In this document: in pieces, positions 1-43,363 of the stretch
How positions within the stretch are numbered: position 1 is the stretch's first letter
Layout of the letters: each line of letters begins with the position of its first letter
IMG/VR virus record: IMGVR_UViG_3300037511_000195
From: a virus
Direction: 5' to 3' (one strand)
DNA length: 43,363 nt
The notes under the pieces: generated by a model
Database searches by the model: none
What the model was told of the DNA's origin: nothing
What the model saw: only the letters and a program-made list of their open reading frames with translations
Position numbers and translations under genes: made by a program

Positions 1-127
1 GCAAAGCTGGAGGCGGAGCTAGATCAACTTCGGGGCTATACCAGTGAATTGCAAATTGAGGCTGACCGGCGCAGCGATAAAATACGCAAGCTGGAGAGGG
101 AAGTGGACGACCTAAAAGACCGATGGA
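1..127. repeat. Terminal direct repeat copy 1 (identical to 43237-43363); circular-closure overlap
   Basis: Read base by base: 1-127 equals 43237-43363 (127/127). The gene running off the right end continues in phase into 128-333. Confidence 0.95.
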
Positions 128-333
128 ACCAGCTGGATATTCGGCACAGCCAGAAATACGAAGCACTCAGGAAGGCAAAGGGAGAGGTTGCGCGGCTGAA
201 GGAGGAAGCAGAGCACTACCGCAAGGAATGCCTCCATGAACGCGAATACGTTGCTTCCACGTTCACTATCGAAGAGGAGAAGCTGAAGGCAGAAAACGAG
301 CGGCTCCGGAAGGCGCTGGAGGGGAAGGAATGA
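1..333 (+). CDS. 3' part of the junction-spanning gene that starts at 42745 (coiled-coil C-terminal half of a Lar-like protein)
   Basis: Frame 1 is open from position 1 to the TGA at 331-333 and is in phase with the ORF starting at 42745. The translation is heptad-like and rich in E/K/R/L (KLEREVDDLKDRWNQL..., EEKLKAENERLRKALEGKE). The track ORF 49..333 is only its internal-start tail. Confidence 0.75.
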   Translation, partial: AKLEAELDQLRGYTSELQIEADRRSDKIRKLEREVDDLKDRWNQLDIRHSQKYEALRKAKGEVARLKEEAEHYRKECLHEREYVASTFTIEEEKLKAENERLRKALEGKE

Positions 334-518
334 GCCAAGATGAATACATGGCAGAAGATCGGATTTCTTGCCCTACCTGCGGAGCAAAGCCGGGCCTACG
401 ATGCCACGTCATCCAACGTCCGCTAACCCCTACCGCCTGCCATCGCCCAAGGCTCAACAAATACTTACAATATCACCGCCATGACCACTCCCACCCCTGC
501 CGCGCTGAGAGCCGCTGA
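330..518 (+). CDS. Small Cys-rich (zinc-ribbon-like) protein
   Basis: ATGA overlap with the preceding stop. Motif CPTCGAKPGLRC followed by basic and His residues. The 3' end overlaps the next ORF by 38 nt, so the C-terminus is uncertain. Confidence 0.45.
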   Translation: MSQDEYMAEDRISCPTCGAKPGLRCHVIQRPLTPTACHRPRLNKYLQYHRHDHSHPCRAESR

Positions 519-735
519 AATGATTAATCGTGATTTCGGCGTTCATCATCGCGGCGGAAGCCATACTCCAGTTCCGAAGCGAAAGATTGCCCGCCTCATC
601 GACGAAGCCGGGATGGCCGAGGCGGTGGAGGTGCTGAAGCAGATAGCTGACCTTAGCGGCTCCAAGGGAGAGACGCTTTACGAACGGGGCTGCAGCAAGC
701 TCGCTACCGCCCTCCTTGCCAAGCTCACGAAATGA
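481..735 (+). CDS. Hypothetical protein (84 aa)
   Basis: ATG start, protein-like composition, ATGA coupling to the next ORF at 732. Confidence 0.5.
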   Translation: MTTPTPAALRAAEMINRDFGVHHRGGSHTPVPKRKIARLIDEAGMAEAVEVLKQIADLSGSKGETLYERGCSKLATALLAKLTK

Positions 736-977
736 AGACGAACAAGCCTGGATTTCTGGAATTTTGGAACAGCTTTCTTCGCCATGAGGCTTGGCAAAAG
801 AAAATGGAGGAATGGCGCAAGCTGCCAACGGAGAGGCTCAAGGAACTTTGGGACGCCTTTGATGGAGACGCCGAGGAGAACCAACCGGGATATTTTTGGC
901 CGTCTGACGGGCCGCACATTGAGGATGTTCACGCCTTGCTGAACGAACGCGGCGAAGGGTCGTATTGCGCAACTTAG
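732..977 (+). CDS. Hypothetical protein (81 aa); last gene of the plus-strand operon
   Basis: ATGA overlap with the upstream stop and an acidic, Trp-rich, protein-like sequence. It is followed by a convergent intergenic region. Confidence 0.55.
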   Translation: MKTNKPGFLEFWNSFLRHEAWQKKMEEWRKLPTERLKELWDAFDGDAEENQPGYFWPSDGPHIEDVHALLNERGEGSYCAT

Positions 978-1010
978 GCCACGCCCCCACGACCGGCACA
1001 GCCAGCGGCA

Positions 1011-1031
1011 CAGAGTAGGGATTTTACTCTG
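1011..1031. terminator. Hairpin in the convergent gap (candidate terminator)
   Basis: cagagta-gggattt-tactctg forms a 7-bp stem between the end of the plus operon (977) and the end of the minus helicase gene (1128). The T-run is weak. A tandem 12-mer (gaccggcatgg at 1038-1048 and 1050-1060) follows. Confidence 0.3.
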
Positions 1032-1127
1032 TTGGAGGACCGGCATGGAGACCGGCATGGGATGGCGCCATTTGCCTTAAGGCCGCTTCACTCAAGGGCG
1101 GTTGCGGAAAGCGAGGGGCGGGGTTGG

Positions 1128-3029
1128 TTAATGGTGGCGACTTTTACGGGCATTGGGGTGCCCACAGTATGGCTCTCGTTGTGTCATTTTCACTGGCTCC
1201 AATCGGCCAAGCTCGCGGTGGAATCGCATTAAATATTCACCCTTCGGAATGCTTCGGCCCTTCACCACCTTTACCATCATGTCACCGCTGTCTATTTCCT
1301 CCACGAGAATGACGATATGCGCATCATGGGCAATGACGCGGGATTCCCTCAATTTTCCCTCATCGTTCAGTTGTGAGAGAGCAATCACTGGAATTTTCGC
1401 CTCCTTCGCCAGTGAGCGTAAACCACGACTGATGGCAGCGATCTGCTGCTCGCGATTATCGCGAAAGCTCTCCCCGCCGCTGACGAATTGCAGATAATCA
1501 ACCACGACAAGTCCAATCTTGTTTTCGGCCTTGAGTTGCAACACCCGAAGGCGAATTTGTTCCACCGTCATCACGGGTTCATCGGAAATCCAGAGAGGTA
1601 GATTATTGAATTGCTCCAAGTGAGCGGTAATAGCCGCCATGTCGCGCATGGAAAAGTTTCCGTTGTTAAAAACATTCCGATTCACGCCGCAATTCAACGA
1701 TACCAGCAGATCACAGATCTCGTGACGATCCATCTCCAGGGTAAAAAGCGCCACGCCGATATTGTTGTGCCATGCGGCTGTGTTGATAATGTTCGTCGCC
1801 AAGGTGGTTTTTCCGCCTCCCGTTTGCGCTGCAATGACGATCATTTGGCCGGGCTTTAGGCCACCCGATATTGCGTCAAAATCAGTAATGCCCGTTGGAA
1901 CCCCGGACTTCCCCTTATTTAGCTCAAGTTCAATGTAGCGATGGACAGCAGATGTGATGATCTGCCGGAATGGTCGCTCGCTGACAAGCGGCAGCTTAAG
2001 GTGAAGCTCAAACGCAGAAAACGCTTCAGCGTCCATGGCCTTTGCCTGGGGGTCCAAGTAGAGAAGGCGCTGCACCCCGTCACCTTTCGCTCCGATAGTA
2101 CGTTGCGCTCCAGGGAGTCTAGACAGGCGGGAAGGGTTCTTATTGGCTCTATCGAAGCCGAACGGCTCCAGGCTAGCCAATACTCGCGCTACAGCCTCGG
2201 TGTATGTGGCGTCATCCGCGCAATCCATGTGAACCCAAGCATGGGCGCTATCGCCGCCGCTTTGGATGATAGCCGCGATGGGCAGCTTGCAGCGGCGGTA
2301 AAAAGCAAGTTGTTGCTCCAGGCTCAACACATCGCTTTCGATCATCATAAACCGAAAGGCGGTAATATCGGCGTCCTTCACCGCACCCTCTGCGCCAGTG
2401 CCGCGTTCCGTAGTCGGATTGAAACGCATCCAGGCCCCGGCTTTATCCTCCGGCATTCCGTGCTCTGCGATCCATAGCTCCCAATCTTGCGGATGCATCG
2501 CTTTCCCGGCGCCCTGCGGGTTGGCCTTTCCTTTGTCGTTTACAGTGTAGGCGCGGACGATATTCACATACTCGGTTGTCAGGAAAAGATTCCGAAGCAA
2601 ACACCCTGCGCTAAGCTCGCGTTGAGATGGAACTAAGTGCGGGCTTGATGAAATCACAGATTCCACCGTTGCGGTCGCGCCATTCAGCCACCAAGACATT
2701 TTCTCTCTCGGAGACACTTTCGGCAATACTTCGGGCTTACGGTATTCGACCCGCTGGCGTGCTGGTGGAACAGCTGGTGCGCCATAACCGCTGGGTGTGG
2801 GATTCTTTTCCAAACACCAATTCACCACATCGGCGATCTCCTTATCGGTCTTGTCAGCGTCCGGAAACGTGGCGCGGAGCTGTGCGCGAACGGCCTCGGG
2901 GGCCATGCCGTTGCCGAGAAGGGGCATCGCAATTTGGAACATGGCTGCGTGCCGCGTTCCAGGTGGATGACTGGACGACATTTCGGCCAAGGTCTTTTGC
3001 GGAATATAGGGTTCAGAGCAGGCGGCCAT
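1128..3029 (-). CDS. Primase-polymerase (AEP-like) fused to a DnaB-family replicative helicase
   Basis: C-terminal half: Walker A AAQTGGGKTT, VVVDYLQFV, and AKEAKIPVIALSQLN, as in the DnaB/RecA-type helicase core. Middle region has AEP-like motifs: FMMIESD, SGGDSAHAW, DRANKNPSRLSRLPG. I place the start at the ATG at 3029 (MAACSEPY...), because the track extension to 3350 overlaps the upstream gene. Confidence 0.8.
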   Translation of the reverse strand: MAACSEPYIPQKTLAEMSSSHPPGTRHAAMFQIAMPLLGNGMAPEAVRAQLRATFPDADKTDKEIADVVNWCLEKNPTPSGYGAPAVPPARQRVEYRKPEVLPKVSPREKMSWWLNGATATVESVISSSPHLVPSQRELSAGCLLRNLFLTTEYVNIVRAYTVNDKGKANPQGAGKAMHPQDWELWIAEHGMPEDKAGAWMRFNPTTERGTGAEGAVKDADITAFRFMMIESDVLSLEQQLAFYRRCKLPIAAIIQSGGDSAHAWVHMDCADDATYTEAVARVLASLEPFGFDRANKNPSRLSRLPGAQRTIGAKGDGVQRLLYLDPQAKAMDAEAFSAFELHLKLPLVSERPFRQIITSAVHRYIELELNKGKSGVPTGITDFDAISGGLKPGQMIVIAAQTGGGKTTLATNIINTAAWHNNIGVALFTLEMDRHEICDLLVSLNCGVNRNVFNNGNFSMRDMAAITAHLEQFNNLPLWISDEPVMTVEQIRLRVLQLKAENKIGLVVVDYLQFVSGGESFRDNREQQIAAISRGLRSLAKEAKIPVIALSQLNDEGKLRESRVIAHDAHIVILVEEIDSGDMMVKVVKGRSIPKGEYLMRFHRELGRLEPVKMTQREPYCGHPNARKSRHH

Positions 3030-3435
3030 CGGTAACAACGAGTTGGGGTGTGACGAGTTTATGCCATTGATCGTGGCAGTCTTTGCAAAGGTAGTCCCGG
3101 GGCCACTTGTCAGCCTCATCGCGGCCAAATATGCCAACCGGCGCCCAATGGTGGCTTTCTGTTCCACGATTACCGCAACGGGCGCATCGGTCATAAAGTC
3201 CCGGCATGAGCGACGGCAGTCTTTCCATATCCTGTTCCGCCATTTGTCGCGCCACCCATTCCTTGGGAATGTACAACTGCGGCTCGCGCCCGGGATTCTT
3301 GGAACTACACCGACTGCATTGCCACACGTAATTGTCGGTGGCATTCGCAAACACCTGCCGATAGAGCACGTATGGCGTTTCCATCTTACACCGATGGCAG
3401 TGCCCGTGTTTGTTGAATATGTATGGTTCGCTCAT
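3013..3435 (-). CDS. HNH-like / zinc-finger protein
   Basis: Four CxxC pairs (CHRC, CSRC, CARC, CKDC) plus ESHHWAP...CKDCHDQWH, resembling an HNH beta-beta-alpha-metal motif. The ATG at 3435 lies 2 nt after the upstream stop. Confidence 0.55.
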   Translation of the reverse strand: MSEPYIFNKHGHCHRCKMETPYVLYRQVFANATDNYVWQCSRCSSKNPGREPQLYIPKEWVARQMAEQDMERLPSLMPGLYDRCARCGNRGTESHHWAPVGIFGRDEADKWPRDYLCKDCHDQWHKLVTPQLVVTDGRLL

Positions 3436-3437
3436 AA

Positions 3438-4193
3438 TCAGAAGCAACTCGCCGGTTTGTATTTTCGCGCTCGATCCACCTCGCCCTGCCAGTTATTCAA
3501 AAGCACTTGCAGCGTTCGCCGCCGATAGTCCTTAGCCTCGGGGATGGATGCCCGATAATACCGCTCCAGCAGGGCGAAATCCTCTTCGGGGACCGGAAGC
3601 AGAGACTTCGCCGCCTTGATTTCTTTCGGAGACCATTTTGAGTTTGGGCGCCTACCCAGCAGGGCGCCCATACGAATTAGCTCCGATGGCAGCGGCTTGT
3701 GTTGTGGAACCGTTTTCGAGTCCGGTGGCGCTGGGAGCGGCGGTGAATCGGTGAAAAAATCACCCCCAAGCGGAGCGGGGATATGGGGTAGTTTCATTGA
3801 CGTTTCCTTATTACGTTTCAATGGGGTGTTATGGGCGGAACCCTCCCCCCTGTCATGGGTGACACCCTCCCCTTCCATGGGTGAAACCCCGGGGTGTCGT
3901 GGGTGACACCCTCCCTCTTTCGAGAGAAAATCCCCGGTAAAACGATAGCCGTTACTGGTCTGCCGCTCATGCGCAAATCTCTCGGAGCGTTCTATTACGC
4001 CCATTTCTTCCATAGCCCGAATGTGCCGCCGGACAGATGATTCGGACAAACCTGACCGTTCCTGGATGGAGCCGATGGAAGGCCACGATTCGCCGCTATC
4101 GTTTGCCATGTCCGCAAGAGCTAGTGCAACCAGCTTCATGGAAGGGTCCTTGAACTGAAATTTCCAAACCGCCGATGAGACAAGGACGCTCAT
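3438..4193 (-). CDS. Winged-helix DNA-binding protein, replication-initiator-like
   Basis: N-terminal KLVALALADMANDSGESWPSIGSIQERSGLSESSVRRHIRAMEEMGVIER is a typical wHTH. It sits directly upstream of the primase-helicase. The start ATG is embedded in a CCGAAACATGA motif. Confidence 0.6.
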   Translation of the reverse strand: MSVLVSSAVWKFQFKDPSMKLVALALADMANDSGESWPSIGSIQERSGLSESSVRRHIRAMEEMGVIERSERFAHERQTSNGYRFTGDFLSKEGGCHPRHPGVSPMEGEGVTHDRGEGSAHNTPLKRNKETSMKLPHIPAPLGGDFFTDSPPLPAPPDSKTVPQHKPLPSELIRMGALLGRRPNSKWSPKEIKAAKSLLPVPEEDFALLERYYRASIPEAKDYRRRTLQVLLNNWQGEVDRARKYKPASCF

Positions 4194-4200
4194 GTTTCGG
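4190..4200 (-). repeat. CCGAAACATGA motif, copy 1
   Basis: Plus strand reads tcatgtttcgg. The ATG is the start of the 3438..4193 gene. Confidence 0.9.
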
Positions 4201-4462
4201 TATCTCCTTTCTCCGTACGCAAAACGGCTCCCGATTGGCGGGCGCGAAGCGAAGAGAATTTTGCGACCCCGGTATGACTCGGGAATTTCACTCCGCTCCC
4301 GCTAATCGAGAGCCATTGTTTACGTGGATTGTTGGCCATACTATCAGGTCGCTAACGGGCTTCTCACACCCGACTGCCGACGCATAGGCCAACAGCGTTG
4401 GATTTATAGCGGGGAGTCGTATGGCTAGCAAGGTTTTTCACGAGAAATTGTGGCCCCAACGA

Positions 4463-4473
4463 TCATGTTTCGG
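4463..4473 (-). repeat. CCGAAACATGA motif, copy 2
   Basis: Plus strand reads tcatgtttcgg, in an intergenic position. Confidence 0.9.
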
Positions 4474-4500
4474 ACTCATTAGCCTTGGCTTGCTCCGGCA

Positions 4501-4511
4501 TCATGTTTCGG
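4501..4511 (-). repeat. CCGAAACATGA motif, copy 3
   Basis: Plus strand reads tcatgtttcgg. Its TGA is the stop of the 4501..4788 gene. Confidence 0.9.
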
Positions 4512-4788
4512 AGCCCTCCTTGCGCAGCAGGGCGCGGGCTGCCTTATAGGAGTCCCAGGCCGATGGGCTATAGGAGATGGCTTTGAAGTCATGGGCGAGC
4601 CGTTGTAGCGCCCCCTCCAACTCCGCGATCCTCTGCGTCTGGTCGGCTGGGGCGTGGGCGGCGATGATGGCCGTCAGGGTGGCGGGAAGCTGCTTCAGGT
4701 TCTCAATATTGCCGCTGAATGCCTTCGGAAACTCTTTGGCGGCTGCTTTACCGGCGTCTTGCATCCAGGGCTGAATGGGCTGGGTCAT
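4501..4788 (-). CDS. Hypothetical protein (95 aa)
   Basis: The ATG at 4788 overlaps the upstream stop (ATGA). Helical, protein-like sequence. Confidence 0.5.
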   Translation of the reverse strand: MTQPIQPWMQDAGKAAAKEFPKAFSGNIENLKQLPATLTAIIAAHAPADQTQRIAELEGALQRLAHDFKAISYSPSAWDSYKAARALLRKEGSET

Positions 4789-5600
4789 ACGCCGCACATC
4801 CCTTCGCATTCGTTGTTGAATAAGTGCATTTGGTTGGGGTCTTCGCTGCGTTGAATCGGTTTTGAAAAATCGATCTCGTCAATTCTCTTCAGGTCTGCGG
4901 TCAGAAACTCTCCGCGGGGCGCTAGAATGGCATCGACCTTACGAATCAAGTCCCATTCACCGGCGCCGATCTCTTTATCCTCCCGCCAGCGGGCGCGGTC
5001 CTTGTAAGGACAGAAAACACATGCAGATTTTGGGGGAATCGCGTATCCCTTGGCTTGTAGCCAAGAGATACAGCCTGCTCGCGAAAGCTCCATCTCGATT
5101 AAGGGAAATCGGTGCTTGATGAAGCGTTCACGGCTTGGCTTCATACGGGAGATTTCGTCCATCGAAATCCCCTGCCATAATACCACGCTTTCCGGGTCCA
5201 TCGTTTTTCCGGTGGTCCCTAAAACCGCCCGGATTTTCTGATGCACTGGAACAATCTTCCAATGCTTGGTGCATTGCCGTTTCCCCAGTGCTGGCTTGCC
5301 GTTATCGCCACGAATGAAAACAGGGATTTGGCTAAATCCGCGCTCAACGATATGCTCGCTTAAACGACGACTCTCAGGGGTAGAGAAGTAGTCCATTTTC
5401 CTTGCGGCGCGGCGAATTGGGAATGGAAGAAGCGGCTCCAAGTAACTTAGATGCCGGTATACGGCGGCTGGCTCGTCGCCGGTATCGGCGAAGACGGCGA
5501 ATTGCGGCATCGGCGTAATCTCACCAGCGGCAGCCATGAGGGCCATCGTTGAGCTTTGGACGCCAGCGCCCAGACTGATGATGTGAATGAGCTGGGTCAT
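4785..5600 (-). CDS. PAPS-reductase-like (PP-loop ATP pyrophosphatase superfamily) protein
   Basis: N-terminal IISLGAGVQSSTMALMAA is a PP-loop-like motif, followed by FADTGDEP. The C-terminal cysteine motif CVFCPYK is typical of phage PAPS-reductase-family proteins. Confidence 0.6.
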   Translation of the reverse strand: MTQLIHIISLGAGVQSSTMALMAAAGEITPMPQFAVFADTGDEPAAVYRHLSYLEPLLPFPIRRAARKMDYFSTPESRRLSEHIVERGFSQIPVFIRGDNGKPALGKRQCTKHWKIVPVHQKIRAVLGTTGKTMDPESVVLWQGISMDEISRMKPSRERFIKHRFPLIEMELSRAGCISWLQAKGYAIPPKSACVFCPYKDRARWREDKEIGAGEWDLIRKVDAILAPRGEFLTADLKRIDEIDFSKPIQRSEDPNQMHLFNNECEGMCGV

Positions 5601-6145
5601 GCTGCTCCTTTCGCGGAGATGGCGGCGGGTGGAGACGGTAGATGACGCCAGTGGGTTGGCTGCGGAATGCCGTAAGCATCAAGCTGCTTTCCGTCATCCG
5701 TCACGGCTGGCAACTGGATACACCATTCCTTTTGAATAAATGAATATCGCATACACCACCATCGAGCCGGGTGCCCATTGAATGAGGGAAACCAACCAAG
5801 GAGCGCGCGGTCTTTTGGTGCTGTATCAATATGGCATTCCCTGTCCTTTTCCGCCTCGCGGCAACGGGCGATGAGGGCTTGGACGGTTTGAGGATCAAGG
5901 GCGGCGATGTAGGCCGCGTTCTTCTTAGCAATTCCGGTGCTTTCAGGACGACAAATTCCCGCAATCTCTTCGCCAAATCTGGCGGTTGATGGCGAACCTT
6001 CTGGTTTCTCAGTTACTACTAGGATTCGCCGCCAAGGGTTGAAGGGCGAGTTTGGCCAATCAAAAAGCCCAAGGTCATATGTGATGCGTTTGCCCGGCGT
6101 CGCCTCCTTCGCCAGCCGTTCGAGTTCGTCGAGGTTCGGGGTCAT
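5597..6145 (-). CDS. Ead/Ea22-like protein with a DUF551-like C-terminal module
   Basis: LERLAKEATPG...NAAYIAALDPQTVQALIARCREAEK matches the Ead/Ea22 pattern. The C-terminus (LLGWFPSFNGHPARWWCMRY...) looks DUF551-like. Confidence 0.55.
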   Translation of the reverse strand: MTPNLDELERLAKEATPGKRITYDLGLFDWPNSPFNPWRRILVVTEKPEGSPSTARFGEEIAGICRPESTGIAKKNAAYIAALDPQTVQALIARCREAEKDRECHIDTAPKDRALLGWFPSFNGHPARWWCMRYSFIQKEWCIQLPAVTDDGKQLDAYGIPQPTHWRHLPSPPAAISAKGAA

Positions 6146-6351
6146 GGGCGCCGAGTAAGTGTATAATTCTCAAGAATGGCGTCGTATATTTTGCGCCATT
6201 TTGCGGTATCAAGTAGTGGAGTATTGTCGTGATCTCCAACAACTTTATTGAATATCTCAAATGGCATTTCAGAGTTCTCGTATTCACGGCACGCGTTTTT
6301 AGAATCGAATAGTGTGCCGTCCTCTGCTTGATATTTTTCTACGATTTTCAC
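6142..6351 (-). CDS. Hypothetical protein (69 aa) in a visibly AT-richer gene
   Basis: GTG start overlapping the upstream stop (GTGA). Composition is clearly AT-richer than the neighbours. Confidence 0.5.
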   Translation of the reverse strand: MKIVEKYQAEDGTLFDSKNACREYENSEMPFEIFNKVVGDHDNTPLLDTAKWRKIYDAILENYTLTRRP

Positions 6352-6518
6352 TGGTGCTTTCCTTTCTTTGTTTTTTCCTTGAGGCGCTTCGCAATCTCGT
6401 CTTCGACGCGCTGCTGATTTCGGTTCTCCAACATCCGCAATGCGGCACGCAGAAGCGCGATAGTTCCTTGTCGAGGTAGGTTGGGGTGGTTTGTGAGACC
6501 GCCAATTTCGTCTTTCAT
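6348..6518 (-). CDS. Hypothetical small protein (56 aa; below the track cutoff)
   Basis: My own translation: MKDEIGGLTNHPNLPRQGTIALLRAALRMLENRNQQRVEDEIAKRLKEKTKKGKHQ. Coupled at both ends, by ATGA at 6515-6518 and GTGA at 6348-6351. Confidence 0.5.
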   Translation of the reverse strand: MKDEIGGLTNHPNLPRQGTIALLRAALRMLENRNQQRVEDEIAKRLKEKTKKGKHQ

Positions 6519-7852
6519 GCTTGTTGCTTGCTTTGGGTTAGGGCGTCGATGCCATGTGAAAGTGTTTCGTGGGCATGAAACTCATCGAGTGGAATGTGAT
6601 GTTCAATGGTCATGGATGCGTATTCCGTAGGATTACTGGGATGCAGCCATGCGATGCGGATTTGCTGCGAATCCTCATTGAATACTTGGTGCTCCAGAAT
6701 GCGCATCCGCTCCCTGTCCTTCTCCCACTCCTCTGCGCGTGCGGTGGCGGCGTCCCGTTCTGCGACTATGCGCTCGACCATCTCATCGATCTTTTCGCCG
6801 TCGTGTTCCTCGGTCTCTCCAGTGCCGTGTTTGTGGAGCAGGTTGATGAGCTTCACGCGCAGGGCGCGGTCTTTTGCGGTGGCGGCAGAAAGTTGGGCGC
6901 GGAGATCCGCTATGAATTGATCCAACGTTGGCAAATGCTCACGGGCGTTGTTCTTTAAGCCTGGGTGGAAGTTAAGCTTTTGTCCGCACGCTTCCTCAAT
7001 GCCATCCACCCATTTGTCGTCGCGGCGCACCGATTCATCACAGCAAGCGTCGCGCTGAGCAACGAGATGAGCCTTCGTGGATTCGGAAAGCGCCAACTGC
7101 TGGCGCAGAGAGTCGCGCTCGGAACGCTGGGCGAGAATTTCGCTCTTCGTGCAGTCAAATTCAGCCTTAAGACCAGAATGAATATGTTGACCGTCGCCAG
7201 CAGCGTAATGGAGGTCTGATAGCAGTTTTGTCGCCCCATCCCGCTCCTTCGTGAGCCGCTCTACCTCGGCACGGGCGGCGGAAAGCTTAGATTTCAATTC
7301 CCTTATCGTATTGCTTTGTGGTCCGGCCTGATTGACACACTGGACAACGATATTCGCTAAGGTGCGACGGCGTGATTCGGCGGCAGGGGTCAAGTCAGTC
7401 AGGTCAAAGTGACAAACAATCTCGCTCACCTTTTTACCATCGGGGCGCATAGGGCCGACCCAAAGGCTCCTGCAAGTATCCTCAAGGCCCCATAGCGGCG
7501 TCCCGCCAACGGGTGCCACTGGCTCGGACGGGTCGGACGTTCCGAGCGTGGCGTTACATGCGACTTGGTTGTCCGTGCATTGGGCAGTTTGGATTTGTGG
7601 TCCACTCGGAGCTACAGGTGCACAGTCTTGGTTTGTTGTCGCGCATACTTCATCACTGGTCCTTTCTGGTTCAGTTGGTCTCCAAAACTCAGGCGGCACG
7701 CACGGCACCCACCGACCACTGATTTCCATGCACCAGCCTTGAAAGTCGAAGCTGTAGCGGACGATTCCAGTCTGGCCATCGGCCCATTTTGCTTCGATGG
7801 GAATGCCAGATAGTGGCGCGTTGGCGATGGGACGCCAGTCGGTGGGGTTCAT
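6515..7852 (-). CDS. Hypothetical coiled-coil protein with a DUF551-like N-terminus
   Basis: The ATG at 7852 (MNPTDWRPIANAPL...) overlaps the upstream stop. The C-terminal ~230 aa are heptad-like (LKSKLSAARAEVERLTKERD...). Confidence 0.6.
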   Translation of the reverse strand: MNPTDWRPIANAPLSGIPIEAKWADGQTGIVRYSFDFQGWCMEISGRWVPCVPPEFWRPTEPERTSDEVCATTNQDCAPVAPSGPQIQTAQCTDNQVACNATLGTSDPSEPVAPVGGTPLWGLEDTCRSLWVGPMRPDGKKVSEIVCHFDLTDLTPAAESRRRTLANIVVQCVNQAGPQSNTIRELKSKLSAARAEVERLTKERDGATKLLSDLHYAAGDGQHIHSGLKAEFDCTKSEILAQRSERDSLRQQLALSESTKAHLVAQRDACCDESVRRDDKWVDGIEEACGQKLNFHPGLKNNAREHLPTLDQFIADLRAQLSAATAKDRALRVKLINLLHKHGTGETEEHDGEKIDEMVERIVAERDAATARAEEWEKDRERMRILEHQVFNEDSQQIRIAWLHPSNPTEYASMTIEHHIPLDEFHAHETLSHGIDALTQSKQQA

Positions 7853-8331
7853 TGTCCGGCCCCCTTCTTCATGGCGACTTCTGGCGTCGGAATTGCATCG
7901 AACCGTTCGCACCATCGAAATAGGTGAGCCTTCAATCCAACGGCATCGAAATCACCTTCTCGGCAAAACGGGCACACCATGTTTGCTCCAGACTCGTAGG
8001 CCTGATGGAGCTTGTCGGTCGTGGCCTGAAGGTCGGTGGCGCTGGCCCGCGTATACGCGGCGTCGATTGCTTTGTTGGCGCCCTCAAGTGCTTGTTCGTC
8101 CAGTTGCCGCACATACTCCGGGTCAATGGCGGCGACGATGGCGCGAGGGGCGGAGAAGAGGAATGCGCCCAGCAGACGCCACTCTTCTTTATCCAGAATA
8201 TAATTCTCCCAAATCGGGTGATATCCCGGAATATCGCTGGTTACTTTACAACCATCGGGAATGCCGTGCTTCTCTCGAAATTCCCGACTCAGCAGCACGT
8301 GGTCGGGCGGTGGTTGGATGGGTGTGGTCAT
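7849..8331 (-). CDS. Hypothetical protein (160 aa)
   Basis: ATGA coupling at both ends and protein-like composition. Confidence 0.6.
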   Translation of the reverse strand: MTTPIQPPPDHVLLSREFREKHGIPDGCKVTSDIPGYHPIWENYILDKEEWRLLGAFLFSAPRAIVAAIDPEYVRQLDEQALEGANKAIDAAYTRASATDLQATTDKLHQAYESGANMVCPFCREGDFDAVGLKAHLFRWCERFDAIPTPEVAMKKGAGQ

Positions 8332-8597
8332 GGCTTCTTCTCCTCCGGTTTGGACTGTGCTTTGATCTTGTCCTCAAGGGCCCATAGCTTGTGCCGATAC
8401 TCAGAGGTTTCGGCCTCGGCTTCTTGTAGCTGCTGAAGGTGCAGAACCGCCGATTCACGAGCCAATCCACGATAGTATTCAACTAGCCGATCATGCTCAT
8501 GATGCACCCCAAGGTGGAATCCGTAAATGAACAGGAATGCGCCGATCGGTATGAAGATCAACGCTTTCACTCCCCCTCCTTCTGGCACTTCTGCCAT
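8328..8597 (-). CDS. Small membrane protein with a coiled-coil tail
   Basis: One hydrophobic segment (ALIFIPIGAFLFIYGF) followed by a charged helix. Confidence 0.5.
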   Translation of the reverse strand: MAEVPEGGGVKALIFIPIGAFLFIYGFHLGVHHEHDRLVEYYRGLARESAVLHLQQLQEAEAETSEYRHKLWALEDKIKAQSKPEEKKP

Positions 8598-9748
8598 CCC
8601 ATGCCGTTGCCGCGATAGAGCCAGCCCTGGGCGCGCAATTCCGAGTAGTATTTATGTAGGTTGGCCCTGGGTGATACCGAGAATATGATCGCGTCCTCCG
8701 CCTCCCAAAAGATGCGATAAATAATTCCATCGCCTTCCGGGTTTTTAAACTCCAGCCCCCGCACCGCCTCGAAGTCCTCTTTGGTCATGTCGAGGAGCGT
8801 AAGAGGTTCGGGGAGCGGACGGGTTGTCCGGAACTTCATTTGTTTGGAATCGCTAACCTCCGTTGCGTATCTGCCGTGGCGAAATATTTGCCACATGCCG
8901 CTATCTTCACACCAGCATCCTTCGTGCGTTTTTTCACCTATAAGGAATGGCCGCGTTCCTTGTGGTAAATCGCTTTCAATATACTCCTTGCCGCGATGCC
9001 ACTCCTCCCCGTCCCGCAGCGCCCGGAAGCCGGGGATTTGGCGGGAGAGGGACCATGGCTTGATGCGGTAGTGGTCGGGCGGAAGTGACCAATCGGGATT
9101 TGGTCGATCTTCCCAAGCGAAATTCCCGAACAACTTGAATACCTTGTATTGAATCGTCTTCCCTGCCGCATGCGCTGCTTTCAGTTCCGCGTATGGGTCG
9201 GGCTTCACCATCCGCTGAAACTCCGCCTTAGTGATGGGCGCCTCCCAGTCCTTTACGCCGAAGCCGACGAGGCCTAGTTCCTGACACCAGACGTAGGGCG
9301 CTTTCTTGGGCTCGGATGGGGCGACGGGGGCGGGAAGGTGAATGGCGAGCCGGAAATCGAGAACCTCCCACCGCCAAGATGGCTCGCTCAGATCGGAAGA
9401 GATTGTTCCTTTATCCCCTACGCCGCCATTGTCGCGAGCGTTAAGCATCACCTCCATCCCCAGTTCCTCGTGCGCTCTCTGCACCGCAGCTCGGACAAGG
9501 GGATCGGTGTAGTCGGTGGAAAGGAAGAGATCGTCCGGGTGTTCATTCTCAGCATTTGGCGAAAAGTTTCCATTGGGATACCAACAAACGCCAACATCGC
9601 ATAACACGTTCGAGATAAGGCCGATCATGGGGTGTTCACTGCGCACATCCCACTTCAGCACCTCGGCCTTGCGGCCATCACGGGTGACAAGCGGCCACTT
9701 CGCCTTTTCGGCCAAGTCGCGGTGGAAGGGTAGGTTTGGTGTGTTCAT
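8567..9748 (-). CDS. Hypothetical protein (393 aa)
   Basis: The ATG at 9748 (MNTPNLPF...) overlaps the upstream stop. Trp-rich, protein-like sequence with no recognisable family. Confidence 0.6.
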   Translation of the reverse strand: MNTPNLPFHRDLAEKAKWPLVTRDGRKAEVLKWDVRSEHPMIGLISNVLCDVGVCWYPNGNFSPNAENEHPDDLFLSTDYTDPLVRAAVQRAHEELGMEVMLNARDNGGVGDKGTISSDLSEPSWRWEVLDFRLAIHLPAPVAPSEPKKAPYVWCQELGLVGFGVKDWEAPITKAEFQRMVKPDPYAELKAAHAAGKTIQYKVFKLFGNFAWEDRPNPDWSLPPDHYRIKPWSLSRQIPGFRALRDGEEWHRGKEYIESDLPQGTRPFLIGEKTHEGCWCEDSGMWQIFRHGRYATEVSDSKQMKFRTTRPLPEPLTLLDMTKEDFEAVRGLEFKNPEGDGIIYRIFWEAEDAIIFSVSPRANLHKYYSELRAQGWLYRGNGMGWQKCQKEGE

Positions 9749-9936
9749 CGGTCGGTGGTGGTTCGGCGCTGGAAATACTGGCCGCGTGAGCGGCGGATCA
9801 TGTTTGCTTCTTCGATGTTGCCGGGGCGGCTTTCCCATTCCCGCAGAGCTGCGCGGAGCAGGCTCATGCTGCGCGGCTTGATCTCGCCGTGGTCGCCGGT
9901 GCCAATTTCAGGGTATTCGATGGAGTTGCGTTTCAT
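9745..9936 (-). CDS. Hypothetical protein (63 aa)
   Basis: Coupled at both ends by ATGA overlaps. Confidence 0.45.
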   Translation of the reverse strand: MKRNSIEYPEIGTGDHGEIKPRSMSLLRAALREWESRPGNIEEANMIRRSRGQYFQRRTTTDR

Positions 9937-10412
9937 GGTGTTCTAGGGTTCGGGTTATTCAGGGCGTAGTCGGCGATAGCCAATGCCGCCCATAGGTGAC
10001 TGGATATTCCGTAGGTCTTTCCCGGAGTTTTCTTGGTTCCCGGCTTGCCGTGCTTATCGATGAGGGCCTGGCGAATATTGCCGTCCTTGGCCTTCATGCT
10101 GCCGCAGAGATACATCTTCACATCTTTGCGATAGACGAGGCGACAGCCCAACATGCTCGGTTCACAAATCTCCTGAATGCGCCCGATTATTAGACATGTC
10201 TCAAAGGTTTCGCGCCCTACTGGCATCCCGTAACAAGCAATCATTTCAACCGCCACTTCATCCTCTCCCGGAACGAAGGTCTTTCGGAAGTGAGACAAAA
10301 ACTTATCGTTAGGCGCTATTGCCCGCTGCCCGACATGACCGCCAAGCTCAGGCAGCCACGTGAGGAATGCGGTTTGAGATGGTCCCGGATCTATAGCCCA
10401 AAGTCGGTTCAT
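9933..10412 (-). CDS. RuvC-like Holliday-junction resolvase
   Basis: MNRLWAIDPGPSQTAF... matches the N-terminal IDPG catalytic-Asp motif. Size is about 159 aa, the C-terminal end has SSHLWAALAIADYAL, and the gene sits in the recombination module. Confidence 0.5.
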   Translation of the reverse strand: MNRLWAIDPGPSQTAFLTWLPELGGHVGQRAIAPNDKFLSHFRKTFVPGEDEVAVEMIACYGMPVGRETFETCLIIGRIQEICEPSMLGCRLVYRKDVKMYLCGSMKAKDGNIRQALIDKHGKPGTKKTPGKTYGISSHLWAALAIADYALNNPNPRTP

Positions 10413-10594
10413 GGTTCGGTCGGGTAAATTGGTTTCCTCTGCCACGGCGCTATGCCCAGCTCCGCCCTCCGCTCCGCCTCGGATTCCTGCCACGCCTCGC
10501 GCTGCAGTTGGGCGCGGCGGCGCATGCAGGTGCCGCACCCGCAGCTCTCGTCATCGTCGCGGTGAAAGGCGGAGTCTGGAGGGCTGCAGTTCAT
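10409..10594 (-). CDS. Hypothetical Cys-containing small protein (61 aa)
   Basis: ATGA coupling at both ends; CGCGTC motif. Confidence 0.4.
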   Translation of the reverse strand: MNCSPPDSAFHRDDDESCGCGTCMRRRAQLQREAWQESEAERRAELGIAPWQRKPIYPTEP

Positions 10595-10857
10595 CGGATG
10601 GCCTCGCGTTCCAGCCGATGCACATCCCGGTATGCCTCACCTAGGCATTCCAGAATGGTGATAAAGTCAGCTTCGCTGGCTGTCCCGTAGGCGGCATCCA
10701 GCCGTTCGCGGATACGCTCTAGTTTCCGGCGCGCGCGATCCAGGGTTAAGCTGGCGTCGGACGGCATGGCGGGGAAGAGATCGCTCACAGCCCACCATCC
10801 TTCCTGGTCGGCAGCAGGCAGCCGACGAGCGCCAGCGCGCACCAGACCATCAGCCAT
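10591..10857 (-). CDS. Hypothetical protein (about 88 aa)
   Basis: I preferred the ATG at 10857. A GTG at 10893 would overlap the upstream gene by 23 nt. Confidence 0.4.
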   Translation of the reverse strand: MADGLVRAGARRLPAADQEGWWAVSDLFPAMPSDASLTLDRARRKLERIRERLDAAYGTASEADFITILECLGEAYRDVHRLEREAIR

Positions 10858-10870
10858 GCGGGGATGCGGG

Positions 10871-11107
10871 TCATTTGCGTGGGATGACAACACAAGTGTT
10901 GGCCTCGGTATCGATTTCGACGGTCAGATATTCGTCGTACTCGAACCATTTCCCTGCTTGTTTGCAGAGTTGATTTCGGCGCGATTCCTCAAGGTCTTCG
11001 CGCTCATCATCAGCAACGCCTTTCACGTTTTTGACGCTGTCGCGTGCTGCGATAGAGACAGATTCACTGAATCCGTCCGGGTCTTTCATTGTGATGCGGT
11101 ATTTCAT
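10871..11107 (-). CDS. Hypothetical acidic protein (78 aa)
   Basis: ATG start and protein-like sequence (MKYRITMKDPDGFSESV...). Confidence 0.5.
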   Translation of the reverse strand: MKYRITMKDPDGFSESVSIAARDSVKNVKGVADDEREDLEESRRNQLCKQAGKWFEYDEYLTVEIDTEANTCVVIPRK

Positions 11108-11116
11108 AAGATTCGG

Positions 11117-11127
11117 TCATGTTTCGG
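11117..11127 (-). repeat. CCGAAACATGA motif, copy 4
   Basis: Plus strand reads tcatgtttcgg. It lies 5 nt downstream (minus sense) of a 9-bp GC hairpin (11133-11141 / 11154-11162). Confidence 0.9.
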
Positions 11128-11186
11128 GATTACGCCTGCCGTCCAAAACCCTCCGGCAGGCGCGTCCCCAAAATGGTTCATTTTAG

Positions 11187-11792
11187 TCAGGATCGGATGC
11201 GCTCCAGCGCAGCGTCGAACTTCTCGTAGAACTGCGTCAGGGCTTCGTTGATCTTGGCGATAATTGCCTCGTCACGTTCAACGGTGAGCACGAATGGGCG
11301 GAACTTTCGGCGGTAGCTGACGAACTTCCACCAAGGGCGCCCGGTGACATAGATGGAGAAATGGACCTGGACTGCGTAGTCCTTCGGGAGTTTGCCGTCC
11401 AAAAGGTATTTGACGTGATTCGTCGGCTGCGGGGCCTTGATCTCAAGGCCGCCGTCGTCATCCAACAAGGCGTCAGGGCTGCACCCGCAGCGACCATCAT
11501 CGTGCTCAATGAATCCGATTTGACGAACCTTGTGGGGATATTCAAAGGCAAACCAGGCTCGGGCCTCCGCTTCGAGGATTTCGCCTTGCTCCGTCTCGAA
11601 TGAAGCAAACCCTTCGAGCGGGCGGCGAAGGACGGACTCAGCGAGCTTCCGCGCCAAATAGGTCCGAGGCATCTCGCCGGTGCGGATAGCGAACTCTGGC
11701 GTCAGGAGTTGGTCGGCCTCGCTCGCCGTCACCTTGCCGACGCGGGCTTGCAGCCAATCGGATTCACCTTGAACGCAGAGATGCTCTTTCAT
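11187..11792 (-). CDS. YqaJ-like / lambda-exonuclease-family recombination exonuclease
   Basis: GESDWLQARVGKVTASE at the N-terminus and a PD-(D/E)xK core (CSPDAL...GGLEIK). It is adjacent to the annealase and SSB genes. Confidence 0.75.
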   Translation of the reverse strand: MKEHLCVQGESDWLQARVGKVTASEADQLLTPEFAIRTGEMPRTYLARKLAESVLRRPLEGFASFETEQGEILEAEARAWFAFEYPHKVRQIGFIEHDDGRCGCSPDALLDDDGGLEIKAPQPTNHVKYLLDGKLPKDYAVQVHFSIYVTGRPWWKFVSYRRKFRPFVLTVERDEAIIAKINEALTQFYEKFDAALERIRS

Positions 11793-12523
11793 TTGCGCTT
11801 TTTGTTGAGCATCTTGGCAAGCTCCTCGAAGCGTGATGCGGAGATTTCCGAAAAGGTGGCAGCGCCAGCGAAGGCTAGAAACTTCACTTTGTCTGAGCCG
11901 GTTTCCTCGCAGAGCGCCTGTAGGTCGGCAGCCTGATTAGCGGTCACGACGCCGCCCCCGTCCGCAACCGTAACGTCTGCCTCGTCGCTCTGGTAGATGT
12001 CTTGCCGGATGACAATGTTCAACGCCTGCAAGAGCGCGTTTCGTTTGGCGGTCGTACTGGCCTTGCAGTCTGCCTGCGTGTCGCTATCAGCGCGGCCCCC
12101 CAGCCGCACGGTGAAGGAAGTTTGCGATGAGTGCCCGTCAATGTGCCGAAGATTGCAGATGACCGTGACCCGATTCTCCTCAGGTTTTTGGTCAAACGAG
12201 ACGGCGAATCCATTAGCCTGGAGCTGGGGCCCAATCTGCCGCATCACGTCCTCGAACCGCTCATACTTCCCACGGTTCGGGATGACCGAGGACGCGACGA
12301 TGTTCGGCATCTCGCCCTGTAGTTTCACGAATGCCGCGTTGAAGGCGCGCTCGGCGTTCTTGGCTTCCACTCGTTCATACAGAGCGCAGAGCGTAGTGAG
12401 TGCTTCGGCGTTCTCTGCGGTGACGCCGCGCTCCACGACGCCCTGCAAGAGTTGGGCGATAGATGGGCTTTGCGTAATCGCCGGAGATTGGGATTGCGGC
12501 AACGATAGTTGGGCTTCTTTCAT
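11789..12523 (-). CDS. Single-strand annealing protein, ERF-like
   Basis: It lies between the exonuclease and SSB. The core (AFVKLQGEMPNIV...GKYERFEDVMRQIGPQLQANGFAV...TTAKRNALLQALNI) resembles ERF-type recombinases. The family call (ERF versus RecT or Sak) is not certain. Confidence 0.6.
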   Translation of the reverse strand: MKEAQLSLPQSQSPAITQSPSIAQLLQGVVERGVTAENAEALTTLCALYERVEAKNAERAFNAAFVKLQGEMPNIVASSVIPNRGKYERFEDVMRQIGPQLQANGFAVSFDQKPEENRVTVICNLRHIDGHSSQTSFTVRLGGRADSDTQADCKASTTAKRNALLQALNIVIRQDIYQSDEADVTVADGGGVVTANQAADLQALCEETGSDKVKFLAFAGAATFSEISASRFEELAKMLNKKRK

Positions 12524-13020
12524 GCGAGTAGCTGGAGGGCCGCGAGGGCTGGGATGAGGATCGGAAATACGATACTGAACGGGATATCATCGGGTGGCGC
12601 ATCCAGGTCGGGATCAACCGGAGGACGCGGAGCGCGGGTGACGGGGCGCGAAGGCGGGCGCTCTTCCTCGCTGCGCCCACCCCCGCTTTGCTTATCCCCT
12701 AAAAATTGAAATCCCTCGATGACGACCTTCATTTTGCTGCGCTTCTGGCCGGTCTGTTTGTCGTCCCAAGTATCCAGCTTTAAGCGGCCCTCGATGAAGA
12801 TGGAGCGCCCTTTCTTGAGATATTCCCCGATAGTATCGGCCTGCTTTCCGAAAGCCTCACAGTCCACGAAGGTAACTTCTTCGCGTTTCTCTTCGCCGAC
12901 GCGGAAGGTGTGATTTACCGCTAGTCCGATCTGGCAAATAGCGGTGCCCTTTGGCGTGTATTTTACTTCGGGGTCTCGGACGAGATTCCCCATCAGCATG
13001 ACTTTGTTCAGGTTTGGCAT
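12520..13020 (-). CDS. ssb: Single-stranded DNA-binding protein with an 18-aa extension after the DDIPF tip
   Basis: OB-fold N-terminus (MPNLNKVMLMGNLVRDPEVKYTPKGTAICQIGLAVN...), a Gly/Pro-rich linker, and the acidic tip PPDDIPF. This is followed by SIVFPILIPALAALQLLA before the TGA. Confidence 0.9.
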   Translation of the reverse strand: MPNLNKVMLMGNLVRDPEVKYTPKGTAICQIGLAVNHTFRVGEEKREEVTFVDCEAFGKQADTIGEYLKKGRSIFIEGRLKLDTWDDKQTGQKRSKMKVVIEGFQFLGDKQSGGGRSEEERPPSRPVTRAPRPPVDPDLDAPPDDIPFSIVFPILIPALAALQLLA

Positions 13021-13023
13021 AAA

Positions 13024-13350
13024 TCAGTTCTGTGCTTGCGCCTGCCGCTGCTTGGCCGCGCCTTCGTTCAGGATGCGGGCCTCTTCGGTGAGCCGCGCCG
13101 CTTCGGCCAGCTTCACGGACGCCAGCTTCTGTGGGTCAGCCTGGGCGATAACGTCCTCCACGGCGGCAGTAGGCGTCCGGCCTTTGCCGCGCAGGTAGCC
13201 GTTGTCCACCGTGGCGGTAAACTCAAGATGAAGGCTGCCCGAACAGGAGATGGCGCTGCCGTGCACCGACACCACGCCATCCCGTGGGAACACTGCCCGC
13301 AGCCGCATCACAGCGGCGCGCATGGAGTCCGTAAGTTCGTCGGTATTCAT
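13024..13350 (-). CDS. Hypothetical protein (108 aa)
   Basis: ATG start and ATGA coupling upstream. Confidence 0.5.
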   Translation of the reverse strand: MNTDELTDSMRAAVMRLRAVFPRDGVVSVHGSAISCSGSLHLEFTATVDNGYLRGKGRTPTAAVEDVIAQADPQKLASVKLAEAARLTEEARILNEGAAKQRQAQAQN

Positions 13351-13445
13351 GGCATCAGGTAGCTAAGGACCAGCGGCAGCCCCGCCACGACGGCGTAGAG
13401 GCAGGCCGCGATGGCTAGGCCGTAGAGGACGCGGAGGAGGATCAT
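13347..13445 (-). CDS. Putative 32-aa single-TM peptide
   Basis: MILLRVLYGLAIAACLYAVVAGLPLVLSYLMP, coupled by ATGA at both ends. The longer track ORF 13347..13736 overlaps the better 13442..13828 frame. Confidence 0.35.
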   Translation of the reverse strand: MILLRVLYGLAIAACLYAVVAGLPLVLSYLMP

Positions 13446-13828
13446 CGAACGCAAAGCAGCGCGGGGTTGAGAACTCCAGCGGACTCGTTGGCGCGGTCGC
13501 CTTCGTCGACTATTTGGGTTTCTTTGTTGTGCCATCGACGAAGCTGCTCGCCGTGAATCCAAAAGTGAGCCAGCGCCGATACCGCGCAGCCATACATGAA
13601 CCCAGTGATGCCCTCGGTGTCGGAACTGTGCGAGATACGCTGTGCGTGATCCACCATGAATCGCATCACGGTGCCGGGCTCGTCCTGATTCACGCCGCGC
13701 TCCTCCATCTCCTGCTCCATCTTGTTCATCCAGCATTCGCCGTAGCGGACCACGGCATTGCCATAAGGGTCGGAGTTTTTGGACTTATATGATTCGTATT
13801 CTTCCTTTTTTGATTCGATGATTTTCAT
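13442..13828 (-). CDS. Hypothetical protein (128 aa)
   Basis: The ATG at 13828 (MKIIESKKEEYESYK...) gives a protein-like sequence. The track N-terminal extension is Arg/Gly/Pro-rich. Confidence 0.55.
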   Translation of the reverse strand: MKIIESKKEEYESYKSKNSDPYGNAVVRYGECWMNKMEQEMEERGVNQDEPGTVMRFMVDHAQRISHSSDTEGITGFMYGCAVSALAHFWIHGEQLRRWHNKETQIVDEGDRANESAGVLNPALLCVR

Positions 13829-13844
13829 GGGTGTTCTTTCGGTC

Positions 13845-14165
13845 TTATTTCGGTGTGGAAAGGGTGCGCCTGAGCCGCTCCAGCGCCGCCAGGAAGCGGC
13901 ACAGCCGGACGTAGGATTCCTCGGCCCGCAGCCGCGCATTGCCGGTCAGGCGCTCCTTGTCGTCCCGTATGCACCGCTTAGCGTAGCGCCAGTCATGCGG
14001 CTGCACCTGCGGCAGGGTCGCGTAGGCCGTGGGCTCGGAGGCGTAGGTGCGGACGTGGCCTAGGGCCGGGCAAGGGGAACCGCCGTCAGGGCTTGCACCT
14101 GAACTGTTACGTAGCCCACGTGAGGCATCAGTCGTCTTATGCGCGGCGGTGTTGTAAGATTTCAT
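13845..14165 (-). CDS. Hypothetical protein (106 aa)
   Basis: ATG start overlapping the stop of the 30-aa peptide ORF. Confidence 0.4.
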   Translation of the reverse strand: MKSYNTAAHKTTDASRGLRNSSGASPDGGSPCPALGHVRTYASEPTAYATLPQVQPHDWRYAKRCIRDDKERLTGNARLRAEESYVRLCRFLAALERLRRTLSTPK

Positions 14166-14254
14166 TTACGGGTAAGGAAGAATGCGAAGAAGAAAATGAA
14201 CGCCACGCACACAATGGTTCCACGGATCACTTCAGTTGGAGTTTCGGCAATCAT
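14162..14254 (-). CDS. Putative 30-aa membrane peptide
   Basis: My own translation: MIAETPTEVIRGTIVCVAFIFFFAFFLTRK. The start ATG lies inside a CCGAAACATGA motif, and the stop overlaps the next ATG. Confidence 0.35.
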   Translation of the reverse strand: MIAETPTEVIRGTIVCVAFIFFFAFFLTRK

Positions 14255-14261
14255 GTTTCGG
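14251..14261 (-). repeat. CCGAAACATGA motif, copy 5
   Basis: Plus strand reads tcatgtttcgg. Confidence 0.9.
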
Positions 14262-14325
14262 TCTTTCAGTTCGCCCGCCACACGGTGGCCTTGTGGCCGC
14301 TCTGGTTCGGGCGTCGTTCGGAGGG

Positions 14326-14739
14326 CTAAAGGTGGGCCCAGGTTTTGCGGGTAACGATGTCCCGGATGGTGACTCGATTTACGCCGAACTGCTGGCCTAG
14401 TTGGGTGAGGTTCGCGGTGCCGTTTCGGTATTGGTCGCGAATCAAAAGGACTTGCTGGGCCTTCAGCTTGGCGCCGGTGCCGCTCTCGCCCTGCTGATGT
14501 AATCGGCTATGCTCGGAGAGGCTCATGACTTGCAGGTTCTCCGGGCGGTTGTCGTATTTGTCGCCGTTGAGGTGATGAACAACCTCATGCCGCGAGAGCT
14601 GGCGCCCTAGGTGCTGCTCCATGACATGCCGGTGCTCATCCCGGTTAATGTCGCCACGATGAATCTTCCGGTATTCGGCTTTCGCGGATTTGCCGTATTT
14701 CGTCAGCCGATGTGGAGGCATGGATGATTCGGAGTTCAT
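14326..14739 (-). CDS. HNH endonuclease with a C-terminal HTH
   Basis: HEVVHHLNGDKYDNRPENLQVMSLSEHSRLH is a canonical HNH motif. The C-terminus (NLTQLGQQFGVNRVTIRDIV) is HTH-like. Confidence 0.85.
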   Translation of the reverse strand: MNSESSMPPHRLTKYGKSAKAEYRKIHRGDINRDEHRHVMEQHLGRQLSRHEVVHHLNGDKYDNRPENLQVMSLSEHSRLHQQGESGTGAKLKAQQVLLIRDQYRNGTANLTQLGQQFGVNRVTIRDIVTRKTWAHL

Positions 14740-14743
14740 GGGA

Positions 14744-14980
14744 TCAGTTGGTGGCGTAGGCGCGGATGGCGGAAAGTCGGATGCGGCCCAGCACTTTGTC
14801 GCGCTTCAATCCGCCCTCCTTCACGATCCGGCGCACGGAGCGCGGATGGATGTTCAGCTCCGCCGCCGCTTGCTCGATGGTCAGCAATGGGTCGGCGCCG
14901 GTCGGCTCGTAGGCCGGGGATTGCGGCGATACCGTCAGGGTCGGAGCGAACACGACGATGTTGGCGAAAGGGGAGGGCAT
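14744..14980 (-). CDS. Excisionase-family / MerR-like HTH DNA-binding protein
   Basis: LLTIEQAAAELNIHPRSVRRIVKEGGLK, in a small protein close to the integrase. The ATG at 14980 abuts the upstream stop. Confidence 0.6.
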   Translation of the reverse strand: MPSPFANIVVFAPTLTVSPQSPAYEPTGADPLLTIEQAAAELNIHPRSVRRIVKEGGLKRDKVLGRIRLSAIRAYATN

Positions 14981-14982
14981 GG

Positions 14983-15141
14983 CTACTTGGTGCGGGTAAT
15001 CGCGGCTTTGCGGCCAAGCACGCCGCGAATGGCGCGGCGGATAATATCGGAAACCTTTAGGTCTTCTTGCTGGGCGGTGGTTTCCAGAGTCTTCAGCCAA
15101 GCTTTGGGGATTCGGGCTTTAACCTCGGCGTCATATTTCAT
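14983..15141 (-). CDS. Ribbon-helix-helix (CopG/Arc-like) regulator
   Basis: MKYDAEVKARIPKAWLKTLETTAQQEDLKVSDIIRRAIRGVL shows a beta-strand followed by two helices. It is divergent from a paralogous RHH gene. Confidence 0.6.
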   Translation of the reverse strand: MKYDAEVKARIPKAWLKTLETTAQQEDLKVSDIIRRAIRGVLGRKAAITRTK

Positions 15142-15245
15142 GGTCCCGTTTGTGCACCAAAAGAGCGCAATGGTCAACAAAATGTTGCGCCTCAACGTAA
15201 GATTTACGTTTACATTAGAGATAATTGTGGCACAACGTGGGACAC
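15142..15245. promoter_or_regulatory. Divergent control region between two RHH genes (operator-like inverted repeats)
   Basis: TTGTGCACCA at 15150-15159, TTGTG-g-CACAA at 15225-15235, gcgcaa-N14-ttgcgc at 15165-15190, and acgtaa-gat-ttacgt at 15195-15209. Confidence 0.55.
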
Positions 15246-15455
15246 ATGAAACAAAATAGCCTCGACGCTGAAGTGAAGGTGAGAGTGAGCTCTGCCACAA
15301 AACAAGAGCTTCAGGCCATCGCCGAAAGAATGGGCGAAGGGTGCAAAATATCAGACGTGGTGAGGGAAGCTGTCCGGCAATATCTCGATTCCTTGGACCC
15401 GAAAAAGGTTCGCGCAGCCAGAATCAAGGCCGCCGACGAGGATGCGTTGCCCTGA
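15246..15455 (+). CDS. Ribbon-helix-helix regulator (paralogue of 14983..15141)
   Basis: MKQNSLDAEVKVRVSSATKQELQAIAERMGEGCKISDVVREAVRQYL. It shares the DAEVKxR motif with the divergent gene. Confidence 0.6.
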   Translation: MKQNSLDAEVKVRVSSATKQELQAIAERMGEGCKISDVVREAVRQYLDSLDPKKVRAARIKAADEDALP

Positions 15456-15612
15456 CAATGATTTGAGTGCGCGGCGTTTCGACATATTTCCGCAACACCT
15501 TTTCCGCCAATGCTGTTGGCTGGAAACCGAACTCGGAAGCGAAATCTACGAACCATTTCGGCAAAGAATGGGGCGATGAATTTTTGCGAGAATATTTTGT
15601 ACGTGAGTGCAT
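15424..15612 (-). CDS. Possible small protein (62 aa), uncertain
   Basis: The segment WFVDFASEFGFQPTALAEKVLRKYVETP looks protein-like. However, the ORF overlaps the convergent RHH gene by about 30 nt and ends in an Arg/Pro tail. Confidence 0.25.
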   Translation of the reverse strand: MHSRTKYSRKNSSPHSLPKWFVDFASEFGFQPTALAEKVLRKYVETPRTQIIVRATHPRRRP

Positions 15613-15791
15613 GTTGGGATACGGTTAATCGGAGAATACAAACACCACATACCCCCGGAAGGAGCTACCACGCAGCACTACGCTGCAATTCACGTGAGGG
15701 CATGTGAAAACTTACCGGATCACTTTCGGCGGAATAGCGTCGCGGGATCGCGGATATTCTACCATGGCGCGCCTCGGTCAATTCATAAACG

Positions 15792-15811
15792 TGACTGTTT
15801 CGTAACAGTCA
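15792..15811 (-). terminator. Hairpin downstream of the integrase gene
   Basis: tgactgtt-tcgt-aacagtca is a perfect 8-bp stem, 37 nt past the integrase stop. Only a moderately T-rich tail follows in minus sense. Confidence 0.4.
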
Positions 15812-15847
15812 TACGGGTTTCCACGTACCTGGCGCTGGTATCAGCCC

Positions 15848-16939
15848 CTAGAACTTCACCTTCTTCGCACTGGCCAGGGAATGCCGATGGTCGGGATGCA
15901 CGTAAGTGCGCATCGCCAGCGCGCCACCATCGGCATGGCCGAGCCACCGGCTGACGGTCGGCACATCGACACCACTCTTGATGGCCACGGTGGCGAACAT
16001 GTGCCGCAGGTCGTAGACACGCTGGTGCGGCAGGCCCAGCTTGCGGCAGGCGTTGCGGAGCGCCGTGTTGCGGGGATGTTGTTTACGCGGGAACACGTAG
16101 ACGCCTTCGCGATCCAGCGTCTTGAGCAGCCTGCGCATGGGGGCAATGATGGGAATCGGGGGCCGCTCCGATCCCGTCTGCGACAGCGTCTTGCCGCCTG
16201 CTACGCGAATGAATCCCTCATCCTCGTTGATGTGCTCCCACTTGAGCGCCAGTTGCTCTCCAGGCCGCATGCCGCTGTAGGCCGCGAACTCCAGCCAATC
16301 GGCGCAGGTCTGCGCGTGCCATTGCGAGCTGTCCCGAATTACGGAAATCAGACTATGAAATTGTTCCGGCGTCAGCACGTCGCGGCGTTTGCGCACAATC
16401 CGCAGGCGCCGGATCTTCGCCGCCGGATTCTCGGAAATCACCCCGGCACTGCGAGCCAGCTCAATACCGCGCCGCACCCACATCAGCAGATGATTGGCCT
16501 GCTGTGGCGCGTATTTGGACAGCACCCGATTCCACCACTCCACCATGTCGGCAGGCTGCACCTCTGCCAGCTTCTTTTCGGGGAGTGCCGCGCCCTTGCC
16601 GAGCGCCGCCAGCGAATCCAAATATCCGGTGCGGGTGGAGTCCATGATCGCCGCGTCGGCCTTCACGGTCGCCCGCAGTCGCACTACCACGTCCGCAAAA
16701 GTTTGCAGGCTGTCGGCGGCGACGGCCACGCGGCGCCCCATCAGCAACAGCTTGGCGGGTAATAGTTCCTTGGCCCGCTGGTAAACCTGCGTCCGCAGGC
16801 TCCGGAAGGACTGCTTCCCCTTCACCGACAGCCGGGCGTAGTAGTTCCCGCTCGGAACATGCAGGTAAAGATTCTGAGTATTGGTGGATCGCCAAATTTC
16901 CTTGCTGGCCTTTTCCGGGGGTGTAGGGTGCGCCCTCAT
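15848..16939 (-). CDS. int: Tyrosine recombinase / phage integrase
   Basis: C-terminal catalytic signature: YSGMRPGE (Arg), HQRVYDLRHMFAT (H-x-x-R) and GHADGGALAMRTYVH (Tyr). I preferred the ATG at 16939, because the track start at 16963 is a TTG. Confidence 0.9.
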   Translation of the reverse strand: MRAHPTPPEKASKEIWRSTNTQNLYLHVPSGNYYARLSVKGKQSFRSLRTQVYQRAKELLPAKLLLMGRRVAVAADSLQTFADVVVRLRATVKADAAIMDSTRTGYLDSLAALGKGAALPEKKLAEVQPADMVEWWNRVLSKYAPQQANHLLMWVRRGIELARSAGVISENPAAKIRRLRIVRKRRDVLTPEQFHSLISVIRDSSQWHAQTCADWLEFAAYSGMRPGEQLALKWEHINEDEGFIRVAGGKTLSQTGSERPPIPIIAPMRRLLKTLDREGVYVFPRKQHPRNTALRNACRKLGLPHQRVYDLRHMFATVAIKSGVDVPTVSRWLGHADGGALAMRTYVHPDHRHSLASAKKVKF

Positions 16940-16985
16940 TTCATGCACTTTTCCGGCACCCAACGCACCATGTCAACCGCGCCAA

Positions 16986-17233
16986 TGTATAAGGCGCTGT
17001 ATAACGGCGTGGCTGGAAAGTCGTGGAACGCTCACCAATAGATACATGCCGAAGTGGCGGAATGGCAGACGCGCTAGACTCAAAATGCAGTTTCAGGGGT
17101 GGACTAAAAGGGTATGAATGGTATTATCCGGAAAGTTTTAGCTGATTTTTCTCTGTAGACGCTTCCTCTTTCCGCGCGCCGGGTTGTGGAACGCCCCACA
17201 GAAAACACCACGGCTGTATAACGCGCTGTATAA
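16986..17233. other. Candidate attP region (core plus arm-type repeats)
   Basis: It lies immediately upstream of int. A tRNA-Leu 5' half (17048-17085) is flanked by TGTATAAggcgCTGTATAA (16986-17004) plus GTGGAACGC (17023-17031) on one side, and GTGGAACGC (17186-17194) plus CTGTATAAcgcgCTGTATAA (17214-17233) on the other. Confidence 0.55.
17048..17085 (+). pseudogene. tRNA-Leu(CAA) 5' half only (acceptor 5' strand, D arm, anticodon stem 5' strand and loop)
   Basis: GCCGAAG-TG-GCGG-AATGGCAGAC-GCGC-T-AGA/CTCAAAA closely matches bacterial tRNA-Leu up to the anticodon loop (CAA). The following TGCAG does not complement the stem, and no T arm follows. Confidence 0.6.
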
Positions 17234-17252
17234 GAAATTCACTGTTCCTCCT

Positions 17253-17651
17253 ATGAGCTATCACTACCTTGATCCGAACGGCCAAGTAGAAGGGCCGGTG
17301 TCGCTCACCGACATGCGGGCGCTGTTCAACGATGGGCTGCTGCATCGCCGCGTGCACGTCAGCAAGGAGGGCGGCGAATGGAAAGAAGCGCGCTACTTTC
17401 CAGAACTCGGGGCGAAACCGAAGGTGGGCGAAGTCTACATGCCGCGTGCGCCGAAGAAAGAATCGGAGCTTCCGGATGGGTTCGGCGTTGTGGCGCTGCT
17501 GTCTTTCCTGCTGCCGGTGATCGGCATCGTGGGGACGCTGGCTTACGCGCTCAAAGGCAAATCCGGCGCCGCCCTGACGATTCTGCTCCTGGCACTCGTA
17601 TCCAGTGTTCTGTGGGTGGTGTTGGGCCACGCGCTCGCCACGCGGCTATAG
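17253..17651 (+). CDS. GYF_2 (DUF4339)-domain membrane protein; moron next to attP
   Basis: MSYHYLDPNGQVEGPVSLTDMRALFNDGLLHRRVHVSKEGGEWKEARYFPEL matches the GYF_2 pattern. Two hydrophobic segments follow. It is an isolated plus-strand gene. Confidence 0.65.
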   Translation: MSYHYLDPNGQVEGPVSLTDMRALFNDGLLHRRVHVSKEGGEWKEARYFPELGAKPKVGEVYMPRAPKKESELPDGFGVVALLSFLLPVIGIVGTLAYALKGKSGAALTILLLALVSSVLWVVLGHALATRL

Positions 17652-17659
17652 TTTGCCTT

Positions 17660-17842
17660 ATGCTTGGCTCCCCTGCACTTGACGCGACCATTTGGGCAGC
17701 AGTGTCCACGTTTGTTTTGTGGGCCGGGCATTGTCTACACGCAGACGCGCGACGAGAGCCGATCTCGTTTCGGCGGTGGCTCCCTTGGGGTATGAGCTCG
17801 TTTGTGGGCGTATGGCTGGCCGTTTACTACGCTACGCGATAG
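17660..17842 (+). CDS. Possible small 2-TM protein (60 aa)
   Basis: MLGSPALDATIWAAVSTFVLWAGHC...SSFVGVWLAVYYATR starts at an ATG 9 nt after the GYF gene stop. It is not listed as such in the track (it is the tail of 17378..17842). Confidence 0.3.
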   Translation: MLGSPALDATIWAAVSTFVLWAGHCLHADARREPISFRRWLPWGMSSFVGVWLAVYYATR

Positions 17843-17928
17843 CGGAAGCGATGGCGCCCGCGATGGCGGCAATAGCCGCCCAGCGCAGCCAGAAAGCGCA
17901 CCGATTAGCCCACGGGCATGCGGCCTGT

Positions 17929-18261
17929 TCAGCGATCTGTTTCATGTCCTTGTTTCGATTTAAAGTTGCGAACTGCGCGCCTGCCCTGGTGTAGGGCCTT
18001 CATGCCGATCTCCTGCGCAAGGAAGGCGGTGGCGATGATGAGGACGGGCAACGGCACCCAATCGGTGCTTTTTGGGTAGGCGCGGGCGAGCTGGCCCACT
18101 ATTACCGGAACCAAGATAGAAATGCAGAGGATGCGTAGCTTTTCCGCCACCGTGAACATCCATCGCATACCGGGGGCGATCCGCCACTCCAGAACGACGC
18201 GCAGCAGCGCGGCGGGGGTAGCCATCACCAGGTCTTGGGACATTTCGGTTGGGGTGGTCAT
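17929..18261 (-). CDS. Membrane protein (110 aa)
   Basis: Two or three hydrophobic segments (LRILCISILVPVIVGQLA, PLPVLIIATAFLAQ). ATGA coupling to the upstream gene. Confidence 0.5.
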   Translation of the reverse strand: MTTPTEMSQDLVMATPAALLRVVLEWRIAPGMRWMFTVAEKLRILCISILVPVIVGQLARAYPKSTDWVPLPVLIIATAFLAQEIGMKALHQGRRAVRNFKSKQGHETDR

Positions 18262-18548
18262 TTTTTGGTGATCGTTGGGAAATAGATTTCACCTGGGAAC
18301 TGCTCCCCATAAGCCTTCTGCCACAGCAGCGAGTTGAACCGCATCTGACTGGCGAGGTTCACATTCCGGAACTCGTCAGCGGCCCGAAATTGCGTCTCCA
18401 CCTCACCGAGCCGCTCCATAAGAGTCGTCTCGATGGTGTTGATCTTCGCGTACATGATGATCAGCGGCGCGATGACAAAGAGCAGAACTCCGAGAGCCTG
18501 AATGATCAGCGATGCGGTGGCTTTGCCATTGGCGGGTTCTGCGCTCAT
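18258..18548 (-). CDS. Membrane protein (96 aa)
   Basis: N-terminal TM segment (LIIQALGVLLFVIAPLIIMY). It follows the tailspike gene by 5 nt. Confidence 0.5.
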   Translation of the reverse strand: MSAEPANGKATASLIIQALGVLLFVIAPLIIMYAKINTIETTLMERLGEVETQFRAADEFRNVNLASQMRFNSLLWQKAYGEQFPGEIYFPTITKK

Positions 18549-18552
18549 GGGT

Positions 18553-20649
18553 TTATGCTACATCAGTGTCGATGATTAAGCCGCCAGCGATGATGTTCGT
18601 AGCGTTCGCGTGCGGCGTCTTGTTGATCGCGCTCGCGGTAGCGCGGTAGTTCATCGCTCCTCCTGATGCCGTGATTCCATTCGTCACGCTTGCGCCTGCG
18701 ACCAAAACGCAAGAGTGAAAGCGCAATCCAGTTGCGAGGATGTCGGCGATCACGCCATTCGCATTTGTGGTGGTCACTCTCGGCCCGCTGACGTAAAGAT
18801 CTCCACCCTGGTGATCCACCCCAAGCGTTCCGCTAAATTCGTAACTTTGTCCGTTCAGGTAGATGCTTCCATCGTTTACCTGTGCAATCTTTGCGCAGGT
18901 CGCGCGCTCTACATCTACCACAGCGATTGCACCGGATACCGCGTCCGAGATCAGCAATGACGCGCCGCAGTCAATTCGCTTCGCGGAAATGGACACCATG
19001 CCGCTCGTGTGCGCCACATAGAAGCAATCGCTGGTCGCGGAAATATCATCGAAATCAAAAACCACGTCGACGCCAACTCCACCAGCCGCCGAAACCGTAT
19101 CGCTGCCGTCGCTGATGGCTGCCAGCCCGAATACCCTCGCAATGATATTGTCGTTTTGGAACAGGCAAACATATCCCGCGCCGCCTGCGGCCCATTCGAA
19201 GTGCCCACTGCCAGTCACATAGCAGTCCGTGAGGCTGTCGCCATTCTCACTTCCAAAAATAAACTCTCGGCCAACTGTAGGCGTGCCCGTGTAGATAATC
19301 TTAGCGCCGCTCATGAAGTGCCACCGTACTCCAGACTTTGCTAGGTCGTTTTCATTATAGGTGCCAGGTCCGACAACAATCGTATCACCGCTACTCGCCG
19401 CCGTCTTGGCCGCACCGAGCGTCAGGAACGGCTTATCGAGCGGAAACTGCCGCGTGCCCGTGGAATCGCTGCCGAACACAGAATCCACGCGTAGGGTCTT
19501 GCCCTGATGGATATCGCCAGACTTGATCCAGCTCTCGTTGCCGGTCGCTTGCCCGGGCGTGTTGCCAATGAGGTCGGCGGAGATGGTGGCCGCAACCTGC
19601 ACCGCCGTCTTGATCTGCCCGCTGGCTTCGGAGATTTCAATTTCCAGCGTCACGGCGCCCGTTGAATCCGTCGCCAGAATGTCTGATGCGCCAGCAGTCG
19701 AGGTCGTGACCACGCCTTGCAGCCCAATCGGGACCTGCAGTGTGTTGGTGAGGACTGTGAGTGTGGGAACGTTACTGAAGGCGACGTTCGTCCCGATAAG
19801 CGTCACCGTGTAGCTGCCTGCGCCATTCTGAACGCATGTGACCGTGTTGTCGCCTTCGCCGTTCGGGTCGAAAGCGTTCGTTACGTCGGTCGAGGATGCA
19901 TTGTAGGGAATCGGTCCAATCGTGAAGCTGGCTCCCAGCTTATCGACCAGCGTATAGAATGTGGCGCCGTCGATGGCGTCCGCGTTCCATTCGAGGTCAA
20001 AGGATTTACAGACCGTAGAACTACCTGCCGTATTTACGGGAGAGGTAGTCGAGACCGAATCAAATGCGGTCCAGCCCGACGCGCGGAGAATCGGCAGGGC
20101 TTTCGCGACCTGTAGAATCCAACGGTTATTTAGTCCCGGGGTCGTCGCGCTCGCCGTTTGGGTCTTCGTGATGTAGATCACTGACCCATCCGGAGCTAGA
20201 GCCGCTGTGTTGCCGGTCAGCGCCAGTGTTGGATTCGCCGTTGCACCAGAGTCCACGTACCATGTCCCCGTCGAGGGGCTCGTCACGGCCACCGAGGCGA
20301 GACCGCCAAGGGCCGAAAGCGCGGTGGCGACGGCGCTTGCAGATGCGTTGTACGCGATAGCTGAAGACGTGCCGCTGATGGATGATGTTATGGTGAACGT
20401 GCCAGCATTAGGCTGCGCGCCCACCACACCCGCGCCAAACTTCACTGAAGGCCACGCGGAAGGGTCTGTGTAAATCCAAGGACGCCCAGCGGTCGGGACG
20501 GGGTTAGGAACAAGTAAATGCAGCCGGACATTAGTCGCGTCTGAGCGGGGGAAGACCGGAGAGACGGCCAGTGATTCCGAGGTGAAAGACGAAACAAGGG
20601 CTTGGTCCGGCGACTGCGCCCGAATGTTGATATAGTATTCCGCCGTCAC
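18553..20649 (-). CDS. Tail fibre / tailspike with a right-handed beta-helix (pectate-lyase-like) domain
   Basis: GTG start. The N-terminal half is Ser/Thr/Ala-rich. The central segment (RVDSVFGSDSTGTRQFPLDKPFLTLGAAKTAASSGDTIVVGPGTYNEND) is typical of the entry to beta-helix depolymerases. It is the last large gene of the tail module. Confidence 0.6.
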   Translation of the reverse strand: MTAEYYINIRAQSPDQALVSSFTSESLAVSPVFPRSDATNVRLHLLVPNPVPTAGRPWIYTDPSAWPSVKFGAGVVGAQPNAGTFTITSSISGTSSAIAYNASASAVATALSALGGLASVAVTSPSTGTWYVDSGATANPTLALTGNTAALAPDGSVIYITKTQTASATTPGLNNRWILQVAKALPILRASGWTAFDSVSTTSPVNTAGSSTVCKSFDLEWNADAIDGATFYTLVDKLGASFTIGPIPYNASSTDVTNAFDPNGEGDNTVTCVQNGAGSYTVTLIGTNVAFSNVPTLTVLTNTLQVPIGLQGVVTTSTAGASDILATDSTGAVTLEIEISEASGQIKTAVQVAATISADLIGNTPGQATGNESWIKSGDIHQGKTLRVDSVFGSDSTGTRQFPLDKPFLTLGAAKTAASSGDTIVVGPGTYNENDLAKSGVRWHFMSGAKIIYTGTPTVGREFIFGSENGDSLTDCYVTGSGHFEWAAGGAGYVCLFQNDNIIARVFGLAAISDGSDTVSAAGGVGVDVVFDFDDISATSDCFYVAHTSGMVSISAKRIDCGASLLISDAVSGAIAVVDVERATCAKIAQVNDGSIYLNGQSYEFSGTLGVDHQGGDLYVSGPRVTTTNANGVIADILATGLRFHSCVLVAGASVTNGITASGGAMNYRATASAINKTPHANATNIIAGGLIIDTDVA

Positions 20650-20660
20650 TCCGCCTTTTT

Positions 20661-20679
20661 ATCGCAAGTAACTTGCGAT
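20661..20679 (-). promoter_or_regulatory. Late-region motif copy L1 (GCAAGTAAnTTGCG family)
   Basis: Plus strand reads atcgcaagtaacttgcgat, a 7-bp inverted repeat. In minus sense it fills the 17-nt spacer between TTGACA (20680-20685) and ATAAAA (20657-20662), 7 nt before the GTG start. Confidence 0.5.
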
Positions 20680-20681
20680 TG

Positions 20682-21419
20682 TCAAACCGGAACCTGATAG
20701 GTCTGCCGAATCTTAGCGAACGTGGTCGAGTCCCGCACTTGGTCTACCGCCGCGCTCCCGTAGCCGAACGGGAAGTATTCGAGAATAGTGACCGTGAGGC
20801 TGGCGCCCGTCACCGGGAACACGGCGTCAGATACCCAAAACGGAAAAGCGTTACCCTCAAAGCTCCCAGTGTCGGCAAAGGCGGAGCCGGATGAGCTGTA
20901 GCTCTTGACCTGATAGACCGGGGTGCTGGATTTCGTCACCACCATATCCATCTCGAACATCGGCAGGTGGTCGCCGGTAGGGCTGTATAGCTTGTCCCGC
21001 GCCACCGATCCGCCGCCAGCGGATAGCGGCCCAAAGTATTCAATGTTGCCCGAAACGGCTGCGCTTCCGCCTGTCGCAAATGCAAACCGGCAAGGTCCGA
21101 TGGTGCCAAGGTCTGGCTGGCCGATCCCTGGGAACAAAAGGTCTTTCTCGTCGGCGAATGGAAGGGTGGCGTTCCGACCAAGCCTCTGCGTGTCGACGGT
21201 GAAACTAGCGTTGCCGTCCGGGTCCGATGAATTAATATCCAACCCGAACCGGACGATCTTTGCGTGATACCATAGCCATGCCGTTTCCGGGCTGACCTGG
21301 AAGGGATGCGAGAGATCGACCGGGGACGCGATGGTGGGCTCAACCTGGAATGGGAAGAGAATCACCGGATCGTTGCCGCCGTCCGTGCGCGCGGCCTGCA
21401 TAAGCGCGCGCGTCCTCAT
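20682..21419 (-). CDS. Tail/baseplate-associated structural protein (245 aa)
   Basis: Position between the tape-measure-like gene and the tailspike, with beta-rich composition. Confidence 0.45.
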   Translation of the reverse strand: MRTRALMQAARTDGGNDPVILFPFQVEPTIASPVDLSHPFQVSPETAWLWYHAKIVRFGLDINSSDPDGNASFTVDTQRLGRNATLPFADEKDLLFPGIGQPDLGTIGPCRFAFATGGSAAVSGNIEYFGPLSAGGGSVARDKLYSPTGDHLPMFEMDMVVTKSSTPVYQVKSYSSSGSAFADTGSFEGNAFPFWVSDAVFPVTGASLTVTILEYFPFGYGSAAVDQVRDSTTFAKIRQTYQVPV

Positions 21420-21703
21420 ACCTGCGGATCGATGATCTTCTGTGCCGGAATTTGGTACGCCACCTTTTCTCCCAGCCCGCCAGCGCCGTTTTCGGTGACG
21501 TAAAACAAGCGTCGCTCCATGCCATCCAGTAGCCCCTTGGACGCACCCTTGGCTCCGTTTTTGCCCTTCTTGTAGGCGCGGATGATGGTGTTCACGGCAG
21601 CCACAAGCTTGTTGAGATGATCGCGCTGGGACTTCATTCCGCCCTCGAACGGCTTCAGTTCCTCCAGCTTCCCAATGTCATCGTTTTGCAGGTCTTCAGC
21701 CAT
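21416..21703 (-). CDS. Hypothetical structural-module protein (95 aa)
   Basis: The ATG at 21703 (MAEDLQNDDIGKLEELK...) abuts the upstream stop. ATGA coupling downstream. Confidence 0.45.
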   Translation of the reverse strand: MAEDLQNDDIGKLEELKPFEGGMKSQRDHLNKLVAAVNTIIRAYKKGKNGAKGASKGLLDGMERRLFYVTENGAGGLGEKVAYQIPAQKIIDPQV

Positions 21704-21705
21704 GG

Positions 21706-22437
21706 CTAGATTTGATAGACGAATCCAGCATTCGCCAGGTCCAGCGGCTGAAGGACGGCCACATTGACCTCGCGGCACTGCCACCATTGGCCCACCTGCT
21801 CATAGTCCCAGGAGTCCGTGAAAACCTGTGCGACCATATTGTAGGCGTTTGCCGTGCCGTTGATGATCAGGCCGCCAATCTTCGAAGCGCCGGGCGATTT
21901 AAAGGTGCGGCCCCGAAAGATGATCCACGCCCCCGCCGCACCGGTGCGTGAGATGATCTGAAGTGTCTCCTTCGTCACATCCAACTTGCCTCTATACTTG
22001 AGTGCCGTGGGCTTCTCTCGCGTGCTATAAAGGTAGGTTGCCGTTGGCGCTTCGTATTCGAAGGTGGCGCTGATACCGTTCGTTTGCCCCAGGACATCGC
22101 CGATAAATGGAATCGTCACGCTCTCCCGATGCATCCCAAACTTGGGCACAGGTTCCGGAATCCCGTTCGCTCCGCTGCCGCCAAGGATTCCGCCAAAGTA
22201 AAGGTCCGCCTTGGCTGTCGCCCGCCCCATGGCGATGTGATAGTTCACCATCACGAGGTCGGGATAAATGGAATCCTTGATATCGCGGCGCCGCTTCAGG
22301 GTTGCGAGATACGTAGGAAGTTGATCCACGCGGCCCTCGATATGCCGTACGAGCCGATCCATTCCCCACGGATCAACATCCAGCTCCGCTCCCGCGACCT
22401 CCTTATAAGTGCAATCGCCAATGAAAACGGTGCTCAT
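21706..22437 (-). CDS. Distal-tail-like structural protein (243 aa)
   Basis: It lies immediately downstream of the tape-measure-like gene (ATGA coupling) and is beta-rich. Confidence 0.45.
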   Translation of the reverse strand: MSTVFIGDCTYKEVAGAELDVDPWGMDRLVRHIEGRVDQLPTYLATLKRRRDIKDSIYPDLVMVNYHIAMGRATAKADLYFGGILGGSGANGIPEPVPKFGMHRESVTIPFIGDVLGQTNGISATFEYEAPTATYLYSTREKPTALKYRGKLDVTKETLQIISRTGAAGAWIIFRGRTFKSPGASKIGGLIINGTANAYNMVAQVFTDSWDYEQVGQWWQCREVNVAVLQPLDLANAGFVYQI

Positions 22438-23807
22438 TTTGCAAGGTTCTTAGCGTTTTCTTCAGCGATGCGCCGCGCAAGTGTGTCAATGTCTTCCTTC
22501 GCGATGCGCGATTGAATCTGACCCTTTCGAAAATTGTCGGCATCCTTGATTCGATCCGCCACGCGCGCCCGCCGTTGCGCCGGCGTTAGCCCGCGCCCGC
22601 CGTAGCGCCGAAGGTCTTGGTCTTCCTTGTCAACCTCGCGCTCGGAGATGGTCTTGATGGCATGGCGCAGGCGATTGTCGCGCTGATTCTCGATATGCGC
22701 CTGCCGTGGGTCGATTAGCGCTTCTGCCTTATCGACGATCCGTTTTCCGCGAATCTCTTTCGCCATCAATAGTTGACTCGCCAACTCCCGCGATTGAGCC
22801 TCCAGCCCGTATTGATCAAAGAGACCATGCAGTCCTTTGGATGCCAGCGCAGCCAACTCTCTGGCGTGTTCCATTAGGGTCTTGGCCTTCTTTTCTTGCC
22901 GGTCTATTTCTTCGCCCTTCCGCTTTTGCGCCTCAGCCTCTTGTTCGCAAAGTTCCAGGCTTCGTTCATCGGCCTTCTCAATCTCCAGATCGGAGCGGAT
23001 GCGCGCCTCTGCCGCTCCCACTGATGCCTGCTCTGCTTCGCGCGTCAGGTCCACGATGCGCAAGATGCGCTGATCCACCTCAAGTGTATCCATGGCCGCG
23101 AACTTCTTGCGGATCGCATCTTCGGCTTGGTCTTTTGCCGCCATGGAGACCGTGGAACTGGCCCCGTAAATTCCGCTGCTATAGTTTTTCCATACCTCCG
23201 CAAGCTCGCGCGCCATATCCTTTTGCCGGATCAACTGCTGTTCCGCTAGGGCGCCACCACTCCGGCGTGCGTTGATATTTTCGGCCTCGTCGTTAGCCTT
23301 GAAGGTGATTGTCGAAATCGCATCGCTGAGACGTTGCGCCTTCTCGATTCGCGCGGTGAACTCGTCGAGTTTTTTGGTGGCTTTCTCGGTATTGGTTGCC
23401 CACTGGTAAATCCCAGCGCCAATAGCCAACACGCCACCAACGATCATGCCGGTGGGCCCAAACAGGGAAGCGATCTGCGAGCCCTGTTGCGCAATCACCG
23501 TGGCGGCTTTTGCCCCTCCCGACAACTGAACCGCGATATCTTGCGCCTGGAGGGCTACGCCGCCGACGTTGCGTAGCATCGGATTCTTGGACGCAGCCGC
23601 CTGGGCCTCTTTGTTGGCCCGAATCGCAGCCTTGTTCAGGTCGTCGTAGCTGCGTGAAGTCCTCTCCGCCGCCCGCTGAACGCGCTTAAATTCGTTCTCT
23701 GCCGCTGATGCAAACGCACGTGTCTCGCGCTGCATCTGCTTGGCGCCCTGCTCAACACCAGAGCCGTCTATCCCTGCGGTAACGGCGATGTCGTATTGGG
23801 CTGCCAT
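22434..23807 (-). CDS. Tape-measure-like protein (457 aa)
   Basis: Long Ala/Gln/Glu/Arg-rich helical protein with a Gly-rich hydrophobic segment (GPTGMIVGGVLAIGAGIYQW). It sits downstream of the frameshift chaperone pair. Confidence 0.5.
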   Translation of the reverse strand: MAAQYDIAVTAGIDGSGVEQGAKQMQRETRAFASAAENEFKRVQRAAERTSRSYDDLNKAAIRANKEAQAAASKNPMLRNVGGVALQAQDIAVQLSGGAKAATVIAQQGSQIASLFGPTGMIVGGVLAIGAGIYQWATNTEKATKKLDEFTARIEKAQRLSDAISTITFKANDEAENINARRSGGALAEQQLIRQKDMARELAEVWKNYSSGIYGASSTVSMAAKDQAEDAIRKKFAAMDTLEVDQRILRIVDLTREAEQASVGAAEARIRSDLEIEKADERSLELCEQEAEAQKRKGEEIDRQEKKAKTLMEHARELAALASKGLHGLFDQYGLEAQSRELASQLLMAKEIRGKRIVDKAEALIDPRQAHIENQRDNRLRHAIKTISEREVDKEDQDLRRYGGRGLTPAQRRARVADRIKDADNFRKGQIQSRIAKEDIDTLARRIAEENAKNLAK

Positions 23808-23826
23808 ATTGCAAGTAAATTGCGTT
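23808..23826 (-). promoter_or_regulatory. Late-region motif copy L2
   Basis: Plus strand reads attgcaagtaaattgcgtt, directly abutting the ATG at 23807. Confidence 0.5.
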
Positions 23827-23858
23827 TAAGCCTAAAAGTAAATCCTATTGTGTCGGAA

Positions 23859-24527
23859 TCATCGGCGCTCCGCCTGCACTGCCTTGGCGAATTTCTTCCC
23901 AAGGTATTTGATCATGTCCAACCTGGCGTTATTGAGCGCAGTTGGAATTGGTCGCGTGGCTACCTTACTTGCGCCTCTCGCGGTGTTGAATGCCGTAACC
24001 TTGAGGCGGCTTGCGGTGGCCGGGATGCTGTCCGCATCACTGGCCTTGTTCTTCCTGGCCTGCGTCGTCATCGGGATATTATCCTGCCGGTTGAGCGTGT
24101 TTCCCGGGACGGTCTTCGCCAGATCAAACGCGGAGAACAGCCACGACGCGGCCATGTAGGCGCGCGAACGGACGCGGGCATCGATGATCTTTTTCTCCAT
24201 GACCTCCAGGGCCGCGCGCGTGATGTGGCCACCCTGCCGGTATAGCGCCTGCGCCGCCAGCACCCGAGAGAGCCGCGCAGTGATCGGCGTGCCTCCGCGA
24301 ATACTATAAGTCACCACGCGCGCCATGTCGGCGCGTATGTCGGACTCAAGGGCCCTTAGTGTGAGGTGCACCAGCCCCTTCACGCCCGGCGCTCCCACCA
24401 GCACCTTTAGCATCTGCCGGTTTAGTTCCAGCGGCAGAAATGAGTTCTTGGCCTTCGCGATGGCCTCAACGGCGCGCTGGAATCCGGCCAGTGAAACGGT
24501 GAGCCTTGTGGATGGTTTGCGTGGCAT
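23859..24527 (-). CDS. Hypothetical tail-module protein (222 aa)
   Basis: The ATG lies 4 nt after the stop of the frameshift extension frame. Protein-like sequence with no recognisable family. Confidence 0.5.
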   Translation of the reverse strand: MPRKPSTRLTVSLAGFQRAVEAIAKAKNSFLPLELNRQMLKVLVGAPGVKGLVHLTLRALESDIRADMARVVTYSIRGGTPITARLSRVLAAQALYRQGGHITRAALEVMEKKIIDARVRSRAYMAASWLFSAFDLAKTVPGNTLNRQDNIPMTTQARKNKASDADSIPATASRLKVTAFNTARGASKVATRPIPTALNNARLDMIKYLGKKFAKAVQAERR

Positions 24528-24531
24528 ATCG

Positions 24532-25151
24532 TTACCCGAAAAGATTGCTCATGTCGATCCGCGTGGTTGCCACCCTTTGGCGTAGGGTGGGCGCGTTGCC
24601 TTTTTCGTCGGATCCGGAATCCAGCCAATACTGGTTCATAATCCTAACGCCGTCCGCGTAGCTCAATTCGCCTAGGATTTCGCGCGGTTTCATACTGCCG
24701 TTGAGAACTGCCGAGATGATGGCGACATAAGCGACCCCATCTCCCGGCGTTAGCCGTTTCCCGCGCCGCCCGCTGAGTCGGGCTCAACCGACTGGGCTTT
24801 GTCCAAATCCTTCTCGATGGCTGCAGCGATCTCCATAGCCTCCTTGTTGAACACGCCCTTGCCGAGCCCCTGTGCCTGCGCCCATTTGATGGCCTTGAGG
24901 CGAAAATCGTCTTCCTCATCGCGAGTGCGCACCGCATTCACGGTGCGGTCATCCTGCGTGAGCAGGTAAAGCAGAATGACGGCACGCTCGATGTTCGAAA
25001 CCGGCGTGCCGACGAGCCGCCAGAAGGCCATGGCGTGCACCCAGCTAAACTGGTTGAGTTTGATGCCGCCAAAGGTGAATGTGCGGCCCATTTCGCCGGT
25101 GTCGGGAGCTGCTGCAGTTGGGGCATCGAATTGATCGGTTAGTGCGTTCAT
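24532..25151 (-). CDS. gpGT-like product of a programmed -1 frameshift (predicted)
   Basis: The -1 frame is open from 10 codons before the zero-frame stop down to the TAA at 24532-24534. This adds about 75 aa (KRLTPGDGVAYVAIISAVLNGSMKPREILGELSYADGVRIMNQYWLDSGS...NLFG). Confidence 0.5.
24750..25151 (-). CDS. Tail assembly chaperone, gpG-like (zero-frame product)
   Basis: 133-aa acidic protein upstream of the tape-measure-like gene. It ends 2 codons after a G_GGA_AAC slippery heptamer. Confidence 0.55.
   Translation of the reverse strand: MNALTDQFDAPTAAAPDTGEMGRTFTFGGIKLNQFSWVHAMAFWRLVGTPVSNIERAVILLYLLTQDDRTVNAVRTRDEEDDFRLKAIKWAQAQGLGKGVFNKEAMEIAAAIEKDLDKAQSVEPDSAGGAGNG
24756..24762 (-). promoter_or_regulatory. 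Slippery heptamer G_GGA_AAC
   Basis: Plus strand reads gtttccc. In the zero frame this is gcg-gga-aac-ggc-taa. It has the same X_XXY_YYZ form as the lambda G/GT site GGGAAAG. Confidence 0.55.
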
Positions 25152-25615
25152 TGGTTAGTTTTAGTTAGGCCCCAGGCTTCCAGCACGTGCGCCGGTGTGT
25201 CCTTGGTGCAAATCGTGTAGCGTCCATCGCCGCGATCAATGCGGACGCGGGGTGTGTATACCTTCCAGTCCCCGGCGAATGTGGCTCGGTTCTTTAAGGT
25301 CGTCATGGCAACGAGCGCGAGTTGCCGCGTGCTGAGTTCCGGAAGGTCTGTGACGGTGCCGCCAGCGCCCTTGAAAACGGCAGCGAAGTCTTCCAGCACC
25401 TTCGCTAGCTCTGGCACCTTCTCGAATCCCCACCAGATTTCTCCCGGGATACCCTCTTTGACCATCTGCGCAGCAGACTTGCCGTGTTTGCGAAGCACCT
25501 TGTCGGGGTAGGTATTGACGCAACGCCGATTGGGGTCTGCGAACGGGATTCCAGCCGTCGCGAGTGTGACTGCCTCCGCTGCGTCCTTGGTAAAGTGAAT
25601 ATCTGCTACGTCCAT
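25148..25615 (-). CDS. Hypothetical tail-module protein (155 aa)
   Basis: ATGA coupling to the chaperone gene and protein-like sequence. Confidence 0.5.
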   Translation of the reverse strand: MDVADIHFTKDAAEAVTLATAGIPFADPNRRCVNTYPDKVLRKHGKSAAQMVKEGIPGEIWWGFEKVPELAKVLEDFAAVFKGAGGTVTDLPELSTRQLALVAMTTLKNRATFAGDWKVYTPRVRIDRGDGRYTICTKDTPAHVLEAWGLTKTNQ

Positions 25616-25646
25616 TGGTTGTAAGATTGATGGGAGCGGAAAACCG

Positions 25647-26015
25647 CTACGTCACAGCCTTCAGGCGTTCGAGAGTGACGGTAACTTTCCGGAAGCCTGT
25701 GCGGGACTGCGATTGAACGAATGTACGCGGATAGCAGCCGCCGGCAGTCTGGCCGAACTGGTCCACGTCGTTTGCGGGAACAAAGGCCGTGGTAGGCACG
25801 ACAGCCATTACTCCAGTTGATCCGAAAACCTCGCCCGAGATGGTGATCATGGCCTTGACGGCACCAGACGCGAAACCGCGAGCCTCGCCAACTTTGTCGG
25901 CCAGAATGTCCGTGAACTCCGGCTCGCTCGATACCTCATAGGTATCGATATTGATGCCGGTTTCGTCGGCTTCTACGCCGTGCTGCGCGCCTGAAAGATC
26001 AACAAGAGAAGCCAT
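25647..26015 (-). CDS. Putative major tail (tube) protein
   Basis: 122 aa, beta-rich, and positioned upstream of the chaperone/tape-measure block. The call rests on position only. Confidence 0.35.
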   Translation of the reverse strand: MASLVDLSGAQHGVEADETGINIDTYEVSSEPEFTDILADKVGEARGFASGAVKAMITISGEVFGSTGVMAVVPTTAFVPANDVDQFGQTAGGCYPRTFVQSQSRTGFRKVTVTLERLKAVT

Positions 26016-26016
26016 A

Positions 26017-26187
26017 TTACTTGGTGGGTTGGGTTTCGGGTTTCTTCAGCATGGCCTCGTGTGCCGCGATGCGGTTCTTGATGCTCTCCGCTTTGCCGTT
26101 CTGCGTTTCCTCCGCGCGCTTAAGCATGACGCCTAGATCGCGCAAGGTCGCCTTGACATTTCGCTCGTGAATCTCGTCGGCGGTCAT
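26017..26187 (-). CDS. Hypothetical small protein (56 aa from the ATG at 26187)
   Basis: The track start at 26223 is a TTG. The ATG at 26187 sits in TCCGAACCATGAcc, a one-mismatch copy of the CCGAAACATGA motif (plus strand 26184-26194). Confidence 0.45.
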   Translation of the reverse strand: MTADEIHERNVKATLRDLGVMLKRAEETQNGKAESIKNRIAAHEAMLKKPETQPTK

Positions 26188-26230
26188 GGTTCGGACTATG
26201 CCGATACGGCAAATATCCGTCAATGTCTAA

Positions 26231-26249
26231 ATGCAATTCACTTGCGATT
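26231..26249 (-). promoter_or_regulatory. Late-region motif copy L4 (weakest match)
   Basis: Plus strand reads atgcaattcacttgcgatt. It overlaps the stop of 26248..26685. Confidence 0.35.
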
Positions 26250-26685
26250 ACGGAAGATAGACCACCTTGAAGGTCTTCGTGTGCTCCCGCTGATTGGCAT
26301 GACCCTCGTTCTCGGACACGGCTGTGACGGTATCTACCTGGAACCCATTCGGGAAAAGGCTCGTGGCCGTCGTGATGACGCTAGATGGCGCGCTGGCGAG
26401 CCCCGCTTCCACGGCAAGCTGCCATGCATCCAGCGTAGTCGGGTTATTGGTGCTCATCACAATCGACACCTGCACCATGGAGGACATGATCTTCCCTCCA
26501 AGGAACGGCGCCCTGGCATCGACTTCCGGCGTCGGATCGTCGGCTGACACAGTGATGTAATCAGGCTTGTCCTTAAGGTTGGTCGTGGTGTCCTTCGCCA
26601 AAATCGACACGCCAGAAAGCCCGCTCTGCGCCGCCAAGAGCGCGATGATGATGGTCTCGATGTTGGACTGGTTGGGGCTGCTCAT
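26248..26685 (-). CDS. Tail-completion / tail-terminator-like protein
   Basis: 145 aa. The N-terminus (IETIIIALLAAQSGLSGVSILAKD...KPDYITVSADD) resembles the DUF3168-type pattern, and the position lies between the connectors and the tube. Confidence 0.4.
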   Translation of the reverse strand: MSSPNQSNIETIIIALLAAQSGLSGVSILAKDTTTNLKDKPDYITVSADDPTPEVDARAPFLGGKIMSSMVQVSIVMSTNNPTTLDAWQLAVEAGLASAPSSVITTATSLFPNGFQVDTVTAVSENEGHANQREHTKTFKVVYLP

Positions 26686-26966
26686 TGCTCGGATTCTGGA
26701 TGAACCTTTTTCTGCGGATTGATAATTAGTCCATGAAGCTGCCGATCGATCTCAGTCCACATCTCAGCGCACCCTTGACAAATATCCAACTTGAGTCCGT
26801 CGGAGTCCGGATTGCCATTGATTTTAAATGGCACAAAAAACTCGCGCTTGCCCATGAAGATGGAATCGCCGCAAATATCACACGCCCCACCGTCCGCTTC
26901 AGCCTCGCGAAGAACCCTGCCCGACCAGTCGAATCCGATAGTAATAGTTGTGCGGTCCATGCTCAT
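26682..26966 (-). CDS. Small Cys-rich (zinc-ribbon-like) protein
   Basis: CDICGD...CQGC motif, coupled by ATGA at both ends. Confidence 0.45.
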   Translation of the reverse strand: MSMDRTTITIGFDWSGRVLREAEADGGACDICGDSIFMGKREFFVPFKINGNPDSDGLKLDICQGCAEMWTEIDRQLHGLIINPQKKVHPESEQ

Positions 26967-27301
26967 TGTGAGGTATTATCCCCGATGGTGATGTAGAGAA
27001 TCCCCGACCGCTCCACGGTTGAGATTACCTGCTGCGTGATGGTGCCCCCGCCTGGGATGGCGGTCAGCGTGGCGATCTGCGGCTTGACCGGGATACCACC
27101 CGTCCATGCTGACGTGAGGGTGATGAGTGTATTTTGGCCAGTGCTGCTGATGCCGCCGAACTCAAATGCGGTGGTCTGGTCGTCGTTTCCGATAATGAAA
27201 GCCACTGAGCTTACACTGCCGATAGCGACAACCGGCGACGTGCCGATAAAATCGGTCTGCGCCTCGTACAATTCGGTAAAGCATTCCGTCGCCACGCTCA
27301 T
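26963..27301 (-). CDS. Head-tail connector/adaptor-like protein (112 aa)
   Basis: Position and size only. Coupled to the glycosyltransferase gene by ATGA. Confidence 0.4.
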   Translation of the reverse strand: MSVATECFTELYEAQTDFIGTSPVVAIGSVSSVAFIIGNDDQTTAFEFGGISSTGQNTLITLTSAWTGGIPVKPQIATLTAIPGGGTITQQVISTVERSGILYITIGDNTSQ

Positions 27302-28311
27302 GCCGGACGATACCTTTCTACGTTAATTCTAGCAACTTCATTCGCGACCGTGAATGCGGCAGCTTCCCATGTCCATTGAGGGCCGGTGAAGTCGCCGCGC
27401 CAGCGCGAAGTATAGGCGATTTCCAGCGCACTTAGCACATCCTCTGGCGTCGATACGGCCCATCGATTTTCATCCTCCTTGGCGTTAATCAACACACTGA
27501 CAGCTTCCGCGATATCGCGATGGCCGGTCTTGAGGTTGGCCGCTACACGCTTTCCGCATGCCGCGTATTCCATCAGCACGAGGTTGGTGCCGCCCTCGCA
27601 CCGGTTCGGGAATAGGCCGTAGTCCGTGTTTTGCATCTCGGCTGCCAGTTGCTCGTGGGCTAGTTGCGGAAGGACCGTGAATTGATGGCGAGGGATTCCA
27701 TTTGCCTCCAGGATGGCGGCAAATGCTTCTTCCTGGCTGCTGAAGTTCTGCGCAGGAATAGCAAGTCCACTCCGATGCAATGCCTCAACCGTCAGGCCAA
27801 ACCACGGATTGTGCCACGCGCAGACAAGGTGCGCGTCCGGGTGCTTCTTGGCGAACTGCGCAAAGGCGCGGATCACGAGGTCTTGGCCCTTACGCCACTC
27901 GAACTTTCCGCCACTGAAAACGCGGAATTTTCCATCGGCCTTGCGCGGCCCCGGCTTGAAGACCGAATGATCAACGCCCTGAATCAGCACCTTGGCATTG
28001 TGGATGCCGCGCTCCCACATGCGATCCAGGCACCATGAAGAGCCGCAAAATACCGTGTCGTATTTCTTCGCGTTGGCCACGGCGGCAGGCTCAAGCGGGC
28101 TTTCGAAAAACGTGTAGGCGAGATTCACTTCGCCGCGTGCGCCCGATGCCGGGTTGAACGAATGATCTACCAGCGGCATGAACACCACGTCAGCCGCGCC
28201 ATCTGTTAGCGTGAAGTGATGGCCAAGCGCACCACGCAGATACCGATTACATGTTGCCCAACCGAATCCCTGCGCCTCTGGCTGGAAGCCTGCATAGTGG
28301 AGAGTATTCAT
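27298..28311 (-). CDS. Glycosyltransferase, GT-B fold (GT4/group-1-like)
   Basis: C-terminal CEGGTNLVLMEYAACGKRV resembles the E-x7/8-E sugar-nucleotide motif of retaining GT-B enzymes. Length is about 337 aa. Confidence 0.65.
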   Translation of the reverse strand: MNTLHYAGFQPEAQGFGWATCNRYLRGALGHHFTLTDGAADVVFMPLVDHSFNPASGARGEVNLAYTFFESPLEPAAVANAKKYDTVFCGSSWCLDRMWERGIHNAKVLIQGVDHSVFKPGPRKADGKFRVFSGGKFEWRKGQDLVIRAFAQFAKKHPDAHLVCAWHNPWFGLTVEALHRSGLAIPAQNFSSQEEAFAAILEANGIPRHQFTVLPQLAHEQLAAEMQNTDYGLFPNRCEGGTNLVLMEYAACGKRVAANLKTGHRDIAEAVSVLINAKEDENRWAVSTPEDVLSALEIAYTSRWRGDFTGPQWTWEAAAFTVANEVARINVERYRPA

Positions 28312-28907
28312 AGTTTTTGGACGTTGAAGGCGAAATAAAGGTCAGGCCCGCATGCGGCTTCGAAGCTGATGCTCTGATATGTCGTGCACTCGAAGCCCGC
28401 GCGCGTCAGCAGGCTGGCCCACGCGTGGGGCGTGAGGACGCTATAATGGTTCAGGTTCCGCTCGTGGTGCGCGGTGGTGTTTGGCGCCGGGACTTCCATG
28501 TAGAGCCTTCCTCCCGGCTTCAGCACGCGGGCAAACTCGCGCAGGGTGAACAGCGGAACCGGCGAATGCTCAACCACGTGCCGCGCCCATACGGCCTCAA
28601 ACTTGCCCGTGAAATCGTCCGGCATATCGTTCTGATCCATCTGCACGCAGTTGAATCCTAGCGCGCGGCAATCCCGCACGTCCTCTATCGATAGCGAAAT
28701 CCCCACCGTCTCGATGCCAGCATGGCGGAACATTTCCAGCGCCGGGCCTTTGCCGCACCCTGCATCAAGAACGGTGGCACCTGGAGGCAGTTGCTTGATA
28801 AACGGCTCGCCCATCTGCAGCGTGAGGCAGTCGTGCCCGCTGGAACGCGGCTCCGGATAGGTTTCCGAGCGGCACTGCGATAGGAAGTCAGCGAGGCGCG
28901 GGTTCAT
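28308..28907 (-). CDS. Class I SAM-dependent methyltransferase
   Basis: Motif I VLDAGCGKGPALEMF, and post-I and later motifs (FEAVWARHVVEH, LKPGGRLYMEVP). The ATG at 28907 overlaps the upstream stop. Confidence 0.75.
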   Translation of the reverse strand: MNPRLADFLSQCRSETYPEPRSSGHDCLTLQMGEPFIKQLPPGATVLDAGCGKGPALEMFRHAGIETVGISLSIEDVRDCRALGFNCVQMDQNDMPDDFTGKFEAVWARHVVEHSPVPLFTLREFARVLKPGGRLYMEVPAPNTTAHHERNLNHYSVLTPHAWASLLTRAGFECTTYQSISFEAACGPDLYFAFNVQKL

Positions 28908-30328
28908 AGTTCGGCAATCACTTGTTGGATCACGGTCTCCCAATCTCCCGCGACCGGCTGCCGGAAAAGGCGATACTGAGGATACCACGGGGAGTCTTCA
29001 CGCGTGAGCATCCAACGGAAATCCGGAGAGCTTGGGAGTAGCAGCCACACGGGCTTGCCGAGCGCGCCCGCGAGGTGCGCCACGGCGGTATCGACGCAGA
29101 TCAGCAAATCCATTTGCAGGATCGCGTTCGCGGTCATCGTCCAATCGGTGATGAACTGCGCCAAATCCATGCAGCCCGTTAGCTGCTGAACTTCGTGCGC
29201 CCTGGGACCGCATTGCAGGCTGTAGAATTGGCAATCCGGAGCCACATCGATGAACCGCTGGAATTGCGCTGGCTTCATGGAGCGCACAAAGTCTTTGCCG
29301 TGCGTCGGCGAACCTGCCCACACGAGACCAATCTTCTTTCGGACTTCCCGGGGCGGATATGGCGCCAGGATTTCAAACTTCACCCATTCGTCCGTGGGTT
29401 TGATGTACGGGATGTTGGCCGGGATGGTGCCGAGATCCGTCCCGAATACATCGGGCAGATGCATCAGCGGGATATGGTAGTCGAAATCATGCGGCGGGGC
29501 TGGCGGGTCCACGATAAGACCGTCCAGGCCAGTCACGCCCCTCAGTAGCGCGTGCATGGATTCCGCGCACGAAAACAGCACCCGGCTGGCTGGCCAGCGC
29601 TGCTTGATCAGTTCGGCGTAGCGGATGAATTGAATCTGGTCGCCCCAGCCTTGTTCGCAGCTAATGACCAGCGTCTTGCTGTCGAGAGATTCGCCTTCCC
29701 ACATCGGCTTATCGGTCTGGAGAATCTTACTTGGAAAGCTCCGCACAGCGAAGCGCGAGCGATACTCACGGAACCCGCGCCGAATCTCGCCCATCATCAG
29801 CAGAATCATGGACCGGCTAAACTGCGCACCCGCTGAATTAGGATCGCTGTTGATAATCTCGAAGAACTGCCGATCCGCTTCTTCATACTGGCCATCGAAT
29901 ACAAGGATGTCTGCGTAGTTGAGCCGGGCCGCACGGTGCGCCGGGTTGAGCTGAAGGGCGAAATGGAAGGCGATCTTGGCCTTCTCCGGAAAACCTAGTT
30001 TGCCCATGATCAGCCCGTGGTTATTCAGGCAATCGGCCTTAGTGACACTATCGGGCTCCGGGGACTCGATGGCGCGCGAGTAATACCCCACAGCTTCCGC
30101 GTAGAGCGCATGCATCTTGGCCGGGTTGGCTTCCTTGTTCGCGGCCTGCTGTCGCAACGCCCCGAGGTTGAACAATACTTTTGGATCGGTTGGGATGTGC
30201 AGCAAATACTCCTCATAGTGTTTGCTGGCGCGCCCGTGGTCTCCTTCTTCGCTGGCCAGATGCGCCTTATCGAGCAATTTGCGGTAGTGTTTACGCGCAA
30301 CAAGAACTGGCATGCTGTGAATGGACAT
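28904..30328 (-). CDS. TPR-repeat protein fused to a GT-B (GT9/GT41-like) glycosyltransferase domain
   Basis: The N-terminal ~190 aa contain TPR-like repeats (YAEAVGYYSRAIESPEPD, AKIAFHFALQLNPAHRAARLNYADILV). The C-terminus (GWGDQIQFIRYAEL...VWAGSPTHGKD...LLICVDTAVAHLAGALGKPVWLLLP) is typical of TPR-glycosyltransferases. Confidence 0.7.
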   Translation of the reverse strand: MSIHSMPVLVARKHYRKLLDKAHLASEEGDHGRASKHYEEYLLHIPTDPKVLFNLGALRQQAANKEANPAKMHALYAEAVGYYSRAIESPEPDSVTKADCLNNHGLIMGKLGFPEKAKIAFHFALQLNPAHRAARLNYADILVFDGQYEEADRQFFEIINSDPNSAGAQFSRSMILLMMGEIRRGFREYRSRFAVRSFPSKILQTDKPMWEGESLDSKTLVISCEQGWGDQIQFIRYAELIKQRWPASRVLFSCAESMHALLRGVTGLDGLIVDPPAPPHDFDYHIPLMHLPDVFGTDLGTIPANIPYIKPTDEWVKFEILAPYPPREVRKKIGLVWAGSPTHGKDFVRSMKPAQFQRFIDVAPDCQFYSLQCGPRAHEVQQLTGCMDLAQFITDWTMTANAILQMDLLICVDTAVAHLAGALGKPVWLLLPSSPDFRWMLTREDSPWYPQYRLFRQPVAGDWETVIQQVIAEL

Positions 30329-30375
30329 TGGTTGGTGCCGGATAACGGTTGCCGGGGCCGGTTAGAGCCGATGGC

Positions 30376-30762
30376 TCAGGAAATTTGTTTTAGGCCAATA
30401 GCGAAGGCGCCGATGTCGAACGTGGCCGTAGTCGAGGATGTGAGGGCCTTGAGCTGCACGTAACGCTTGCAGTTACGCGTATCGAGCGCGATTTCCAGCG
30501 TAGGACTGGCGGCGGTATTGGCCGCGACGGTCGGCAGGCCAGCGGATGCCGCGAAGGTCGTGTTATCCGCCGAATCCAATAGCGAATATTGGATTGAAGT
30601 CGAGCCGCTTCCGCTCAATTCGTTGTGCGCGATGACAATCTTGCAGTTGTTGATGAAGTCGCGCAGATCAACGCCTGCGAAGGTCTGCGTCCCAGCGCCT
30701 ACCGCGACACGTTTTGCGCACAGCGTAAGCGCTGTCAGTTGGCCGTTGATATCAGGATTCAT
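30376..30762 (-). CDS. Possible head decoration / accessory capsid protein (128 aa)
   Basis: It lies immediately downstream of the capsid gene and is beta-rich with Ser/Thr-rich stretches (SGSGSTS, TSSTTAT). Confidence 0.35.
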   Translation of the reverse strand: MNPDINGQLTALTLCAKRVAVGAGTQTFAGVDLRDFINNCKIVIAHNELSGSGSTSIQYSLLDSADNTTFAASAGLPTVAANTAASPTLEIALDTRNCKRYVQLKALTSSTTATFDIGAFAIGLKQIS

Positions 30763-30771
30763 GGTCGTTCT

Positions 30772-32691
30772 TTAGTTGGTCGAGACGCTGAAGCTCTTGG
30801 TGTGGCGGATGCCGTTGTCACAATACATCTGCATGACGATGCGAATTTGGCCCTGGAGCGACAGGCTATAGGGGTCCACGATGACCGAGGTATCGGCCCA
30901 ATCCGCCAAGATGAGGTCGTCAAAGTTGCCGAAGATCACGCTCGTGGCGGTCGGGACTTGGTTGGTGGCAAAGGCCGGGTAGCCGTTCACCATTTCGTTC
31001 TTCCAAACCGGGATAGAGTTGGCGGCGGAGATTTCCGCAACCAGCTTCGCATTGTTTTTCACGGTCGGGGTGGTGATGTAACCAAGGCGCCCCTGCACTG
31101 CGTTGTTGAGCGCGACATTCGTCTCGAACTGCACCGCGTTCGCGTAGGTCATGGACTGCGCGGCAGAGAGTGTAACTGCGGTCGAGAGTGAGCCGGTATT
31201 CAGGATGCCCTGGGGCTCGCCGCTGTTGCCGCTGCCGTTGATCGCCGCAAGGTCGCGGGCGATTGCAATGATGGTCATGAGGTCTTGGCGCACGAAGTTC
31301 TCAACGTCGATGCTGGCCTGCGCGAGGAGCTGTTGAGTGTAGGCGGTGGCCGCGCCGAGCTTGTGCGGCGTAAGGTTGAGTTGGCCGACCGTCTGGTTTG
31401 TGGCCGTGATGGTGGAATCTTCCGCCAGCCAGCTTGCGGTGGCGCCGCCCGTTTGGCGCGGGATGGATACATTGCCGCGAAGACCAGACAGCGTGCGCGC
31501 GCCCATACGGGCAACAGCCATCTGGTTGCGCAAAAGCTCAATCATCGAGCCGCCGAGAAGGTCGGTGCCCACCAGTGCTCCAGCGGCGCCATAGACGTTG
31601 GTAAAGAGCGCCCGGACGTTTTCGGGCATCGTGCGAAGTTGTTCGCCGGTGATGCCGCGCGGGAAGGCCGCGCCGCGCATCACGTCTTGCGGAAGGAAGA
31701 ACTCCAGGCCAGATGCTTCGCGGCCAATCAGCTTCGCGTGCGCCTCACTGGCCTCCTTCTCCAGGCCGTCAAGCGGCTGCTTGCGCGCAAGCATGCCGAT
31801 GGCACGCACGAGCGAATAGGACCGCTTATCCTTATCCGACATACCCAAATTCTGAACGGTCGTTTCGACCGCCTTCACCTCGTCAAAGTGGCCATCCATC
31901 ACGGCATTGCGGAACTCCTGTTCCGTTTTGCCCTCGCGGATCATTTTCTCCGCGAGTTCGCCGGTTTCGATTTTCCGACCCCCGAGGCCCTTTTCGCGAA
32001 AGTGTTTTGCGAGTTCGGCAATAGCGGTGCTGCGGGCCCGCTCCTTGGCGACGATGGCGGATTCCTGTTCAGCGGTCACGGTAATGGCTTCGCTCATATT
32101 TCGGGTATGCGGCTTTTCTTCGGTCTCGTCAATCTCTTTTTGCAAGTCAGTGGCAATAACGTCGAAAGGCACGCTGCGGAGCTGCTCCAAATTTCGGCCC
32201 ACGCCGACAGTCGGATCGGCGGGAATCGTCACCAGTGAAGCCTCGTGTGGCGCCCACTTGAAGCGCAGGATCGGAATCCCGTCGCGTTCGCCAATCTTCT
32301 TGCCCTCGCCGGTAATTCGGTAGCCCACTGACGTATCCGGAAGAGCGCCGCTCATGGCGTCCTTCTTTTTAGTCTGCGCAAATTCGCTCTCGCTCCAAAT
32401 CAGGCCGGAGACCGTGCAGCGCTTGCCATCGTTCTCATGCTTCGTGGCGCGGCCAAGGTGTTGGTCGCGGTCATGGTTGAACAAGATCGGAAGACCGCCC
32501 TTTAGGCGCGTGTCGTCCATGCCGCCCGGCGAATGATCAAGGACTTCATAGTATTCCTTGTCGTTCCAATAGTCGTAGCGCTTGTACGGCTCGTCGCTCG
32601 AAATGGACATGCAGAAATTCCCGTCGCCCATTGATTCGATTGTCGCGGCGCGGCGGAGTTCTTTTGGGACTTTGATATTAATCGTTTTCAT
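30772..32691 (-). CDS. Prohead serine protease (HK97/S78-like) fused to an HK97-fold major capsid protein
   Basis: N-terminus has LPILFNHDRDQHLG (His) and LPDTSVGYR (Ser). A coiled scaffold-like linker follows. The C-terminal half (SIPRQTGGATASWLAEDSTITATNQTVGQLNLTPHKLGA...NGSGNSGEPQGILNT) is typical of HK97-family capsids. Confidence 0.85.
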   Translation of the reverse strand: MKTINIKVPKELRRAATIESMGDGNFCMSISSDEPYKRYDYWNDKEYYEVLDHSPGGMDDTRLKGGLPILFNHDRDQHLGRATKHENDGKRCTVSGLIWSESEFAQTKKKDAMSGALPDTSVGYRITGEGKKIGERDGIPILRFKWAPHEASLVTIPADPTVGVGRNLEQLRSVPFDVIATDLQKEIDETEEKPHTRNMSEAITVTAEQESAIVAKERARSTAIAELAKHFREKGLGGRKIETGELAEKMIREGKTEQEFRNAVMDGHFDEVKAVETTVQNLGMSDKDKRSYSLVRAIGMLARKQPLDGLEKEASEAHAKLIGREASGLEFFLPQDVMRGAAFPRGITGEQLRTMPENVRALFTNVYGAAGALVGTDLLGGSMIELLRNQMAVARMGARTLSGLRGNVSIPRQTGGATASWLAEDSTITATNQTVGQLNLTPHKLGAATAYTQQLLAQASIDVENFVRQDLMTIIAIARDLAAINGSGNSGEPQGILNTGSLSTAVTLSAAQSMTYANAVQFETNVALNNAVQGRLGYITTPTVKNNAKLVAEISAANSIPVWKNEMVNGYPAFATNQVPTATSVIFGNFDDLILADWADTSVIVDPYSLSLQGQIRIVMQMYCDNGIRHTKSFSVSTN

Positions 32692-32770
32692 CGTGTCGTC
32701 AGTTGTTGCGGGTCGCGGTTCTCGATGCGGATGGGCTCTGGCTGTGGAGGGCGCGGCTTGCGTTTCTTTT

Positions 32771-38962: not shown

Positions 38963-40020
38963 ATCAGATAGCCATCCGATTTCCCTTGCATGCCTAATTG
39001 CCGGTGCTATAAGGGCCGTAGTTCGCGGTCTCATGCGACTAACAGATTTACCCGGCGCGAGCCGGACAGAAGCCCGTTAGGTGTTTGAGACCACCAAAGC
39101 GGGCTTCCTCGTTTTGAGGGTGTTCTTTGAGAAGTGCGGCGGCGTGGAATTTGACACGCAGCTTTAACGATGAGTCGGACATTCGACCTAAGGTCTATGG
39201 TTAAGCGGCTGTGAGACTCGCAGCCTTGCCGATTCGGCCCGCACTTCTCAGAGAACTCCGCGAGGATGTTCTTTCCAAGCTTCGTCGCATCGTGCGTGTA
39301 GACACGCTGGCCACCGGCCATCACCCGATGCACGAGCACGCAATCCGTGTCTGCGACCGAATACGGGGCCGAGATCGTATCAACAGGAGCCTAGACGCGC
39401 AGATGAACAGGTGCCGGTAAAGACCCAAGGGAGCATACCCCGAGGGAGCAAAGAGCCGAACAGGGCTGGCACACGGAAGTTGACCGGGGGCATCCCGCTT
39501 CGAGAACCTGAACGCACAAAGTCCGCCAGATAGCGCGGCGCATCAGGAAACAAGGCGGTGAAACAAGCGGTCAGCACGGCAGGGGCGTCACACCTGCTAT
39601 GAGCGGCTTCCAACTCGCAAGAGTCCAGAAGCCGACTGAGGATGAAGGTTAAAGACCTTCACTCGGGAAGTATTCGCAGCTTCCGGCTGTACGCATACTT
39701 CTCAGTAATGGGTGTGGAGGGATTTGTTACGCCCAGAGTAGACCAAGATCGCTCCTTCGATAGCCCGCAGCCGCCCATGGACCTCGTACACCACCCATCG
39801 CTGCCTCTCGGCCAAAGGGTGCTGCGCACCTCGCTTCGCTCGCCCTTCGGGCCTTCGACCTCGCGTCAGCCTTAATCTCGTGTACAGAGGACGCTGCGCT
39901 GTGCTTTCCACACGAGGGTCAGGAAGCAACAATCTGCTGCTGACCTCGTACGCGTTAACTCGTAGCTAGGGGCAATCGGCAATGCGGAACCTCCGTCGTC
40001 TCATGCTTGCTAGGAGGACC
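38963..40020. ncRNA. Candidate large structured non-coding RNA (family and strand unknown)
   Basis: About 1.06 kb with no credible ORF in any frame. It is dense in helices: an 18-bp long-range pairing (39122-39139 / 39239-39256), hairpins at 39052-39065 (GCGA loop), 39069-39107, 39613-39624 (GCAA loop) and 39644-39660, and a 10-bp bulged stem at 39912-39949. It is adjacent to a tRNA. Confidence 0.45.
38986..39013 (+). promoter_or_regulatory. Candidate sigma70-type promoter on the plus strand
   Basis: TTGCAT (38986-38991), a 16-nt spacer, then TATAAG (39008-39013). It points into the ORF-free block. Confidence 0.3.
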
Positions 40021-40022
40021 CG

Positions 40023-40063
40023 CTGTTATTTATCATATGTGACAAATAACTGTTATATAACAG
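40023..40063. promoter_or_regulatory. AT-rich operator-like palindromes
   Basis: A perfect 14-bp palindrome CTGTTATATAACAG (40050-40063), plus an upstream CTGTTAT half-site (40023-29) facing AATAACTG (40045-52). This is the only strongly AT-rich stretch of the block. Confidence 0.45.
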
Positions 40064-40194
40064 CAGTGTGGATATTAACCCTTAGAATACGCAGCCCCCG
40101 TATGCCGACGATGCTCCTGTGATGCATGCGTATCTATCACATCAATAGCCACTTAGGATTACCCGTCCGCGCATTAATCCGTTGTTTGACAGTA

Positions 40195-40404
40195 TCAACG
40201 CAAATGCAGCCATCCCCTCAAGCAAGCGAACAGGTCGTCCACGAGCAGCGCCCCGGCCCAGACCATCCCTATGGACGCCATAATAGCCACCAGAACAGCC
40301 ACCCACATTGGCGCCATAGGTTCAGGATTTTTGGGCATGGGCGGCTTCGGCATGATTGTTAGCCACACCGAATCTCCATTTTGGCTAGCGCGTTTCGTTT
40401 TCAT
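40195..40404 (-). CDS. Small membrane protein (69 aa)
   Basis: The ATG at 40404 (MKTKRASQNGDSVWLTIMPKPP...) and one TM segment (MWVAVLVAIMASIGMVWAGALLV). It starts 8 nt after the RHH gene stop. Confidence 0.45.
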   Translation of the reverse strand: MKTKRASQNGDSVWLTIMPKPPMPKNPEPMAPMWVAVLVAIMASIGMVWAGALLVDDLFACLRGWLHLR

Positions 40405-40411
40405 TGGCGGA

Positions 40412-40597
40412 TTATTTGGCAGCGGTTTGCCTCTCCCTGGCCCAAAGGTCCAACACACGCCCCGGCGTCTTACGCTCCTCCTCGCTGGTATCCACCTCCT
40501 TGCGGATGGCCTTCAGGGTGGGTTCCTGGACGTAAACGACGAGACGCTGGCGATCTTCTGGCGGTCTCCCGCCGTTGCTCTTTTTCTTGCGCGGCAT
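40412..40597 (-). CDS. Ribbon-helix-helix regulator (61 aa from the ATG at 40597)
   Basis: MPRKKKSNGGRPPEDRQRLVVYVQEPTLKAIRKEV... has a basic arm, a beta-strand and helices. The track start at 40630 is a GTG inside the operator palindrome. Confidence 0.5.
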   Translation of the reverse strand: MPRKKKSNGGRPPEDRQRLVVYVQEPTLKAIRKEVDTSEEERKTPGRVLDLWARERQTAAK

Positions 40598-40621
40598 GGG
40601 TTCCTTGTAGGCACTGAATCG

Positions 40622-40682
40622 CTTGTGCACAAGTATTTTCTATCCGGCATGAAAAGATAACAGAAATAGTTCTTGTGCACAA
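40622..40682. promoter_or_regulatory. Divergent early control region with two TTGTGCACAA palindromes
   Basis: cTTGTGCACAAg at 40622-40633 (a 12-bp perfect palindrome) and TTGTGCACAA at 40673-40682, centres 50 bp apart. The region lies between the minus RHH gene and the plus early operon. Confidence 0.6.
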
Positions 40683-40750
40683 CAAGCATGTCTGCCATCC
40701 TTCCTCCCGTCAGCAGCAATCACGCGGCTGGCGAAACTCCGACGAAAACC

Positions 40751-40909
40751 ATGAACTCTACTCCGAATCCCAATCGCCTGAAACCCGGCCACTACTGGTG
40801 CGTCATCGACCAGCGCGGACGCCAAATCCACGGCGGCACCAATCGCCGCGCGGCTCTGCGGGTCCAGAAGGGCACCAGCTTCAAGCTCGTCCAGCGCCCC
40901 AAGAACTAA
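40751..40909 (+). CDS. Hypothetical small basic protein; first gene of the plus operon
   Basis: MNSTPNPNRLKPGHYWCVIDQRGRQIHGGTNRRAALRVQKGTSFKLVQRPKN. An alternative in-frame ATG at 40688 cannot be excluded. Confidence 0.45.
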   Translation: MNSTPNPNRLKPGHYWCVIDQRGRQIHGGTNRRAALRVQKGTSFKLVQRPKN

Positions 40910-40960
40910 CTCTCCTTCGTCGGAGACCGGAGGATCGCGGGAGGCGACCCGGTCCGGACG

Positions 40961-41197
40961 ATGAGCTACCTACAGACACTTATGGGAACGAATAGCACTA
41001 TGGAGGAAAAGCCCAGGACCGTCTATGTTCTGCGCACGCGTTTCGATGAATCGCATCCTTGGGAGCCGCCGCAGTATTTTCGCACCCGCAAGGAACGAAA
41101 TGACACCGAGCGCACGGCCCGCTGCCTATGGGGTATCCGCACGCACTCTTTTGAGGAAAAGAAGACGCCCTCGGAAATCGAGGAACTTTGCGAATAG
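40961..41197 (+). CDS. Hypothetical protein (78 aa; alternative start at 41000)
   Basis: Protein-like sequence (TVYVLRTRFDESHPWEPPQYFRTRKERND...). Confidence 0.45.
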   Translation: MSYLQTLMGTNSTMEEKPRTVYVLRTRFDESHPWEPPQYFRTRKERNDTERTARCLWGIRTHSFEEKKTPSEIEELCE

Positions 41198-41219
41198 CCA
41201 CCCAGCCCGCCTAGCCGCC

Positions 41220-41492
41220 ATGCAATACGAACTTACTTCGTCAAATCCGGCGCAGCAGCCCATATGCTTGCCTCTTTACGAATGGATTGACGATCAACTC
41301 TGCCACAACCTGGAAGTCGATGGGGATCTCGAAAGAATGCAGGCACAGATCCGCAGGCTCTCCCATGCCCTTTCGATCATGGCCGACCGGCTGATGAATG
41401 CACGGCTTCTGACTACGGAGGATTTAGAGAAGCTCGTGAACCATCCCGGCTGGCCCCGGTTGCCCAAAATTGTTTCCGACAATCACCCCTAA
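41220..41492 (+). CDS. Hypothetical protein (90 aa)
   Basis: The ATG at 41220 (MQYELTSSNPAQQ...). The upstream part of track ORF 41025..41492 overlaps the previous gene and is Arg-rich. Confidence 0.5.
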   Translation: MQYELTSSNPAQQPICLPLYEWIDDQLCHNLEVDGDLERMQAQIRRLSHALSIMADRLMNARLLTTEDLEKLVNHPGWPRLPKIVSDNHP

Positions 41493-41497
41493 CCGCC

Positions 41498-42004
41498 ATG
41501 CCGACACCCAAAACGCCAACGCCCGAACAGCTCGCCAACATTGAGGCCGCAAGGGCTGCTCATGATCGCGGCGAAATCGTTCAATTCCGCAGCCGGGACT
41601 CAAAAGAAGGCAGGCCCATTGATTGGGCCATCTACGAGGAGCCATTTACTTGGTGGGAAGGCTATGAATATCGAACAGCGCCGCGCGTGAATAATGCGCC
41701 CTACCGGGTGATGCCGGAGATGCCAGCAAGCAAACAGAATTGCATCCAATGCCTTCACATCGTGGATGCGGATGGCAATCTGGTGGTGCGTGTCTCCGAT
41801 TGCCCGCATACCAGCGCGACCACCCTTCAGCGCGCATACGCCGACCACATCGTGCGCTGCGTAAACGCTAGCGACAAGCTCGTGGCGGCGCTGAAGTTCT
41901 ACGCCAATCCTGAGAACTGGGATTATCCCGGCACGCCCGGTAACTCTCCCGCAGCCCACTTGGACGATGGAGACACAGCCCGCGAAGCACTCAAAGACCT
42001 ATGA
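41498..42004 (+). CDS. Hypothetical protein (168 aa)
   Basis: ATG start and ATGA coupling to the next gene. Confidence 0.55.
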   Translation: MPTPKTPTPEQLANIEAARAAHDRGEIVQFRSRDSKEGRPIDWAIYEEPFTWWEGYEYRTAPRVNNAPYRVMPEMPASKQNCIQCLHIVDADGNLVVRVSDCPHTSATTLQRAYADHIVRCVNASDKLVAALKFYANPENWDYPGTPGNSPAAHLDDGDTAREALKDL

Positions 42005-42309
42005 GCACACCGACCAAACCGCCCAAATATTACGCCGATAAATTCGGCTTAATACGAGACACAAAGACAAAGGAATCCCTGCCGATGAAAGATATAGTGC
42101 GTGGCGTCAACGCTGCCTCCGCCGTCCCTGCGGCCATTGAGGCGCTGGAGAAAGGGATTGCCGATATCGAGCGGCTTGATCGCGAAATCGACAGGCACAA
42201 TGATGATTGCGATCCAGAGGAGACAATCGGAATACAGTTCCAAGCGGAAATCATTGCCTCTCTCAAGCACTTGCGCGCCGCCCTGGCCGCGCTGAAGGGA
42301 GACCAATGA
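42001..42309 (+). CDS. Hypothetical protein (102 aa)
   Basis: ATGA coupling at both ends. Confidence 0.55.
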   Translation: MSTPTKPPKYYADKFGLIRDTKTKESLPMKDIVRGVNAASAVPAAIEALEKGIADIERLDREIDRHNDDCDPEETIGIQFQAEIIASLKHLRAALAALKGDQ

Positions 42310-42482
42310 GCCGGAAGCAACAAGTTAAACGGAGGTTTCCAAAGGCTTACTGTGTGCGGATGGATAACCGAACCGGCTATTTGGTGTGGCCGCAAAAGGG
42401 AACCGCTCCACGCGGCGTAATGCGTTGCGCTATTGGATTCGGAACCACGGCCCGCGCCGCATGGCAAAGCGTTACAATATGA
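42306..42482 (+). CDS. Hypothetical small basic protein (58 aa)
   Basis: The ATG at 42306 overlaps the upstream stop (MSRKQQVKRRFPKAYCVRMD...). Confidence 0.45.
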   Translation: MSRKQQVKRRFPKAYCVRMDNRTGYLVWPQKGTAPRGVMRCAIGFGTTARAAWQSVTI

Positions 42483-42517
42483 AATCGTTTCCCGCCCCTG
42501 ACCGCAAAGCCTGAACT

Positions 42518-42748
42518 ATGAACAACGAACCTATTGAATACGGAAAAACCGACATGACCGCAGCGGCGCTCATTGAGCGAGCCGTAAGATCGCCGTTGGG
42601 ATGGAAGATGGCCAGCATGCGATGGGCCGCAGTTGCCGACGTTTTTAAGCTCGGCTCACGTAGCGCGATCTCCATCTGTGAAGCCGCTGGCTATCCTGCG
42701 CACGAGACTAAGCAAGAATTTAAGCGCCGCATGAAGGAGCAGCCATGA
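42518..42748 (+). CDS. Hypothetical protein (76 aa)
   Basis: ATG start and ATGA coupling downstream. Confidence 0.5.
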   Translation: MNNEPIEYGKTDMTAAALIERAVRSPLGWKMASMRWAAVADVFKLGSRSAISICEAAGYPAHETKQEFKRRMKEQP

Positions 42749-43363
42749 CCCCCACCAAATCCACAGCGCCGGAAGCGCCGGAACTGAAGCCGTGCCCGCA
42801 CTGTAATGGACCCGCTGAAAACTGCCGCGTCGCCCATGTCCCGATGTTTACCATGGTTGGATGCAAGGCATGCGAGTGCCATGTCAGGCACGTATCGGAA
42901 CAGGAAGCCATTCGCCATTGGAACACCCGCCACACCCCTCCCGCTGCCGGGTGGATGGAGGGGGTAAAGGAAGCCGTTCACGAGGCCGCTGGGCGCATTA
43001 TCGTGCGGTCGAATGACGTGATGCACACCAGCGACCCGACCGACTCATTTAGCGAGCTTAAGCGCGAAGAGGTCGAGGACATCATTCTCGGCCATCTGGA
43101 AGAGAAAGGCGTTACACACGCCCCCGACGTTGCCAAGCTGGAGGCTCTACTAAAACAAGAGGGCCTTCCAACTGAAGACATCGGGGCAGCGGTTTGCGGG
43201 CTCGTCATGGGAAACAAAATCGTTCACTCCGAAAAGGCAAAGCTGGAGGCGGAGCTAGATCAACTTCGGGGCTATACCAGTGAATTGCAAATTGAGGCTG
43301 ACCGGCGCAGCGATAAAATACGCAAGCTGGAGAGGGAAGTGGACGACCTAAAAGACCGATGGA
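42745..43363 (+). CDS. Lar-family (restriction-alleviation-like) zinc domain fused to a long coiled coil; runs off the window and continues at 128-333
   Basis: ELKPCPHCNGPAEN...VGCKACECHV...EQEAIRHWNTRH matches the Lar-family pattern (KPCPFCGG...C..C...eAi.aWN.R). There is no stop before 43363. The full circular ORF is 274 aa. Confidence 0.7.
   Translation, partial: MTPTKSTAPEAPELKPCPHCNGPAENCRVAHVPMFTMVGCKACECHVRHVSEQEAIRHWNTRHTPPAAGWMEGVKEAVHEAAGRIIVRSNDVMHTSDPTDSFSELKREEVEDIILGHLEEKGVTHAPDVAKLEALLKQEGLPTEDIGAAVCGLVMGNKIVHSEKAKLEAELDQLRGYTSELQIEADRRSDKIRKLEREVDDLKDRW
43237..43363. repeat. Terminal direct repeat copy 2 (identical to 1-127)
   Basis: See copy 1. Confidence 0.95.

Follow-up and report, generated by a model that had tools for sequence, protein, structure and literature searches.

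We analyzed a viral DNA of 43,363 nt (IMG/VR record IMGVR_UViG_3300037511_000195, hereafter the window), in which a cassette of three minus-strand ORFs lies between the gene of a candidate capsid cement protein and downstream structural genes. The first ORF encodes a TPR protein with a GT9-like GT-B glycosyltransferase domain (TPR-GT; 28904..30328, 474 aa), the second a class I SAM-dependent methyltransferase (28308..28907, 199 aa from its ATG) and the third a GT4-type glycosyltransferase (Glycos_transf_1; 27298..28311, 337 aa). All three were found on the minus strand, at the coordinates and with the types of domain that the initial annotation had given. An alternative methyltransferase ORF, beginning at a GTG, extends to 28988, but the ATG start is favored because the homologs are 196-201 aa long. 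Upstream, on the same strand, lie the gene of the 128-aa candidate capsid cement or decoration protein, a Bbp16-like jelly roll (p128; 30376..30762), and a 639-aa protease-scaffold-major capsid protein (MCP) fusion (30772..32691). The fusion matched Phage_capsid (E = 2.2e-38) and phrog_617 (E = 3.5e-103), with a weak match to Peptidase_S78.

The TPR-GT gene starts 47 nt downstream of p128. By direct reading, ATGA start/stop overlaps were found at 28907-28904, 28311-28308 and 27301-27298, and a fourth, at 26966-26963, joins the next two genes downstream. Sigma-70 promoter-like and terminator-like sites were not in excess inside the region. The translational coupling of the cassette and its place inside the late structural operon, both claimed previously, were borne out. 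The gene coupled to that of the GT4 enzyme encodes a 112-aa protein (26963..27301, minus strand), whose structural role is presumed only from its position. It had been called a head-tail connector, which could not be demonstrated: it gave no Pfam or PHROG match and showed no similarity to the FII-like gene of a relative. Weak homologs of it occupy the same position in related phages. The phage is temperate, with an integrase at 15848-16963, and its host is probably a Gram-negative environmental bacterium.

The initial annotation had proposed fixing the glycosyltransferase families by Pfam searches. For the GT4 enzyme the result was clear (Glycos_transf_1, E = 4.3e-9; Glyco_trans_1_4, E = 4.9e-8), and PHROG 2170 (phrog_2170, 'glycosyltransferase') was matched at E = 1.6e-15. 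In TPR-GT, TPR_19, TPR_14 and TPR_17 exceeded their cut-offs, whereas Glyco_transf_9, with a cut-off of 22 bits, was borderline: it scored 21.4 bits when the whole protein was searched and 22.2 bits with just the C-terminal domain. It was the only sequence match of the catalytic domain in Pfam, NCBIfam and PDB. No Glyco_transf_41 match was found in Pfam, and PDB sequence matches to OGT-type proteins covered the TPR part only. The AlphaFold2 model of TPR-GT (pLDDT 93.9) comprised a TPR superhelix (residues 8-194) followed by a GT-B domain (219-473), with no apparent membrane-spanning segment. In whole-chain Foldseek comparisons, OGT and SPY ranked first (E = 1e-11 to 1e-8), as matches in architecture, although TM-scores reached only 0.26-0.37; the best domain-level superposition was with the GT9 structure 3tov. 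The invariant GT9 motifs EQGxGD (D230) and VDTAxxHLAG (D413, T414, H418) were present. They correspond to the N-terminal GD and C-terminal D(T/S)xxxH motifs conserved in the GT-B enzymes of GT9, such as WaaC/WaaF and TibC/Aah. TibC and Aah are GT9-like enzymes able to O-glycosylate proteins. The phage enzyme differs from GT9 enzymes in its borderline scores, its N-terminal TPR fusion and its non-LPS context, and a heptose donor is putative. Asn at TPR position 6 (N54, N103, N137) was invariant or nearly so, and OGT has an Asn ladder at the same position. Therefore, the description of TPR-GT as an OGT/GT41-type enzyme stands for the architecture, a TPR superhelix followed by GT-B, but not for the family: by sequence and predicted structure, the catalytic domain is GT9-like.

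The methyltransferase matched Methyltransf_23 (E = 1.7e-20) and is one of about 65 proteins that form a tight family with 44-59% identity. Its PDB sequence matches were small-molecule and sugar O-methyltransferases. A homolog stands alone, without glycosyltransferases, in the head module of phage MW202825, so the methyltransferase may have a non-glycan target. We propose the glycan as its substrate, a protein target being also possible.

Cellular relatives of the three enzymes were found in flagellin loci. In Geobacter argillaceus, FlaF, TPR proteins and a 1350-aa triple TPR-GT9 protein (32-34% identical to the phage enzyme) are followed by a methyltransferase (49%), a glycosyltransferase, a GT4 homolog (35%), two TPR-GT41 proteins, flagellin and FlbT. 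A Deltaproteobacteria MAG has a similar flagellin locus, again with a GT4 homolog of 35% identity. Cellular members of the methyltransferase family (46-49% identity) sit between glycosyltransferases in flagellin loci. The cellular TPR-GT9 homologs are 32-39% identical, with flagellin, FlaF, FlbT, FliD and FliS among their neighbors; in Pirellulales and Holophagales they adjoin flagellin, FliD, FliS or FliK (7 of the 52 cellular loci). In Verrucomicrobiota, TPR-GT9 is fused with a GT4 homolog that is 38-40% identical to that of the phage. These fusions and the co-occurrence in flagellin loci imply a functional link of the three enzymes.

Among related phages, we surveyed the 40 loci that extend at least about 3.7 kb beyond p128, a number that includes duplicate records of the same contigs. 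The order capsid protein, p128, TPR-GT9, methyltransferase, GT4 was kept in all 40, and wherever a related locus carries the cassette, it lies directly downstream of p128. The cassette proteins are 41-64% identical across these loci, which implies selection for the set; MCP identities are 33-62%. The tail modules vary among loci sharing the head order. One distant relative has no cassette; there, an FII-like head-tail attachment gene comes immediately after the p128-like gene. In other relatives, homing endonucleases, further methyltransferases and small ORFs are inserted at this same place.

Identities to the window were not uniform along these loci. Two relatives (L001 and L004) have the center in common with the window (MCP 57-62%, p128 80-88%, TPR-GT 62-64%) but not the flanks, with TerL only 31-36% identical. 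In two others (L043 and L047) the pattern is inverted: TerL (59-70%), portal (61-69%), methyltransferase (56-57%) and GT4 (52-60%) are similar, whereas MCP (33-38%), p128 (48-49%) and TPR-GT (42-43%) are more divergent. Judging from these protein identities, TPR-GT9 moves between phages along with the genes of the capsid shell, and the methyltransferase and GT4 genes go with the flanks. Distances among 16 non-redundant phages gave a similar picture. Those of TPR-GT correlated best with p128 (r = 0.85), and those of the methyltransferase and GT4 with portal (0.89 and 0.86) and mutually at 0.84. The TPR-domain distances also correlated with those of the MCP C-terminal domain (r = 0.75; partial r = 0.35). 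After control for the GT9 domain, correlations persisted with both p128 (r = 0.41, P = 2e-4) and the MCP C-terminal domain (r = 0.35, P = 2e-4); no such correlation with either was seen for the GT9 domain controlled for TPR. One would expect this pattern if the TPR has to fit the acceptor and the glycan is the substrate of the other two enzymes. Shared ancestry and physical linkage confound correlations of distance matrices, and the co-transfer of the neighbors TPR-GT and p128 could be due to nothing more than proximity.

By the comparative data, a capsid shell acceptor, p128 or the HK97 domain of the MCP, is favored over the gpW-like N-terminus and the tailspike or tail fiber, which had also been suggested. 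The 128-aa protein had been among the earlier candidates and now seems the leading one, with a divergence that tracks that of TPR-GT. Its family has weak Pfam Bbp16 matches in 20 of 40 members (best E = 2.4e-5). The p128 model is all-beta (pLDDT 84.7) and resembles viral jelly rolls, including the BPP-1 cement protein (3j4u_H), at Foldseek TM-scores of 0.56/0.52 and 19% identity. With this predicted fold of a capsid cement protein, p128 would lie on the capsid surface. Like p128, Bbp16 of Bordetella phage BPP-1 (PDB 3j4u) is a small jelly roll encoded beside an HK97-fold capsid gene, but p128 is only 19% identical to it and its capsid binding is predicted. We know of no glycosylation of Bbp16. 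Ser/Thr richness, used previously to choose acceptors, does not single them out: in five structural proteins, S+T makes up 20-26% of the residues, compared with 12.8% on average for the 24 packaging-to-tail proteins tabulated, and none has an S/T tract. The conserved p128 motif DSADNTTF also occurs in the cassette-less relative and was therefore rejected as a cassette-linked acceptor motif.

One of the closest parallels to the cassette would be FlmG of Caulobacter crescentus and Brevundimonas, compared here by description only. The TPR domain of that enzyme binds the protein acceptor, its GT-B domain governs the specificity for the donor, and the sugar transferred is pseudaminic or legionaminic acid (PMC7591256; bioRxiv 10.1101/2022.03.25.485807). 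TPR-GT shares with it the TPR plus GT-B composition and the homologs in flagellin loci, but its gene lies in a capsid block, no flagellin or other flagellar gene was found in any phage locus examined, and its TPR domain is short (about 190 aa). Virions of the mycobacteriophages Che8, Corndog (cluster O) and Myrna are glycosylated by phage-encoded enzymes, according to sources citing Freeman et al. 2023 (PMC11600133, PMC12619734, PMC10877033). In cluster O, an O-methyltransferase and three tandem glycosyltransferases modify capsid and tail-tube subunits (PMC11600133). The systems differ in host, and the three window proteins had no mycobacteriophage match in a tblastn search of 50,697 phage records. 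Within the literature searched, those sources mention no TPR-fused transferase. The mycobacteriophage glycans sit on C-terminal extensions; no structural protein of this phage has such an S/T-rich tail. In the unrelated podovirus MW202512, TPR-GT, Methyltransf_23 and GT8 genes lie between capsid and adaptor genes. Together with cluster O, this shows that the combination of two transferases and a methyltransferase in this position was overstated as unusual.

The nearest cellular relatives in flagellin-glycosylation clusters and the position in the capsid block suggest that one of the capsid proteins probably receives a methylated sugar chain from the phage enzymes. The synteny, the co-inheritance of TPR-GT with capsid shell genes and the podovirus triad likewise favor the earlier idea of virion-protein glycosylation, with the acceptor and the sugar putative. 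With moderate confidence, we regard the cassette as an FlmG-like module for protein O-glycosylation that was captured and then retargeted to a protein of the capsid shell. The cytoplasmic, flagellin-type module would have been acquired by a lineage of lambda-like temperate phages and fixed in the head block, where its transcription and translation presumably go along with those of the late structural genes. If the enzymes are active, the TPR superhelix would bind the capsid shell protein, most likely p128, with the HK97 domain of the MCP as a second candidate. The GT9-like domain would then move the first sugar onto Ser/Thr of that protein, the GT4 enzyme may add a second, and the methyltransferase may methylate the glycan.

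The flagellin-locus homologs of all three enzymes, their nearest characterizable cellular relatives, could equally mean that the enzymes of this temperate phage act on host flagellin or another host protein, glycosylating the filament anew or in a different way, for example to block flagellotropic competitors or alter the motility of infected or lysogenic cells. However, the genes are coupled in the late head operon and show no sign of a promoter of their own, which suits expression during virion assembly and not in lysogens. TPR-GT also co-segregates and co-varies with capsid shell genes, and flagellar genes are absent from every phage locus, so that we consider a host protein quite an unlikely target. 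The same operon position and coupling, and the conservation of the cassette with the head module across different tail modules, make it very unlikely that it modifies glycans of the host envelope (LPS core, O-antigen or exopolysaccharide) for conversion or superinfection exclusion, with a heptosyltransferase-like GT9 and a polysaccharide GT4 enzyme. A temperate phage might do so, GT4 enzymes are common in polysaccharide synthesis, and Glyco_transf_9, the sole family match of the catalytic domain, is the LPS heptosyltransferase family. Nevertheless, the partner suggested by the fused TPR with its Asn ladder is a protein or peptide, the cellular homologs lie in flagellin loci and not in LPS loci, and the model lacks an apparent membrane-spanning segment.

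The insertions at the same place in relatives indicate that the site tolerates insertions. The cassette might thus merely occupy a permissive site and serve a non-virion phage target, a free or lipid-linked methylated oligosaccharide, or protein methylation with separate roles of the glycosyltransferases, for which the lone methyltransferase of MW202825 offers a precedent. This seems unlikely, considering that all three genes are kept in 40/40 loci and that the fusions and flagellin loci tie the enzymes functionally. Hypermodification of phage DNA, with the methyltransferase acting as a DNA or nucleotide methylase, is extremely improbable. Although glucosylation of DNA is common for phage glycosyltransferases (PMC12619734; bioRxiv 10.1101/2023.12.21.572611), a scan of replication and early genes revealed no hydroxymethylase, 5mYOX or nucleotide-modification gene, the methyltransferase does not match DNA methylases, and the TPR fusion, head-operon position and flagellin-locus homologs do not fit.

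We therefore return to glycosylation of a capsid shell protein. To our knowledge, a methylated sugar chain on a capsid protein has so far been shown only in mycobacteriophages, where unrelated enzymes make it. If our interpretation is true, the capsid surface of this phage would lie under glycans that are short and methylated. Such a coat could shield or stabilize the particle or alter what the particle sticks to.

The window carries a complete-looking temperate genome of siphovirus type, with the structural genes all on the minus strand. The gene order is small and large terminase (GpA type), a gpW-like head-tail joining protein, a lambda-type portal, a 639-aa protease-scaffold-capsid fusion (MCP), a 128-aa protein (p128, 30376-30762), three cassette genes, several small proteins, a tape-measure-like protein, a 698-aa fibre-like protein and an integrase. 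The coordinates given to the cassette ORFs in the initial annotation were matched exactly in our ORF check: the 474-aa TPR-fused glycosyltransferase (TPR-GT, 28904-30328), the 199-aa methyltransferase (MT, 28308-28907) and the 337-aa glycosyltransferase (GT4, 27298-28311). For MT we kept the ATG start, not the upstream GTG, because its homologs are 196-201 aa long. Reading the sequence directly, we found ATGA overlaps at 28907-28904, 28311-28308 and 27301-27298, the last of them coupling the GT4 gene to that of a 112-aa protein (p112, 26963-27301), and another at 26966-26963; a spacer of 47 nt lies between the p128 and TPR-GT genes. Promoter-like and terminator-like matches between 26000 and 33000 did not rise above the shuffled expectation, and a megablast search with the same segment against 50,697 phage records found no near-identical phage.

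The MCP (30772-32691, minus strand) has a weak N-terminal match to the Peptidase_S78 prohead protease and a Phage_capsid match at residues 383-636; divergence is much faster in its N-terminal part (mean distance 0.55) than in its C-terminal domain (0.36). The gpW-like protein (197 aa, 34468-35061, minus strand) matches phrog_5774 (E = 1.8e-22) and, at residues 109-169 only, the head-tail adaptor phrog_118. Neither p112 nor p94 could be accepted as an FII-like head-tail attachment protein, as they had no similarity to the Phage_attach protein of a related phage locus, L024. In the early region, a 165-aa protein (13442-13939, minus strand) matches Pfam Tad4, a type I Thoeris inhibitor (E = 8.9e-26), and is probably an anti-defence gene product, judging by this match.

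In TPR-GT, several Pfam TPR families scored above threshold, and the single catalytic-domain match was Glyco_transf_9, at 21.4 bits for the full protein against a cut-off of 22 and at 22.2 bits for residues 196-474 alone. The same family was matched by 15 of 16 relatives (best E = 9.4e-7), and PF01075 is precomputed on many homologs; NCBIfam gave a faint heptosyltransferase I match and nothing else. An AlphaFold2 model built with 41 homologs (pLDDT 93.9) predicts 11 helices at residues 8-194 forming a TPR superhelix, followed at 219-473 by a two-lobed GT-B domain of two Rossmann-like halves. SPINDLY (SPY) and OGT headed the whole-chain Foldseek matches (E = 1e-11 to 1e-8) with low TM scores, which reflects a common architecture. 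At the level of the catalytic domain, the best superposition was with the GT9 structure 3tov_A (TMt 0.55, rmsd 5.0). A profile of the C-terminal domain retrieved GT9 structures only from the PDB, namely 3tov and 1psw (WaaF), at weak E values of 0.15-0.18, and these alignments span both GT9 signature motifs. Among the 41 homologs, Q226, G227, G229 and D230 of the EQGxGD motif and D413, T414, H418, L419 and G421 of the VDTAxxHLAG motif are invariant. The catalytic domain appears GT9-like, with a borderline family assignment.

The modelled order of a TPR superhelix and then a GT-B catalytic domain is also that of the GT41 enzymes (OGT, SPY and HMW1C). Membership of GT41 was rejected, because Pfam gave no PF13844 (Glyco_transf_41) match and the sequence matches to OGT in the PDB were confined to the TPR region, residues 54-189. 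The asparagine at TPR position 6 (N54, N103 and N137, in three successive TPRs) is invariant or nearly so among the homologs. In OGT, an asparagine ladder holds extended substrate peptides, and the phage residues resemble it.

MT is a class I SAM enzyme (Methyltransf_23, E = 1.7e-20). It scored 73.8, 54.5 and 42.2 bits against Methyltransf_23, 11 and 25, each over its cut-off, and is one of about 65 proteins that make up a tight family; its sequence relatives in the PDB are small-molecule and sugar O-methyltransferases. The 337-aa enzyme is of GT4 type, with 36.6 bits for Glycos_transf_1 (cut-off 26.4) and 33.8 bits for Glyco_trans_1_4 (cut-off 27); a PDB sequence search with it returned nothing useful. 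From family and context, we infer that GT4 would add a second sugar and that MT would methylate the glycan.

The family of the neighbouring p128 is small (125 proteins), and half of its sampled members weakly match Pfam Bbp16 (best E = 2.4e-5). Its AlphaFold2 model is an eight-stranded beta sandwich (pLDDT 84.7), and this model matches viral jelly rolls, among them the cement protein of BPP-1 (3j4u_H; TM 0.56/0.52, 19% identity). On these grounds p128 is treated here as a putative capsid cement or decoration protein, in agreement with its earlier label of capsid-accessory protein. The initial annotation had also used Ser/Thr richness to point to acceptors. This measure did not discriminate among the structural proteins: the gpW-like protein reaches 23% Ser+Thr, and no S/T-rich tails were found in the structural proteins. 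The p128 motif LLDSADNTTF, which contains an N-T-T sequon, was rejected as a cassette-linked acceptor site, since it is retained in L024, which has no cassette.

Related loci were gathered by scanning viral contigs with the capsid protein and with an alignment of p128, followed by tblastn with all window proteins. Close homologs of TPR-GT (40-67% identity) sit on phage contigs of the same layout. Forty related loci, duplicate fetches of the same contigs counted, extend for at least about 3.7 kb beyond p128, and the order capsid protein, p128, TPR-GT, MT and GT4 was found in all of them; their MCP identities are 33-62%, and in some of them small ORFs or an additional FkbM methyltransferase interrupt the series. 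The sole exception was L024 (MCP 42%, p128-like protein 30%), where the 6.3 kb downstream of p128 hold no cassette and the gene that comes directly after the p128-like one encodes an FII-like head-tail attachment protein. The downstream tail modules vary among relatives (L027 and L029); that of L029 is completely different, with proteins of 1059 and 824 aa. The additional FkbM-type methyltransferase (Methyltransf_21) of L029 lies at 6938-7738, between the cement gene and TPR-GT. Small ORFs of 53-96 aa, annotated with no function, interrupt the cassette or immediately precede it at differing positions (L001 9437-10055, L029 9386-9843 and L004 7562-7852), so the cassette junctions tolerate insertions.

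Two pairs of relatives differ in where they resemble the window. L001 and L004 are close to it in the centre (MCP 57-62%, p128 80-88%, TPR-GT 62-64%) and not in TerL (31-36%) or portal (47%); their identities for MT and GT4 are 45-54% and 52-55%. L043 and L047 are close in the flanks (TerL 59-70%, portal 61-69%, MT 56-57%, GT4 52-60%) and not in the centre (MCP 33-38%, p128 48-49%, TPR-GT 42-43%). These identities show modular exchange. Among 16 non-redundant phages, the best correlate of TPR-GT distances was p128 (r = 0.85 for the TPR domain and 0.82 for the GT9 domain), and the values for the MCP C-terminal domain were 0.75 and 0.71. MT and GT4 distances tracked the portal (0.89 and 0.86), and the two tracked one another (0.84). 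After controlling for the GT9 domain, the TPR domain still correlated with p128 (r = 0.41) and with the MCP C-terminal domain (r = 0.35; permutation P = 2e-4 each), and the reciprocal test on the GT9 domain with TPR as covariate was null. Such a pattern would be expected if the TPR domain must fit a capsid shell protein and the sugar is the substrate of MT and GT4; as the correlations are confounded by phylogeny and adjacency, we treat it as suggestive.

The TPR plus GT9-like architecture is very common in bacteria, with at least 6,993 matches at E ≤ 0.001 among 8,000 scored candidates. Scanning one genome per species, we found 52 loci with TPR-GT homologs, all at no more than 45% identity. 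In the GTDB genomes scanned, no prophage of the window's lineage turned up, and the homologs within this limit were all cellular (Verrucomicrobiota, Planctomycetota, Holophagales and Alphaproteobacteria). Flagellin, FliD, FliS or FliK was encoded within a few kb in seven of the 52 loci: one in Pirellulales (FliK, a 1408-aa TPR/GT9/GT2 protein, flagellin, FliS) and six orthologous loci in Holophagales/Geothrix (TPR-GT9 twice, FliD, flagellin). In Verrucomicrobiota MAGs, TPR-GT9 shares one polypeptide with a domain homologous to the phage GT4 (38-40% identity) (L060 7479-10220, 913 aa; L057 5079-7505 and 9203-12475, 808 and 1090 aa), which is an indication, of the Rosetta-stone kind, that both transferases may act jointly. 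These fusions occur in both domain orders and in tandem arrays with further TPR-GT9 paralogs; the neighbours of the L060 fusion are housekeeping genes (LeuA, ValRS).

Cellular members of the MT family, at 46-49% identity, were also found in flagellin loci. In Geobacter argillaceus (L102, VLLN01000013, 1747-18414), the genes encode, in this order, FlaF, TPR proteins, a 1350-aa protein made up of three tandem TPR-GT9 modules, the MT homolog, a GT, a GT4 homolog, two TPR-GT41 proteins, flagellin and FlbT. Its TPR-GT9 modules are 32-34% identical to the phage enzyme and its GT4 homolog 35% (E = 1e-50). The locus appears to be a flagellin-glycosylation island, uncharacterised and of very large size. 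The Geobacter components recur in a Deltaproteobacteria MAG, with a TylF-type sugar methyltransferase in addition, and the locus there ends with TPR-GT9, flagellin, FlbT and FlaF. Each enzyme of the phage cassette therefore has a homolog, with the gene order preserved, in apparent flagellin-glycosylation islands of the FlmG/FlaF/FlbT type. FlmG, the flagellin glycosyltransferase of Caulobacter, binds flagellin by its TPR domain, and its GT-B domain sets donor specificity (PMC7591256; bioRxiv 10.1101/2022.03.25.485807). TPR-GT shares with the published description of FlmG an N-terminal TPR and a C-terminal GT-B part in one soluble protein (PMC7591256), but its gene lies between capsid genes and not in a flagellin locus.

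Similar enzymes were found in other phages. In MW202512 (L005), an unrelated podovirus with a Phage_capsid_3 MCP and an SU10-type adaptor, a set of genes between those for capsid and adaptor (at 6850-12962) encodes a TPR-GT (27% identity), a homing-type endonuclease and two enzymes of the Methyltransf_23 and GT8 families; the triad without the endonuclease is analogous to the cassette but non-orthologous. In T4-like cyanophages, TPR-GT9 homologs adjoin tail-fibre genes (Synechococcus phage BUCT-ZZ01, L104 5848-7563; S-SRM01, L105 5854-7203), where tail-fibre glycosylation is possible; S-SRM01 also has a sulfotransferase and another glycosyltransferase nearby. BFVD holds several uncharacterised TPR plus GT9-like proteins from uncultured tailed phages.

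In the literature searched, experimentally documented virion glycosylation was confined to mycobacteriophages, where it reduces antibody recognition. Their own enzymes glycosylate the virions, and cluster O has an O-methyltransferase and three transferases (PMC11600133, PMC12619734, PMC10877033). The initial annotation had called the set unusual at this position. This was too strong, because virion glycosylation by phage enzymes is already known there, and the window likewise encodes glycosyltransferases and a methyltransferase with structural genes (cf. PMC11600133). A tblastn search of the phage collection found no mycobacteriophage homologs of the three cassette proteins, and full-text search found no paper on phage capsid modules that encode a glycosyltransferase fused to TPRs, which is weak negative evidence. 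The cassette differs from the known kind in its non-homologous, TPR-guided, GT9-like enzyme, proposed to initiate the glycan, in its evident relationship to flagellin-glycosylation islands and in being linked to a cement protein. It also differs in its carriers, which are environmental phages of probably Gram-negative hosts.

On balance, we lean slightly towards glycosylation of virion proteins by the cassette. Within this reading, about two thirds of the weight falls on p128 or the HK97 domain of the MCP as acceptor. The absence of S/T-rich tails, the cassette-independent p128 motif and the borderline family assignment stand against it. The weightiest of the rivals, though we consider it unlikely, is that the cassette has a role unrelated to the virion or to glycans and occupies a permissive insertion site. 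MW202825 has a lone homolog of MT (37% identity; L106 4950-5597) between its terminase and portal genes, with no glycosyltransferase nearby, so the MT family may have a non-glycan target. Action on host flagellin seems a little less probable again; no flagellar genes were present in any phage locus examined, and a flagellin context was seen only for cellular homologs at 32-39% identity. Action on envelope glycans, to which we give a slightly smaller chance still, ranks next. Modification of DNA is very improbable, as supporting hypermodification genes were not found among the replication and early genes scanned in the rest of the genome.

The most economical reading is that the phage lineage took over a protein O-glycosylation module of flagellin type, which would now act on a capsid shell protein and be produced along with it. 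In this reading the TPR domain would bind the acceptor and the sugar would be O-linked to Ser/Thr; the co-variation of the TPR domain with p128 and the MCP C-terminal domain bears on this indirectly. A more extended scenario is doubtful. A lambda-like temperate lineage would have captured an FlmG-like TPR-GT9 with a GT4 and a methyltransferase, retargeted by its TPR domain to the cement protein and placing a flagellin-like methylated O-glycan over the whole capsid. The same would have happened independently in the podovirus and possibly on cyanophage tail fibres, and TPR-GT9 would be a general, unrecognised class of virion glycosyltransferases outside actinobacteriophages.

If confirmed, a non-homologous TPR-guided system that is conserved in an environmental lineage and has an independent analogue in a podovirus would suggest a wider spread of capsid glycosylation and more than one origin for it. 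The kinship with flagellin-glycosylation islands leads to a prediction about the encoding of acceptor specificity, namely by a TPR domain that is swapped along with the capsid shell genes. On the practical side, such compact modules could display glycans on phage capsids. TPR-GT9 proteins are an abundant uncharacterised bacterial family, for which these data suggest a protein-glycosylating role.
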